A stretch of DNA of 64,000 nt, taken from the NCBI GenBank assembly GCA_963845755.1, contig CAWJTV010000043.1, positions 32,001 through 96,000 of the forward strand, given 5' to 3'. The number at the start of each line of letters is the position of its first letter. Within the stretch, counting starts at the first letter, position 1. Positions 1-64,000 of the stretch are shown one piece after another. The position numbers were made by a program, and so were the translations under genes. The notes beneath the pieces are model-generated. The model did not search any database. It saw only the letters and a program-made list of their open reading frames with translations, and was not told the origin of the DNA. The DNA comes from an uncultured Planctomycetota bacterium. Lineage in GTDB: Bacteria > Planctomycetota > Planctomycetia > Isosphaerales > Isosphaeraceae.

Positions 1-351
1 GCTTAGACCGCCGCCGCTGACCGTCACGCCCGCCTTCGGGCCGGTGATCGTCTCCGTCCCGGTCGTGTCGCTCAGCTCGAGCTGAGTGCCCGTCAGGGTG
101 ATCGTCTGCGGCGTCTTGAACACTGTCTTGTCAAAGGCGATCGTCTCGGCTCCCCCAGCCGAATTCGCCTGGCCAACCGCCCAGCGCAGCGTGCCGGTGC
201 TGCCGTTGTCCAGCGTGCTGGTCACGGTGAACGTCAACAGCAACCGGCGGTCCTCCAGCGCCATCAACGTCGGCCGCATCGACCGCCGACACCGGGCCTC
301 GACTGTACCCCGCCTGCGCCTCCACTGATTCTTCAAATCGATGTGACTCAT
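1..351 (-). CDS. N-terminus of a large secreted/surface protein with planctomycete extracellular leader (runs off window start)
   Basis: Manual translation from ATG at 351 (GAGGGAACC upstream): MSHIDLKNQWRRRR...PTLMALEDRRLLLTFTVTSTLDNGSTGTLRWAVGQAN. It has the LEDRRLL motif followed by a TVT..D..G.GTLR.A repeat start. Not in the ORF track because it is open at the window edge. Confidence 0.8.
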   Translation of the reverse strand, partial: MSHIDLKNQWRRRRGTVEARCRRSMRPTLMALEDRRLLLTFTVTSTLDNGSTGTLRWAVGQANSAGGAETIAFDKTVFKTPQTITLTGTQLELSDTTGTETITGPKAGVTVSGGGLS

Positions 352-386
352 GGTTCCCTCACTTTCCTTCTGATGAACAATCTCTC

Positions 387-1610
387 TCACGCTTTCACGA
401 ACGCCCCTCGCGGCGCACTACCATTCGCCGCCGACCGCGCCGCGCCGCGGGTCGGGTCGGCCGGTGCCCGCAGCGCCGCCGACACGTCGGCCAGCGCCGC
501 GTCGGGCACCACGAACGAGTTCTCCAGCAAGGTGTCGTCGTCGTTGATCAGGTCCGGGTATCGCCGGCCCGGAAGCACCGTCACGGCGAAGACCTCTTGC
601 ACGGCGGTCTCGAACCGCAACAGCGCGACCACCTGCCTGGTTGTCAGGTCGATCGCACAAACGCCGCAGGTCCGCTCGTCTTCGGCCAGCCGCTCGGTGA
701 TCGGGATGCCGCTGAAGACGGCGCTCTCGCGCACTTGCGAGAGCCCGACGAAGGCGAGGTTCCCGGCGAAGTCGAGCCCACGGGTGAAGCCCGGCACCTC
801 GGCGATTGGCTCGTACTTGCTAGTGTTTGGGTCGATGAAGCCGAATGTCCCCGCACCCGACTCGCAGACCCAGAGCCGGCCGGCGTGCCAACGCGGCGAG
901 TGGGGCATCGACAACCCGCGGGTGATCACCTCGCCGGAAGCCACGTCGATCAGGACGCCGCCGTTGGCCTTGTTCGCCCGCCAGCCGACGGGCTCGTCAG
1001 TCTCGCCCAGCGCCGTAACGTAGCGCGGGCGGCCGTCGACCATCGCCAGGCCGTTCAAGTGACAGCGGTCGGTGGGCTCAAGCGCCGTGACGAACGGCGG
1101 CCGCCACCGCGGTGCGAAGCTGGCCGAGCCATCGAGCGTGCAGAGGCAGGAGAACCGCGTGTTGACGACCCAGAGCGCACCGTCGGCGCCCCAGGCCATC
1201 TCATGGATCTGGATGTTGCCCGTAATGTGGCTGGAGCGGGGCAGGAAGCAGCCGTCGTGCCGGCCGGGCGGGTCGAGCTTGGCGGCGACAGCCGGGACGT
1301 CAACGTACTCCCAGACCTGGATCTGGGTGCCGACGGCCAGCCGGTCGCCCGATAAGGCCATGCCCATCGGGGCCTGAAAGGTGCGGAAGTGGGTGTTGAG
1401 GTGGTCCCCCTCCTCGCGGACCAGCACGAGCTTGCCGGCCTGGTAGGTGGTGACCAGGAGCGAGGCACCGAGCCGCCGCAACAGCGCGGGGAAGTCGGTC
1501 GTGTGAACAGCCCGCAAGGGCGTCGGGCGATCCATCTTGGGGCCGTCAGGGTCCAGAGAGGGTCCCGCGGAGGAAGCTGGTGTAGCCATGGTTTTATCAT
1601 CCACATTCAA
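387..1610 (-). CDS. TIGR03032/DUF4915 family protein
   Basis: Motifs LLVTTYQAGKL, TGNIQIHEMAW, VNTRFSCLCTL, DRCHLNGLA, GLSMPHSPRW and PGFTRGLDF. The true start may be 1589. Confidence 0.9.
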   Translation of the reverse strand: MNVDDKTMATPASSAGPSLDPDGPKMDRPTPLRAVHTTDFPALLRRLGASLLVTTYQAGKLVLVREEGDHLNTHFRTFQAPMGMALSGDRLAVGTQIQVWEYVDVPAVAAKLDPPGRHDGCFLPRSSHITGNIQIHEMAWGADGALWVVNTRFSCLCTLDGSASFAPRWRPPFVTALEPTDRCHLNGLAMVDGRPRYVTALGETDEPVGWRANKANGGVLIDVASGEVITRGLSMPHSPRWHAGRLWVCESGAGTFGFIDPNTSKYEPIAEVPGFTRGLDFAGNLAFVGLSQVRESAVFSGIPITERLAEDERTCGVCAIDLTTRQVVALLRFETAVQEVFAVTVLPGRRYPDLINDDDTLLENSFVVPDAALADVSAALRAPADPTRGAARSAANGSAPRGAFVKA

Positions 1611-1904
1611 AGGGCTGACCGCGGCCTCGGAAGTGTCGAAGTCGCGATGGAGTGCTCAGTGGAACCCGAGCTTCGTCACACTGGCGTCTTGCTCGCTCGC
1701 CTTGCCGCTCTTGTTGATCGGAGGCGTTTGCTGTCGGCTCCCATCGAAGGAGAGAGCGGCCCCCCTCCTCGCGGAGCCGCATCTCGGTTGGGGCATAGGA
1801 CGTTCCGGGCGTCTGCCCGGCCCAAAGAGAAAACCACGTGTCAGACCGGTTTTCTCGCGGGACCGGGACACACGCCCAGACCTTCGCGGTCGGGAGGACC
1901 GGGC

Positions 1905-2769
1905 TCAGTGGGCAGGCGTTGCGACGTACCCGTGTGTTACGCCGTCAGAATCATCATATGATCCTACGATTTCACCTGACGCGTTGATGGAAAAGATCCC
2001 CGTATTGATCTCGCCGGGCACGTCGATCGTCATGTAGACGCCCCCGCGCAACACGAAGCCATGCTGATTGCCGTCCGCATCGACGTAGAGTCCGACGATC
2101 TCGCCACATTCGTTGATTCCCTGCGCCACGGTCAGCACAGCATGAGGCACGTCGAGCGTCGTGTAGTGCCCTTTGCTCCGCACGAAGCCGTGGCGGTTGC
2201 CGGCGCTATCCACGTAGTCGCCCACGATCTCTCCCTGGTCGTTGATCCCCAGGCCCACCGTCCCTAGAGGTGCCGTCGCACCAGGCACGTCGAACGTGGT
2301 GAAGACACCCTTGCTCCAGATGAAGCCGTGACGCGTCTGGTTGGCATCGCGATAGACTCCCACGACCTGGCACTGCGCAGTTGAGGAACTCGGCCTGCGT
2401 GTGGATCGAGCCGGGCGGGTCGAGCGTGGTGACGACGCCCTTGCTTCGGAAATAGCCGTGGAACGTGCCGCTGGCATCGATGTAAATTCCTGAGATCTCG
2501 CCGTTGGCGTTGATCCCGTTGACACTCGTATAAGTTGCGCCGGGTACATCGATCTGGTTGAGGATGCCCTTGCTAAACACAAACCCATGCGTGCTGCCGT
2601 CCGCATCATCGAACTCTCCCGCAATCGCGTGCGGGCTGTTGCCGTTGACTGCGGTCCGGGTCGATCCGGGCACGTCGATCGTGGTGAAATGGAACTGCGC
2701 CTTCGCCGACCCCGGGAAACCCAGGAACAGGCCCAGCGCCACGGCCGCGAACAATCTCTGAGTCGTCAT
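1905..2769 (-). CDS. Secreted HAF-like repeat protein (frameshift near 2380)
   Basis: Signal peptide MTTQRLFAAVALGLFLGFPGSAKAQ, then repeats of TTIDVPG...GIN..GEIVG.Y.D..G..HGF. Split between ORFs 2206..3027 and 1905..2624. Confidence 0.8.
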
Positions 2770-3140
2770 CGTTGCACTCCTTCGTTGGACGGTCATTGCC
2801 GGACGACTCGGGAACCACTCCCGAAAACGGACCGGCGTGACGTTGTCGTGAGTCGCTCGATTTAGCGGGAGGCTCATGGACTGGTCCTCCCGTGTCTGCG
2901 TTGCCAGGAACCTGGCTGCCGCCCGCGGCGCGCAGACCGGGCGCCCGGCGGTGTGGGCGCTGCTCGAAGGCAGAACCTCACCGGCCACTCTTCTCTGACT
3001 CAGGGGAAATCCGCAGGCATCCGGCACACAGAGGTGACGGGCGATTCGATGTGCTGTGGAATTTTGGTCTTGGTGCCTTCTGGGTCGGCTCTCGCTCGTT
3101 TGTCCCCCAGCAAGGCCACGGCCCGCGGCCTACGTCTTCG

Positions 3141-5990
3141 TCATCGTCCGTCCGGAGGAGTCTGCGGCTTCTGGCGAAGCGTCTTGAGCAACGCCTGGAA
3201 ATCCGAGCGGGGGCGTAGCGAGCGGAGATCCGGATCGCGCTCGATCCAGTCGGCCTCCCTGTAACCACGATCGACGGCTTGCTGCAGCGCAGCCATCGCC
3301 TTGTCGGAGTACACTTGAGATGACTTCTGCATGGGTTTGCTTGGGTCAGCAGGCAGGTTCGCCGTGACTTCGCCGGCCAAGGCGAGCCCGCAGGCCAGAT
3401 CGTAGGCGAACATATGATTTTCGCCGACGATCCGATTGCCAATTGCGATGGCCTGACCAAGAGACTCGAGGGCTTCGCCTGTCTTCCCTTGTTTAGCACG
3501 TGTCTTGCCGATCCCACGCAGAATCATGGCCAGGGCGTTCAGATTCCTCACGTCATTCGGATTCGTCTTGCGCACCATTTCCGCTTGTTCGCGCGCCTTG
3601 GCGAGGGCGTTCAATCCGGCCTCGATCTCGTCCCGGTCAATGAGATACTCGCCAAGCTCGGCAGAACTGGTCGCTAAGACCCTCCTGAATTCGTTGACGG
3701 CCGGATTCTCGACGACGATCCGTTCCATGATCTCCACCGACTCCACGAAGTGTTGTCGGCTCTCTTTCCATCGGCCCAGGATCTTGAAGAGGACTGCCAT
3801 TCCCCGAGTGCTCAAGGCGAGTGTGTAGCGCAACTGCGGATCTTCGGGATGTTCCGCGACGAGAGTCCGCTGGATCTGATTGGCCTGATGCACGGAATCG
3901 AAAGCCTCGGCGGGTTGCCCCTGCGCGACGAGGATCTGGCCCAGATCGCTCAGGGACATACCGAGCTCGATCCGATAGGACAGTTGATTGGGGAACTCCG
4001 CGGAGAGGCTCTCGAGCAGCGCGATAGCCGCCCGTTGGTGATGGATCGCCTCGTCGGGTTTTCCATGACCATGCAAGTTACTGGCCATATAATGATGGGC
4101 GAGGGCAAGATCGGCGCGGATCGCCGAGTCGCGTGGCGGATCCCTCTGGAGCTGGTTCAGAAGGGCGATGGAGCGCTCGAACGAGGTAAGCGACTCGTCC
4201 GATTGCCCGTGATTGGCCTGGATCATCGCCATCCTGACCAGGCAGCGACCCTCGCCCGCGCGGTAAGACTTTCTCAAGGGTTCGGCAGCTGCCTGCGCGA
4301 GCGATTTGTACATTTCCGAGGCCGTCTGGAATGCCTTTAGAGCGTCTTGCTTCGAGCCGATCTGGTCGATGATCTCGCCGACGCGCAGCGTGGCCGCGGC
4401 CAGATCGGCTTGCAGGTCGGTGTCGTCATGATTCTGGCTTACGAAGTCTTCGTAGTACTTCAAGGCTGTTGTCAGCAGCTCCTTGCGGAGTGGTTGCAGG
4501 CCGGGCAAGGGCGAATTGAGCAATCGACTCTCGCTGATCGCCGTCAAGTAATCGTCCACGGCGGCACGGGCGCGGGCCAGGTTGGCTTTTGCATCATCCT
4601 CCGCCCTGATCGCCCGGTCGCGCTGGTTCTGAGCTTCGAGCCGTTGTTTGTTTTCGCCATCGTAAGCCAGGATCGCCTCCGCCTTGGCTCTGTTGGCACG
4701 AACCGCCTGCCAGGCGCTGACGACCGAGGCCAGGATGAGCACAGCGGCGAAAGCGCACACCATCGCCATGACCCCGCGATACTTCCTGGCGAACTTGCTC
4801 AGACGGTAGGCCGACGACGGCGGACACGCCTGCACCGGCTCGTCATCCAGGTAGCGGCGCAGGTCGGCTGCCAACCCGTTCGCGGTCTCGTAGCGTCGAT
4901 TGCGGTCCTTCTCGAGTGCCTTCATCACGATCCAATCGAGCTCTCCCCGCACCAGAACGCTCAGTCTCCGCGGCTCGATGTGTCGACACGCCGCGATACT
5001 CGGCAGCTCCTCGGTCGAGCTCAGGCGCACGCTCGGCCGTGGAGACTCCTCCTCGCGGATCAGTCGCAGCACCTCGAGAAACAAGACGGACTTCAGCCGC
5101 TTGTGCTGCAGCGGGGTCGAGCCGGTCAAGAGCTCATAGATCAGGACTCCCAGGCTGTAGATGTCACTGCGGGTGTCGATGTCGAGCTGGTTCAATTCGG
5201 CCTGCTCGGGGCTCATGTACTCCAGCGTGCCGACCACCGCCCCGAACTCGGTGTACAGCGTCTCGTCGGTCAACCGCGGTCCGGTCGCCTTGGCCACCCC
5301 GAAGTCGATGATCTTCGGCACCGGTTGGCCATCGTACAGGGCGATCAGGACATTCGAAGGTTTCAGGTCGCGATGGATAATGCCCTTCTGGTGGGCGTGC
5401 TGTACGGCCTGGCACACCGGGATGGCCAGCTCGAGTCGCTTGCGAAGCGTCAGCCGGCGCTCGTCGCAGAACGTGGTAATCGGAATACCCTTGACCAGCT
5501 CCATCACGAAGTAGGGGCGTCCCTCTGCGGTGGCGCCGGCGTCAAGGACCTTGGCGATGTTGGGGTGGTCCATGAGGGCCAGTGCCTGGCGTTCGGCCCC
5601 GAACCGGGCCAGGACCTGTCGGCTGTCCATACCGGCCTTGATGAGCTTGAGCGCGACCGTTCGCCGCACGGGCTGGGTTTGCTCGGCCATGTAGACCGTG
5701 CCCATGCCCCCCTCGCCGATCCGCTGAAGGAGTTTATATGGGCCAATGGACTTTCCAGGCCATTCGCCGTCGGTGACTGACGCGTCATTTGCGGTCGCGT
5801 CGGCATCGACGGCCGGGGATTCCAGGAAGCTGCCGGCTGCGACATCATGGCGCAGGAGGTCTTCGATCCCGACGCGGAGCGACTCATCCACGCCACAAGC
5901 GGCGTCGAGGAACGCGGCACGTTGAGCAGGGTCGGCCAGCTCCGCTGCGGCGTTGAAGAGGCGCTCCATGTCCGATCTCGATGCAGCCAC
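3141..5990 (-). CDS. Hanks-type Ser/Thr kinase with TM segment and C-terminal TPRs
   Basis: IGEGGMGTVY, VALK, HRDLKPSN, DFG, YMSPEQ and DIYSLG motifs; hydrophobic segment; TPR-like helices. Confidence 0.95.
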   Translation of the reverse strand: MAASRSDMERLFNAAAELADPAQRAAFLDAACGVDESLRVGIEDLLRHDVAAGSFLESPAVDADATANDASVTDGEWPGKSIGPYKLLQRIGEGGMGTVYMAEQTQPVRRTVALKLIKAGMDSRQVLARFGAERQALALMDHPNIAKVLDAGATAEGRPYFVMELVKGIPITTFCDERRLTLRKRLELAIPVCQAVQHAHQKGIIHRDLKPSNVLIALYDGQPVPKIIDFGVAKATGPRLTDETLYTEFGAVVGTLEYMSPEQAELNQLDIDTRSDIYSLGVLIYELLTGSTPLQHKRLKSVLFLEVLRLIREEESPRPSVRLSSTEELPSIAACRHIEPRRLSVLVRGELDWIVMKALEKDRNRRYETANGLAADLRRYLDDEPVQACPPSSAYRLSKFARKYRGVMAMVCAFAAVLILASVVSAWQAVRANRAKAEAILAYDGENKQRLEAQNQRDRAIRAEDDAKANLARARAAVDDYLTAISESRLLNSPLPGLQPLRKELLTTALKYYEDFVSQNHDDTDLQADLAAATLRVGEIIDQIGSKQDALKAFQTASEMYKSLAQAAAEPLRKSYRAGEGRCLVRMAMIQANHGQSDESLTSFERSIALLNQLQRDPPRDSAIRADLALAHHYMASNLHGHGKPDEAIHHQRAAIALLESLSAEFPNQLSYRIELGMSLSDLGQILVAQGQPAEAFDSVHQANQIQRTLVAEHPEDPQLRYTLALSTRGMAVLFKILGRWKESRQHFVESVEIMERIVVENPAVNEFRRVLATSSAELGEYLIDRDEIEAGLNALAKAREQAEMVRKTNPNDVRNLNALAMILRGIGKTRAKQGKTGEALESLGQAIAIGNRIVGENHMFAYDLACGLALAGEVTANLPADPSKPMQKSSQVYSDKAMAALQQAVDRGYREADWIERDPDLRSLRPRSDFQALLKTLRQKPQTPPDGR

Positions 5991-6021
5991 GGTGTTACTC
6001 CACGTTTGAGTGTCCCGCAGG

Positions 6022-6052
6022 CCAATGCGACGAAATCGACCAATAGGGATCA
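6022..6052 (-). promoter_or_regulatory. Putative ECF-type promoter upstream of kinase (TGATCC-N17-CGCATTGG)
   Basis: Same geometry as the motif upstream of the second kinase at 8204-8234. Confidence 0.4.
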
Positions 6053-6070
6053 GCGCGTCCGTGAGATTCT

Positions 6071-6658
6071 TTATCTCCCTGCGCGATCGTTAACCGGGCC
6101 GCCCCACTCTGCCACCTCGCGGTGCAACCATGCTTTCGCGTAACGCCAGTATCGTTTGGCCGTTACGGCCGACACGCCCAACACATGGGACGCCTCATCC
6201 AGACTTAAGCCGGCGAAGAATCGCAACTGGACCAGGCGGGCCTTGATCGGATCCTCGGCCGCGAGTCTGGTCATCGCCTCGTCCAGGGCCAAGAGTTCCT
6301 CGGGCGGCATCCGGCAGACCAAGGATGCCTCGTCAAAATCGACGCGCAGTCGGCCGCCGCCATGCTTTTCACGGCGTTTGCGCCGGGCGTTTTCGACCAG
6401 GATACGTCGCATCGCTTCAGCAGCCGCGGCGAAGAAGTGGCCACGGTTATCCCAGCCGTCCTCGCGCCGGCCACCGACAAGTCGCAGGTAAGCTTCATGC
6501 ACGAGGTCGGTAGCCTGGAGGGTCAGGCCGGGCTTTTCTCGGGCCAACCTCCGTATGGCCAGCTTGCGGAGCTCCTCGTAGACTAGGGGTAGGAGCTGTT
6601 CGGCGGCCCGCGGGTCGCCCTGCTCGATCGCCGAGAGGATCCGTGTCACTTCGGTCAT
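6071..6658 (-). CDS. ECF sigma factor, TIGR02999-type (kinase-associated)
   Basis: MTEVTRILSAIEQGD..AAEQLLPLVYEELRKLA, TLQATDLVHEAYLRL, HFFAAAAEAMRRILV, VQLRFFAGL. Confidence 0.93.
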   Translation of the reverse strand: MTEVTRILSAIEQGDPRAAEQLLPLVYEELRKLAIRRLAREKPGLTLQATDLVHEAYLRLVGGRREDGWDNRGHFFAAAAEAMRRILVENARRKRREKHGGGRLRVDFDEASLVCRMPPEELLALDEAMTRLAAEDPIKARLVQLRFFAGLSLDEASHVLGVSAVTAKRYWRYAKAWLHREVAEWGGPVNDRAGR

Positions 6659-7185
6659 GGGAGACGGCCATCCTGGCCCATCCGCCCAGGTTGCTATCAT
6701 AGCCCGCTTCGGGGCTCCGTTGCTCCGACTCGACCTGAATAAAACTGCAATGAGGGCGCGGACGGCCAGACTTCATCGTAAATCAGACGGCCAGGAAATG
6801 ATAGGCGCACATGGCTTCGCCGAGCCAGACACGAGGCGACAGGTCACTGTGGCCAGGGAGCCTCGACCACGCTCAGAACTTGCCGGGCACCGCATTCTAA
6901 CGAGTCTCCGGAAGTTGATCCCCGGGGTCATCGATCGTCTCAGTGGCTCTCGTTTTCATCAGCCTCCTCCGACAGCCAATTATCAACGCGCACTCTTCAT
7001 CGTGCGCTTATGAATCATTGCCGGTGGCGGAAGCCCATCAGGAGTCGAGGTTCACGCAGCTTGAGAATCCTTCACTCGTGTGACGGCTAGTCCAGCATCG
7101 GGTCCAGCTCTGCCACAGCCTGCCTTTGGGAAGTCTCGAGAGAATCCCGGCGAACAACTCAACCCCTTTTCTGAATTGACTTAGA

Positions 7186-7232
7186 GGGCGATGAGGGATT
7201 TCGAAACCCCGACATCCTGCGTGTAAAGCAGG
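7186..7232 (-). repeat. att-like copy 3 of tRNA-Val(TAC) 3' half (slightly degenerate)
   Basis: gggcgatgagggatttcgaaaccccgacatcctgcgtgtaaagcagg matches the tRNA from 19972, with one extra T and two substitutions. Confidence 0.9.
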
Positions 7233-7632
7233 CTGACTCTTATGGAATTTGTGGCCCTAAGTGGAATAGCGATATGGCCTTATGACACGGCATTACTGTG
7301 CCACTCGTTTCCAGGATTTCTATAGTTTTGTGACGATTCATAATAGTTTAGCGCGGTCTCTCTGCCATGGCAGAGTTGATCTTCGCCGCGCCCTCACTTC
7401 TCGGCCAGAAGGACCGCAACGTGACACGCGCTCAACACGCTGCCACGTCAACGCGTCAGATGCTCATTCAGGTCCGAGCAAAGACGAAGTGGGTGCGCAA
7501 CTCAGGACGAGTCGCAAGTCAAGGTATCGGGGTCGTCAAGGACGTGGAGCGGGTGAAATCTCTGTTCGACCTATTCGCTGCGGTTCTGGACCAACTTTAC
7601 CGGATTCCGTCGGCGAGGCTAGACTCGGCGTT

Positions 7633-8181
7633 ATGTTCGAGATCACCCACCTTCTCGACGCCGCCGCGGCCGGCGACCGCCAGGCGGCGTCCGACCTGCT
7701 CCCGCTCGTTTACGACGAGTTGCGAAAGCTCGCGGCCGCGCGGATGGCCGCGGAGGCCCCCGGGCACACCCTCGACGCCACCGCCCTGGTGCACGAGGCT
7801 TACCTGCGGCTGGTCGGCGACCAGCAGTTCGACGGTCGAGGGCACTTCTTCGCCGCCGCGGCCGAGGCGATGCGGCGGGTGCTGGTCAACCACGCCCGGG
7901 ACCGCAACCGGCGGAAGCGGGGCGGCGGGCGGAATCGGGTCGACCTCGACCGGCTCACCGGTCCGGCCGTCGCCACCGACGACGACATCCTCGAGCTCGA
8001 CGGCGCCCTCGACCGGCTGGCGAACGAGTTCCCCGTAGCCGCCGAGCTCGTGAAGCTGCGGTTCTTCGCCGGGCTCACGCTGGGTGATGCGGCAGAAGCC
8101 ATGGGCATCCCCCGTCGGACCGCCGACCGGCACTGGTCATTCGCCAGGGCCTGGCTCGCCGACGCGCTCGCCGGAGGGTAA
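7633..8181 (+). CDS. ECF sigma factor, TIGR02999-type
   Basis: MFEITHLLDAAAAGDRQAASDLLPLVYDELRKLA, TLDATALVHEAYLRL, VKLRFFAGL, RTADRHW. Confidence 0.93.
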   Translation: MFEITHLLDAAAAGDRQAASDLLPLVYDELRKLAAARMAAEAPGHTLDATALVHEAYLRLVGDQQFDGRGHFFAAAAEAMRRVLVNHARDRNRRKRGGGRNRVDLDRLTGPAVATDDDILELDGALDRLANEFPVAAELVKLRFFAGLTLGDAAEAMGIPRRTADRHWSFARAWLADALAGG

Positions 8182-8203
8182 TCTCAGAATATTTTGGATC
8201 CCG

Positions 8204-8234
8204 TGGCGCACTCCCGGGCAAGACGGGGCATTGG
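8204..8234 (+). promoter_or_regulatory. Putative ECF-type promoter upstream of kinase (TGGCGC-N17-GGCATTGG)
   Basis: Parallels 6022-6052 and is followed by a GGAGG RBS before ATG 8265. Confidence 0.4.
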
Positions 8235-8264
8235 GAGAGGAAACCCTAACCCGGAGGTGAAAAC

Positions 8265-11200
8265 ATGCCCGACGCCAACCCCGGACTGATGACCCTCTTC
8301 GCCGAAGCCCTGGAACGCACCGACCCGGCCGACCGGGCCGCATACCTGGACTGCGCCTGTGCGGGCGATGCCGCGCCTCCGCCGTCGGGTCGAGGCGCTG
8401 CTGGCCGCCCACGACGGCGCCGGCCGTTTCCTGGAACCCGATGCCACCGGCGTGTCCGGACCCGCGTCAGCCGCAACCCTGGAAGCGACCGGGACATCCG
8501 CGCCGGAAACGCGTCCCCCGCCGGAACCGGCGACCCGGGAAAACACACCCGACGGCACGATCGCCGCGGTCCCGGGCGCCACGCCGGCCGCCTCCCCCGA
8601 TGGGTTCGTCGCGGGCCAGGTCATCGCCGGCCGTTTCACGCTGCTGGAGGTCCTCGGCGAGGGGGGGATGGGCACGGTTTACCGGGCCGAGCAGACCCAG
8701 CCGGTCAAGCGGCCGGTGGCCTTGAAGCTGATCAAGGTCGGCATGGACTCGCGCACGGTGCTGGCCCGGTTCGACGCCGAACGCCAGGCTCTGGCCTTGA
8801 TGGATCACCCGAACATCGCCCGCGTTTACGACGGCGGCACCACTGCGGCCGGCCAGCCGTTCTTCGTGATGGAGCTGGTCAAGGGCGTCCCGATCACCGA
8901 GTACTGCGACCGGCATCGGCTCCCGGTGCGGGCCCGGCTGGAGCTGTTCGTGGCCGTCTGCCAGGCGGTCCAACATGCCCACCAGAAGGGGATCATCCAC
9001 CGCGATCTGAAGCCCTCCAACGTCCTGGTCACCGAGGTCGACGGCCGGCCCACCCCCAAGGTCATCGACTTCGGCGTCGCCAAGGCGACCGAATTCCGGC
9101 TCACCGAGCAGAGCCTGGCCGACACCGGGGCGATCGTCGGCACGCCGACGTACATGTCGCCGGAGCAGGCCGACCCGTCGTCGATGGACATCGACACCCG
9201 CACCGACGTCTACGCGCTGGGCGTAATCCTCTACGAGCTGCTGGCCGGCTCGCCGCCGCTCGACGCGAACCAGTTCAAGCGCGGGGCGCTCCTGGAGATG
9301 CTGCGGATGGTGCGGGAAGTCGACCCGCCCCGGCCAAGCACCAAGGTCAGCACGGCCGAGGCCCTGCCCAACATCGCCGCCAGCCGCGACATCGAGCCGG
9401 CGCACTTGAAGCGGGCGCTCACGGGTGACCTCGACTGGATCGTGATGAAGGCGATCGAGAAGGACCGCTCCCGGCGGTATGAGACGGCGAACGGCTTCGC
9501 GGCCGACGTCCTGCGCCACCTGGCGAACGAGCCCGTCGTGGCCGCGCCGCCGAGTCGGGCCTACCGGATGCGGAAGTTCGTCCGGAAGAATCGTGGCCAG
9601 GTGATCGCTGCGAGTTTGGTGCTGGCGACGCTCGTCATCGGCATCGTGGGGACCACCCTGGGCTTGTTCCAGGCCAGGCGGCAGGAGCAGATCGCGCAGA
9701 CCTCGGCGACGAATGAGGCGAAAGCACGCAGCAAAGCAGAAGACCTCGCGACGAAGGAGGCGAGGGCACGCGGGCAAGCGGACGAACGAGCCGAGCAGCT
9801 CGCCCGCGAGGATTACGTCAACCGCGTCAACCGGGCCTATCGCGAGGTGGAAGACGATAACGTCGCGCTGGCCGAGGACCTGCTGCACGGTTGTCCGCCC
9901 GAACGTCGCGGCTGGGAGTGGCATTCCGTCAAGAGGCTCTGCCGCTCGGAGCGACTCGTCCTGAATCCGGCCCAGAGCGTCAACGCCGTCGCCTACAGCC
10001 CGGACGGGAGCTGGATCGCGGCAAGCTCGGGCGCGGTGGTATTCCGGGGGATGGGGACCCCGAGAGATGAATCGGCCGTGAACCTCTGGGATGCGGCGAC
10101 GGGCCGGCGGCGACTGGTCCTTCGCGGGATCAAAGGCTGCGTCTATGGCCTGGCCGTGAGCCCGGATGGAAAACGGATCGCGGTCGGAAGCGGGACCGAA
10201 CGCCCCAAAGTCGAAGCCCGACTGTCGGTTTGGGATGCGGCGACCGGCCATGTCGTATGGTCCCGGGACGAGCCGGAATTCGAGGCCATGAGCGTCGCCT
10301 TCAGCCCTGACGGCAAGTCGGTCGCCGTGGGCTTCGGGTTCTACCTCGGCGATTCCGTCGGCAAGGTCAAGGTCTGGGACGCCGCCACCGGTCGAGAGCG
10401 ATCGACGTTCACCGGCCCGCCGGGGTGGGGAGTGAACAAGATCGCCTTCCATTCCGACGGTCGTCGACTCGCCGCCGCCGGGTCGGGGGCACCCAGATCT
10501 GGGACATCGTCGCCGGATCCAAGGTGCGGGATCTGGTCGGCCACGACCGATGGGTCCTGGGTGCCGCCTTCAGCCCCGACGGCAAGTGGCTGGCGACGGG
10601 TGGGTGGGACCGGACGGTCAAGCTGTGGAATGCCGACACCGGTGCGGAGGAGCGGACGATCTTCGCCCACGAGGGCTACGTACTCGATCTGGCCTTCAGC
10701 CCCGACGGCCGGCGCCTCGTCACGACGAGCGAGGACCGCAGCGTCAGGCTCTGGGAGATCCCCTCAGGACGCCGCGTCGCGACCTACCATGGCCACACCG
10801 ACTTTGTCCAGGCCGTCGCCTTCCGGCCGGACGGCCGTGAGCTGGCGAGCGCCAGCCTGGATGGCTCGGTCAGGGTCTGGAACCTGCGCACCAGCCGCCC
10901 GGTCGTCTTTGGCGGGCACTCCGGCTGGGTCGAAACCCTGGCGTTCCGGCGGGATGGCCGGCGGATCGTCTCGCTCGGAGGCAGACAGACGGCCCAGGGC
11001 GAGGTGGCGATGGGCTGGAACCCGGAAACCGGCGAGCTCGACCCCTCCCTGAGCGGGGTCGACCTCACGGCCCCCTCGTCCCTGTTCGTGGCAGGCACCT
11101 CGATGGGCGAAAGGCTCTCGAAAGGGGAAGTGACCGCGAAAAGCGCCGACGGAAAGCTGGTGGTCCAGCTCAGCCAAAACAGCGGCTACGGTGAAACGTC

Positions 11201-12533
11201 GCGCAGCCGGGAGTACGAGGTCAGCTCGGTCGTGATCCGGGATGCGGCGAGCGGCCGGGTGCTCCATACGCTGATTGGCCACTCGGCCGATGTCACCTGC
11301 GCCGCGTTCAGCCCGGACGGTCGGCGGCTGGCGACGGCCAGCTTCGACCGGACGATCAAGCTCTGGGACACGGCGACGGGCCGGGACGTCTTCACGCTCC
11401 GAGGCCACACCGCGGGCGTGGTCGCCTTGGCCTTCAGTCCCGACGGGAACCGGATCGCCTCGGGCGGCATCGATCACACGGCCCGAATCTGGGACGCGAC
11501 CCCGCTCTCGACCGAGGTCCTGCGAGCGGACGACGACCGTTATCGGCGAAAGATCGCCACGCTGGAGCAATTGAAGGGCGCGGAGGACGACGCTGAGCGG
11601 GGCAAGATCCTGGCCAGCGGTGGCCAGTGGGGTATGGCGGCCGAGGCGTTTGCCAGGGCGGTGGAGAAGGAACCTGAGAAGATCCAGCTCCGCTACCAGC
11701 TCATCGATGCGCTTTTGCAGGCAGGTGATCGAAGCCAGGTCGGGGCCGCCTGCGACGATTTCCTCAAGCGGTTCGGGAACAGCGGCGATCCCATCCGGGA
11801 CTTGCTAGTCACCGGGCTATGTCGGTTGGCTTCGCAGGCGATCACCGATCCGGAGAAGCGCCTGGCCGTTCACGCGTTCGCCCTGGCGAGCAACGGCGAG
11901 GAGCGGGTTCTGGTCCTTGGCCGGTACGGACAGTGGGACCGGGTTGCCTCCGTATTCACCAAATTCGTGGAAGCGAAATATATCGACGACAATCCCGAGG
12001 GACTCGAATTCTTCCAGATCCAACTTCTGTCCCTCGTGGAGTCGGGCGACCTGCCGGGATATCGGTCCGCGGCGGGCAAGCTCGTTTCGCAATACAGCAA
12101 GACCTCCGATCCCAACTCACTGAACAACGCGGCCTGGTACTGTACCTACGCCTCCGATGCCGTGGCCGATCTCGCCGTCCCGGTCCAGATGGCCGAGAAG
12201 GCGCTCGCGGGCTTTCCACCCGAGCAGAAGCGACTCGTCGTCAACACCCTGGGCGTCGCGCTGTATCGCGCGGGGCGGATCGACGAGGCGATCGTCCGAC
12301 TCGACGAGAGCGTGAAGGCATCCGGGGGCGTCGGCCTTCCCCAGGATTGGGCCTTCCTCGCGATGGCCCACCACAAGAAAGGGAACGGCGACGAGGCCCG
12401 CCGCTGTCTCGAGAAGCTCCGATCCCACAAGCCGGATGAGAAGGCCGGCTTCTCGACGGATGTTGTGGAGTGCCGGATGTTCCACCGGGAGGCCGAGGCG
12501 CTGCTCCGGGAGCCTCCTCGCGCGCGCCCTTGA
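8265..12533 (+). CDS. Ser/Thr kinase with TM, WD40 repeats and TPRs (frameshifts near 8375 and 10490)
   Basis: Kinase motifs in ORF 8359..11052; GH...V..VAFSPDG..LA...D.T.KLWD repeats and TPRs in ORF 10425..12533; N-terminus in ORF 8265. Confidence 0.9.
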
Positions 12534-13189
12534 TCCGACTACGCGAGCGGCCCCGGGGTGGCTTGCGGCGGCGGACTCGTGCAGGGCTCGGAGCATCCGG
12601 CAGACTCTCGGACCAGCACAACGTCTCTCCGTACGAGTCCCGCCCGCATACCGACGGTGCGCATCACATCAGCCTGATCCTCTGTCTGGCCGACAATCAA
12701 GCGAAAAACCGCCCCAGTGACTCCGATGGGGGACGCGAAGGACACTCGCCGCAACCCCCTGGCATGTTCCCGCGCCGTGCGTGTTCTTGATGCCCGATAC
12801 TGGCTGGCAACGTCAACCAGTACGGCTTGATTGTCTGGTCGACCTACAAGGAACCGGGGCACTGATCATGTTTGAAGCGCGCCCCGCCGTGCCGGCGCAG
12901 TCCAACGGGTAACGACCGCGTGACCGGGATCCCATCGGCTTCCCGCGTCGTGTCATCATAGGTATCTGCCGAACAAAAGCCCGGAGTCCGTGAAATTCGA
13001 ACAACCCCTGCAAGATGGCCATCCGTAGACGGTTGCATTGGGTCACCAAAGCGACCGAAGACGAAACGTGGCGAAAGGCGCATCGGAGTAAGTCTGGGGA
13101 GTAAAATATCAGCGGCAGCCTGAGCCGGAGCGGATTCAAATATAGGTGCCGAGGAAATACGTGGCGTGACTGCCGGCAGGCTGCGTCGG

Positions 13190-13420
13190 TTCGACATGAA
13201 TGGGGATGTCTGGGAGTGGTACTGGGAGGGAAATGAGAAATACGACGCGAAGTCGCCAGCCGTCGATCGGTCGGCGCAGCGGGGGCCTTCGACCGCGTGG
13301 TTTGGGGCGGGTGCTGGGACCTCCGCGCCATCAGCACGCGGGCGTCGTTCCGGAACACGGGAACGCCGGAGTGCCGGGGCTACAGCATGCTCGGTTTTGC
13401 GTAATCCGAGGCCAGTATGA
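13190..13420 (+). pseudogene. Formylglycine-generating enzyme (SUMF1/FGE-sulfatase) C-terminal remnant
   Basis: FDMNGDVWEW...KSPAVD, then in a shifted frame DRVVWGGCW...RASFRN...LGF. These resemble the DM.GNVWEW / RV.RGG.W / R / GFR motifs. There is no N-terminal part. Confidence 0.65.
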
Positions 13421-13583
13421 GGAATAGGGGAAGCGTAGACCTTGATAAGCTCATTTGTGGGACAACTTCCGTGTCTCTGCGTCGTGGAGTGACATAATCG
13501 TGTCGACCTCACAATGGAGAGCGCATTCGAGAAACCCAGGCGCTCTACCTCGACATAACTCCCTGAATACACAACGTTTACAA

Positions 13584-13631
13584 TGGGCGATGAGGGATTC
13601 GAACCCCCGACATCCTGCGTGTAAAGCAGGT
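13584..13631 (-). repeat. att-like copy 2 of tRNA-Val(TAC) 3' half
   Basis: tgggcgatgagggattcgaacccccgacatcctgcgtgtaaagcaggt; one mismatch to the tRNA from 19971. Confidence 0.95.
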
Positions 13632-15942
13632 TCAAAATCCGCGATTTTTCGGTTGCAAGCTATTCTTTGTTAAGGCTTTAGGGTTAGACCATCCGCCAAG
13701 ACCGTTTTCCAGGCAGTCGAAAATTTTGCCGGGTTTTTCTGACTCTTATCGTGCTGTGTCTGCACGTGCAGAGCTGCACGCGACGCTGGAAAGTTTCGTC
13801 CGGCGAACTCTCCGAACTGCGCCGCCAGTGCCTCGATGTCAATTTGCGAAGTGTGCGCCGCGAAGTCAAAGTTGCCGATCAGACTGACATCCCGCCAAGC
13901 GACGGGCGACGTGCCCCTGAGAATCTTGATCGCTCCTGGTCATCGGCTGCGAGCTTCTGCTCGTACACTCGACAAGAGCAGGATAGTGTAGTAGATGATG
14001 GCGTTTGCGATGAGCCGTGAGCACTCGTTCCAGATCTACTTTATCTATCAGCGGAACATGTTCCAATCAGGTAAAAATGTGAATGACCGCAATGCTGGCT
14101 CCGGACCAGTCGTTCGATTTCACTCCCGGCCACAAGCGGACCCCTGGTTATTGGTCACACCGACAATGCGGCGCGCAGATCGTGTCCAATCTCATTTCTG
14201 CGGAACGTCGGCTCAAGCTATTCTGAAGGTTGTCTCGGCCCTGATCGTCGACGAACAGGCACGGGTCGCCGGATGGGCCGTTGAGCATTCGCAGTTCCCG
14301 GAACGCCCTCGGACGGGGCATGAATCACCACCCTCTTCGCCGGCGCAATCCAACTGACTAAACTATGGCGCGGCGTCGTTGTCGAGCCTGTGTCCGACTA
14401 CACCGCCTATCCCCGTTCTGTTTTTCGAGGTTTTCATGCCACATCGACGGTTCCTAGCCCTCATCGTCATGACTGGAGTCAGCGGCCTCCATGGGGTCGA
14501 CACACGGGCCGACGAGCCGCCGTCCTACGAGGTGTACGCTGTCCGGTATGGCACGTGCCCCGGCTGTCCAGTCTCTTTTCTCGTGCAGGGGGCCGAACCG
14601 CAGCGGAAGGTCGACCTCGCCATGACTTTCTGGGTGCTGAAAGGCCCAGACGGGCGGACGGTCCTGGTCGATGCCGGGTTCTACCGGCCGCAGTTCTTCA
14701 AGGAGTTCGAAGGGATCGCCGACTACACTCGACCCGACCGGGCGGTTGGGCGACTCGGGATCAAGCCGGAAGAGGTCACCGACGTCATCGTCACACACAT
14801 GCACTCGGATCACGTCGATGGTGTCGATTTGTTTCCGAAGGCAACGGTCTGGATCCAGAAAGATGAGTTCAATCATTACACGCGCGAGGTCAAGCCGCCG
14901 TCCGGCAAAGGCGCGCCGACCGAGCTGGATGACGTCTCGGCCCTGGTGAAGCTGAACACCGAGGGCCGTGTTCGTCTGGTCGACGGCGACGCCAAGGAGA
15001 TCATACCGGGAGTGACGATTTACACCGGAGGGAAGCACACGTTCGCGTCGCAGTACGTGGGCGTAAATACGAAGTCGGGCCGCATGGTGGTGGCGTCGGA
15101 CAACGTCTATCTGTACGAGAACCTCGACAAGCACATGCCGATCACGGCTACGCTCGACGCCAAGTCAAACCTGGCTGCGCAGGACCGGATGAAGCAGCTC
15201 GCGACCAACCCCCGATTGATCATCCCGGGACACGACCCGGAGGTGTTCGTCCGGTTCCCGAAGCCGGGGAATGGTGTGGCTCGAATCGAGTAGGACTGAG
15301 AGCGGGAATCGTGGTGTACGCGGACCCTCCCTTCACGAGGAGCGAAGGGACATGCACTGCAACGCCAGCAGCTTCCAGTGGCCGGATGTTGACCACAAGC
15401 TTAACCTATTATGAGCAAAACGGTTCGGGTGTTTCGGCAATGCCCGAGCTTGGGAGATCCTCCCTGCGGTGCAGATGTTTCCAACTCCGACGGCGCTACA
15501 TCCCGAAGACCCGCATGCGGCTCCAGCGCATGTCGCTCATCGACCGGCGGGAAACCGATCAGGGGGTTCCAGTGCCTGGCTGTCTTTCCAGCCAGTCGCG
15601 CTGGGCGACGAGCTCATGATGATGTGGCGACTCGTCTTCCCAGGCTTTCACGGCTTTCCTGGACACCTTCGATTTGCGACGAATTTGTGGGTGTCTGGAT
15701 TCGCGCGTCTGGATTTCCCTGTCGGGCGCAAGCTCAATTGCAAGAGCCGGATTAGCCAGAGTGATGACCTGCGATCAGACAGGCTCTTGCAACTCTGCAC
15801 AGTTTTTCCGACGCAAACCATTGCTATAAAAAGGCTTATGAGTATCACACAACTGACAACTCTGCACGGTGCAGATGTCGAGTCTTAATTTATTCGTCGA
15901 GATTTGTCGACGTAACATACTGTAACTTAACGACTTGCGTAA
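13632..15942. mobile_element. Integrase-less tRNA-Val insert B (MBL hydrolase cargo)
   Basis: Bounded by tRNA 3'-half repeats; TCTGCAC palindromes near both ends. Confidence 0.7.
14436..15293 (+). CDS. Secreted metallo-beta-lactamase-fold hydrolase, N-acyl-homoserine lactonase family
   Basis: Signal peptide, LVDAG, THMHSDH, GKHT, ASD and IPGHDP motifs. Confidence 0.88.
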   Translation: MPHRRFLALIVMTGVSGLHGVDTRADEPPSYEVYAVRYGTCPGCPVSFLVQGAEPQRKVDLAMTFWVLKGPDGRTVLVDAGFYRPQFFKEFEGIADYTRPDRAVGRLGIKPEEVTDVIVTHMHSDHVDGVDLFPKATVWIQKDEFNHYTREVKPPSGKGAPTELDDVSALVKLNTEGRVRLVDGDAKEIIPGVTIYTGGKHTFASQYVGVNTKSGRMVVASDNVYLYENLDKHMPITATLDAKSNLAAQDRMKQLATNPRLIIPGHDPEVFVRFPKPGNGVARIE

Positions 15943-15988
15943 TGGGCGATGAGGGATTCGAACCCCCGACATCCTGCGTGTAAAGCAG
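15943..15988 (-). repeat. att-like copy 1 of tRNA-Val(TAC) 3' half
   Basis: tgggcgatgagggattcgaacccccgacatcctgcgtgtaaagcag; one mismatch to the tRNA. Confidence 0.95.
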
Positions 15989-16166
15989 TTTGGTTCCCAA
16001 TGATTCTCTCGCCGCAACTTATTGAAAAACATGGCTTTACGCAATAATAAGTCACTGAGAACGTTTTCCAGGGACTCGCAAGGTTTCCCTGGTTTTACGC
16101 AGTTTTGTGAGGGTTTTGGTGCAATGCACTGAAACCGGTCAAATAATGTTTGATTGTTGTTGATGT

Positions 16167-16484
16167 CTACAATAGCTTCCATCTGCACGGGCTATGATGC
16201 CAGGATGAGGCATCGACTCTGGTTCGGGGGGAAGTGAAGGCGGAGGGCGATAAAGGCGCGTGTGCGGCGTAGAGTTTTCTGGTCACTCGAATGAGGTTCG
16301 AGTGGCCGCTTCGGTTGATCTCTGGTTCTATTAATCGTAACTGAGAATGCTCGGAGTTATCGATGAGTTTTCGAGCGGCCTCTTCGGGGCGTGATTGGAG
16401 TTGCCTTAAGTTCTCGAGACTGATACCAACGTCGTCCCACGTGAGACGGTTCTTGTAGACATCCAAACAATATTGCTCTGCCAA
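16167..16484 (-). CDS. Possible small hypothetical protein (lower-GC segment)
   Basis: 105-aa ORF directly downstream of the kinase; no recognisable motif. Confidence 0.25.
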   Translation of the reverse strand: MAEQYCLDVYKNRLTWDDVGISLENLRQLQSRPEEAARKLIDNSEHSQLRLIEPEINRSGHSNLIRVTRKLYAAHAPLSPSAFTSPRTRVDASSWHHSPCRWKLL

Positions 16485-16533
16485 AGAGGCGAATCACTCG
16501 GTATCGACAAAAAGTATTAAATGGAAGGAGCGA

Positions 16534-19481
16534 TCATGGTTTCGGGATCGCCTTGGCGGCCTGGACCGGCTTCGTAGCGGCCTCGATCGTCGCGCGGACG
16601 TCGGCCCAGAGCGATTCCCAGGCCGCCCGCTCGTCAGCGAGGAGGTTGAGCTGGGGGTCGCCGGCCCGGACCATGGCAAGGTCGGCGTCGGAGAGCCACA
16701 ACGACAGCTTGTCGGCGGAAGCCTTCCGCTCGGCAGGCTGGTCGGAATTCGCCTGCGCGGCTCGAACGGCGAGTTCGGCGCGGAGCCAGGCCAAGGCCTT
16801 CCCGCGGAGTGCGGCCCGCTCGGCCGGTACGTCCGGGGCGTCGACGCCCCGGCCGATCGAGGCCAGGAGGGCGACGCATGCGGCGTCATATCGATCCCCG
16901 GAATTCGGAACCTCGGCCAACTTCGGGTCTCCGGCGAAGGCGCCGTCGAAGAGGCGAGCGGCCGCAGCATATTGGCGCCGGTAGGACAAGGCGCACAGGC
17001 GAGCGAACTCGAGGCCCTCGGCCGGGGTGGCCGGGGCCGACCGTCCGGCCACGACGTCGTCGAGACGAGGCAAGAGATCCGCGGCCCGCCGCACGCGGTC
17101 CAAGGCCCTCGCCGAGCCAAGGTCCTTGGGATCGAGCTCGACGAGCTTGCGGAACTCGGCCTCAGCAGCCGCCTGGTCACCTTTCTGCGCAAGAGACTCG
17201 CCAAAATCTTCCGAGAGAAACCGTCCCCTGGGTTGACCTCGACGGTCCTCCGGAAGAGCTGCTCGGCCCCGGCGTCGTCCCCCCTGTCGTGGAGGATGTA
17301 GCCGAGGTTGTTCATGGCGAGCGTGAAGCGAGGGTTCAGCTCGATAGTCCTGCGATACTGGGACTCGGCGGATTTCAGGTCCCGCTTCCCGTACTGGAGG
17401 ATCTGCCCCAGCACGAAGTGCCCGACCGCGTTGTCGGGGTTGAGGGCGATCAGGGTCCGCGCGTAGCCGACGGATTCCTCAATGCGGACCGGGTCCGTGG
17501 GATATCCCTCGCTCAAGGCCCAGGCCAGATCCCTCAGGAGGGTGCGATCGGACGGGGATCTCTCCCAGGCGTGCTGGAGGATTCGGGCGCCCTCCCCGTA
17601 GGATCTGCACCGCAACACCAGGGCATCGCCGATGAGTACCGCCGTCGGCGGAGGCAGGTCGAGCGCCGAAAGGCGGCCGGCCAGGCGGTTCAACGCCTCG
17701 CATCCGCCCGCGATGGCGGCCCGGATCTCCCGGCGGACCGGATCTCCATCGACGAGATCGGCCGCCGCCCTGACTCGGTTGACCGTCGGGTTGGCCCGAT
17801 AAAACGCGGAGGTATGCCACCTGTCGAGCGCCTTCAACAGCGCGCCGCGGAGGCCGGGACGCTCGGCACGCACGGCGGCGGCCAGCGTCCGCGGGTCGCC
17901 GCCGGCGGGCAATCCGGCCTCCTCGAACGCCAAGTGGTAGAGTTGACGCTTCTTCTGGTCGTCGATCAGGCCTCCGGCCGTCCCGGCATCCGCGCCCTCG
18001 GCATTCTCGAGGGCGGCCAGTAATCTCGCGTCGCGTCGGGACCCGGTCAGGCGGGAGCGGAGCGCGCTGGCCGCCTCGCCCGTCCTGGCCCTGACGTCCG
18101 CGCCGCCGACCTCGGCGACTGCACTCTCGGCTTGGGCGACGGCGGCCTCGGCCTGCTCCAAGAGCTTGACGGCCGTGTTGGCCTCGAACAGCTCCGCCGG
18201 GTCGATCGCCCCGGCCTGGGCCTCGAGCTCCTCGGCTCGGCCGAGGGCGACGCTGGCGAGGCGGTCGGCATCGTTGCGGCGTCCTTCGACCTGGTTACGG
18301 ATGATAAACGCGGCCGAGACGCCGACGACCAGAAGGGCGAGTGCGCCGACGGCGACCGCCCGTCGCGCCCGTCGCTTCTGCCGTTCGGCCCGGGATTCGG
18401 CCTCGAGGCGGGCGCGGTCCCCCTCGGCCCGGACGCGGTCGAGTTCGGCCTGGCGGGCACGCTCCTCGGCCTCGGCGCGAAACGAAGCGATCGCTCGGGC
18501 GACCGCGCCGGCGTCGCTAGGGCGGTCGTCGCGCTCGGGGTTGAGGCAGGACTTGCAGAGGGCAACCAGCTCGGGCTCGGCGCCGCTGGCGTCGAGCCGG
18601 GCAAAGCAGTCATCGAGCTTGCCCCGGGCGGCCAGCACGCGGATCGCCTCGGCATTGCCGCCGACATAAGGGGGTTGGCCGGTCAGGATCACCGCCAGGA
18701 CCGCCCCGAGGCCGAAGACATCGCTGCGCTCGTCGACCTCCTCAACGGCGCCGACGGCCTGCTCGGGCGCCATGTATGCCGGCGTGCCCAGCACGCTGCC
18801 GGACTGGGTCTGCGAGCCGTCGGAGTCGTCGTGGGCCGAGAGGATCTCGGTGGCCATCCGTTCTTCGGAGTCGGACGGCCGGGTCTGTCCCGTCGGCCGC
18901 CCGAGCACCTTGGCCAGGCCCCAGTCCATCACCTGGACCTCGCCAAACGAACCTACCATGATGTTCTGCGGCTTGAGATCGCGGTGGATCACGCGTCGGG
19001 CATGGGCGTAGGCGACGGCCTGGCAGACCTGCTCGAAGGCGGCCAGGAAACGGCCGCGGTCGGCCCCGGGATTCGGGCGCTCGGCGACGAGGTCGCCGAG
19101 GTTCTGCCCCTTGATCAGCTTCATCGCCAGGAACGGCCGGCCACCGGGCAGGGTGCCGAGGTCGTGGATCGGCGGGATGCCCGGGTGCTGGAGCTGGGCG
19201 GAGATCCGGGCCTCGTCCACGAACCTCCGGGCCACGGCCGATCCTGTATGGTAACGGCTCTGGAGAATCTTGACCGCGACCTGCCGCCCGAGCGTCCGAT
19301 CGTCTGCCAGGTAGACCTCTCCGATCCCACCCCGCGCGATCATCTCGCGCAGGTCGTAGCGAAAGCTCGGACCGGCGGCGACATCGGGCGCCCTGTGACC
19401 TTCGCCGGCTCCGGAGGGCTCCTGATTCACAACCCCGAGGGTGACTTGCGCGTCCGCGTCAGGCTTCAAATCCGGGGGCAT
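16534..19481 (-). CDS. Ser/Thr kinase with TM and TPRs (frameshift near 17170)
   Basis: IARGGIGEVY, VAVK, HRDLKPQN, DWG and YMAPEQ motifs. The C-terminus (RYDAAC..LR.KAL.WLRAEL) is in ORF 16534..17103. Confidence 0.9.
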
Positions 19482-19666
19482 CTCGAGGCTCCCTGAAGTC
19501 GGCGCCGACTCTCAGTGAGATTGTACTAGCCACGCATCACGATACCAGGTTGTAAATATCGATTTCATGCCTGAGACGGCTTGTCCATTCTCGAAAAGGG
19601 AAGATAGTATTTGTGCGATGCCAAGGACATTTGAGTTCACCCGAACGAGTATCTAGCGGACGGTAA

Positions 19667-19864
19667 ATGCCCTCCGCCGCATAGCCCGGCAATCAAGAAG
19701 CCCTGAATCCAGGCGGGCAATCCAGGCTCGGCCGTCTGCTCGGCTAGCACTACAGCACCGTCTGGCGGAAGCTAAACGGCAAATCGCAGATCACGCGAAG
19801 AGACGAAATCGCGATCCGGCACGCCGTAGTTTTAGTGCAAGAGGAAAGCGTTGTACAGCAATAA
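19667..19864 (+). pseudogene. Degraded small Cro/XRE-like helix-turn-helix gene
   Basis: Manual translation MPSAA*PGNQEALNPGGQSRLGRLLG*HYSTVWRKLNGKSQITRRDEIAIRHAV...; fits the Q..LA..LG....TV.R..NG pattern, with two in-frame TAG. Confidence 0.5.
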
Positions 19865-19969
19865 CTTACGGGTGACTTGGGGGGGAATATCAGTGCAATG
19901 GTACTCAATCCATCCTAATTCTTTAGTGGGAAACGTAGCTGTAAGTCCTTGTCTCTCTAAAACTTGAAT

Positions 19970-20043
<74 letters not shown>

Positions 20044-20117
20044 ATTGTCGTGAGACGATCCCATTTGGTCCACGTTAGCGTTCTTGCCCGGAGAATTCCA
20101 TCCGAAAAGTTACCACC

Positions 20118-21185
20118 TCAATTCGATGGATGGGGATCGCCCAACGAGTGCCGGGGCGGAATCTCGCCCTTCGTAGAGGACGATTTGGGAGTCGTCGTCG
20201 GTGCCGCCTTCTCGTCGCCAGGCTGAATGCGCCGAGCGGAGACGACTTTCCAGCCGGTGTCGATGCCTTCGAGACGAAAACGCACGAGCTTCAATCGCAA
20301 GCGACTCGGCGGGTCGCCCAGCGAGGCAAGTCGATCGGTTACCGTTGCGGTCACTTCGGCTTGCTCGTAGACGAAGGGACCATCCGGCTTGAGCGTCCAG
20401 AAGGGCCGCTTGAGGAGGCCGTCCCACGGCTGGGGCGAGTCGGCGACGTCGAGGGCCAGCGCCTTGGCTACCTCCGGCAGTGGAGGCTTGGCCGACTCGA
20501 TCAGCATCCTGTAGGTCGGCAGGATGCGCTCGGGCTTGAGCGTCCTGGACAGATCCTCGAAGACCTTGCCCAACTGTTCTGCCGAGTCGAAAATATCGTT
20601 GGGATCGCCGCTCTGCATCTTCTCGTAGAGACCCGACTTCTTGGCGTCCTCCTTGGCTTCGTGGAGCTTGTCGAGCGTTTCTCCGGCGAGTCCCAGCGGA
20701 TGCTTGGGTGTAAACCGCTTCGCACCGGAATCATAGACAAAATCCGCGTCGATCTTCGTGTGCAACACGGCCAGGGGCGCAAATGAGCCCTTGAATTGTT
20801 GATCGCGGGCTTTCTGATGGGAGAGACTTCGGATGGAACGGATCCCGGGAGGCTCGTCGATTGTGCTCAACTTTCGGGCGGACTCCTCGTCCTGGCGGAC
20901 CAGGGCATCGAGGTAGTTCTTGGCTACATGCTCAACCGCGTCCAGGATGCGCGGCGGCTTCGGCTTGAGCCGCGGCCAGTAGACCATGATGACCACCGCT
21001 CCGCTGGCCAAAAGCGCCAAGAAGCTCAGCCCGATCCATTTCCAGCGCCGCGAACGCCGCTCGACAGCCTCCTCGGACGGAACGAAGGTCGAGGGGGTCG
21101 CCGCTGGCTCATCGGCTGGGCGGGTGGCTCGGGGCTTCGCGGCCGAGGGCTCCGTTGAGGACGGACGTCGAGGGCTCTTTTCCAT
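20118..21185 (-). CDS. Hypothetical membrane-anchored protein
   Basis: 355-aa ORF with a single N-proximal TM (WIGLSFLALLASGAVVIMVYW). Confidence 0.75.
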   Translation of the reverse strand: MEKSPRRPSSTEPSAAKPRATRPADEPAATPSTFVPSEEAVERRSRRWKWIGLSFLALLASGAVVIMVYWPRLKPKPPRILDAVEHVAKNYLDALVRQDEESARKLSTIDEPPGIRSIRSLSHQKARDQQFKGSFAPLAVLHTKIDADFVYDSGAKRFTPKHPLGLAGETLDKLHEAKEDAKKSGLYEKMQSGDPNDIFDSAEQLGKVFEDLSRTLKPERILPTYRMLIESAKPPLPEVAKALALDVADSPQPWDGLLKRPFWTLKPDGPFVYEQAEVTATVTDRLASLGDPPSRLRLKLVRFRLEGIDTGWKVVSARRIQPGDEKAAPTTTPKSSSTKGEIPPRHSLGDPHPSN

Positions 21186-21627
21186 GTCGGTACCGATCCG
21201 TTCTCAGGGTTTGGCCGGGCGGTTCCGCGCCGGCTCGGTCCGTTCGTGGCCCGACTGCTGCAACGCCGACGCGATCCGCGCTGAAGGTCGGGACGACCTG
21301 GCGCTCGATCAGTTCCGTCGTCCGCCAGGCCGACTCGGCCGTATCTGCCATCGCGTCGAAGAGGTCCGCCCCGACCGCGATCAATCGGCTCAACACCCAG
21401 CCCGCGAACCCGCACCCGCCCAGCGACGAGAGCGCGATGATTCCCATGATGTTCCGCTCGCCACAGGTGAACTGCGCATCCGAGAGCAGCGTTCGCGACT
21501 GGTCCAGAAAGATCGTCAATCCCAGGCCGAAAAAGCCGACCTGGACCAGCTTGGCCACCAGCGCCAGCCGGCGCCCACCTTTCCGAAGGCCCTGGTAATG
21601 CGTTCGCTGGAGAGGTTCGCGATTCAT
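21109..21627 (-). CDS. Hypothetical membrane protein (3' end uncertain, probable frameshift)
   Basis: Two hydrophobic segments; GAAAGGGAAAG upstream of ATG 21627. Confidence 0.6.
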   Translation of the reverse strand: MNREPLQRTHYQGLRKGGRRLALVAKLVQVGFFGLGLTIFLDQSRTLLSDAQFTCGERNIMGIIALSSLGGCGFAGWVLSRLIAVGADLFDAMADTAESAWRTTELIERQVVPTFSADRVGVAAVGPRTDRAGAEPPGQTLRTDRYRHGKEPSTSVLNGALGREAPSHPPSR

Positions 21628-21683
21628 CTTTCCCTTTCACCCCATGAGGGCGTCCGACGCAGTGGGCAGCCCGGTGTGCTCGA

Positions 21684-22584
21684 TTATACGGATTTCTCCG
21701 GTGAAGGGAGTTCACGCGATTCCCGACGTTCGAGGACGTAAAAGACCCGGCGATGACCTTCGGTATCGTTGCGGAGGAAATAAATCGCGCGATAGCCGGC
21801 ATCGAAGGCGGAGCCGAAAGCTAGACCGACCGTCTGGCGCCACGGCTCGGCCAGATCGGGGCGATCGCGCCGCAGCTTGTTGATATCGGCGGGGATCTCG
21901 AGCAGGACCCGAGGTGCTCCCAAGACCGGCCCAATGCGGATTGGGAGAGCCGTACGATCGTGTTTCGCCTCACTCCTTTCCTCCGGGCGCGTTTGGATGA
22001 GCCGCGGAAAGACTGCCGCTGCATCCGGACGGAGCTGGACGTTCGACTCACCATCCACATCCCACTCGGCAATCAGTCGGTCCGTCGGGACACCCGCGTT
22101 GAGCGCGTCGGTCCGTTCGCCGTACATATTATCGATGTAACGCCCAGCGGAAGCGCCCAGCCGGACCAGATTGAAATAGGCGTTGCCTGCCTGGAGCGGG
22201 TCGAAGGCCCAGGCGATCAGGCCGATTCGTTGAGCCCGGGCAAAATCGCGCTGAAGGATCTTGATCTGGTAGCCCAAGCCGCGCGACTGGTACTCGGGCG
22301 CCACACCCGTCAACTGGGAGTAAAGGCAGAGCCGGTCCTCGACGCGTCCGAGGAAGGCGAATGACATCGCGATCGCCTCGCCGTTCGACAGGAACGCCGC
22401 CCAGGACCAGCCCCCCGTGGAGGTTGGCACCGACCATGGTCGCCACCGGGATCAGGTAACCGTCCTCGGCGATTCCCCACGCCCGTTGCTGGGCATGCTG
22501 GCAGGCTCGATAATCGGCGACCGTCTCGGCGCGTCGTATGGTGATCTCGTTGTCAAGTTTCAAGTTCGGCGTGGTGTTGGTCAT
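21684..22584 (-). CDS. GNAT acyltransferase (putative D-amino-acid succinyltransferase; frameshift near 22400)
   Basis: GGLVLG, LYSQLTGVAPEYQSRGLGYQIK..QR, WAFDPLQAGNAYFNL.RLGA and PTDRL..EW motifs. Confidence 0.85.
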
Positions 22585-23749
22585 GCTTCGACCTGTAGTT
22601 CGAGCAGGAGCGCGGCCAGGAGGGCGGCCCGCTCAGGAAGCGAATCGATCAGGATATGCTCGTCATCGGCGTGGGCACCTCCGCCGTGCGCGCCGAGGCC
22701 GTCGAGGGTCGGGACGCCCAGCGCCGCGGTGAAATTCCCGTCGCTGCCGCCGCCGGTCGAGCCTTCCATGAGTTCCAGTCCCAGCCCCCGGCCGATGCGC
22801 TGAGCTTGCTCGAAGAGGGCAGCGATCGCGGGCGATCGCTCCATGGGCGGTCTCGTGAATTGACCGGTCACCAGAACCTGCACATCGACCGTGAACGGAC
22901 TCAGGGCCAGGAGCGCTCGCGTGATCCGTTCGGCTTCCGCAAGGGTGGTCACTCGCACGTCGATCTCCGCCGACGCCTGAGCCGGCACGACGTTGGCCGT
23001 CGTGCCTCCCTGGATCACGCCCACATTCAGTGTCGTCCCGACCGCTGGTTCTTGCAACTCCTGAACTCGCAGCACCTGGTGGGCCAGCTCCACGATCGCG
23101 TTTCGGCCATCGTGAGGAGCAACTCCGGCATGGGCGGCCTTGCCCTGGACGTCGAGCCGGAACCGGCCGACTCCCTTCCGCGCCGTCTTGAGGCCGCCGT
23201 CCGCCATCGGCGGCTCCAGTACCAGAACATACGCACATTGGAGCGCCACTTCTTCGATCAGAGCACGTGAAGTGGGGCTTCCAATCTCCTCATCAGAAGT
23301 GAACAAGGCCCAAACCGGCCGCGGAATCGAGCGCTCAGGGCCCGAGAAGACGTCATCCAACATGAGGGAGGAGAACATGGCCAGGCCGGCTTTCATGTCG
23401 AAGACGCCCGGGCCGAAGCGCGACCGTCCTCGATGCGAAAGGGCATCCTCTCAAGTGTCCCTCTGGGCCAGACGGTGTCGTAATGGCCCAGAACCAGCGC
23501 CGGGCGCCGATCGCTCGGCCCCGGGAACCGAGCGAAGACATGGCCGCCCCCCTGGGTGTTGCTGGTCACCTCGACCAGCGCTGTACTCGATCGCAAGAGC
23601 CTCATCAGGTGCGCCGCGCAGATGTCGAGGGCCGGCTTGTCGCGGCTGGGGGATTCCCGGCGAACAAGCTCTTCGAGAAGGCGCAGCATGTCGTCTCGAC
23701 GGTCGGCGTGCATCTGACCCACCAGCTCCTGGATGATATTTTTTCTCAT
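22581..23749 (-). CDS. M20 family metallopeptidase/desuccinylase (frameshift near 23420)
   Basis: LGHYDTV, GPG..DMKAG, SDEEIGS, VLEP, GKAAHAG, GGGSDGNF and GAHADDE motifs. Confidence 0.9.
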
Positions 23750-23773
23750 ACGAGCTTCTTCACTCCTCGAGTG

Positions 23774-24864
23774 TCAGGCGCGAAGCGACCGGGCCTTGAT
23801 GCGTTCCTCGATCGGCTCGACCCCCAGACCGGGCCCCTCGAATACACGGATTGCCCCATTCTCCGCCAGGATCGGCGGCTCGACCATGTCCTCGGCATAA
23901 TACTTATCCGAGCCGGAGATATCGCCGGGTAGTGTGAATCCGGGCAAGGCGGCGATGGCCACATTGGCCGCCCGGCCGATGCCGAACTCGTGCATACCAC
24001 CACACCAGACCGGGACGCCGCGAGCCCAGCAAACATCGTGTACGCGTTTGGCTTCGAGCAAGCCACCGACCCGGCTCACCTTGATGTTGATCACTCGGCA
24101 GGCCCCCAGTTCGAGCGCCTTCCGAGCGTCGTCGGCCGAATGGATGCTCTCGTCCAGGCAAATCGGTGTGTTCAAGGCGGCCTGAAGCCGCGCGTGGTCG
24201 ATGATATCATCGTGGGCCAACGGTTGTTCGATCAAGAGCAAGTCGAATTCGTCCAGGGCCTTAAGCGTGGGGAGATCCTCGAGGGTATAGGCCGAATTCG
24301 CGTTAACCTGAAGCGGCATTGAAGGATATCGCTGGCGGACCTGGCGGACGACGTCCACATCCCGACCTGGCGCGATCTTCAGTTTGATCCGGCGATACCC
24401 TTCGTCCAGATAACGATCGATCTGGTCGAATAGATCCTCGACCCGCTGCTCGATTCCCAGGCTGACACCTGAAAGGATTTCAGGGCGCGTGCCGCCGGTC
24501 AGAGCATGTAACGGGAGTCCCTGCACCGGGCCAGGACATCCCAGCAGGCCATCTCCAGTCCGGCCCTGGCGAACCGGTTCCCCTTCACCCGGTGGTACAG
24601 TCCGACCAGCTCCTCCACCGTGGACCATTCCCGCCCCAGGACTGCCGGTGCCAGGAAATCCTTCAGGATATGCCAGCAGGTCTCCGTCGTCTCCGGGCAG
24701 TAATAGGGATCGGATGGGCTGGCACACTCGCCCCAGCCGACCACTCCGCCGGCCACCACCCGCACCAGGATATGGTCGAGATGTGCCTTGAGGCTGGAGC
24801 TCGTCTGGAACGGACGCACCAGCGGAAGACGGACAATTCTCAGCTCGATCTGCTCGATTAGCAT
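23774..24864 (-). CDS. menC: o-succinylbenzoate synthase / N-acyl(succinyl)amino acid racemase (frameshifts near 24510-24580)
   Basis: MLIEQIELRIVRLPLVRPFQTS, GWGEC, YRRIKLKIAPG, ANSAY, IEQPL, ICLDES, INIK, WCGGM and LPGDIS motifs. Confidence 0.9.
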
Positions 24865-25280
24865 GCGTTCACTCGGTAAGCCGTCAACACGAAGAAGCCC
24901 TTGGAGGCCCGTGGCTCTCCAGGATTCCTGATCCATTATCCGAACCAGGGCTCTCGAAGAAATCCCAGTTGGCCAGACGAGTTGGCGGATCCTCGATTGG
25001 AGGGGGACCGTGCATTTTCGTGCGTTCTTCCCATTCGGCCTGTTGCCTGGTACTTGGAAGAACGCAGCCAGCGTGTTAAACTCATGATTAACGTCAAAGG
25101 TTCTCGCGTCCTGGTCGCTTGAACGCGTCGTGCACTGAGATCCGGCTGGCCGTCTGTGACGTCCGCGTACGGCCCACGACCCATTCGACACCGGGCGGCT
25201 GCAACGACGGGCGAAGTTCGCAATCTGCTTGCTCGTACACCCACCTGCGCTCTCGCCTTGCTCACCAAGGAGCCGACATC

Positions 25281-26660
25281 ATGACTGATTCGAACGACGG
25301 CGGCGTCCCGCCGCGATTTCCTCAAGACGACGGGAACGGTCGCCACGGCCTCGGCCCTTGCTGGCGTGACCGTTCCGTCGGTGCATGCAGCATCCGACAA
25401 CACCATGCGGGTGGCGCTGGTCGGCTGCGGCGGCCGGGGCACGGGTGCGGCCGCGAATGCCCTCAGTACCAAACAGGGGCCCATCAAGATCGTGGCGATG
25501 GCCGACGTTTTCAAGAATCGCCTGGACGACAGCTACGAGGAGCTGAAGAAGTCCCACGGCTCGCAGGTCGATGTGCCCAAGGATCGCCAGTTCATCGGGT
25601 TCGACGGCTATCAGAAGGCCATGGACTGCCTCAAGCCGGGTGATATCGTGATCCTCACGACCCCGCCGGCCTTCCGCTGGGTCCACTTTACCTACGCCAT
25701 CGAGAAGGGAATCCATACCTTCATGGAGAAGCCGGTCACCGTCGATGGCCCGACGACCCGGAAGATGATGACTCTCGCCGAGGAGGCGAAGAAGAAGAAC
25801 CTCAAGGTCGGCGTCGGCCTGATGTGCCGCCACTGTGAGGCGCGCCAGGAACTCTTCAATCGGATCAAGGACGGCGAGATCGGCGACATATTGATGCTTC
25901 GGGCCTACCGCCAGCATGGTCCGGTCGGTTCGGCGCTCACGGGCCCCAAGCCCGACGGCATCAGCGAGCTGATGTACCAGATCAAGAATTTCCACGGATT
26001 CCTCTGGGCCAGCGGTGGCTGCTACAGCGATTTCTACATCCACAACATCGACGAATGCTGCTGGATGAAGGATAGCTGGCCCGTCTCGGCCAAGGGTACG
26101 GGTGCGCGCACCTACCGGGGCGACTACGTCGACCAGAATTTCGACACCTACTCGATCGAGTATACCTTCGGTGACGGCGCCAAGATGTTCCTGGAGGGAC
26201 GGAACATCGATGGGTGCAACCAGGAGTTCGCCAGCTACGCGCGCACGGTTCCAAGGGCTGCGCGATCATCTCGTGGAACTCGCACAGCCCGGCCCGTTGC
26301 GCCATCTTCAAGGGGCAGAATTTCACCCGAGCCGACCGGGTCTGGGCCTTCCCACAACCGGAACCGAACCCCTACCAGGTCGAGTGGGACGACCTGATCC
26401 ATGCCATCCATAAGGACAAGCTCTACAACGAGGTCCGGCGCGGGGCTGAGGCGAGCCTGGTCACGTCGATGGGCCGGATGGCCGCCCACACCGGACAGGT
26501 GGTGAAGTTCAGCGACATCCTCGAGTGCAAGAACGAGTTCGCGCCCCAGGTGGACAAGCTGACGCTGGCCAGCGCCGCCCCGATCCAGCTCGATACCAAG
26601 ACCAAGCGCTATCCTTTCCCGCAGCCCGGGATCATCCGCGACCGCGAATACCTGGTCTGA
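25281..26660 (+). CDS. Tat-exported Gfo/Idh/MocA oxidoreductase (frameshifts near 25310 and 26245)
   Basis: RRDFLK-like Tat motif, ALVGCGGRGTGAA, TTPPAFR, FMEKP and HNIDEC motifs. Confidence 0.88.
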
Positions 26661-26675
26661 TCCGTACCACTCGGC

Positions 26676-26710
26676 GGCGAGCCCCCCGAGCCCAAACCTG
26701 GGGGCTCGCC
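26676..26710 (+). terminator. GC-rich hairpin after oxidoreductase gene
   Basis: 11-bp stem ggcgagccccc / gggggctcgcc just after the stop codon; weak U-tract. Confidence 0.5.
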
Positions 26711-27048
26711 TGCTCTTCGATCAGATCGTTGGGTAAACGGCAAAGAAGTCTTAAGTACGGCATATATAAAATAGATAAAAATCAATAGAAACATTAAATT
26801 CAATTATTTGGATTGGATCCTTTAGGCCTCGTGTTCGACCGTAGCTCGCCCACCTCTACGTGCACTTTATGCCTCTCGAAAGTTAGGGACTCCCTTCGAT
26901 CTCCACCGGCTTGCGATCTGCATTTCGGGGCGGCATCGATCCGTGATGCAGCGGTTTTCTTGCAATTTCTTGGTGCATTTCGTGCTTTTCGAGGTTAGAC
27001 TCTTCTTTCATTCCACTCGGACATTCTTCTCTGGGTCGCACCGAGATC

Positions 27049-28305
27049 ATGAGCACCGAATCAGGTAGCCCGAAGGTTGCAAGTTCGCGCATCGTCTCGA
27101 TGGACCAGTTCCGCGGCTACACGGTCGCGGGGATGTTCCTGGTGAACTTCGTAGGCGGACTGGCGGCCTTCCCGGAGGTCCTCAAGCATCACAACGGTCA
27201 TCCGTACTTCAGTTACGCCGACACGATCATGCCGAGTTTCATGTTCGCCGTCGGCTTCTCCTATCGGTTGACGACACTGAGACGGCTCGCCCAGCAGGGG
27301 CCGGGGCGGACGTACGGACACGTGGTCATCCGCAGCCTTGCTCTGGTCCTCATCTCGCTCGTGATGTACATGGCCGGTGATATCGAACCACTCAGGGATT
27401 GGTCGAAGGTGACCCCGAGAGCGACCTGGGAGCTGGTGGGCGAGTTACTGAAGGCGAATCTTTGGGAAGTGCTGGCGATCATCGGAATCACCCAGATCCT
27501 GATCATGCCGGTCATTGCCGCGAGCACACGGGTCCGAACCCTGGCCTGGATCGGCTGTGCGGGAGTCCATTTGATCCTCTCGTATCTGTTCAACTTCGCG
27601 TTCGTCTACGGCACACCGAATGGTGTGGACAGCTTCCTCGGTTTGACCGGCCGGAGTGCGTGGGATGGCGGTTTCTTCGGGCCGATCGGCTGGGCGATCC
27701 CGATGCTGTTCGGCTCGCTGGCCTACGACGTCGTTTCGAGCCGGACCCCCTGGAACGCGACGGCTCGCCTGCTCGGCTCGGGGATCCTCCTGATGGGTGT
27801 CGGTTACGTCTTCAATTGCTTGGGGACGCTCTACGACACCGACAAGGGAATCTCGGTCGAGCTGATCGGCAAGGATGTCGCTGCCTCGCCGGTGATCCCT
27901 CCGTTGCGGAACGCACAGGGCCGTTCGTGGGAATCGCTCATGGCCACCCCTCCGTTCATGCAGCCGCCGCCGATCGACGTCCGGCCGCATAGCTACTGGT
28001 CGATGAACAAGAAGATGGTCAGCCTGCCGTTCACGTTGTTCTCGTCGGGCTTCGCGCTGGCCTTGTATGCCCTGTTCATTCCCTTGTGCGACGTGGTGGG
28101 GCTCCAGATCGGCTTCTTCCGCACGTTCGGCCAGAACCCGCTCGCCGCCTACGTCATCCATCACATGGTCGAAGGAGCCGTCCTGTCGGTGGTGCCCAAG
28201 AACTCTCCGCTCTGGTACGGCGTCGTGGGACTGGTCATCTTCTTCGCGATCACCTACCTGTTCGTACGATACCTGGAGAAGAACAGGATCTACCTGAGGC
28301 TGTGA
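27049..28305 (+). CDS. HGSNAT-like (heparan-alpha-glucosaminide N-acetyltransferase family) membrane protein
   Basis: [35 protein letters not shown] and FGQNPLAAY motifs; multiple TMs. Confidence 0.85.
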
Positions 28306-28452
28306 TTCCGCCGGCTCGACCTCAGTCTCGACCCGAGTGCCCTGAGCAACCGCGGCGCTGTCGCTCCACCGAATTGACGAGGCGGCAGAGATTCCGCTAG
28401 GTTGATACTCGGGGCATGTCGGTCGGTTGGACTTCCGTGGCGAGGCGGGCTC

Positions 28453-31342
28453 ATGCGGCCGAGGTGGCTCGCAGCGATCATCGCAACGCTTTCCGTCGCG
28501 GTACTGGCGACCTGGGGAACTCTGCGCGCCGTGGAGGACCGGCGTTGCCGGGGCCTGCTCGAGGAGGCCCGGCGCGAGATGGACGGCGGACGGTACGGTG
28601 CGGCCCGGGCGAGGCTGAATGAGCTGTTGTCCCGTCGGCCGGAATGGGACGAGGCCCGATACAACCTGGGCGTCTGCGAACAGTCCCGCCAGCGCGTCCA
28701 GGCGGCATGGGACGCATTTGAGCGGGTGCCGAAAGACTCGCCGTGGGCCGGCTGGAGCGACGTGCGTCGATCGCGGATCGCCATGGACCGCGGCCGTTTT
28801 TCCGACTGTGAAGATCTCCTGTTCCGCGCGACGGCGCGGCCAGGACCGCACAGGGCGGAAGCCAGGTGGGGCTTGGTGCTGCTCCTTCGAATGCAAGGGC
28901 GATTCGACGAGGCAAAGCGGTGTCTCCAGGCGGGTTTCGACCAGATGAGTTCGCCCGTGACAACGCTCCAGCGCCTTTACAAGATCGATAACGACCCCTT
29001 CCCGATCGAGGGAGTCCGCCGAGGACTGGACCGTGCCGGCGCAGGCACCCGATGACGATCGCGTCTGGCTGGCCCGGGCTCACCTGGCGATCCGGCTCGG
29101 CGATTTCGAAGAGGCCCGGCAGTGGCTCGATCGCTGCCTGGCCCGCCGTCCTGAGGACCCGGCTGTCTGGCGGATGAAGCTGCAATGGGCTCTCGCCTGC
29201 GACCGACCCGAGGAGGTGAGGACCGTCCTACCGCACCTCCCAGCCGACGAGGAACCGGTGGACCGGGTCCTGTCCCTTCGGGTCTGGATGGCCGCGCACC
29301 AGCACGACCGCGAGACCCAGCGCCGCGCCTTGAAAACCTGGGTCGAGCTCGATCCGACCAACGGAGTGGCGCGAGAACAGCTCGCCGAGCTGGAACGGGC
29401 TGATGGTCATTTTCGCGAGGCCGATGCCCAGCGAAGCTCGGTCCGTGCTCTGGACCAGCTCCGCAAAGAATACACACGACGACTCGCCACGACATCGCCC
29501 CGGTCGCACGCCAACGAGCTCGCACGGCTGGCGAGTCAGCTCGGCCGCCCGTTCGACGCCGACAGGTGGATGGAACTCTCGGGCCAGAAAACGCCCAACG
29601 CCTCTCCATCGCCCCGCGATCCGGTCGTTGTTCCGGGCCCTGGACCGCGAACAACATTGGCCGACCTCCTCTCGGACATCGGATCAGCCGAAAACGTAGA
29701 TCAGGCGGTCGCATCGCAGCGGGTCCTGCCGCGATTCATCGATTATGCCTCCCAGTCGGGCTTGGCTTTCGTCCATGAGAACGGTGGTGCGCGGGCGCGG
29801 CTCATTCCTCCCGTCACGGCCAGCGGCGGCGTGGGACTGATCGATTTCGATGGTGACGGCTGGCTCGACGTTTACCTGGTTCAGGGTGGGCCGTTCCCTC
29901 CGCGGTCGAGGACATCCCGGACCGGCGATCGCCTCTTCCACAACCGGGGAAATGGGACCTTCGAGGACGCCACCGGCCCATCCGGGATCGGCTCGATGCT
30001 CGGGGGATACGGCCATGGAGTCACCGTCGGCGATTACGACAACGACGGCCGCCCCGACCTGTTCGTCACCCGGTGGAAATCCTATGCCCTCTATCGGAAC
30101 CGAGGTGATGGGACATTCGAGGACGTGACCGCGAAAGCCGGCCTGGAGGGCGATCGGGACTGGCCGACCTCGGCCGCTTTCGCCGACCTCGATGGCGATG
30201 GCGATCTCGACCTGTATGTTTGCCATTACATGAAGTGGGACGAGAACCAGACCAATACCTGCGCCGACCCGAACGACCCGACGATCTACCGATGTCTTCC
30301 GCTCGACTTCGAGGCCCTACCGGACCACCTGTTCCGCAATGACGGCGGCCGCTTCATGGACGTGACCGCGGAGGCGGGGATCGTGGACCGAAATGGTCGG
30401 GGACTGGGGGTGCTCGCGGCCGACCTCGACGAAGACGGCCGGATCGACCTGTTCGTCGCCAACGACATGACGGCCAACTACTGGTTCCGGAACCTCGGAG
30501 GGCTGCGTTTCGAGGAGGTGGCCCAAACCGCGGGAGTGGCCGCCAACGCGTCAGGTTCCTATCAAGCCGGGATGGGCGTGGCCTGCGGCGACCTGGATGG
30601 GGACGGCCACCTCGACCTGGCGGTCACGAACTTCTACAACGAGTTCGACCTCGTTCTTCCGGAACTTTGGCCAGGGCTTTTTCGGCGAGCAGGCCGCGGC
30701 CGTGGGAATCGCCGGTCCCAGCCGTTACGTCCTCGGTTTCGGGATCGCCTTTGTCGATGCCAACAACGACGGCTGGCCCGACCTGATCACCGCCAATGGC
30801 CACGTCCACGACGGCCGCCCCCAGTTCCCCTGGATGATGCCGACCCAACTTTTTCTCAACGACGGTCGCGGCAAGATGATGGACGTCACCAAGCGGTCCG
30901 GCCCTCCGTTTCAGGTTCCACGCATGGGCGCGGACTGGCCGTTGGAGACATCGATAACGACGGACGGCCCGATGTCATGGTCGTCTCTCAGAACGAACCG
31001 GTCGTCTTATTCCACAATCAGACCGACGGGGGCCATTTCCTCACCTTCCGCCTGGAGGGTTCCCCTTCCAATCGCGATGCCGTCGGTGCCTTGGTCTCGG
31101 TCCACTGCGAGGGACGCATCCGGATCGTCACCTCGTCTCGGAGGCGGAAGCTACCAGTCCGCTGGCGATCCGAGGTTCCATTTCGGACTGGGTGCAGTCC
31201 CGGCAAGTCGATCGGGTTGAGGTGCGGTGGCCCTCGGGACGCGTCGACCACTACACCAACCTCGCCGTCGATACGGGTTACCTGCTCCGCGAGGGTGCCT
31301 CCGCGGTCCGGTCCCCTGGCCGGATGGCGGTCGTTGCAATGA
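28453..31342 (+). CDS. TPR + FG-GAP/CRTAC1 + ASPIC/UnbV protein (several frameshifts)
   Basis: N-terminal TM and TPRs, repeated DFDGDG..D motifs, GGSYQS...HFGLG and VEVRWPSG. Confidence 0.88.
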
Positions 31343-31547
31343 GCGATCCGGATCGTCGGCTCATGACACGTGATTCGATTTCGAAGGTTGGCCACAACCC
31401 GAAGGCCATCGAGAAGGCCCTTGCAAGATCCGGACAAAACGACCTGTCGCGGATCTCTTAATGCAATCCAGCCCGTTGACAACCTCGACAGGCGCCAGAA
31501 TCCACGGCGGAAATGCGAGACGATGTCCCTCCTCCGTGGGGGTCGCC

Positions 31548-32087
31548 ATGAAACGAATCGGGCTCTCGGTCACCTGCCTGATGGCCCTTGTCGCGATCGT
31601 CGCGATTGATACCGCGGTGATCCCGGCCCTCCAACGTGTGATAATCGCGTCGACACGGATTGGTCTGTTCTCGGCGCTGGCGATGGCGCATGTCCTGGCG
31701 CTTTGTCTGGTAATCGTGGTCTCGAGCCTTGTTCGTCGCGGTGAGGTTGCCCTCTCTCCCGTCATGTTTCTGTTATTCGGTGGTACGGCGATGCTGCTCC
31801 TTATCACCATCGCTGACCTGGCACCTCATTTCTTCTGGGCGTACGTGAACAACACGGCCGGCCTGCTGGATCCTCCAGGAAACTTCAGCATCGCCAATCT
31901 CGGGATCACCGAGCTCGCCTTCGTCCCGGCCGTACTCGTTTGCAGTGTGTTGACCCTGCCGCTCCTGGTTCCCGGGTGGCTCGCGGCCCGGGCAACTCGC
32001 GGTTATCGCCTCAAACTCCGGAAAGGACCGAATGCCGCGGCCGCCGCGGAACGTCCGTCGCCCGACCAACCGCGAGGCAGTCAATGA
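31548..32087 (+). CDS. Small polytopic membrane protein, paralog 1
   Basis: MKRIGLSVTCLMALVAIVAID; about 4 TMs; clear paralog of 32311..32847. Confidence 0.8.
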   Translation: MKRIGLSVTCLMALVAIVAIDTAVIPALQRVIIASTRIGLFSALAMAHVLALCLVIVVSSLVRRGEVALSPVMFLLFGGTAMLLLITIADLAPHFFWAYVNNTAGLLDPPGNFSIANLGITELAFVPAVLVCSVLTLPLLVPGWLAARATRGYRLKLRKGPNAAAAAERPSPDQPRGSQ

Positions 32088-32310
32088 GCCAAGGATCCAG
32101 CGCCCGTTGCGCTCCGGATGCACGCGAACGAGGCGATCCGAGAACCTGGCGTGGAGCGGCTCGCTCTTGTAGAGCGGCATGAGGCAAGCAACGCAGCCTT
32201 TCGCCGGGGGGGACTCTGCATCTAACCCGGCCTATTGACAACCGTGGTGGACCGGTCCCAGAATTCACGCGGCAAGTCCGAGACGATGTCCGACTGCCAG
32301 GGGGTATGCC

Positions 32311-32847
32311 ATGAAACACATCCGGATCTCGGTCGCCGGATTGATGGCTCTTGTCGCGATCATCGCGATTGATATCGCGGTGATCCCGGCCCTCGGACAC
32401 GTGCAGTCCGCGTTGACTCGGCTTGGTCTGTTCACGGTGCTGGTGATGGCTCACATCCTGGCGATTTATCTGGTGATCGTGGTCTCGAGCCTTGTCCGTC
32501 GCAGTGAGGTTGCCCTCTCTCCCATCCTGTTCCTGTTATTCTGTGGAACGGGGATGCTGGTCCTCGTCTACATCGCCGACCTGGCACCTCATTTCTTCTG
32601 GTCGTACCTCCACAACACGGCGGGCCTCCTGAAAGGTCCAAACCGTGGCGTCGGCGTTCCCAGGAGGAGCGGAATGGCCCTGATCGAGCCCCTTGTCGAT
32701 TGCGGCGTCTTGACCTTTTCACTCCTGATTCCCGGGTTGCTCGCGGCATGGACAACTCGCGGTTATCGCCTCCAGCTCTTGGAAGGCCCCGATGCCGCGG
32801 GTGCCGCGGAACGTCCGTCGTTCGACCAACCGCGAGCCAGTCACTGA
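32311..32847 (+). CDS. Small polytopic membrane protein, paralog 2
   Basis: MKHIRISVAGLMALVAIIAID; shares SSLVRR.EVALSP, IADLAPHFFW and TRGYRL with paralog 1. Confidence 0.8.
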   Translation: MKHIRISVAGLMALVAIIAIDIAVIPALGHVQSALTRLGLFTVLVMAHILAIYLVIVVSSLVRRSEVALSPILFLLFCGTGMLVLVYIADLAPHFFWSYLHNTAGLLKGPNRGVGVPRRSGMALIEPLVDCGVLTFSLLIPGLLAAWTTRGYRLQLLEGPDAAGAAERPSFDQPRASH

Positions 32848-34727
32848 GCCCGGGATTCCGCGCCCTTGCGCTCCGGATGCACGCGGATGTAGTGGTCCGT
32901 GAACGTGGCATGGAGCGGCTTGCTCTCGTATGGCGGCATGTGGCAGCCGACGCAGCCTTTCGCCGGATTGACCGGACAGATCCGGCCCTGATGAGTCCGC
33001 ATCGTTGATCCGGGAGGGGCGCCACCGGCCTTGCCGGCCGGGGGGGAATGGCAGCTCACGCATCTTCGAGTGTAATGTTCCTCGGAGCGGTCGGAGTCGT
33101 GGTGTGGGTTGTGACAGGTCATGCAGTCGAACGCGCCTTCACTATCGGTGTAACAACGGCTCCACGACACGGTCGTACCCTGGAACCGGATCCAGAAGGG
33201 ATCGGTTCGCGGCAAGGGCGAAGGCTGGTGATGGCTATGGCACTGGCCGCACAGGCGGAGTCGACCCTCGGCCGGGGCCTGTGCCGGATCGACGATCGCC
33301 AGATCGGGGAATCTGACCTCGACCGCCTTTTCGTGGTTCGCCCCGGGCCCGTGACAGCGCTCGCAACCGATTCCTCGATCCTTCGACTCCGACCCCGCCT
33401 CGTCGAGCACGGCCCTGGGGTTGGTCGCATGGCAGAAGAGGCACTGGAATGGCCCATCCACGCTGTCTAGCGGCTTGCCGAGGAAGTCTCGCCCTTCGCC
33501 CGCATCGGCGGCGTGTCCGGTGGTCCGGACCCACCCCGAAACGGGGCCGTTCTGGTAGCGTGAAAGCCGCAGGACGTGAAAAACTCCCCGGTCGTCGGGG
33601 CCGACGAGCGACATGTAGTGGTCGGGCGATCCGAACGCGTATTCGACGATGGCTCGCTGCACCTGGTCCTTGACTCGCGTCTCGAACTGGACCTGGTCAG
33701 TTTGCTGTCGGATCGTGTGGGAGACCGTGGGATCATCGGGATCGGGGATGGCTACCGCCGGGAATGGAAGGCGGGTAAGTTGCTGCCCGCGCACGAGCGT
33801 CGAGGCATGACGGCTGGCCTGCACGGCCCGAAAGACGTCGCGATGGCACTCGGCGCAACGGCCCTCGCCGAGGAAAGGGCTGGGCTCGGACTCCAACGGA
33901 TGGTCCGCCCGATAGGAGCCCGAGTCCCGGAGCGCGGTGGTCGCCTCGGGGATGGCTCCCATCTGCAAGTTGGCGCGGCTCAAGAGCCAGGCGGCCTGCG
34001 AGTCAGGTCCCGCAATGAGGATGCTACGAAGGAGATCGTGGGCTTCATTGGACCGGCCGGTTTGCAAGAGGGTCCGGGCGAGGAGGTTCCGATAGCGAGT
34101 GGCCATCGGACGATCCAGGCGCGCCGCCTCCGGTCGCCCCAGCGCCTGACGGAGCACCGTCGCGGCGCCGGAGGGGTCGCTCTGCTCGGCACGGAGTGCA
34201 CCCAGGTCCAGCTCGCCGCGCAATTCCCAACCCAGTTGACGTGACAGTCGCTCGGCGAGGTGGGCAGCTTCGCCCAGACGATTCTGCGCCGTGTCACGGA
34301 TGATGAGCTGTTCGATCGTCTCGGCATGGTCGGGCTGGAGCTGTAGGGCCTTCCTCCAGAGGCCTTCGGCCGCCTCCTTCTGGCCGGCCCGATCGAGGCC
34401 CAGGCCCAGCAAGTAGAGGTCCTCGGCTTGCAGGGCCGACGAGCCCAGCCGTGCAAACAAGGCGTTCGCCGAGGTGTCGCGACCGAGCCGAGCCGTCGCT
34501 CGGGCCAGGTAGCGTAGGGCCTCGATATCCTCGGGAGACGTCCTCAATCGCGTACGAGCCAGATCCGATGCGAGGCTCCAGTCCCGCGCGGCGTAGGCCA
34601 TTGCGATCTGAGACCATTGGTCCGAGTCGGTCCTGGACCATTTCCAGGCCACGACTGCACCCAGCCCAGTCAGAAGGCACAACCCGAACGCGATCCCCGC
34701 CCAGATGGCCCTGCGTTGCACGATCAT
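32841..34727 (-). CDS. Membrane-anchored TPR + multiheme cytochrome c
   Basis: Seven CxxCH motifs (CAECH, CLFCH, CERCH, CGQCH, CMTCH, CVSCH, CVGCH), TDHYIR terminus, N-terminal TM and TPRs. Confidence 0.9.
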   Translation of the reverse strand: MIVQRRAIWAGIAFGLCLLTGLGAVVAWKWSRTDSDQWSQIAMAYAARDWSLASDLARTRLRTSPEDIEALRYLARATARLGRDTSANALFARLGSSALQAEDLYLLGLGLDRAGQKEAAEGLWRKALQLQPDHAETIEQLIIRDTAQNRLGEAAHLAERLSRQLGWELRGELDLGALRAEQSDPSGAATVLRQALGRPEAARLDRPMATRYRNLLARTLLQTGRSNEAHDLLRSILIAGPDSQAAWLLSRANLQMGAIPEATTALRDSGSYRADHPLESEPSPFLGEGRCAECHRDVFRAVQASRHASTLVRGQQLTRLPFPAVAIPDPDDPTVSHTIRQQTDQVQFETRVKDQVQRAIVEYAFGSPDHYMSLVGPDDRGVFHVLRLSRYQNGPVSGWVRTTGHAADAGEGRDFLGKPLDSVDGPFQCLFCHATNPRAVLDEAGSESKDRGIGCERCHGPGANHEKAVEVRFPDLAIVDPAQAPAEGRLRLCGQCHSHHQPSPLPRTDPFWIRFQGTTVSWSRCYTDSEGAFDCMTCHNPHHDSDRSEEHYTRRCVSCHSPPAGKAGGAPPGSTMRTHQGRICPVNPAKGCVGCHMPPYESKPLHATFTDHYIRVHPERKGAESRAQ

Positions 34728-34789
34728 CGGCTCGCCTCGATTGCGCCTTCCCGAGGGAGGAATTGCTCCAGAGCGATTCGTCCAGTCTC

Positions 34790-35961
34790 TCAATAGGCAA
34801 GCACGTTGGGAACCACGGAATCCATCAGATGTTGGATGATGCTTGCCACGGCTCCTTGCCGCTTGCTTCCCTTGGCGCGGACGAGTCGGCAGTCGGCGAA
34901 AGAGGGGGAAAGCGCCCGCCTGCGGGTCTCATCCCGGACGCGCCCGAACAGACGCTCGTCGGCATCGAAGATCTGGCCATGGATAAACAATGTGGACGGG
35001 TTGAAGATGTTGATGACCGTGGCCAGGCCGATCGCCAGGTATCGGATCAGTTCCTGGCATTCCTCCTCCGGATCGAGCTCGCCCGATCGGACGAGGCGGA
35101 TCACCTCGTCGATATCGACGGGACGGCCGAGTCGCTCGGAGACCCGCGAGGCCAGCGCGGTGTCGCTGGCGACCGTCTCGAGGCAACCGTGATTGCCGCA
35201 GCCGCAAGGACGTCCTTCGGGAGATACCGTGATATGGCCAATCTCACCGGCGAACCCGCTGTGCCCCCGCACGAGCCGCCCCCCGCTCATCACGCCCATC
35301 CCGACTCCGGAGCTCACGTCGAGGATCGCGAAGTCATCGAGGCCGCCGGCCCGGCCGAAATGACGTTCCGCCAGGCAAAGGGCATCCTGGTCCTGGACCA
35401 TGATACATTCCAGCCCAAGCCGCTCGCCCAGATCGCGGCCCGGCGAACGGCCGTCGATCACGTGGACATTTGGCGACAGGATGTCCAGGCCCCGGCGGTG
35501 GTCGATCAAACCGGGAACCGTCACCCCGACGCCGAACGTCCTCACGCCGGGCCGCGCCATCAGGGCGAGCGCATGAGTGACCAGGGCGTCGATCAAGTCC
35601 GTATAGGTGCCCTGGGTCTCGACCCAGTGCATCCGTTCTTCGTCGAGCTCGCCGTCAAGGCCGGTCAACACGACGCAGCAGCGGCCGATGTCGATCACCA
35701 CGCCCAGCACCTGGGCCGTCTCGGTCGCGAGCCGGAGTTTTACGGCGGGGCGGCCGATAACCGGCGTGTTTCCTTCCAGCTCCTCCAGGAGGCCCGCCTT
35801 CATGAGCGAAGCGACCGCCTTCGAAACCGTCGCGCACTAAGCCCCGAGTGGCGGACGACATCGGCCCGCGACGACGGGCCCTGCTCCCGGATCACGCGCA
35901 ACACCTGACGCTCGTTCATCTTGGCGAGATAGACATGCTGTGAGCTTGATGCGATAGTCAC
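34790..35961 (-). CDS. ROK family transcriptional regulator (frameshift near 35835)
   Basis: N-terminal HTH (NERQVLRVIREQGPSSRADV), GRP, G.AGEIGH and CGCGNHGCLETVAS motifs. Start is approximate (GTG). Confidence 0.9.
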
Positions 35962-36110
35962 CGAATCGCCTCGTCTTCCGGCCCCGAGTCTCCTGGATCG
36001 TTCCCCGCGCCAATACCACGAACCGCAGGGCTGACCTGGATACCGATGATCCGTTACTAAACGGATCATCTGAATAGAAGCCTCTTAATCCCGATCTCAG
36101 TCTTCATCAG

Positions 36111-36169
36111 ACTTTCTAAGAGAATCTTAATAAGTACCCTTGACAAAGTAAATCGTGCGGGGCTGTAAT
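36111..36169 (+). promoter_or_regulatory. Candidate ROK operator palindrome and sigma70-like promoter
   Basis: actttctaaga-gaa-tcttaataagt (9/11 inverted match) at 36111-36135, then TTGACA at 36140 and TGTAAT 18 nt later. Confidence 0.5.
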
Positions 36170-36671
36170 AGCTTTGAGCACGGTCGAGAACTCTCTGAGA
36201 ATCCGAGAATCTCTTTCGCCTTCTCCGAATCGGAGCGAGCCCGGCAGTCTCGAGACGGATTGACGTCGTCTTCCGATTACTGATACAAAGAACATCGTCG
36301 ATTTCCGTGGATCCTGTTGATAATCCCGATGTTGCGCATCGCCGGAACGTGCGTCCGGCCACGAGCATGGGCGAGATTCCATGTCGGTTCGCCACGCTCG
36401 CGAAGATCGTCTCTGATACGACGAATACGCTCGAAGTTGGTCGTACTCGAATCAATCGTTGTAAGATGCAATCTCGCAATGGCTTCGAGGCCCGATTCGC
36501 GAGTGTCGCTCAAGACAACCCACGTCCGTGAGCTGAAGGAAACCGGCCGTCGCGATCGATTTCGATAGATGCGTGGTGGGTTCGGATGGTGATCGCTCGT
36601 CAAAGCATCGGATCGGGAATGCCATCTTGTCAGCGACACGTTGTGCGATCTGAATGGGAAAGGACCAGCTT

Positions 36672-36920
36672 ATGAGTCGGGTGCGGCGTTTCGGCGGGAT
36701 GGCATCGGCTTGGGCCGTCGTCCTCGGTGTCGGTCTGATCGCAGCCGGTTGTGGCGGCCAAGGCGGTTCATCGAACCCGGCGCCCCTAACCCAGCCCGAA
36801 GCCGCCTCAACCTCTCCTTCCACGAAGTCCAAGGTCAAAGGATTGGCCGAAGGGGGAGACAGGACCGTTCGGGATCGGAGGAACGATCGGCTCAAGTCGA
36901 AGAATGCGGAGGGGAAGTGA
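36672..36920 (+). CDS. Small lipoprotein
   Basis: Lipobox LIAAGC followed by GG; typical DUF1559 neighbour. Confidence 0.75.
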   Translation: MSRVRRFGGMASAWAVVLGVGLIAAGCGGQGGSSNPAPLTQPEAASTSPSTKSKVKGLAEGGDRTVRDRRNDRLKSKNAEGK

Positions 36921-37056
36921 CCGCTCGTGGGGCCGCCCTTTAATCAACTGAGTGGCTGTTGTTACCGTCACGATCGCATTTCTGATACGTCACATTTTCA
37001 GATCAGATCCGTGGATTCGGTCTCGTTTCTGCATCAGTTCCCAGGGAGTACGATCG

Positions 37057-38157
37057 ATGAAGAAGATCATTCGCAAGAGAAGGAGAGCCCTCGGCTTCAC
37101 GCTGATCGAGCTCTTGGTCGTCATCGCGATCATCGCCGTCTTGATCGCCCTGCTGTTGCCCGCCGTGCAGGCGGCTCGCGAAGCGGCCCGGCGTGCTCAG
37201 TGCACCAACAATCTCAAGCAGTTGGCCCTGGCCGCCATGAATTACGAGAGTTCGAACCAGACGTTCCCGATGAGCGACTGCATGGGCCGGAACTGGCAGA
37301 ATCCTTCGAGCCTCATCCGCCAGGACGCCGGGGAGCTCGTTCGGTTGTCGCAATTCTTCGAGCAGGGCAATGTCTTCAACGCCTGGAACAGCAGCGTCAT
37401 GATCTATATGTATCCGAATAGCACCATCTGCGGCATCGGGATCACGACCCTGTGGTGTCCGAGCGACGGAGTCATCGCCGGCCTTCGGTATCCCGGTATG
37501 CAGGGGGACGGTTGGGATTGCTCACCGATCCCGTCGACCTTCAGTAGCTATGCCGGTAATCTGGGCCCACTGATCTACCAATGGAATGATCCCTCGCTGA
37601 ATACCATGCAAGGGGTTTTCGCCCATAACGGCACCATGGTTCCGGGGTACAGCCCGCAAGTCAGCACCTTCCCGCCCGTGAGGCTGGCTTCGATTACCGA
37701 CGGCACGAGCAATACCTTTATTTTCGGCGAGCACGCCCATTCTGAGATGGTCACCCAGAATGGTGACATCTACGGCTTCAACTGGTGGACTTCGGGCGAT
37801 TACGGCGACACCACGTTCTCCTCGATATTTCCGCCTAATTTCTTCTCGTCGGATGCCCAGACCTTGTCCGTTTCATCGGGTGGGTCTAGCCTGAACCCTC
37901 CGCCGCAGATCTTCCCGCGGCAGAGCGATTTCTCGGATACGGCCACCAGCATGCATCCCGGCGGCGCCAACTTCGCGTTCTGCGACGGATCGGTGCATTT
38001 CATCAAGAACTCGGTCAACTCGTTGAATCCACGCGCCATCACGGGTAGCAGTGGGAGCACCGGCTGGGTCTATAACCTCAACGGTCAGAGGTTCGGTGTA
38101 TACCAGGCCCTCTCGACCCGCAACGGCGGCGAGGTCATCAGCTCCGACTCGTACTGA
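37057..38157 (+). CDS. DUF1559 prepilin-type N-methylation protein
   Basis: [46 protein letters not shown] and [14 protein letters not shown] (H-X9-DG) motifs. Confidence 0.95.
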
Positions 38158-38195
38158 GGCCGCAACCGAACCTTCGTATGACGCCGGCAAGGACA

Positions 38196-38252
38196 TAGGT
38201 CAGGCTTTCCCGCCTGACGTCCTGTCCTGTCAGGCGGGAAAGCCTGACATAC
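38196..38252. repeat. Inverted pair of REP-like palindromes
   Basis: taggtcaggctttcccgcctgac ... gtcaggcgggaaagcctgacatac between convergent genes; GTAG-type REP doublet. Confidence 0.75.
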
Positions 38253-38337
38253 GTGAGGATCTTCCTTACCGGCGGTGATACTTGACGCATCGCGAGCCCG
38301 GGGAAGGCTCCTGCCCTCCTCGGGCTCGACGTCGCGT

Positions 38338-41316
38338 TCATGGCGGATTAGCGGAATTCGCCGACGGTCTCCGGCCGGTTTCGCGGAAGATCTCCTTCCC
38401 TTCTTCGATCACCAGGATGCGATTGGCGGCCAGATCCGTCCAGGATTGGACGGTGCCGGAGGGCCAACGGACCTCGAGCCGATCGACCTGCGCGGCATCG
38501 CCCAGGCCAAACCAGAGTCGCGGATCGTGGGCGGACAAGTAGCCGGTGCCACTGGTCATCCACCGGACCTGAGTTCGGTGCCCGATCTGGCAGGTGACCC
38601 GAGTTCCCACGGGCGTCCGGCCCGAACGGGTCCCGCGTAACTGGATACCCAGCCAGTGACCGCCCTGCGCCCGGTTCCACAGCAGGACCGCCGGTGCGTC
38701 TCGATGGATGACCAGCAGGTCGACTCGTCCATCGTTATCCAGGTCCCCGGCTGCAACGCCCCGACCGACGACTCGGCGCACGAAGTAGGAGGGTTCCGCC
38801 GCACCGGCCACCTCGAAGCGACCCCGATCCCGCCCCCAGAAGAAGAGCGCCGTCTGGGCCATGGGACTATTGGCCCACGGCCGATGATCGACATGCCCGT
38901 TGGCCACGAACAGGTCGAGACGGCCATCGCGGTCGGCGTCGAATGCCGCATCGCCGAAACCGGTCTTGGGACGACTGGGAGCAGCAAGGCCCGCGCCCAG
39001 CGTCGCGTCAATCCATAAGCCGCTGCCCAGGTTGCGGAACAATGTACTCGACTCGTTGACCAGGTTCGTGATGAAAAGGTCGATGCGACCATCTTCATCG
39101 AGATCGTCGGCCACCACGCCCATGCTCGCCGTCGGCAATCCCGAGCCATTGGTCGCGACCCCAGCCTCCGCGCCGATTTCCTCGAACCGCCAGCCGCCCC
39201 GGTTCCGGAACAGGAAGTTCGGGTTCGCGTCGTTGGCCACGAAGATGTCGAGTTTGCCGTCGCCATCGAGGTCCGCGATCGCCAGTCCCAGTCCACGGCC
39301 GTTTTCCCCGACGAATCCCGACGATTTAGCGACCTCCGTGAATGTCCCATCACCATTATTCCGATAGAGCAGATCCGATTGCGCCGGATAAAAGCCGGGC
39401 GAGCAATGAATCGGCCGACCGGCGTGATCGCGGCACGCTCGCTCGTCGTCGAGGGAGACCTCCACATAGGCGACTACGACCAGGTCAAGATCACCATCGC
39501 CGTCGAGATCGCCAAAGCCCGCCGCGGTCGTCCACCGGTCCGAGAACACTCCGGCGGAGGACGTCACATCCTCGAAGGTCCCATCGCCGCGGTTCCGGTA
39601 GAGGATTGTCCCCCTCAAACCGGTCACGAACAGGTCATCGTCGCCGTCATTGTCGTAGTCGCCGATCGCGCAGCCCATGCCGTATCCCTTGCCGGCGACG
39701 CCTGCGGAACCGGTCACGTCGCGAAAGGTCCCATCGCGCTGGTTGCGGTACAATGAGGTTGGGTGCGGGAGGGTTAAGGGTGTCGAATGGCAGCGCACAC
39801 CCGTTGACCAGATAAATGTCAAGCCAGCCGTCCGCATCGAAGTCGATCAGGCCGACTCCGCCGCCCATGGTGTCGGCGATGAAGAGCCGGCGGTCGACGG
39901 CGCCGCTCTCGTAATAGTACGTGATTCCAGCGGCTGCGGCCCCCTCGACAAAAGGTGGTGACTGGACCTCGGTGCCCAGCCCAGGAGGGGAAGTTCGAGG
40001 GATCCTGGCGCACGATGGTTCTCGAGCCGGCGCTGCGGGCGTGAGGATCCGAGAGTGCGAACGGAACGGCCTCCTTCGCTTGCCACTGCGCCAGTTGTGT
40101 CCGGAGGAGTTCACGGCTCGGGTCGACCTTGAGCGTCTGTTCGTACCACGCGTGCGCCTCCGCAGTGAGCCCCGACTCGAGACATAACCGGCCAAGTTTT
40201 TCGAAGAGATCCGGATCCGTGCGCCGGGCCGTACGGCGAAGCTGCTGATGCTCGCGTCGGACCCTTCGAACCTGATCTTCGATTCGGCTCGCCCGCTCCA
40301 GATGACGCTGGGCCGGCTCGTCCCGACCGAGTCGCTTCAACGTCTGCCCCAACCGGTAGTGGGCTTCGCGACTCATCGGATTCAAGGCGACGGCTCGCTC
40401 CCACGACGCGATCGCAGACTCTGGCCGATCGGCGCTCTCCTCGATCCGGCCTCGAAACAACCACCATTGCGCATGCGTCGACCGGTTCGCTCGGGACTGT
40501 TCCAAGGATAACATCGGCGACCACCGGTTCGCCGAGCATGATGAGGCACTCGGCCAGGGCGAACCGGCCGGATGGGTCGTGCTCCAGTTGCTGGGCCGCG
40601 GCTTCCAGGTGCGGACGGGCCTGGCGAGGATTCCCCTGATAGAGTTGAGCCATCCCCCAGGCGCGTCTCAGAAACGGATCGTCAGGGGTCTGGGCAACGA
40701 GCAACTCGAGTTCCGGGGCCAGGCCGCGGACGTCCTCCTGTTCGAGGAGCAGTTCCAGGACAAGGTCAACCAGTACGTTGGGATCCTCACGAATCCGATA
40801 AATCTGCCAGAGGATGCGCCGGGACTCCGCGGGCCGCATCTCGAGGCCGAACAAGTAGAGCAGATTTCGACGAGCCTCGATCTCTCCTGCATCCCGTTCG
40901 GCGACACGCCGGAAGCTTTGCTCCGCGTCGGCGGCATGCCGCTCCTGGATGGCGAGCAAACCCAGCGCCATCTCGGCCTGGGCCCAGCTCGGGTCTGTCT
41001 CTGGGACGGATCGAAGCAGTTCGACGCCCGCATCGCGATGGTGGGCCTGCAACTCGACCTTTCCCAGCAGGACCCGCGATTCTCCGTGCTCGGGATGGTC
41101 AGCGATCCACAGTTCGAGGCGGGGTTTCACCTCCGGCCACCGGCCGCCCTTGGCGGAAGTCTGAATCTCGTCCCAATCCGTCGACGACGTGGACGAACCT
41201 CGGGGCCGGACGACGCGCACGATCGCAGCCATCCCAATCGCGAGCCCGACCGCGGCCAGAACGATCGTCAGACCCCAGCGAAATGCATGACCTCGGCGCC
41301 GAACGTCTTGCGGCAT
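38338..41316 (-). CDS. TPR + FG-GAP/CRTAC1 + ASPIC/UnbV protein (several frameshifts)
   Basis: TM+TPR in ORFs 40111..41316 and 39819..40514; DFDADG/DYDNDG repeats; GYLSAHDPRLWFGLG and LEVRWPSG. Confidence 0.88.
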
Positions 41317-41565
41317 CGGTTCGCTCTTCCCCGGAGTTCCATTGATAGGACGTTGATCCCAGATTACAGTCGGTGTGAACGTTTTGCCACGACTCTGAGC
41401 GTCTCGAGAGGGTTCTCACGATTGGGTTGGAGTCTCGGGTCCACGGCGCCGATGGTGAAGGCATCCGGCTGAGAGCCCCTCGGATCGGCGGCGCGCTCCT
41501 GATTCGGATGGACGGAGAAGTCGGTCAGACCAGACAAAGGGCGCGACTTTTGGTAGGAATCAGAC

Positions 41566-42078
41566 ATGTGGCTCTCCACTCGGAAGAACCTCTCATTGGC
41601 ACCTCTCTGCGGAGCGTTCCTTCTTGCCGGCTCTACCTTGGCCAGGGCGCAGGCGGATCTCTCTGAACGATCGTTGGGGGGTTACGGAGCAATCGCGGCT
41701 CAAGCGATGCCGGAAACGCGCGGCTCACTGATCCCCTATGCGGGCGGATTTGCCGGCTTCATGCCATATCGCATGAGCGGCGGCGGCGAACTTGCGATTC
41801 GGCCGCGCGGGGCCCCGTCGATGCGGCCCGTTCGGTCCTCATTCAGCCTCGCCACCGCATCCGGAGGCATGGGAATGAGCAACCGATCTTCGTTGAGGTC
41901 GGGGCCTCAACGTGGAATGGCCTCGCTCGCCATCGGGATCGTATCGAGTCCGGGAATGCCGCCGTCAACGTCACCAATGTTCAACATGAGCGTCATGCCG
42001 CCTCGGATCGGTTACCCGTTCCGCGAGCCTCCCAGGCCGGGATCGTCCACATCGGTGATATCCATGCCGATGCCATAG
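41566..42078 (+). CDS. Secreted Gly/Met/Pro-rich hypothetical protein
   Basis: Signal peptide ending ARAQA, low complexity, MPPRIGYPFREPP. Confidence 0.6.
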   Translation: MWLSTRKNLSLAPLCGAFLLAGSTLARAQADLSERSLGGYGAIAAQAMPETRGSLIPYAGGFAGFMPYRMSGGGELAIRPRGAPSMRPVRSSFSLATASGGMGMSNRSSLRSGPQRGMASLAIGIVSSPGMPPSTSPMFNMSVMPPRIGYPFREPPRPGSSTSVISMPMP

Positions 42079-42085
42079 GACGGGA

Positions 42086-43679
42086 TCAGAGAGGTCTCGC
42101 CGGCGCGTTCCCACGCACGGCCGGGACCGTCGACTGGAAGGGCCCCGAGCCGCTCGGCGGCGGCGCGGAGGTCGAACCGGAAGCCGGCACGGGTCCACTC
42201 GGGATCGGGTGCTCGGTCAGGTGGCAACCCACGGCGCGTTCCAGCAGCGCCATCGCCTTGCCGAGCTCGGCCTCGACCTGGGCGATCTGGACCTGGACCT
42301 GGAGGACTTCCCGGATGGCCGAGAGCAGCGTTGCAATGTCGACATTACTCCGGGCGTAGTCGCTCTTGGCCAGCTCCAGCGTTTCCTTGGTGCGAGGCAA
42401 GATCGTATCGCGCAGCAGATGGACGACGTTTCGCTGGACCTTCGCTTGCACGAGCAGGTCGTAGATCTCGCTGAACGCCGCGTCCTGCTGGGCTTCGAAC
42501 AGCTTGGTGTCCGCAAGGGTGCGCTCCCGCGCCTCCAGGACACCGGCTCGATACTTCGCCTGATTGACCGGCAGGTTGAACGCGACGAAAAGGCCCACGT
42601 TCGGCGAGCCGCTCGCCGTGGGAGAGACGGCGTTCTGTCGGGTCATATCCATGTACGTCAGGCCGAGCGTGACGTTCGGCAACGCCCGTTTCTGGGCAAG
42701 TTGTTCCGCCTTCTCGTCGCGGGCGATCGATTCCAGCCGCCCTCGGAGCTCGGGCCTGATGGCCAGGGCCATCTGGTAGAGCGGATCGACTTCCATTGGC
42801 ACATCCGCAAGCGTCACCTGGGGGAGTGTGCCTAGATCGGAATCGGGATTGACGTGGATCTGTCGGGCCATCGCGGCACGCGCCGTGGAGATCGCCTGCT
42901 GATAGCTCGCCAGGTCGCGATCCAGCTCGCTGATCAGAACCTCGGCCTTGATCACGTCCTGCTCCGCTCCGCCAGCCTTGAGCCGACTCGCGGCGACCGA
43001 CCGGAACACGTCGAGGATTGTGCGGGTGTCAGCCAGGATCTCCGCGGTCTTCTGGTTGGAATAGAGGTCATAATACGCCGCGCTTTACGGCCGTGATCGT
43101 GTCGAGCTGCGCGGCCACCAGCTCGACCACGGCGATCTGCACGTCCTTCTCGGCCACTTCGCCCCGGAGCCGAAGCGTCCCGAACCACGGGAACTGCTGG
43201 GCGATCGTCAGGTTATAGGGGTTATATCCCATCAGCGAATACTGCGGTGCAACGCTGGGGATCGGGAAGACGGTGTTCGACGCGACGGGATCCTCGAGCG
43301 CGGTGACCTGCGGAATGCGATACTTCAGCGATTGGACGTTGTGATAGGCCGCCTGGACCGTCCGATTCTCGGCCAGCGCACGGCGGATATAGGCGTCAAC
43401 AGGCTGCGGACCGGTGAGTTCGGAGGGAGCCGGTCCCGGACTCGATGCAACCGCTGTCCCCACCCGAGGATGAGTCGCAGAATCCGACCCTTCAATGGAC
43501 GTGTGATCGCCAAAGATCTCGGCCGGTTGGGCGAGGATCGACGCCGGTGCGGGCTGGCGCGGAGCCTGTGCGCATCCGAGCACGCTCGCGGCAAGCGCGA
43601 TCCAGAGGCCGGGACTCCGACGTCGCCGCACGATTGGCCTCCCAGCCGGGCCGTCGCGATGCGCGAACCACCCGCGCAA
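42086..43679 (-). CDS. TolC-family outer membrane efflux lipoprotein (frameshifts near 43010-43075)
   Basis: Lipobox SVLGC, Q.FPWFG.L.LRG and OEP coiled-coil repeats ending A.LERAVG. Confidence 0.85.
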
Positions 43680-43870
43680 CCGGCAACACCGATTCGATCG
43701 CTCTATTCTCTACTATCGGCAAGGTCATCTCTGGGTGTGATGATCTTTCTTGCTGGAGGAAAGAAGATCCCGAAGCAACGATTGACAGCCGACGTAGAAT
43801 CGTTTAGAGAAAAGCGCTTTCGATGGTCCCGTCTCCTGCCTTATCTGGGCGGATCCCCTTTGGTGCGACC

Positions 43871-44320
43871 ATGACGACTCGTCGCGAACTACGGCTCTCC
43901 TGGATCGCCTTCGCGGCGATCGTCGGGATGTCGTGGTCGCCGGGCGACGTCAGCGGCGGAATGGCGGGAGCGACATCGAAAGCCCGACTGCGAAGCTGCT
44001 GTATTGGGCGCCGCTGCACATCGAGCTGCTGCAAATCTGCGGACCGCTCGTCCTGCCCTCCTTCGACACTTGCTTCGACCCACCGAGGCTACTCGATTCG
44101 GGAGGGTGGCTGCGCGTGCCGGTCGAGGGAGCCGAACACTCCAGCCGCGAAGTCTCAGCCACGACCGACCGGACGACGTGTGGATCCCGACGGCGGTCGT
44201 GCCTTCGTTACAACGATCCCAGGTCCTCCTGCAACGTTCCACTTCGTACGTCTCACTCCGCCCTCCGGTCGCCCGCCGGAGGACCCGCTCTATCTCCGCA
44301 CCGGCCGACTCCTGATCTGA
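43871..44320 (+). CDS. Cys-rich secreted protein upstream of metal efflux genes
   Basis: CC...C..CC and C.C clusters; C-terminal PLYLRTGRLLI. Confidence 0.65.
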   Translation: MTTRRELRLSWIAFAAIVGMSWSPGDVSGGMAGATSKARLRSCCIGRRCTSSCCKSADRSSCPPSTLASTHRGYSIREGGCACRSREPNTPAAKSQPRPTGRRVDPDGGRAFVTTIPGPPATFHFVRLTPPSGRPPEDPLYLRTGRLLI

Positions 44321-44415
44321 TACGCTTCCCTGCCTGTACAAATTGATGTCGTCGAGATCATAAACAGGCCGCGCGTGCGGGCGGTAAGAGTCTGTCCCAG
44401 AAGGGGCCGGGCCGG

Positions 44416-44491
44416 GCGAGCGGGGGGCGTCAGCCCACTGTCGTGGAGGTCCGTCGCTTACCGGACAGGGGGCTGACGCCCCCTCGCTCGC
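44416..44491. repeat. Long intergenic inverted repeat (REP-like)
   Basis: gcgagcggggggcgtcagcccactgtc ... gacagggggctgacgccccctcgctcgc. Confidence 0.7.
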
Positions 44492-44540
44492 ACTTCTGGG
44501 ACAGACTCAAAGTCCACACCGCACACTGGGAGCGTTCCCT

Positions 44541-46154
44541 ATGACTCTTTCCCGACCCTCGGGGCCGGCGGAGTTCCACGATGCCGCCAGCCCGACCCTG
44601 ACGCGCAGGCAGAAGCTCTGGCTGGTCGTCAAGGTGGTGGAGATCCGACTCCGGTTCGTCGCGTTGATGGCCGCAACAGGGTTCGTATTCGCTTACTGGG
44701 ACGAGATCTGGAGCCGATACGACAAGTGGACTCGGCCGACCGTCGAGCGAACGATCGCGGCATCCGGCATCGAGTTCTACTGTCCGATGCATCCCCACGT
44801 CGTTCAGGAGGAGCCGGGCAGTTGCCCGATCTGTGGGATGCCGCTCGCGAAGCGCCACAGAGGAGAGGCGCAGGCACTCCCCGCCGGCGTGCTCGCCCGC
44901 GTGCAACTGGCTCCGACACGGATTGCGCAGGCGGGGATTACGACGACCGCGGTGTCCTACGCCCCGCTCTCGCAGAGCGTGACGACCGTGGGATACGTCG
45001 CCTTCGACGAACGACAACTCGCGACGATCGTTTCCAAGGTCCCCGGCAAGACGCGCGTGGAGAAGCTGCACGCAAATTACACGGGTAAGGACGTCGTGGC
45101 GGGGGAGGCACTGGCCGAGCTTTATAGCCCCGAGCTGGACCAGGCGTTCCAGGAGTTGCTCACCGCCGCCCGGCGCACGGATGAGGACACCGGCCGGCTT
45201 CGCACGGCTGAGGCGCGATCGTTGTTCGGCGATCGGAAGGAGTTGGTACGACTCGCGTCCGAGAAGGTCCGCCGGTGGGGAATTACCCAGGCGCAGATCG
45301 ATGACCTCCTCAAGACCGGCAAGGCCGACGCCACGGTCCCGGTTCTCTCGCCGATCGGCGGTCATCTGGTCAAGAAGAACGTCGTCGAGGGGCAGGAGGT
45401 CCCGGAGAGCTTCCCCATGTTCGAGGTCGCCAGCCTGCACACGGTCTGGGTGCAGGCCCAGGTCTACGAGCACCAACTGGCACTGGTTCGCGAAGGACAG
45501 GAGGTTCGTGCGACCGTCGACGCGTTCCCCGGCCAGTCATTTCCGGGCAAGGTCGAGTTCGTCCAGCCGCACCTGGACCCCATAACGCGCACCGTCGAGG
45601 TCCGTTTCTCACTCGACAACCCCGGCCACAAGCTTCGGCCCGGCATGTTCGCGACCGTGACGCTCGAGGCGCCGGTATCCGACCTGCCCGCCTTCAAGAC
45701 CCGTCGAGCCGCGGCCCAGCCGTCGGACGGCCCGCTCCATTTATTGAACCTGACCGTCGAGAAGCAGCAGGACTGCCCGGTCACCAAGGCAAGGCTAGGC
45801 TCGATGGGGCAGCCGCTCGCGGTCGAGGTCGAGGGAGGCAAGGTCTGGACCTGTTGCAAGGCGTGTCCACCGAAGCTCAAGGCCGCACCCGCCAGGTACC
45901 TGGCCCGCCAGGCGCCTCCGCCTCGCGATGAGGTGCTCAGCGTTCCCGAAACCGCCGTCATCGACACCGGCACGCGGAAGATCGTCTACGTTGAGGTCGA
46001 GCCCGGCGTCTTCGAGGGCCGCCAGGTGGTGCTGGGGACCCGCGTCGGCGATCGCTTCCCCGTACTGGAAGGACTGGAACCCGGCGAGAAGATTGCCGCT
46101 GCCGGCGCATTCCTGGTGGACGCCGAAAGCCGGCTCAACCCGCCCGCTCGGTAA
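44541..46154 (+). CDS. cusB: CusB-type RND membrane fusion protein with heavy-metal-binding and YHS-like Cys domains
   Basis: YCPMHP..CPICGM, LYSPEL, LRPGMFA and CPVT...LGSMG...TCCKAC motifs. Confidence 0.9.
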   Translation: MTLSRPSGPAEFHDAASPTLTRRQKLWLVVKVVEIRLRFVALMAATGFVFAYWDEIWSRYDKWTRPTVERTIAASGIEFYCPMHPHVVQEEPGSCPICGMPLAKRHRGEAQALPAGVLARVQLAPTRIAQAGITTTAVSYAPLSQSVTTVGYVAFDERQLATIVSKVPGKTRVEKLHANYTGKDVVAGEALAELYSPELDQAFQELLTAARRTDEDTGRLRTAEARSLFGDRKELVRLASEKVRRWGITQAQIDDLLKTGKADATVPVLSPIGGHLVKKNVVEGQEVPESFPMFEVASLHTVWVQAQVYEHQLALVREGQEVRATVDAFPGQSFPGKVEFVQPHLDPITRTVEVRFSLDNPGHKLRPGMFATVTLEAPVSDLPAFKTRRAAAQPSDGPLHLLNLTVEKQQDCPVTKARLGSMGQPLAVEVEGGKVWTCCKACPPKLKAAPARYLARQAPPPRDEVLSVPETAVIDTGTRKIVYVEVEPGVFEGRQVVLGTRVGDRFPVLEGLEPGEKIAAAGAFLVDAESRLNPPAR

Positions 46155-46187
46155 CGGAACGATCGCAAACGATGAAAGGGCCCGACG

Positions 46188-46484
46188 TCAAGGCTGCACT
46201 GCCTGCTGAACGGCCGGCATCAGATCGATCAACTCCTCGATGCGAAGCATGCGGATGTCCCTGACCGATGCCGCAAACCACAAAAGGCTGCGTGCCAGAT
46301 CCATCGCCGCCAGGACGCATGTCACGGCGTTAATATTCGGCCCCCCGAAATAGACGCTCCCCTGCTGCCATGAGAAACCGTGACGCTGGAGAACTCTTCG
46401 GATTTCGTAATACGCGTTGTTGTAGGGATCACCATAGTTATTCTTCAGGGAGTCAATGTCCAAGTCGAAAGCGATGGCGTACAC
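46188..46484 (-). CDS. vapD: Virulence-associated protein D (VapD; Cas2-like endoribonuclease)
   Basis: YAIAFDLD, AY.EI, GF..QQGSVY and WF..SVRDIRMLRIEE..DL motifs; AAGGAGG upstream of GTG. Confidence 0.88.
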   Translation of the reverse strand: MYAIAFDLDIDSLKNNYGDPYNNAYYEIRRVLQRHGFSWQQGSVYFGGPNINAVTCVLAAMDLARSLLWFAASVRDIRMLRIEELIDLMPAVQQAVQP

Positions 46485-46669
46485 GCGTCCCTCCTTGGAA
46501 GTGATGGAATTGAACTCTTCGGGGCTCGGAAGAACACTCGGTCTTGGGAGTAGCTGGGCGCCATGCCAGTACCTCGGAGTGATGGTTTTCGAACGATTCG
46601 GACGATCGCCACCGGAGTCATTATCGTAACCGAAGGCCGTTTCGACGCCAATCTGGGAAGGCGATTTCC

Positions 46670-49600
46670 ATGATCGAGTCCGTCATCGAATGGTCGATCC
46701 GCAACCGCTTCCTCGTGATCCTGGCCTCTCTGCTGCTCGGGGTCGCGGGTGTGCACGCGATGCTCACAACGCCCGTCGACGCGATCCCGGACCTCTCAGA
46801 AAACCAGGTGATCGTCTTCGCTGACTGGATGGGCCGGAGCCCGCAGGAGATTGAGGATCAGGTGACCTATCCGCTCTCGTCGAAGCTCCAGGGGCTGGCG
46901 GGTGTGAAGGTGGTCCGGTCGTCGAGCGAATTCAACTTCTCGATGATCACAATCATCTTCGATGATCGCACCGACTATTACTTCGCCCGCCAGCGGGTCC
47001 TCGAACGGCTGGCCACGATCGCGCCGGAGATGCCGGCGGGCGTCGTCCCCTACATGGCTCCCGACGCCACGGCCGTCGGCCAGATTTTCTGGTACACCGT
47101 CGAAGGAGAAGGCAACGATCTCGGTGAGCTGCGTTCGATTCAGGACTGGTATGTGCGTTACCAGCTCACGAGTGTACCGGGTGTGGCGGAGGTCGCCTCC
47201 GTCGGCGGTGCGCCGAAGGAATACCAGATCGATCTCGACCCCAACAAGCTCCGGGCCTATGGCATCAGTTTGGGCCAGGTCGACGCGGCCGTCGCGCGGT
47301 CGAACTCGTCTGTCGGCGGTCGGGTTATCCACCAGGGGAAAGCCGAATTCCTGATCCGATCCATCGGCTGGATCGAGAAGCTCGACGACATCCGCGAGAC
47401 CGTGGTGAGCCGGGGTCGGAACGGCACGCCGATCCGAGTGGGAGACCTGGGCACCGTGCAGACCGGTCCGACGTTCCGCCGGAGCGTGCTCGAGAAGGAC
47501 GGCAGGGAGGTCGTCGGTGGCGTGGTCCTGATGCGATACGGTGAGAACCCGCTCGAGGTCACCCGGCGCATCAAGGAGAAGATCACTACGCTCCTGGCGG
47601 GGCTGCCCCCGGGCGTGCGGATCGTCCCGTTCTACGACCGCACGCCGCTGATCCACCGTGCAATCGAGACCGTCAGTGGGACGGTGAAGGAAGAGCTGCT
47701 CGTCTGCACGATCGCGATCCTGCTGGTCATGGGGCACATCGGCAACGCGTTCGTCGTCGCGGTAACGCTGCCGATGGCGATCCTCTTCAGCTTCATCATG
47801 ATGCGGCTATTCGGCCTGTCGTCGAACATCATGAGCCTGGCCGGGATCTCGATCTCGGTCGGCATCCTGATTGACCAGGCGGTCGTTATGGGTGAGAATG
47901 CCGCCCATCATCTCACGCGACGGTTCGGCCGAGAACCGATCCGGGGCGATACGACCGAAATCGTGATCGCGGCATGCCGCACGGTAGGCCGGCCGATCTT
48001 TTTCTCGGTACTGATCACGATCGTATCGTTCCTGCCGGTCTTCGCGCTTACCGGCCGCGAGGGGAAGATGTTCCACCCGCTGGCCTATACCAAGACGTTC
48101 GCCCTGGTCGGCGTGGCCCTGCTCTCGATCACTCTCGTTCCGGCCTTGATCCCGATCTTTCTGAAGGGTCGGATCAAGTCGGAAGACGAGAACTGGCTGG
48201 TCCGTACGATGATCGAGATCTTCCGGCCCATGCTCGCGTGGCTGATGGATCGGCCCCGTCTGGTCTGCTGGCTGTTCGCGGTCATTGTCGGGCTGGGCTA
48301 CGTCGCCTCGACGAAACTCGGCCGCGAGTTCATGCCCGACCTGGACGAGCAGAGCATCATGGACATGCCGACGACCGTGCCGCGGGCGTCGATCGCCCAG
48401 GTGACCGACGACCTGAAGGTCCGCGACCAGATCCTGCGCGGGTTTCCCGAGGTCTGGCAAGTCGTCGGCAAGGCAGGACGGGCCGAGACCCCGACCGACA
48501 CGGCGCCTCTGGACATGATCGAGACCGTGATCAACCTGAGAGACCGCTCGGTCTGGCCGAAGCGCAAACTGAAGTTCGAGGATGTCGTCCACCAGACGCG
48601 TGACGCGCTCAGAGCGCTCGAATCCAGGGGCCTACTGCACGCGATGGATTCGACCGAGCGGCGCGAGACCCTGATCAATGCAGCAGCCATGAACGTCGCC
48701 GTCGCCGTGGACGGAGTCCTCCGCGGCCTGGCCGTCCAGCGGTTGGCGGAGTATCGCACCGAGCTGGGGCGCACCCTGGTGGGCGAGGCCCTGAAGGCTC
48801 TGCTCGAGCGAATCGATCCCGGGACGATTCTCCATCAACCCACCGGCGCCGATCGGGAGGCGATCCTCGAACCGCTGACGAAGACTTACGGCGACCGCCT
48901 CGCCACCGAGGTCCTCGGCGACGATGTCAGCGCGCTGATCAACGATATGTCCCGACGATTAGTGTCGCTGGGCGTGCTCCGCGATCGGCCCGATCTGCTA
49001 GCCCCTCTGTCGTCTGGTCTGGAACGGGCCGTCGAGTCGGCCGGCGAAGCCCTCGGCTTTGGTCGTCCAACCCTCTTCACCCTGACCGCCGACCACCTGG
49101 CCGCCGAGCACGCGCGACGGCTGGAAGAGCGGATGACGTCGCTCAACTGGGAGCTCTTCGATCGTGCGGTGGGCACGACGACCTGGACGGCCCTGGAGGA
49201 GTTGACGAGGCTCCAGTCAGGCCCAGATGGGGAGGAAACCGTGGTCCTGGCGAGCGGTGTCGCCCCCGCTGCCACGAGGACCGGTGAGAAGGGTCTTCCT
49301 GAAGGCCACTCGCCAGCGGAGAAACAACGCAGGGCGATCCGCGCCGAACTGGAGAAACCGTTCGCCAAACGGCTCCTGCTCGGGAAGAAGACGAAGAACG
49401 ACCTGGTCGAGGAGATGAACACGGCATTGCAGATGCCCGGATGGGGCAACAGCTTCACCCAGCCAATCGCCGCTCGGATCGAAATGCTCTCGACCGGCGT
49501 GCGAATGCCGGTGGCCGTGAAGGTCTTCGGCTCGAAGCTCGACGAGATCCAGCGCGTGGTCCAGGAAATCGCCGGAGTACTGCGAGCCGTACGCGGGGCG

Positions 49601-50814
49601 ACCGATGTCTTCCCGGACCAGATCACCGGCAAGGGCTATGTCGAGATCCGCATCGATCGCGCCGCGCGGCACGATATGGGATCAACGTCGGCGATGTGCA
49701 AGACGTCGTCGAGACGGCGATGGGAGGGAGGCCCGTGACGCAAACCGTCGAAGGACGCGAGCGGTATCCGGTCCGAATCCGTTACGCCCGCGACTACCGA
49801 GACGACGTGGAAGCCCTGAAGAACATCCTCGTTTCGACCGGCCCGATCGGTCCGTCGCGTGGGATGGGTACCATGCCGACTGAAAGCGAACCGGGCAACA
49901 ACCGATCAAGCTCGGCCCCGGTCCCCCTCGCCGCGGTGGCCGACGTACGTGTCGTCGAGGGTCCGTCGATGATCAAGAGCGAGAATGGGATGCTTCGCGC
50001 TTATATCCAGCTCCGGGTTCGCGAGGAGCGCGACGAGGTCGGCTTCGTCAACGAGGCACGACGGGTGGTCGCGGAGAAGGTCAAGCTGCCGGCGGGGGTG
50101 TACCTGGAGTGGTCCGGCACCTTCGAGCACCAGGTCCGCGCCCAGCAGACGCTCCGCCTGGTCTTCCCGGCGGTGATCGCCACGATCCTGATCATCCTCT
50201 ACCTGACTCACAAGAGCTGGACCGACGCGCTGCTCATGATGACGAGCGTGCTCGGGGCGCTGGCCGGCGGGGCGATCTTCCAATGGCTCTTCGGCTTCAA
50301 GTTCAGCGTGGCGGTGCAGGTCGGCTACATCGCCTGCTTCGGCATGGCGGTGGAGACGGGCGTCGTGATGCTGGTCTACCTCCGCGAGGCGATTGAGGAG
50401 CGCGGGGGATTGGGCGCGATCGGCTCGGTGGCCGAGCTGCGTCAGGCCATCCTGGAGGGCGCGATACATCGCCTGCGGCCCAAGCTGCTGACCGAGGGCG
50501 CAGCCATCCTTTCGATCGCCCCGATGCTCTGGGCCAGCGGCGTTGGTTCCGAGGTGATCCGTCCCATGGCCGCTCCAGTGCTCGGCGGCCTCCTGATCGC
50601 CGACGAGGTGATCGACGTGTTCCTGCCAGTGCTGTATTTCGCCGTGCAGAAACGGCTGTGGCGCAAACGGCATGGAGTCAGTCTCCTCGACGAGCTGGCC
50701 GCGTCGCGCGAGCCAGATCGTCCCGTCGTATCATGTGGCGCACCAGTAGAAGTACCTCCGGGCGAGGTGGACCTCCTTGGCCGCAGTCCCGCCCGATCGG
50801 GTTCCGCCGACTGA
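46670..50814 (+). CDS. cusA: CusA-type heavy-metal RND permease (frameshift near 49665) with large internal insertion
   Basis: PVDAIPDLSENQVIV, NIMSLAG, EGKMFHPLA, WGNSFTQPI..RIEMLSTG and RLRPKLLT motifs. Confidence 0.92.
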
Positions 50815-51504
50815 TCCTCTTTCTTCACGTCCATCACAACTCGTGGCACCGGCCGTCGCCGAGGCCAAGGGGAGGGCGACCGCGATCTCGAGGTGGGTTA
50901 CCTGTTCGAGGTCGTTGTATCAGATTAACCGTGAGCCCCAGTGTCAGTCTGACCTGGACGTTTCTTCGTACGCGCACTCGTTGCCTCCCGCTTGGCGGGT
51001 GAGCATGTTCTGCTGATTGGCTTCTCCACAACTGCTGCCCGCCATTCGCGTCTGTTTGGTTTGTTAACTGTCGGTTCGACCGAACCGTCCGATCTGGGGC
51101 GAGCACCCTGGCTAATCTACCGGTACGAAAAATTTTTCGAAAAAATTATATCCCTGCAATATAAGGACTTAAGCCAATAATCCTGCCCGTTCTTGCCGGT
51201 ATGCGTTCTCGTTTTTTTAAAGTTGCGGCATCCTGTAAGTAAGAGGCCTTCGTACTCGCGTCCTGGGAGGTCGTCTGCAAGCGCCGTTCGCCGCGATTGA
51301 TGTGCCGCGTCGGTACCCGCACGCACGCGGTAATATTGGGTCCACCCAGCGATGGCCATCCGCCTAACACGACAGCTTGAACGGTTGCACGAAACCATGC
51401 GTGGAATCTTCGAGAATTCTTCAACCAGACCAATCGACATTGGGGGCAGCGCGAAATCGAACTTACGGACCCAAGGACCACGAGCAGCAAGATTCAGTAG
51501 TCGC

Positions 51505-51630
51505 AAAACGAAGCCAACCCCCCGCGCAGCCAGCCCCACAACCCCTAAAACGAAGCCAACTTTCCGCGCAGACCGCCCCAAATCTCTCAAAACGAAGCCA
51601 ATCCTCCGCACAGACCACCTAACTCTCAAA
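51505..51630. repeat. 42-bp-period tandem repeat with AAAACGAAGCCAA core
   Basis: Core starts at 51505, 51547 and 51589, with a degenerate copy near 51462. Inter-core parts share ccgc.cag.c. Confidence 0.85.
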
Positions 51631-52032
51631 TCCGCACAAATCGGTAATCTCAACTCAACAGGCTAAAGGGCACCGACCACTCCAGCCCGCAAATTCCTCT
51701 CAATCGGAAGAATTTCCAAGACGCGGCGCTTCGGGAACGGCCGACCCAGTTCTGAATCGGCCCCGCCCAGCGTCGCCAGGATCCCGGCGATCCGTCTCAG
51801 TCAAAATGTGGGTATGCTAGATTGCATGGTTTTGTCGAACGCGATCCGTGGTTGGAAATTCACCCGAAATCACCCGAAGCACAGAGACCGACGCGACCCG
51901 CCCAAGCGGGGATTGGCGGGGCTCTGAACTCTGGCTGACCGCCAGACACCGATTCGACTGAGAGGACGCGGTGGCTTGCCCGACCGATCACAGTCTGCTA
52001 ATATTGGTCTTCGATATCGGAGCTCGATACAG

Positions 52033-52407
52033 ATGAGCGCGTTGCTTACCAAGATGTTCTGGGGCGGCTTCGTGCGGATGCACGTGCTGTACCACGCCGT
52101 CAAAGGGCCCATCTTCGGCCTGGAGATGATGGCCGAGCTGCGCCGCCACGGCTACGAGATCGGCGCCGGGACGCTCTATCCGATGCTCCACCAGCTCGAG
52201 GCCGCCGGCTACCTGAATTCCTACACCGAGGTCGTGACGGGCAAGCAGCGGAAGTATTACCGGGCAACGCCGGAGGGCGCGGCCGCCCTGGAGTCCACCA
52301 AGACCAAGCTCGGCGAACTGGTCGCCGAGGTGCTTCACGATCAACCGGCCGGATCTTCGATCCCATCCGACGAGTGCACGGGAGTCCGGCAAGACGCAAA
52401 GTCCTGA
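52033..52407 (+). CDS. PadR family transcriptional regulator
   Basis: G..M..EL...GY.I..GTLYP.L..LE..GYL and RKYYR.T..G motifs; TATCG-N5-CGATA palindrome at 52015-52029 upstream. Confidence 0.9.
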   Translation: MSALLTKMFWGGFVRMHVLYHAVKGPIFGLEMMAELRRHGYEIGAGTLYPMLHQLEAAGYLNSYTEVVTGKQRKYYRATPEGAAALESTKTKLGELVAEVLHDQPAGSSIPSDECTGVRQDAKS

Positions 52408-52429
52408 GTGCGAAAAAGTGAGGAATGAC

Positions 52430-52973
52430 ATGATGATCCGAGGTCACATGATCTTGGCCGTTCTCGCCCTCCTCGCGGTGACGGCATCGAGCGGGTGCGA
52501 GAGCGCAGCTGCCCGCCGCACCGCCACAAGAGGACATGACTGCCAAGTTGAAAGCCCTCGAGGATCTGATCCCCTCGCAGTCGCACATGATGGCAGACGT
52601 CGGCGAACACTTCGCCAACCTGTGGTTTGCCGGAACGGCCGAGAACTGGGCACTCGCCGACTTCTACCTGGCGGAGTCCCGATCGCATCTCCGCTGGGCC
52701 GTACGCCGCATCCCGATCCGCAAGGATAACCGGGGCCGAGACGTCAACCTGGAGAACATCCTTCAGGCCTTCGAGAACAGCCAGCTCACCCAACTGAAGA
52801 AGACGATCGACGGCAAGGGCAAGGCCGCGTTCGAGGCGACCTATAAGGAAAGTTTGACCGTGTGCTACTCCTGCCACAAGGCCGCCGACAAGCCCTACCT
52901 CCGGCCGCGGGTCCCCACCGAGGCACCCGCGCGCATCATGAATTTCGATCCCAAGGCCGACTGGCCCTTCTGA
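52430..52973 (+). CDS. Monoheme cytochrome c lipoprotein (helical, C-terminal CxxCH; frameshift near 52520)
   Basis: Signal/lipobox TASSGC in one frame; SHMMADVG..F..LWFAG...NW.LA.FY and CYSCH in the next. Confidence 0.75.
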
Positions 52974-52991
52974 ATAAAGCGAACAAGCCCC

Positions 52992-55900
52992 ATGAACCCC
53001 ATCGTCTTTGCCATGCGGCGGCCGATGACCGTGATGGTGCTCGTGGTTGCCGTGGCGCTGGGCAGTGGCCTGGCCGTGACGCGGATGTCGATCGACATCT
53101 TCCCCAACCTGAACCTCCCCGTCGTCTACGTGTGCCAGCCCTACGGCGGCATGGACCCGGCGCAGATGGAGGGGCTGCTCACCAACTACTACGAATACCA
53201 TTTCTTGTACATTTCCGGCATCCACCACGTTGAGAGCCGCAACGTCCAGGGCATGGCGGTGATGAAGCTCTTCTTCCATCCCGGCACCAATATGGCGCAG
53301 GCCATGGCCGAGACGATCGGCTATGTGACTCGCTCGCGCGCCTTCATGCCCCCGGGCACGGTTTCGCCGTTCATCACGCGGTTCGACGCCGGCAGCGTGC
53401 CGGTGGGTTACCTGGTGCTCCGGAGCGAGACGAAATCGATCGGCGAGATCCAGGACCAGGCACTGTTCAAGGTGCGGCCGATGTTCGCGAGCCTGCCCGG
53501 CGTCTCCGCGCCGCCGCCGTTCGGTGGTAACCAGCGCACGGTGGTCGTGCGGGCCGACCCCGATCGACTCCGTTCGTATTCCATCTCGCCCGACGAGCTC
53601 ATCACGGCCCTGACCAACGGCAATACGATCAGTCCTTCGGGGAACGTCCGCATCGGCAAGCTGATGCCGATCGTCCCGATCAACTCGCTGGTCCGCGACG
53701 TCAAGGAGCTGGAGAGCATCCCGATTCGCATCGGGACCAATCCGTCGGTCTATATTCGCGATGTAGCCACGGTGCAGGACTCCAACGATATCCCCGCCGG
53801 CTATGCCCTCGTCAACGGCCGCCGTGCGGTCTACATCCTGGTCACCAAGCGGGCCGACGCATCGACAATCTCGGTGGTGAGCAACGTCAAAGCGGCGTTA
53901 CCCAAGATGCAAGCCGTTCTTCCCGACGATATCCGTGTCAGTTTCGAGTTCGACCAGTCCCCCACCGTGACCAATGCGGTACGCAGTCTCGCCACCGAAG
54001 GAGCCCTCGGCGCCGTCCTGACCGGGCTGATGGTTCTGATCTTCCTCCGCGATTGGCGGAGCGTGATTGTCGTCGTCCTCAATATCCCGTTCGCCATCTG
54101 CGGTGCGCTGGTTGCCCTCTGGCTCACAGGCCAGACGATCAACTTGATGACCCTCGGAGGACTGGCGCTGGCCATAGGCATCCTGGTCGACGAGGCGACG
54201 GTCGAGATAGAGAACATCCACCATCAGATGGAAGGGACCCGGTCGATCGCCTCGGCCGTTCGACTCGGGAACCAGGACACGGCGGTCCCCCGGCTGCTGG
54301 CGATGCTCTGCATCCTCGCGGTCTTCTTGCCGTCGTTCTTCATGCAAGGTGCGGCGCAGGCGCTGTTTGTCCCACTCTCGCTGGCCGTCGGGTTCGCCAT
54401 GGTTTCCTCGTACCTGCTGTCGAGTACCTTCGTCCCCGTGCTTTCGAGCTGGCTACTCCGTGGTCGTCAACGGCGCAGTGATTCGTCTCGGCGGACGCTG
54501 TTTGAGCGCCACGATCCACGCCTACAGCCGGGCTCTCTCACGAATCGTCGCCTGGCGGTGGTTCGTCGTGCCGGCCTATCTGATCGTGGTCGCGATGGCC
54601 ATCGTCGGCGTGGGCCGGGACCTGGGTCTCGAGATCTTTCCGAAGGTAGACGCCGGGCGCTTCCAGCTCCGGATGCGCGCGCCTACCGGGACGCGGATTG
54701 AGGAGACCGAGAAGCTCGCCCTCCAGACACTCGAGACGATCCGGAACGAGGTGGGGGCAGACCACGTGGAGATCTCCGTAGGATACGTCGGGCTCATCCC
54801 CTCGAGCTACCCGATCAACGCGATTTTCCAGTGGACGGGTGGCCCTGAGGAAGTCGTGCTCCGGGTGGCCCTGAAACGAGAAAGGACTGTTGCGCTGGAG
54901 GGACTCAAGGAGCGTCTACGAACCGTCCTTGCCCGGACGATGCCCGAGGTTCGGTTTTCCTTCGAGCCGGCCGATATCGTCAGCGAGGTCATGAGTTTCG
55001 GCTCGCCAACCCCCGTGGAATTCACGGTGAACGGGCCCAATCTTGCGGACAACCGGGCCTACGCGGAGCGAGTTCGAGCGGAGCTGGCGAAGGTCGCCTC
55101 ACTGCGCGACCTGCAATTCGCCCAGACCCTGGATTATCCCACGGTCAGCGTACAGGTCAACCGCGAGAAGGCCGGGCTGAGCGGCGTCTCGGTTGCCGAG
55201 ATCGCCCGTTCCCTGGTCGCCGCGACGTCGTCCAGTCGCTTCGTCGTCCCCAATTACTGGCCCGATGCCAAGACCGGCATCGGCTACCAGGTGCAGGTTG
55301 AGATCCCGTACCAGGTCATGGACTCCATCATCGGAGTCGAGACGATCCCGATCGCACACCCAGGCGGCGAGCCCCTCCTGCTCCGCGACGTCGCTAGGGT
55401 CAGCCCGGGAATCATGCCCGGTGAGTACGACCGCTACAACATGAAGCGCGTGGTGAGCCTCACCGCGAACATCGCGAGCGAGGACCTGGGACAGGTCGCC
55501 GGCCACGTGGATCGAGCTATCACCATGGCCGGCGAACCGCCAAAGGGAGCGACCGTCGAGGTTCGCGGCCAGATCGCCCCGATGAAGGAGATCCTCCGCG
55601 GCCTCGCGATTGGCCTGGCGATGACCATCATCGTCATCATGCTGCTCCTGACGGCCAACTTCCAGTCGGTCCGGCTGGCGCTCGTGGTCCTGTCGACCAC
55701 CCCCGCGGTGGTAGCGGGCGTCGTATCTGCGCTGTGGCTGACCGGGACGACGATTAACCTCCAGTCGTTCATGGGGGCGATCATGGCGATCGGCGTCGCG
55801 GTCGCCAACGCGATCCTCCTGATCACGTTTGCCGAGCGCCATCGCCGCACCCAAGGCTACACGTCTGACCGCGCGGCGGTCGCCGGTGCCCGGGGACGGC

Positions 55901-56256
55901 TCCGGCCGATCCTGATGACCAGTTGCGCCATGATCGCCGGGATGAGCCCGATGGCACTGGGATTGAGCGAGGGCAGCGAGCAGACCGCGCCACTGGCTCG
56001 AGCCGTCATCGGCGGTCTCGCCGCTGCGACCCTGGCGACCCTGTTCGTGCTCCCCACCGTCTTCGCGATTATCCAGGATGGCGCGGGACGGCAATCCGCA
56101 TCGATCGACCCGGCCGATCCCGATAGCGCACATTACGAACCCGAACTCTGGGGCGAACGCTCCTCGGCCGTCGTCTCCTCCAATGCCGAATCGACGAACC
56201 AAGGACTTTCTATGTTCCATCAATCCCCGGAATCGCAGATGACCACAAGAACCTGA
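52992..56256 (+). CDS. AcrB-family RND permease (frameshift near 54510)
   Basis: [41 protein letters not shown] and RLRPILMT motifs. Confidence 0.92.
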
Positions 56257-56327
56257 AGTTGATTGCAAGTCACGCATCGCTTCCGAGTGTCGCTCGAGTC
56301 GCGGCACCCTTCCCGTGGAGTCCCACC

Positions 56328-57656
56328 ATGTCGCCAACAATCCCTCGAATCCTCATCGGGCTTGGGTCGCTCATCACCCTATTGTTCATCACGGTCGGCT
56401 GTAACCAAGCGCTGACGGCCAGGGCCGACCAGGCGGCCGTCGCGCCTGTCATGCGAGTGGAGGTCGTGCGGCCCGAACGTGCGATGATACGCCGGTCCAT
56501 TGAGGAGCCCGGACAGATCGAGCCGTACGAGGTGACCGAGATCCATGCCAAGGTCTCGGGCTACGTTCAACAGTGGAACGCGGACATCGGCGCCAAGGTC
56601 ACCAAGGGTCAGGTGCTGGCCGTCCTGAGCGTGCCCGAACTCGATGCGGAAGCCGAGCAAAAACAGGCCCTGGCCGAGGAGTCCGAGGCCATGCTTGCGC
56701 AGGCCAAGGCGAATGAGGACGTTGCGCTGGCCAACCTGTACAGCACTCAGGCCAAGCTGGAAGAAGTGCGGGCCGGCATCAAGCGGGCCGATGCCGACCT
56801 CTCGCGCTGGCACGCCGAATACAAGCGCATCGAAGAACTCTTCCACCAGCGGGCGCAGACCGGCAGCCTCCTCGATGAGACACGCAGCAAGCTCAAGTCG
56901 TCCGAGTCGGCGCGTGAGGAAGTTGAGGCCCAGATCCATACGGCCGATGCCGCCGTCCGCCAAGGGACAGCCATGCTCGCGAAGGCCCGCGCCGACGTGA
57001 AGGCCGCCGGGTCGAGAATCAAAGTCGCCAGGTCCGACGCCCGACGCACCGAGGCCTTCCGAACGTATTGCACGATCGTTGCACCCTACGATGGAGTCGT
57101 CGCCCGACGGCACGTCAACGTCGGCGACCTGACCGAGACCGGGCCCCACGGCCAACCTCTGTTCCTCGTCGTTCGCGACGACATCGTGCGGATCATCGTC
57201 AGCGTGCCTGAGATGTATGCCCCGCAGGTCAACCCCGGTGACCGGGTCCTGATTCGCCTGCAAGCCCTCGCCGCCCAGCCCTTAGAGGGCAAGGTGACCC
57301 GAACCTCATGGATCCTCGACGCCAAGAACCGGACGATCCGCACAGAGATCGATGTCCCGAACCCCAAGGCAACACTGCGGCCCGGTCTCTACGCTTATGC
57401 GACTGTGATTGTAGACGAACATCCCGGCGCCATGACCGTGCCCAGTACCGCGCTGGTCCATGAGGATTCGAGAACGTACTGCGTCGTAGTCGTCGATGGG
57501 AAGGCGGTCCGGAAACCCATCACCGTGGGTCTGGAGGACAGTTCCCGCTCTGAGATCCTTTCTGGCCTCCGAGAAGACGATGCGGTCGTGAAAGCCTATG
57601 CGTCCTCACTAGCAAATGGACAACCTGTCCAGCCCACGATTCCCACCGGAAAATGA
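56328..57656 (+). CDS. RND membrane fusion protein (lipoprotein)
   Basis: ITVGC lipobox, AKVSGYV, long coiled coil, APYDGVV and LRPGLYA motifs. Confidence 0.9.
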   Translation: MSPTIPRILIGLGSLITLLFITVGCNQALTARADQAAVAPVMRVEVVRPERAMIRRSIEEPGQIEPYEVTEIHAKVSGYVQQWNADIGAKVTKGQVLAVLSVPELDAEAEQKQALAEESEAMLAQAKANEDVALANLYSTQAKLEEVRAGIKRADADLSRWHAEYKRIEELFHQRAQTGSLLDETRSKLKSSESAREEVEAQIHTADAAVRQGTAMLAKARADVKAAGSRIKVARSDARRTEAFRTYCTIVAPYDGVVARRHVNVGDLTETGPHGQPLFLVVRDDIVRIIVSVPEMYAPQVNPGDRVLIRLQALAAQPLEGKVTRTSWILDAKNRTIRTEIDVPNPKATLRPGLYAYATVIVDEHPGAMTVPSTALVHEDSRTYCVVVVDGKAVRKPITVGLEDSSRSEILSGLREDDAVVKAYASSLANGQPVQPTIPTGK

Positions 57657-57794
57657 CGCGGCGCTCGTGGCAGAAAGCGATGCCGTATTCCCCAACAGCG
57701 TCGCAGCGCGATCGCACTCCGCTTGACAGAGGCGACACAATCGTGAAATCTGTTCCTGGGGATCTCCGGTCGGGTCACACTCAAGGAGAATCCC

Positions 57795-58352
57795 ATGCGA
57801 CTGAAGTTGGCAAAGGGCATCTCCGCGGTAGTGGTCTCCATCGTGACGGTGGGGACTCTACTCGCGGGAGATGCCGTTGAATCGGGGCTGAAGGTCGGTG
57901 AAGCCGTCAACCCGTTCCAGGTTGACGACATCACTGGCCCGAACAAGGGCACGACCCTCTGCTACCGGTGAATGTATGGTTCGTGCCCGGTGGTCTGCGT
58001 CTTCGTCCGCAAGACCTCCGAGCCCTTGGCCAGTTTGGTCAAGCAGATCGATCGAAAGGTTGAAGCAAACGACCCGCTCAAGAGTTTCGTCGTGGTCATG
58101 ACCAAAGAACCCGGCAAGATCCCGGAGGAACTCCGAAAGCTGGCGCAGGATGGTACGATCAAAAACGTTCCACTCACGATGTACGGAGAACCCGGCGGGC
58201 CTCCCGACTACGAGTTGTCCAGGGATGCCGACATCACGGTCTTGATGTGGAAGAACGGTCAAGTCAAGATTAAACGCGCCTACAAGGGCGATCTGACCGA
58301 GAAAGACATCGAGGCCATCGTGGCCGACATTCCCAAACTCCTCGGCGATTGA
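57795..58352 (+). CDS. Secreted thioredoxin-fold-like protein with in-frame TGA in a C-x-x-(U) motif; probable selenoprotein
   Basis: AAGGAGA RBS and ATG 57795, signal peptide, SGLKVGE..PF.V.DITGPNKG.TLCYR-TGA(57969-57971)-MYGSCPVVCVF; in frame through to the stop at 58352. Confidence 0.75.
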
Positions 58353-58521
58353 ACGGAGGTGCCCTCCTGTCGGGGGGCAAGCCAATCCACCACTACCGAC
58401 CCGACCAATGAATCCCTCGCGACCCGGGCGTGTGTCCCGGGTCGCGTCGTTTTGCCCTCGATTCAGGACCCCGTGGTCAAGAGATCCGTCCCCTCGGTCG
58501 AGCGGACGTTGCCGAAGGACG

Positions 58522-59584
58522 TTAATGGATCCCTCGCATCCCAAGCGCGACCGCCTCGGGGTTCGTCGCAAGGCGCAGGGCTTCGGTGCCGGAAATGACC
58601 TTCTCGTTGTGCAGGTCAACCAGGTGTTGATCGAACCGCTGCATGCCCTGCTCTCGGGTGTTGATGTAGTCGCTGATCTCGCCGAGCCGGTGCTCCAGGA
58701 TGAACTTGGAGGTGACCGGGCCCCCCCGGAGGATCTCCATGATCGCGCGCCTCTGATCATCACGCGTGACGGCCAGTCGCTGAGAGATGACCGCCGTGAG
58801 CGATCCAGCCAGTTGGGATGTGGCGATCTCGCGCTCCTCGGGGGGGATCATCGCCAGGATCCGTTCGATCGTCTGGGATGCATTCGAGCTGTGCACCGTG
58901 GTGAAGACCTGATGGCCGGTGTCGGCGGCGCGAAGGGCCATGCGCATCGTCTCGCTGTCGCGCACCTCGCCGACGAGGATCACGTCTGGGTCTTGCCGCA
59001 AGGCCTGGCGCAGTCCATGCTCGAACGAGGGCGTGTCCCGGCCCACTTCGAGCTGCGAGATCATGGCTTTTTGGTTCGTGTGAACGTACTCGATCGGATC
59101 CTCGATCGTGACGATCTTGCAGTGGTAGGTCGTATTGATCAGGTCGAACCATTGCAGCCAGTGTCGTGGACTTGCCGCTCCCGGTCGTCCCGGTGACGAG
59201 AGTCAATCCACGCGGAGAGAGGGTGATGTCCTTGATGACCGGAGGAAGCTGGAGCTCGTCCAGCGTGCGGATCTTCAGTGAGATCACCCGCATAACCAGC
59301 GCAGGGGTCCCCATGTGACTGTAAACGTTGCAGCGGAACCGGGCCAGCCCGGCGATTCCGTAGGAAAAATCGAGGCCGTCAAACATAGCCGCGGGCAACG
59401 CTTCGGCGGTCAGGCCCGGTTTGATCGATCGGATGAACGGGCTCAAGTCCTGGTCGGTGACCGGCGGGGCCTCAACAACTCGGATCAGCCCGTTGATGCG
59501 CAACAGCGGCGAAGCACCGATCTGGAAGTGAAGGTCGGACGCGCCTTGCTCCACGGCGAACCGGAGCAGTTGATCGAAATTCAT
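58522..59584 (-). CDS. pilT: PilT/PilU type IV pilus retraction ATPase (frameshift near 59145)
   Basis: GASDLHF, VTGTTGSGKSTTLAA, TIEDPIEY, ALRQDPDVILVGEVRD and TGHQVFTTVH motifs. Confidence 0.92.
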
Positions 59585-59912
59585 GGCAGCTCCGATTCCC
59601 AGTGGACTCGGCAAGTGACAAGTGCATCACTTTAGCACAATCTGATGACAAGGCCAAGACCCAAGCGAGGATTCGGCCAGTGGACATCGCCTATCGAATC
59701 ATCGATCGGCTCATGTAGGGATCTGGCTCTCCGAGTCGACAGGTTCCCCTGCCCGACCATGGAGACGCCCCGACCGTCTGCAAGCGAGCTAATGAATAGC
59801 CCACGCACACTTTAACGCTTCATCCGGGCTTGTCATCCGACTTTCGCGACCCAATACTGAATGAAAGGCATTCCGCGTTCATTTCCGGTCCACTGAAAGA
59901 GAGGCTGATGCG

Positions 59913-61091
59913 ATGATACGCCCGATTGCGAGCCGTCGCGGGTTTACCTTGATCGAGCTTCTGGTCGTCATCGCGATCATCGGCGTCCTGATCGCGCTCC
60001 TCTTACCGGCAGTACAGTCGGCGCGAGAATCGGCGCGGCGGACCCAGTGCGTCAACAACTTGAAGCAGTTGGGGCTGGCCGTGCAGAGCTACATCACTCA
60101 GTCCAACGTACTGCCGGCGCAGACGACCCAAAACGCCTTGATCGTGAACGGAAAGACCGGCGTCCAATGGTGGGTGTCGTGGACCGCGAGCCTGTTGCCT
60201 CAGATCGAGCAACAGCCGCTGTACAACGCCCTGAACTTCAACGCCCCGATGCTGGAGATGGCGTCGCCGTTTTCGGGCACCAACACGACCGTCGCCCTGA
60301 CGACGATCAGTATTCTGCTCTGTCCGTCCGAGAGTGAGAACCGGAACCTGAGCTTCTCCTTTACCGCCGGCACAAGCGGCTACCCGGGGCAATTCGCCGT
60401 GACGAATTACGCGAGCAACTACGGTGGTCCGGCCACGATCAGGGCCTGTAGCGGGACGATCGTCCCCAGCATGGGGAAGAACAACCTGGTGTTCAACCTG
60501 ATCACACAGGCCGGTGAGAAGCCGCCTGCGTCGGCGGGGCCGGTCCGGGTTCAGACGATCATCGACGGCACTTCGACGACGGCATTATTTAGTGAGCATC
60601 TGCTAGGGAATAGTAGCCTCACGTCCGTCCCGGCCACACGCGTCACCCCTGGCGGCACCAATGGTAAGCGCGGGCTGTTCCAGATTGCGGTCAACCTCCT
60701 CATCGATCAGTCGAGCGCGACCAACACTCAGTCGTTCGTCGCCGCCTGCAAATCTGTGCCAGTCACCACGCAGGCCACGTTCGACGGCAGCTTCGGAGCC
60801 CAGTGGCTCTTGAGTACCGACTACGCGACCGCGAACAATGCGTATAGCCACTTCATGGCGCCCAACTCACTCTCCTGTACGGGAACACCCGACGCGTCCA
60901 CCTTCATCTCGAACTCGACGTGGGGCGGGATCGGGGCGGCCATCACGGCGACCAGCAATCATCCCGCCGGGGTCAACGTCGCCTTCGCGGATGGCTCGGT
61001 GAAATTCGTCAAGGACTCAATCAACATTCAAACCTGGTGGGGCCTCGGGACTCGTTCCGGCAAGGAGATCATCGGGGCCGATGCGTATTGA
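59913..61091 (+). CDS. DUF1559 prepilin-type N-methylation protein
   Basis: [28 protein letters not shown] and [14 protein letters not shown] motifs. Confidence 0.95.
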
Positions 61092-61160
61092 TTCGGATTT
61101 CGGATTCCCGACCTCGGATCGACGAATACATCGACTGTGGGCTTCGGGAATCCGGAGTCG

Positions 61161-62824
61161 TTAATTCGCAACAGGAATCATGCCGGGAAACACGAAGGCA
61201 TAGAGCATCACGATCGCGCCGACCAGGCACGCCAGGGCGATGCTGTGCTTAAAGACGAACTTGAAAATCGCCGCTTCATTTCCGACCTGGTGGGTCGCAG
61301 TGCTTGAGACGACGATCGACTGGGCGTCAATCATCTTGCCCATGACGCCGCCGCTCGAATTGGCAGATGCCATCAGGATCGGGCTGATACCCAGCCGCTC
61401 GGCCGTGACTTTCTGAAGGTTGCCGAATAGCGCGTTCGAGCCGGCGTCGGTGCCCGTCAGCGCGACGCCCAGCCAGCCGAGCAACGTGCCGAAGAACGGA
61501 TACGCGGGACCGGTTCGAGTCAGGCTCAGGCCGAGGACGGTATCCATCCCCGAGTATCGCGTGACATAAGCCAGTCCGACCATGAAGCTGATCGCCAGAA
61601 GCGACGGAGTCAGGTGGAACACCGTGCGGACGAAGGTCCGGGCGATCCGAGCCGGGCTCATGCGCAGGATCAGTGCCGCCAGGACCGCGCCAGGAAAACC
61701 GCCGTGCCGGGCAATGACAGAAAATTCAGGTCGGCGATCGCATCCTCGGGGACGGGCTCCGGGACCACAGGCGGGATGCGCATCACGGCGCGATGCAACA
61801 TCGGCATCGGCGGCTTCAAGTAGTCCGACGTCAGGTGGCGTACGATCCACGGCTGGGCCCACACGAAGATGAACGCGGAGGCTAGCAAGAACGGGGACCA
61901 TCCCTTAAGGACCGACGCCAGCGTATGGCGGCGGGTCGGATCCAGCCGCGTCTCGAGATCGTCGCTACGGCCGGAGTCATCCGCGGGAGCGACGGCGGTC
62001 TCCAGGATCGTCCTCGGCCGCCACACCTTGAGGAAGGCGACCATTGTTAACAGGGAGAAGAGGGCCGCGATGATGTCGACCAGACCAGATTCCTGGTAAT
62101 TGGACCAGTAGAACTGCACTCCTGCGAACGAGAGTCCGCTCACAACGAGCGCCGGCCAGACCTCGACGGTCTCGCGCCATCCGACCATGGTCCGGACTAG
62201 CCAGAGCGGGAGGATCGCCGACAGCGGGGGCAGGATCCGGCCGGTCATGGCGCTCAGGGCCGATTCGGGAAGTCCGGTGACCGTGGCCAGCGTGCGAATC
62301 GGATTTCCAACTCCACCCCAGGCCACCGGTGCGGTATTGGCGAGTAGACAGAGCGTCGCCGCCTCGAACGGTTCGAAGCCAAGTCCGATCAGGAACGAGC
62401 CGGCGATCGCCACCGGCGCTCCACCGCCGCCGGTGCCTTCCAGGAAGGCTCCGAAGCAGAACGCGATCAGGATCACTTGGAGCCGCCGGTCGGCCGAAAG
62501 CGCTGCGATCGACTCCTTCATGACCTGGAATTGCCCGGTCTCCACGGCGATGTGATACAAGAAGATCGAGGCCACGATGACCCAGGCGATCCGCAAAAGG
62601 CCAAAGAGGAAACCGAGGACTCCCGACCCGGCGACCATTGCCGCGGGCATCCCGAACACAAACCGGGCCAGGACGACCGACATCAGGAAACCGGCCAGGG
62701 CCGCAACCCAGACCCGTGCCCTGAGCACGATCAGCACGAAGAAGAGCGTGACCACCGGAAGCGCCGAGACGAGCGTTGACAACGGCCAGGCATTCAGTGG
62801 GTCGTAGTCTTGAGACCAGGTCAT
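61161..62824 (-). CDS. lctP: L-lactate permease (frameshift near 61695)
   Basis: W.Q.YDPL, D.RLQ..LIAF.FGAFLEG, ANTAPVA.G, LTGTDAGSNALFG and GGVMGKMIDAQS motifs. Confidence 0.92.
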
Positions 62825-62833
62825 CTTCCTCCT

Positions 62834-63494
62834 TCATTCAGAGTAGCTAGTGTGGCGATCTTGTGCCGGCTCCTCGCACCAACATGCTCGATTACGTATG
62901 GACGACGCGAGCCTCCGATAGTCTGCGAGAATCGCTTCCAGCCCTCGAGCATTCCTATCCTCCCAGAACTCCTCATAAAGCCGCTCGATCGCCTCGAACT
63001 TATCCGGGCCCGTGTCGAATGGCATGAAGTTAATTTTAACTCCTGATCTCCAAACGGTTTGCGTCTAGCATGTTTTCGGCGATTTGGGCGGAATGTTGAT
63101 ATCTAGCTCGTTCCATGCGGCCTGTATCCAGGGCGTTTTCGATCTGGGCATCGAGCGAGCATATCTAAACTATTTCTGATAGTGGAGGGGAAAATCGACC
63201 CTAAGTGCAATCGGACACTATCTTTACGCTTAACTTAATGCCATTCGGGCCCGTGTCCTCTCGAAGGATAATCTCCGACCAATCCGATTTCACGCAGGAA
63301 TCCAGCCGGACGGCCAACCACTCCCGGAACCCGGAGAGGCCGCTGTTCCTCACGTTGGGGGGAAGATTTCCCAAAGCGGAATCAAAACCGCGGCGGAACA
63401 TCACTGCAAGATCGAAGTCCTTGCGGCCCACATACATTTGAGGATGTTTACAGATGTTGCTAACTAGTTCGCGGAAGGATTGATTGTCCATCAC
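62834..63494 (-). pseudogene. Small hypothetical gene (about 139 aa reconstructed) interrupted by a MITE
   Basis: ORF 63201..63494 reads ...ILREDTGP and ORF 62834..63025 resumes DTGPDKFEAIERL. Removing 63017-63246 plus one target duplication restores a single frame. Confidence 0.85.
63017..63246. mobile_element. 230-bp non-autonomous IS4-family-like MITE
   Basis: TIRs gaatggcatgaagttaa (63017-63033) and ttaacttaatgccattc (63230-63246) match 16/17; 11-bp target duplication gggcccgtgtc at 63006-63016 and 63247-63257. Confidence 0.9.
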
Positions 63495-63521
63495 TTCCTC
63501 CTGGCGGGTTTCAACTTGCGT

Positions 63522-64000
63522 TTAAGGACGGATCACCGTGCCGTCGCGGCGGCGGGTGGTTCCCCAGTTGAAGTCGAAAGACGGGTCGTCTCGGATCGGG
63601 TACTTGGCGGCGAGCTTCTCGTCGATGTCGATGCCCAGTCCCGGGGCCTCGTGGGCGTACAGGTTGCCGTCCTTGGTCTCGGGGCAGCCGGGGAACACGG
63701 CGCGGGTTTCGGGCGGGAAGACGCCGCCCTCGTGTATGCCGAAATTCGGGCTGGCCAGCTCCAGGGCCAGTTGAGCAGCGTGGGCGATCGGGGAGGCGTC
63801 GCTGGGTCCATGCCAGGCGGTTTTCACACCGAAGAATTCGCAGAGCGCCGCCACCTTGCGCGCCATGCTCAGGCCGCCGATCTGCGAGATGTGAATGCGG
63901 ATGAAGTCGATCAGTCGCCCGGCGATCAGCGGCAGGTATTCTTGCTGCGTGTTGAAAAGCTCCCCCATTGCGATCGGGACGCTCGACTGCTGCCGGATCA
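63522..64000 (-). CDS. Enolase-superfamily acid-sugar dehydratase (RspA/ManD-like), C-terminal part
   Basis: PIAMGELF, IDFIR.H....GG, TAWHGP.D.SP, PNFGI.E and PGLGID motifs; runs off the window end. Confidence 0.85.
   Translation of the reverse strand, partial: IRQQSSVPIAMGELFNTQQEYLPLIAGRLIDFIRIHISQIGGLSMARKVAALCEFFGVKTAWHGPSDASPIAHAAQLALELASPNFGIHEGGVFPPETRAVFPGCPETKDGNLYAHEAPGLGIDIDEKLAAKYPIRDDPSFDFNWGTTRRRDGTVIRP

Follow-up and report, generated by a model that had tools for sequence, protein, structure and literature searches.

We propose, with a probability of about 0.75, that the units stacked beside a tRNA-Val gene in the window (the whole 64,000-nucleotide stretch of planctomycete DNA analysed here) are non-autonomous, helper-moved cassettes resembling CIMEs, closed by the tRNA-distal arm of a lambda-like tyrosine-integrase system. 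The three spaced motifs described in the original prediction would together form one recombination arm, the tRNA-distal one (attR, P-type), of such a system in the Isosphaeraceae. To judge from comparative sequence evidence, the cassettes most likely borrow their integrase from related prophages or larger islands.

Stacked units and their arms in the window

Four units, A to D, follow one another from an intact tRNA-Val(TAC) gene, separated by att cores. Their features are listed in window coordinates, except for the fourth core.

19970..20044, minus strand: intact tRNA-Val(TAC) gene, the target; provides unit A's attL
15942..15988, minus strand: att core 1, tRNA-Val 3' fragment from the anticodon stem, 97.9% identical to the tRNA; ends unit A, begins unit B
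13583..13629, minus strand: att core 2, 98% identical to the tRNA; ends unit B, begins unit C
7185..7231, minus strand: att core 3, 93.6% identical to the tRNA; ends unit C, begins unit D
G000:C43:30014-30060, just beyond the window: fourth core, with the same arm, 85% identical to the tRNA; closes unit D
16015..16039: unit A distal box, symmetric, 25 bp, YAA-N4-TT..AA-N4-TTR, putatively IHF-like
16065..16116, plus strand: unit A distal six T-tracts, 10-bp period from TTTCC; candidate RDF-filament or bent-DNA track
16113..16135: unit A distal inverted arm-type pair, TGCAC..AAAC type
13656..13680: unit B distal box
13706..13757, plus strand: unit B distal phased T-tract track
13759..13772: unit B distal inverted arm-type pair, TGCAGAG type
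7258..7282: unit C distal box
7308..7359, plus strand: unit C distal phased T-tract track
7360..7375: unit C distal inverted arm-type pair, GGCAGAG type
19829..19966, minus strand: unit A proximal arm (boxes 19942-19966 and about 19844-19868; arm sites 19889-19898 and 19829-19840)
15791..15937, minus strand: unit B proximal arm (boxes 15913-15937 and 15814-15838; arm sites 15858-15875 and 15791-15800)
13518..13580, minus strand: unit C proximal end, 'class II', no strong arm site (box 13556-13580, GAGCGC..GCGCTC inverted repeat 13518-13546)
7106..7183, minus strand: unit D proximal end (one GGCAGAG site 7106-7116, degenerate box about 7160-7183)
16494..19481, minus strand: unit A cargo, Ser/Thr kinase-TPR protein
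14379..15293, plus strand: unit B cargo, metallo-beta-lactamase-fold hydrolase
7633..12533, plus strand: unit C cargo, ECF sigma factor and Ser/Thr kinase-WD40 gene
387..6700, minus strand: unit D cargo within the window, ECF sigma, kinase-TPR, DUF4915
16141..16209, plus strand: decayed promoter/operator motif of HTH-marked cassettes, 76-84% identical to relatives' copies
19668..19864, plus strand: broken small Cro/XRE-like HTH gene of unit A, pointing at attL, with an in-frame stop at 19745-19747 and a damaged 5' part

Each core runs from the anticodon stem on (starting at tRNA positions 27-29), which places the crossover region in the anticodon loop, and core identity to the tRNA falls with distance from it (98, 98, 94 and 85%). 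All four units have cores and distal arms; full proximal arms are present in A and B only, where the proximal arm type equals that of the distal palindrome (8/9 in each unit), while units C and D carry their own arm type proximally at just 7/9. The kinase-WD40 gene of unit C is split over three frames, by real breaks or by assembly errors. An intact homologue of the broken unit A HTH gene lies elsewhere in the source genome (G000:C22:189307), and a sigma-70 scan found no site in the motif copy at 16141..16209. Contig C43, which carries the array, has no PF00589 or PF07508 match.

The spacing of the three motifs was reproduced exactly. The YAA-N19-TTA box starts at 7258, 13656 and 16015, each time at +27 from the last G of AAAGCAG; TTCCAGG follows at 7309, 13707 and 16066 (+78 from the core, 51 past the box start); and the palindromes are centred at 7367.5, 13765.5 and 16124, which is 109.5, 109.5 and 109 past the box start. 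Box and TTCCAGG spaced by 51 occur three times in 28.5 Mb (both strands of the 14.3-Mb source genome, G000), solely as the window's copies, and each of the remaining 22 spacings between 40 and 62 yields 0 or 1 match. None of 20,000 composition shuffles attained the 43 three-way identical columns of the real arms, so that chance is an inadequate explanation. Some points of the original prediction need revision. The supposed left ends are tRNA-distal (attR) ends, the tRNA being on the minus strand, and the flanks, thought to be otherwise divergent, are instead colinear homologues, 43-50% identical and gap-free over 150 bp. Ungapped inheritance from common ancestors suffices by itself to account for the matching offsets in G000. 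The box does match the IHF consensus YAANNNNTTGATW, but loosely, with 4, 2 and 1 mismatches in the three copies. An IHF-like gene is present in G000 (C12:57666), and binding of such a protein at the box is plausible.

Conservation of the arm in the Isosphaeraceae

The box is symmetric, with internal TT in 30/36 and 29/36 and internal AA in 31/36 and 27/36. Among 11 non-self arms, chosen by core and box alone, TTCC lies at +78+/-1 in 10, but the complete TTCCAGG is found in just 5. The distal palindrome stays paired while its sequence varies; it is kept as an inverted repeat, not as the TGC..GCA originally described (GGTTC/GAACC, GGAG/CTCC and GCTAC/GTAGC also occur). The motifs are AT-rich (44-48% GC compared with 63%). 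A component absent from the earlier description is a series of six T-tracts at +77, 87, 97, 107, 117 and 127, with a period of 10.0 bp (25 arms), of which TTCC is the first. The distance from anticodon to TTCC is 74-77 in 36 of 58 arms and 84-87 in the other 22, with none at 78-83, although the 58 arms, like the 28 cassettes discussed below, share descent and are not independent samples. Both distance classes are found at the same tRNAs. The T-tract period and two core-arm distance classes one turn apart bear out the suggested likeness to lambda-type att arms with helical phasing.

A position weight matrix with non-self training, built from 13 stretches that include one intact-tRNA flank and two weak arms, detected seven loci in G000, every one beside a tRNA 3' fragment. 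A core-free pattern found 19 arms in 14 of 121 family genomes against a single control match, and all 19 adjoin tRNA 3' fragments. The arm pattern thus co-occurs with tRNA fragments and with one tyrosine-integrase clade, the association that the original prediction proposed to look for, and arms are kept at homologous att sites of relatives, both among those selected by core and box and in the core-free scan. Neither of the two refuting conditions set out in the original prediction came about. Outside the Isosphaeraceae, 400 genomes of the phylum gave 5 non-palindromic matches compared with 10 control matches, so this pattern does not find the arm type beyond the family. Selection on the arm family is supported by these results; the support does not extend to present selection on, or activity of, the array in G000.

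Cognate integrases and integrase-less cassettes

Homologues of the cognate integrase occur in 36 of 121 family genomes. The clade is carried on prophages and islands of 51-116 kb, including one full prophage and one ParA/Rep island; the 116-kb element, in G052, contains further integrases and may be composite. Nearly all integrase loci (27/30) lie directly behind a tRNA or tRNA fragment, including Val(TAC) in G071, and the same motifs stand before them as a direct repeat. The attL of these putative helpers comprises a half box, the direct repeat and the integrase start, 60-170 bp from the tRNA. In all six integrase elements with both ends located, the attL repeats match the distal palindrome type, one of them weakly (G015, whose distal match is one half-site only). 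The opposite ends of the elements in G071, G051, G019, G008 and G063 were not found in the DNA examined. In G052, the PF00589 integrase is accompanied by a convergent HTH_17 gene, an RDF candidate. The Val(TAC) integrase of G071 (L110) has the catalytic R/K/HxxR/H/Y motifs of tyrosine recombinases. Integrases behind fragments in L071 and behind tRNAs in L081 and L054 were considered as cognates and proved to be of other types.

Arm class changes once on a tree of integrase N-termini (91% of bootstrap trees) and three times on a tree of the core-binding and catalytic regions (0%), in a comparison of 17 integrases with arm labels assigned by eye. This supports, at the level of sequence, the view that the N-terminus of the integrase follows arm type.

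A cognate integrase is missing from the units of the window and from about 30 relatives. A Pfam scan of 145 ORFs taken from small cassettes in 10 genomes gave no PF00589 match, leaving out interval L064 of G029; the tyrosine recombinase there, considered as a cassette integrase, belongs to an IS-like recombinase/transposase insertion, and the interval is armless. A proximal site of a cassette's own arm type (at least 8/9) is present in 9 of 28 cassettes compared with 3.3 by permutation (p=0.0007), and the remaining 19, units C and D among them, have no strong site of this kind. In one cassette, G046 Pro, the two ends do not match. Kinase, ECF sigma and WD40/TPR genes are frequent cargo, and many cassettes combine an attL design of their own with a conserved promoter and Cro-like gene, the latter module being common to nine tRNA targets and several arm specificities.

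Some of this material is shared between genera. G034 and G043 have in common an integrase-less end that is 94-99% identical across 700 bp (gyrB 78-82%, recA region 78%), and cargo shared by Ala(TGC) in G029 and Val(TAC) in G043 is 92% and 85% identical (gyrB 71-75%, recA 83%). Such near-identity indicates movement, by a route that the identity itself leaves undefined. The small HTH genes show mismatches of 0.20/0.16/0.34 by codon position, consistent with purifying selection. An excisionase role for their product was considered and rejected as the preferred one on a protein model with an XRE/Cro-like four-helix bundle and not a winged HTH; the model, which has no Foldseek match at E<=0.001, makes a repressor of the cassette promoter the likelier role. 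A phage origin of the promoter/HTH module was likewise discarded: the promoter motif has 0 matches in IMG/VR, where the HTH search gave 0 matches with one sequence and 3 loci with an alignment, none with an integrase beside it.

Proposed mechanism, alternatives and related systems

According to our model, units would insert in the anticodon loop of tRNA-Val(TAC), and newer units would displace older ones outward to produce the order tRNA-A-core-B-core-C-core-D-core. The symmetric box may be bent by an IHF-like host protein and the six T-tracts, phased at 10 bp, coated by a protein of the excisionase type; the N-terminal domain of the integrase may occupy the inverted pair 136 bp out, bridging back to the core. 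Geometry, phasing and the matching of sites are observed, and the proteins assigned to them are putative. The integrase would be supplied by large relatives, that is prophages and plasmid-like islands. Units A and B, with both arms matching, would be moved in trans by such a helper, and C-type ends in cis, as a composite excised from the helper's attL to the cassette's attR. No helper adjoins the window's array. The G000 assembly (88% complete) contains no close cognate integrase; the best match, 34% identical, sits on C40, where the tRNA site is damaged. No att-to-att joint appears in the list of joints from four public runs (contigs only, with 356 further joints beyond the list), in data that contain at most 26% of words and in which uncovered parts of the array carry no weight. 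One public run, X1, preserves the order of units A and B, at about 96-97% identity, which indicates stable inheritance. In G000 the array probably lies dormant, awaiting a helper with the right arm type.

The units could alternatively be plain relics of large autonomous prophages or islands that lost their integrase and most of their body after insertion, with arms alike by inheritance, decaying and immobile. The distal arms do belong to the same family as those of the integrase elements, cores decay outward from the tRNA, the HTH gene is broken and the kinase gene split, IS insertions are frequent in cassettes, and most proximal ends lack strong arm sites. We nevertheless consider this origin unlikely, because proximal ends follow two other conserved designs, unlike helper attL and not truncations of it. 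Furthermore, the 17 class II loci gave 0 integrase matches, none of 16 delimited HTH cassettes (1.5-6.2 kb) has a full-length integrase, no integrase remnant is detectable by HMM in the arrays, the HTH genes are under purifying selection, and integrase-less ends are near-identical across genera.

Integrons and CALINs are polarised arrays of small recombinase-free cassettes, characterized by attC hairpins, attI and IntI. The planctomycete arrays share this polarity and reach 7-8 small cassettes without an integrase, and G000 has 43 PF00589 matches elsewhere than on C43, all of which would suit a sedentary chromosomal recombinase or XerCD that shuffles cassettes at tRNA sites with no mobile helper. 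That the arm types match prophage and island integrases and follow their N-termini makes such a host system highly improbable, as do arrays without a recombinase, on C43 as elsewhere, and the absence or distance of the clade in the array-rich G029, G030, G036 and G046 (no match at 1e-30). The units are bounded by tRNA fragments and 150-bp double-stranded intasome arms instead of attC hairpins, attI or dif-like 28-mers, and there is no IntI at the array. Very little weight falls on the reading of the motifs as expression signals or a structured RNA/ssDNA hairpin (promoter, terminator, oriT): AT-richness and the pairing kept despite sequence change would fit it, but the helical phase to the anticodon loop is fixed, the opposite end of the element carries the same half-sites as direct repeats, needless for a hairpin, and no promoter or terminator is predicted at 15900-16400.

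Helper-moved cassettes, as favoured here, have parallels in several known systems. The class of sites whose core is shared with the target gene, with crossover in the anticodon loop, is described in PMC4383910. KplE1/IntS and ICEMlSym IntS (PMC2951348, PMC11963761) share an integrase placed directly behind the tRNA in the same orientation, arm-type sites on either side and an anticodon-loop core, as well as an HTH_17 protein, here an RDF candidate; RDF filaments with one protomer per DNA turn are described there for the related BldC (PMC11963761). Compared with these accounts, planctomycete arms have an inverted pair 136 bp out, six strict T-tracts, a symmetric box and two length classes one turn apart, the window's units lack an integrase, and the clade is planctomycete. 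A search of the literature, largely open papers without supplements, found no description of the planctomycete arm system or integrase clade.

CIMEs formed by tandem accretion (ICESt1/ICESt3; PMC5704250) and the integrase-less ssrA islands of Dehalococcoides (PMC3146451) likewise stand as tandem units at one target with att sites kept, lack integration and transfer genes and are proposed to be co-mobilised with a helper. CIMEs are defined as decayed ICEs/IMEs (PMC5704250), whereas many planctomycete units have their own attL design with a conserved promoter/Cro-like module, and their presumed helpers include prophages. As regards such a decay origin here, the distal arm is common to helpers, but the proximal ends differ in design and contain no integrase remnant. 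Tycheposons of Prochlorococcus (bioRxiv 10.1101/2020.12.28.424599) share small cargo elements stacked at tRNAs and split by partial tRNA copies, and a stacking order in which newcomers displace older units inward. They have an integrase and often replication genes, whereas the planctomycete cassettes have neither; an integrase of their own, expected of tycheposons and PICI-like satellites and usually joined by replication or packaging genes, is absent from the window's units.

Possibly, and we suggest this tentatively, the cassettes form an Isosphaeraceae class that pirates integrases: 1.5-6 kb in size, never encoding a recombinase, with attL and attR kept for the purpose and tuned to the arm specificity of co-circulating prophage and island integrases, and with phage-type small genes exchanged upstream of a shared self-regulated promoter and Cro-like gene. 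This class would ferry kinase/ECF/WD40 modules between genera and at least nine tRNA targets, an integron-like gene capture with a phage-borrowed recombinase. If cassettes move as proposed, they provide a spreading route for Ser/Thr kinase, ECF sigma and WD40/TPR genes in very large genomes. Since the arms, their cognate integrases, a candidate RDF and naturally occurring 10-bp length variants are available, trans- versus cis-mobilisation of integrase-less islands is directly testable, and several arm specificities of one site-specific integrase type are potential tools for planctomycete genetics. Island finders such as Islander demand an integrase per unit (PMC4383910), so that integrase-less arrays are invisible to them; arm models detect such arrays with almost no background.

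The tRNA-Val array and its arms

Recurring 3′ fragments of tRNA-Val define four insertions, units A–D, stacked behind the intact gene, with A (4.0 kb) nearest the tRNA, followed by B (2.3 kb), C (6.4 kb), and D (9.1 kb).

Features of the array (window coordinates unless stated)
19970–20044, minus strand: tRNA-Val(TAC), intact target gene
15942, 13583, and 7185: copies of the tRNA-Val 3′ part (core), from the anticodon stem on
G000:C43:30014–30060 (L001:16015–16061; same contig, ~2 kb left of the window): fourth tRNA-Val fragment, 85%, most decayed
19668–19864: HTH gene of unit A, broken
G000:C22:189307 (another contig of this genome): intact homologue of the HTH gene
16141–16209: promoter-like motif, decayed copy
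Unit A cargo: kinase-TPR
Unit B cargo: metallo-hydrolase
Unit C cargo: ECF sigma and kinase-WD40
Unit D cargo: ECF sigma, kinase-TPR, DUF4915, and beta-helix protein

The fourth core bears the same distal arm and ends unit D; no tyrosine or large serine recombinase was matched on contig C43. The box (YAA-N19-TTA), TTCCAGG, and palindrome had been placed correctly in all three copies within the window, and the spacing is not due to chance: box and TTCCAGG at spacing 51 occur nowhere in the genome except at these three copies (28.5 Mb over both strands), 22 neighboring spacings give 0–1 match apiece, and the three-way identity of the flanks was reached in 0/20,000 shuffles. The original prediction called these flanks otherwise divergent, but the 150 bp are colinear homologues, 43–50% identical without gaps (box 48–60%, spacer +52 to +77 31–46%, beyond +150 20–35%; offsets counted from the last G of AAAGCAG). 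The equal offsets thus reflect common descent plus indel intolerance. The motifs do occupy one end of each unit, as proposed; this supposed left end is the tRNA-distal one, attR.

Within the array, differences in core 3 are mainly homopolymer lengths. ECF-sigma/kinase pairs at 3141–6700 and 7633–12533 lie back to back around it, their kinase parts 75% alike. The kinase-WD40 gene (8265–12533) is broken across three frames, either because it is a true pseudogene or through long-read error; near 8375, inside this gene, a contig of run X3 is shorter by one letter. Beside the proximal end of unit C, a decayed, frameshifted fragment (13190–13400) with DMNGDVWEW and WGGCW motifs gave no Pfam match in the single frame searched; we take it to resemble the C-terminus of a formylglycine-generating-enzyme domain. 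Direct repeats at 31487–32966 (~760-bp spacing, 76–83% alike) are probably a tandem gene duplication.

An arm family and its cognate integrases

A core-plus-box query with the gap left free at 24–28 was matched 14 times among 121 genomes of the family (Isosphaeraceae), in seven of them; the gap is 26 in 13 matches. The non-self matches carry TTCC at +78 ± 1 (10/11) and an inverted repeat near +136 (11/11), both absent from the query. A PWM built on non-self DNA without the core found seven loci in this genome, every one adjoining a tRNA 3′ fragment (four Val, Pro-CGG, Ala-GGC, and Lys-CTT), and a core-free pattern gave 19 matches in 14/121 family genomes versus one in the control. All 19 adjoin tRNA fragments. 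Applied to 400 genomes from the rest of the phylum, the pattern gave five matches, none palindromic, versus 10 in controls.

T-tracts, which had gone unmentioned, recur at +77, 87, 97, 107, 117, and 127 (period 10.0 bp; 25 arms). The anticodon-to-TTCC distance is 74–77 in 36, 84–87 in 22, and 78–83 in none of 58 non-redundant arms, which are kin rather than independent trials; both classes occur at Ala-TGC, Pro-CGG, and Val targets. The box is symmetric, with 1–4 mismatches to the IHF consensus, and the genome presumably encodes one IHF-like and one HU-like protein (assigned by motif). The T-tract track may bind an RDF filament, as HTH_17-type proteins bind one per DNA turn by indirect readout (PMC11963761). 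In its tRNA core, two-sided arm sites, helical phasing, and cognate integrase, the arm agrees with a lambda-type att site.

The same arm family is seen in G000 at C5:732789–735173 (Pro(CGG) fragment), C22:187609–189641 (Ala(GGC) fragment, with intact promoter and HTH gene), and C45:61686–63670 (Lys(CTT) fragment, with promoter motif). In a relative (G029:C5:4510981–4542950; L063/L084), eight tRNA-Ala(TGC) copies form an array with arms of both helical phases.

In one tRNA-Pro element with this arm (G052), a direct repeat of its own distal palindrome's half-site lies directly behind the tRNA, followed by a PF00589 integrase and a convergent HTH_17 gene. Homologues of this integrase occur in 36/121 genomes; at 27/30 loci the gene immediately follows a tRNA or tRNA fragment, Val(TAC) in G071 among them, and direct repeats upstream are of the motif types seen in the distal palindromes. 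A tie to a particular integrase clade, which the original prediction proposed to check, is supported, and end types match in all six integrase elements with both ends found (51–116 kb), one weakly. In two annotated elements, 90/114 predicted ORFs were scanned; the first proved to be a prophage (terminase, portal, capsid, tail, and endolysin genes), and the second is an island with ParA, Rep, and helicase. Among 17 integrases, a single change accounts for arm class on a tree built from residues 1–55 (in 91% of bootstrap trees), but the core-binding/catalytic tree requires three, a pattern that arm-site recognition by the N-terminal domain would produce (PMC2951348). An apparently complete 55-kb prophage with clade integrase and arm lies at tRNA-Pro(CGG) in G022 (C4:225585–280171; L170–L172).

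Integrase-less units and their movement

Small units contain no PF00589 match in 145 of the 151 ORFs predicted from 34 intervals (~31 units, 10 genomes; an interval with an IS-borne recombinase was set aside) and no integrase remnants detectable by HMM. Their tRNA-proximal ends differ from helper attL. Design 1, in units A, B, and relatives, comprises box, AT-rich stretch, arm site, box, and arm site; the second, in unit C, has a GAGCGC..GCGCTC inverted repeat, no strong arm site, and no integrase match at 17/17 loci. The unit's own arm type recurs proximally (at least 8/9) in 9/28 units versus 3.3 by permutation (p = 0.0007) and falls short of that match in 19/28.

The HTH gene (60–70 aa), found in 42/121 genomes, often adjoins design 1. 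A tRNA end lies within ~500 bp at 24/30 loci, with no full integrase between, and 16/20 fetched regions delimit units of 1.5–6.2 kb (targets Ala-CGC/GGC, Asp, Val-GAC/CAC/TAC, Leu-CAG/TAA, Pro-TGG, and Lys). Ten of these 16 carry the arm family; none contains a full integrase (one weak 49-aa match). A conserved promoter-like motif occurs in 13/20 regions; the genes that lie between it and the HTH gene are often small and phage-type. Given its XRE/Cro repressor-like fold and purifying selection, the HTH protein is likelier a regulator of the promoter than an excision factor. In four public runs, none of the contigs covering 19746 agrees with the window at the stop codon, so the break in unit A either arose recently or is erroneous. 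In a viral contig of 143 kb (L241:4930–8174), the last gene of an operon encoding RNA-binding protein, RtcB, and HD hydrolase is an HTH homologue, adjoined by a DarB-like gene.

The three-motif structures are very probably attR arms; that they sit on cassettes dependent on a helper, a large prophage or island with the cognate integrase, is our overall reading (probability roughly 0.75). Origin by simple decay is doubtful. Sequence comparison shows that integrase-less units have moved, whether in trans, in cis, or before integrase loss: one such end is 94–99% identical across 700 bp between G034 and G043 (gyrB 78–82%, recA region 78%), a beta-helix/ECF/kinase cargo is common to Ala-TGC (G029) and Val-TAC (G043) at 92% and 85% (gyrB 71–75%, recA 83%), and unit D shares 80–87% blocks and the proximal end with a G034 unit. 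Evidence against present activity in G000 comes from the outward decay of core copies from the tRNA, the sole clade member (34% identical, at a damaged tRNA site on C40; assembly 88% complete), the lack of an att-to-att joint among those listed from contigs of four public runs, and run X1, where B and A keep the window's order at ~96–97%.

The units would function like CIMEs (PMC5704250, PMC3146451) and are stacked like tycheposons but without integrase (bioRxiv 10.1101/2020.12.28.424599). Islander counts tandems only if every unit has an integrase (PMC4383910). No published description of this planctomycete system was found in the main texts searched.

Elsewhere in G000, C41:590256–593662 holds ~36 tRNA genes on a single strand within 3.4 kb, including a second tRNA-Val(TAC), and C20 a smaller cluster. 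An apparent tRNA-Ser(CGA) is a miscall of a short repeat, often in tandem runs of 21-bp period, that has 1,979 BLAST matches on many contigs (e.g., C5:88075–88400 and C49:13855–14069). A tRNA-Val fragment at a contig start (C48:1–47) is nearer relatives' Val(GAC) (97.9%) than the window's tRNA.

Follow-up and report, generated by a model that had tools for sequence, protein, structure and literature searches.

The locus examined here raises the question of how inserts that encode no recombinase have come to stand in tandem behind a tRNA gene in a planctomycete from soil. The window, that is, the whole stretch of 64,000 nucleotides that was analysed, was placed by sequence as part of contig C43 of genome G000. 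It contains an intact tRNA gene and a row of inserts (cassettes) separated by 3′ fragments of that gene:

19970–20044, minus strand: intact tRNA-Val(TAC), the target gene (ARAGORN)
15989–19969: insert A, 4.0 kb, subtype 1, arm word TGCAC[CT], without recombinase
15942–15988, minus strand: tRNA 3′ fragment separating A from B, the att core, starting in the anticodon stem (97.9% over 47 nt)
13632–15941: insert B, 2.3 kb, subtype 1, arm word TGCAGA[GC], without recombinase
13583–13631, minus strand: tRNA 3′ fragment separating B from C (98.0% over 49 nt)
7233–13582: insert C, 6.3 kb, subtype 2, far word GGCAGAG, without recombinase
7186–7232, minus strand: tRNA 3′ fragment separating C from D (93.6% over 47 nt)
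1–7185: insert D, 9.1 kb, reaching about 1.9 kb beyond the left edge of the window, GGCAGAG at both ends

A fourth, more decayed fragment was located with the far-end profile outside the window, at G000:C43:30086-30204, and as a far end accompanies it there, the array consists of four inserts, A to D. Fragment identity drops outward (98, 98, 94, 88%). Array order was considered as an age gradient and rejected, being present in the window and unclear in 15 other loci.

None of the four inserts contains a recombinase. Genome G000 has 43 matches to PF00589 and 37 to PF00239, not one of either on contig C43, and PF00589 integrases are absent from the Val arrays of 10 other genomes. Two candidates for the responsible enzyme were discarded. 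No PF00239 match was obtained in the Val arrays of 5 genomes, which speaks against a serine recombinase, and the integrase behind tRNA-Lys on contig C37 is part of another element.

The ends of A and B are the most informative part of the array. The sequence-only reading had described insert-specific arm motifs there, and all could be verified at their positions: in B, palindromes at 13759 and 15861 with CTCTGCAC at 15793, and in A, the motif GTGCAATG at 16119 and 19893 with AGTGCAA at 19834. The same is true of the paired boxes at the near (tRNA-proximal) ends of A (19844/19942, 98 bp) and B (15814/15913, 99 bp), and of the proximal box further out, which was found at 13556 with 2 mismatches and at 7159-7160 with 3. 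The features of A, from the tRNA outward, are:

19942–19966: near-end box 1, IHF-like (1 mismatch to the box pattern)
19892–19905: inner arm site, an imperfect inverted pair, in the same register as the inner arm of 21 subtype-1 ends
19844–19868: near-end box 2, IHF-like (box pattern)
19830–19841: outer arm site, overlapping the end of the HTH gene
19709–19843, plus strand: broken Cro-like HTH gene with one in-frame TAG, directed at the tRNA
16494–19481, minus strand: cargo, Ser/Thr kinase with TPR repeats, frameshifted close to the C-terminus
16135–16213, plus strand: conserved promoter/operator-like module of about 65–80 nt, directed at the HTH gene (profile match)
16114–16134: far-end arm palindrome
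16040–16113: far-end phased A-tracts, period about 10 bp (best period 10 over 87 far ends)
16015–16039: far-end box, IHF-like

Those of B are:

15913–15937: near-end box 1
15857–15875: inner arm site, an inverted pair
15814–15838: near-end box 2 (0 mismatches)
15790–15800: outer arm site
15720–15771, plus strand: remnant of an HTH gene (weak match, E=0.002)
14379–15293, plus strand: cargo, hydrolase of the metallo-beta-lactamase fold
13757–13773: far-end arm palindrome
13656–13680: far-end box (0 mismatches)

Within the window alone, the specificity of these words is modest, as judged by scores of 14 at the near ends: A's word reaches 5+6 on A's near end versus 6+4 on B's, and B's word 6+6 on its own near end versus 4+4 on A's. 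TCTGCAC also occurs in insert A at 16182, within a different conserved module. A copy of B's hydrolase cargo with 94.8% identity is found on G000:C16.

Insert D, with a cargo of ECF sigma factor, kinase and DUF4915, is of subtype 1, as are A and B, while C is built differently at its near end:

13556–13580: C, near-end box 1 (2 mismatches)
13516–13546: C, near-end pseudo-core, in which the tRNA anticodon-stem core is repeated symmetrically, in degenerate form, around a 7-bp spacer
7633–12533, plus strand: C cargo, ECF sigma factor and a frameshifted kinase-WD40-TPR gene
7358–7375: C, far-end arm palindrome
7258–7282: C, degenerate far-end box (3 mismatches)
7159–7183: D, degenerate near-end box 1 (3 mismatches)
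7107–7124: D, inner arm site (7/7 match to D's far word)

The window array belongs to a family with members in other Isosphaeraceae. The far ends of relatives align nearly gap-free and share a box, six A-tracts of period 10 and, some 140 bp away from the core, a palindrome of 21-22 bp. A far-end model, R1, built from 21 far ends, gave 131 matches (training sequences counted) in 46 of 121 family genomes, and a single weak match in 101 genomes of another order. The fetched loci hold 108 distinct far ends, and behind 88 of them a fragment of tRNA-Val, Ala, Pro or Lys was detected; the longest array (G029:C5) has 7 far ends in tandem. Fifty inserts of 1.2-17 kb could be closed within one locus, with a tRNA or fragment at both ends and 24 of them directly at the tRNA. 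Closure was limited to loci of at most 20 kb, leaving 58 of the 108 far ends unclosed, so that large integrase-bearing members are excluded from this set by construction. Identity with the tRNA begins within the anticodon stem, with the loop preserved, and the shared core has a 7-bp overlap. Near ends are of one of two dedicated types in fixed register in 38 of the 50 inserts; the other 12 fit no profile and look eroded.

The boxes follow the pattern YAA-N4-TT-N7-AA-N4-TTR. At one mismatch or fewer it occurs at 8 positions in the 64 kb window, 6 of which lie at the ends of A and B, a placement that is not due to chance. A third box is present at each far end (16015, 13656, 7258). Among the 50 inserts the first near position is occupied in 30, the second in 15 and the far one in 43, where shuffling gives means of 1.0, 0.7 and 1.6. 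Each 25-bp box comprises two units resembling CAA-N4-TTR, the portion in which the IHF consensus, given as WATCAANNNNTTR in the accessible text of PMC7581858, has specified bases, and the boxes may well bind IHF. Genome G000 has an IHF/HU protein whose best match is IHF-beta, at 87 bits, under the cut-off of 115. As boxes of like form also follow other tRNA islands in genome G000, they are a general feature and not specific to the cassettes. Taken by sequence, the insert ends are putative lambda-type attP parts: an anticodon-loop core, IHF-like 25-bp boxes, phased A-tracts and arm words.

The sequence-only reading had further held that the arm motifs of each insert match end to end. This is upheld in the larger set of 50 inserts, from 23 genomes and 2 metagenome contigs, in which the two ends do covary. 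Arm words include GACTCC, TGCACC, GGCACC, CGAACC, GGCAGAG and TGCAGAG. When the right half of the far palindrome is scored against near ends (maximum 20), an insert's own ends reach a mean of 14.36, versus 12.68±0.22 after permutation and 13.27±0.25 after permutation within tRNA target; 0 of 20,000 permutations attain the own-end value in either case. Among subtype-1 inserts picked by eye (n=24), 18 match 6 or 7 of 7 at both near sites, and among the 22 picked by profile, taken one per genome (n=17), 0 of 500 permutations did so well in each of 200 draws. Mismatched ends are seen in L183 and L155/18423.

Insert C had been noted as lacking a clear right-end match. It indeed has no arm-word match, and in this it is like the other members of its subtype rather than a counter-example, as subtype 2 has a symmetric tRNA-core copy in place of near arm words. 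In the 16 such near ends found, two inverted copies of the target tRNA's anticodon-stem half-site flank a 7-bp spacer that varies. The half-sites are CCTGG/CCAGG in all but one of 9 inserts at Ala(TGC), CCTGC or GCAGG in most Val(TAC) inserts, and CACGG/CCGTG in a single Pro insert. Arm words do not match between the ends of 15 subtype-2 inserts (11.4 vs 11.9). Arm sites on both sides, presumably integrase-specific, are present in subtype 1 and lacking at subtype 2 near ends. That the spacer varies suggests that the pseudo-core would be a binding site for the core-binding domain rather than a crossover site. If it is part of a working attP, it represents an unreported way of building one.

The 50 closed inserts (260,151 bp) lack a tyrosine integrase according to a local profile and 26 tblastn queries (0 matches), and the same 26 queries do detect the integrases of other tRNA-Val islands. 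With 30 integrase queries a single match of 37 aa (E=0.039) was obtained. The 212 called genes were grouped into similarity clusters, and in the 144 proteins that represent these clusters Pfam returned neither Phage_integrase nor Resolvase, and no relaxase or conjugation genes. What the inserts do carry is cargo: kinase, WD40, TPR and sigma factor ORFs form one similarity cluster that spans 22 of the 50, and restriction, toxin-antitoxin and ABC-3C genes also occur. Many cargo genes and HTH genes are broken.

Whole cassettes recur between genera. Insert A shares 96.6% identity over 3603 nt with the insert of L065, from another genus, and L138/11336 and L145/11852, from two genera, are 99.8% identical over 4124 nt. 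This 4124-bp cassette is first in one array and internal in the other, with different neighbours. Relatives of A and B were also found in public sequencing-run contigs (best share 0.27); one contig joins 16298 to 19637, linking A's module and HTH region without the kinase, which at the low stringency used is a hint only. The 15 of 75 contig joints listed include no circle junction, a sample that weighs neither for nor against circularisation, and neither a circle nor an empty site was found for any cassette.

Integrases with the same arm words are found on much larger elements. The tRNA-Val integrase of L033 has direct GGCAGAG repeats upstream, and its relatives are present in 40 of 121 genomes. 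At 13 of 30 integrase loci, tandem words with a 13-bp period, identical to cassette words, occur after the same tRNAs. Five of seven traced elements could be closed, at 51, 55, 55, 60 and 101 kb; each has the family far end with the element's own word and encodes its own tyrosine integrase. One large element is a prophage with terminase, portal and head genes, and two are plasmid-like, with relaxase or coupling-protein, Rep and Par genes. At L117, L129, L176, L191 and L193, an integrase lying downstream of a far end is part of the element that follows; since four of these far ends are ends of large elements, they are not evidence that cassettes arrive after helpers.

In a set of 18 integrases, whose pairs are not independent, N-terminal identity is 0.68 for proteins with the same word versus 0.54 otherwise (by tRNA, 0.57 vs 0.55). 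In the same 18 proteins and with the same dependence between pairs, the core-binding and catalytic parts give 0.65 and 0.66 for the same tRNA versus 0.46 and 0.47, and the tree groups them largely by tRNA. An N-terminus that tracks the word fits arm-binding integrases as the available portions of PMC8138268 and PMC2951348 describe them, and arm words would accordingly be bound by this domain. A PDB search with the integrase gave weak Xer-like matches only.

The proposal that related recombinases of differing arm specificity read these inserts finds support in the suggested search for integrase-bearing tRNA-Val relatives with the same arm variants. Tyrosine integrases with different words do adjoin the same tRNAs, and the integrase of L228 pairs Val(TAC) with GGCAGAG, which fits C and D; among the loci read there is none with exactly A's word or GACTCC, and none that combines B's word with Val(TAC). 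No integrase of this clade lies in or beside the window array, and genome G000 has only a 31% relative with another arm word. G036 has no clade integrase at E<=1e-10, and G043 and G046 have fragments or distant matches only.

Of the possible explanations, we favour as the probable one that each insert is a non-autonomous att cassette, dependent for its movement on integrases that larger phages and plasmid-like elements supply as helpers. A cassette would retain what a lambda-type heterobivalent tyrosine integrase needs of an attP, namely a 7-bp overlap in the anticodon loop, boxes, an A-tract bend and words at both ends. When a prophage or plasmid-like element of the matching clade is present, its integrase would excise the cassette as a circle, and the same enzyme would integrate the circle at a tRNA anticodon loop, leading to arrays of up to 7. 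Recombination would thereby take place in trans, the arm word picking the helper and the core picking the tRNA. In subtype 1 (A, B, D) the near arm is longer than in the helpers, and a promoter and a Cro-like HTH gene often accompany it; in subtype 2 (C) a symmetric pseudo-core takes the place of near arm words. More tentatively, the cassettes might be a class of hitcher purpose-evolved for phage-type tyrosine integrases, the counterpart of MITEs or CALINs for integrases that target tRNA genes. Their small backbone would consist of far arm, promoter, variable genes, Cro-like HTH gene and either an extended near arm or a pseudo-core; it would match the arm words of more than one integrase family and form tRNA-anchored arrays of kinases, ECF sigma factors and defence genes.

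A different origin, which we regard as rather unlikely, is that the inserts are CIMEs: decayed prophages or IMEs that lost the integrase by deletion, kept their att sites and can be moved only in cis, by excising together with an integrase-bearing element that has inserted beside them. Integrase-less, cargo-bearing CIMEs 1.2-13 kb in size are common in tandem tRNA arrays (accessible sections of PMC7563491 and PMC5704250), and this reading would suit the far end common to cassettes and large elements, the outward decay of the window's fragments, the weak prophage match of the module and the phage-like genes beside it (see below), and a broken clade integrase about 31 kb from a far end on G043:C25. 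Transfer in cis followed by precise excision of the helper would even give an identical picture. Deletion should, however, leave a helper-type near end and integrase remnants, and 0 of the 50 small inserts match a helper-type near end beyond one box or hold an integrase remnant found by the 26 queries. Instead, 38 have near ends of the two dedicated types in their fixed register, arm words remain matched between ends, and whole cassettes recur in other genera with no helper alongside.

It is improbable that the inserts derive from unseen autonomous ancestors with an integrase far from both ends and are now mostly inert, with homologous recombination or transduction of the tRNA region as their means of spread. 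The 58 unclosed far ends leave room for such ancestors, as do the incompleteness of the genomes and the number of integrase loci read (some 40); yet no subtype-1 or -2 near end stands beside an integrase in these loci or in the 7 large elements, and an identical cassette occupies different array positions among different neighbours.

The HTH gene and the module deserve separate mention, and A has both, the gene being broken. A Cro-like HTH gene directed at the tRNA is present in 18 of the 50 inserts, and the module gives a profile match in 15. The HTH family is weakly YdaS/Cro-like, with no Pfam or PHROG match over cut-off, and it was not found in viral contigs or in the 7 large elements. It has 663 homologs and is present in 46 of 121 genomes, mostly just within a tRNA island, and 30 such loci have no integrase within 1.5 kb. 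Six additional small islands, at tRNAs for Asp, Leu and Val(CAC), were recognised by this gene and have other matched words; 5 of them have no integrase match and 1 has a match of 49 aa. The module has a weak match in the prophage (E=8e-4), phage-like small genes lie between it and the HTH gene, and a consensus promoter scan of 15700-16500 gave no promoter, the module included. That the motifs serve not as recombination sites but as operators, for the small HTH protein or for other regulators, as their palindromic shape and the frequency of the HTH gene might suggest, is very improbable, as this protein is nearly constant while the words vary, occurs also with unrelated words and is missing from large elements that carry the words beside an integrase, and as the words track the integrase N-terminus.

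If helper integrases do move the cassettes, Isosphaeraceae would acquire signalling, restriction, toxin-antitoxin and ABC-3C genes through such arrays. With arm words that vary in nature and are paired with shuffled integrase N-termini, the arm-recognition code can be tested directly, and orthogonal integrase/att pairs may be obtained. We found no description of such elements in planctomycetes in the freely readable literature. According to the available text of PMC4383910, island finders of the Islander type demand an integrase for each array member, and integrase-less arrays are therefore missed.

Among known systems, IMEs and mobile genomic islands differ in that the cassettes encode no integrase while their five large relatives do, and phage satellites (PICI, P4-like) in that the cassettes, by Pfam, have neither their own integrase nor primase and replication genes. 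The hitchers of MITE and CALIN type, as the accessible part of PMC11389934 presents them, are similar in their enzyme-less ends, in mobilisation in trans by a helper recombinase, which we infer for the cassettes, and in forming cassette arrays; the cassettes described here use tRNA anticodon loops and an arm-type attP, not terminal inverted repeats or attC hairpins. Unlike integrons and CALINs, their junctions are tRNA 3′ fragments with arm sites, and no integrase is located at the array. With the lambda-type attP/Int/IHF system (PMC2951348, PMC7581858 and PMC8138268, in the sections available) they share a tRNA core, two-sided arm words, IHF-like sites and an integrase with separate arm and core parts, but they have no integrase in cis, their far arm is an inverted pair with phased A-tracts, and in subtype 2 a pseudo-core replaces the near words. 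The closest known kind are the CIMEs of streptococcal ICE/IME arrays, which the accessible text of PMC7563491 and PMC5704250 describes as decayed, att-flanked, integrase-less and moved in cis. Like the cassettes, these are small, cargo-bearing and in tandem at tRNA 3′ ends with att sites kept. CIMEs are defined in those sections as deletion products distal to an ICE or IME, whereas the arrays reported here contain up to 7 members with no resident helper, and the cassettes have near ends unlike those of helpers, matched arm words and a distribution of whole copies across genera.

The hydrolase gene of insert B (window 14379-15293) has a copy at 94.8% identity elsewhere in the source genome, at G000:C16:45186-46288, and, judged from this second copy, the gene may be host cargo that was captured recently. 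Other cassette cargo includes an ABC-3C system (L162:1116-4949), an XhoI-type restriction system (L043:11550-12642) and a dCTP deaminase (L165:17434-18429). Insert D contains, to the left of the window (G000:C43, about 30395-30525), a 125-bp repeat that is found in more than 40 copies throughout the source genome, at 80-96%.

Beyond the array in the window, the same genome holds three additional family inserts, located at tRNA-Ala(GGC) (G000:C22:187672-189641), tRNA-Pro(CGG) (G000:C5:732789-735173) and tRNA-Lys(CTT) (G000:C45:61686-61865). A tRNA-Pro(CGG) is the position of a 54.5 kb planctomycete prophage in another genome of the family (G022:C4:225600-280200; L196, L265, L266). One array of the source genome comprises 26 tRNA genes (G000:C41:590256-593662), and a second, smaller array lies on contig C20. 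Some relatives possess two tRNA-Val(TAC) loci (L074, L075, L087, L088), and in L074 and L075 a full tRNA copy is accompanied by fragments upstream of it.

At loci L198-L227, small phage-like genes, which differ among the loci, adjoin the start codon of the HTH gene on its upstream side and are situated between the promoter module and the HTH gene, as if this position were a site of gene capture. The HTH gene also occurs on islands of 2-4 kb at tRNA-Asp, tRNA-Leu(CAG), tRNA-Leu(TAA) and tRNA-Val(CAC) (L285-L290); none of these islands has a full integrase, and their arm words are direct repeats that belong to other integrase families.
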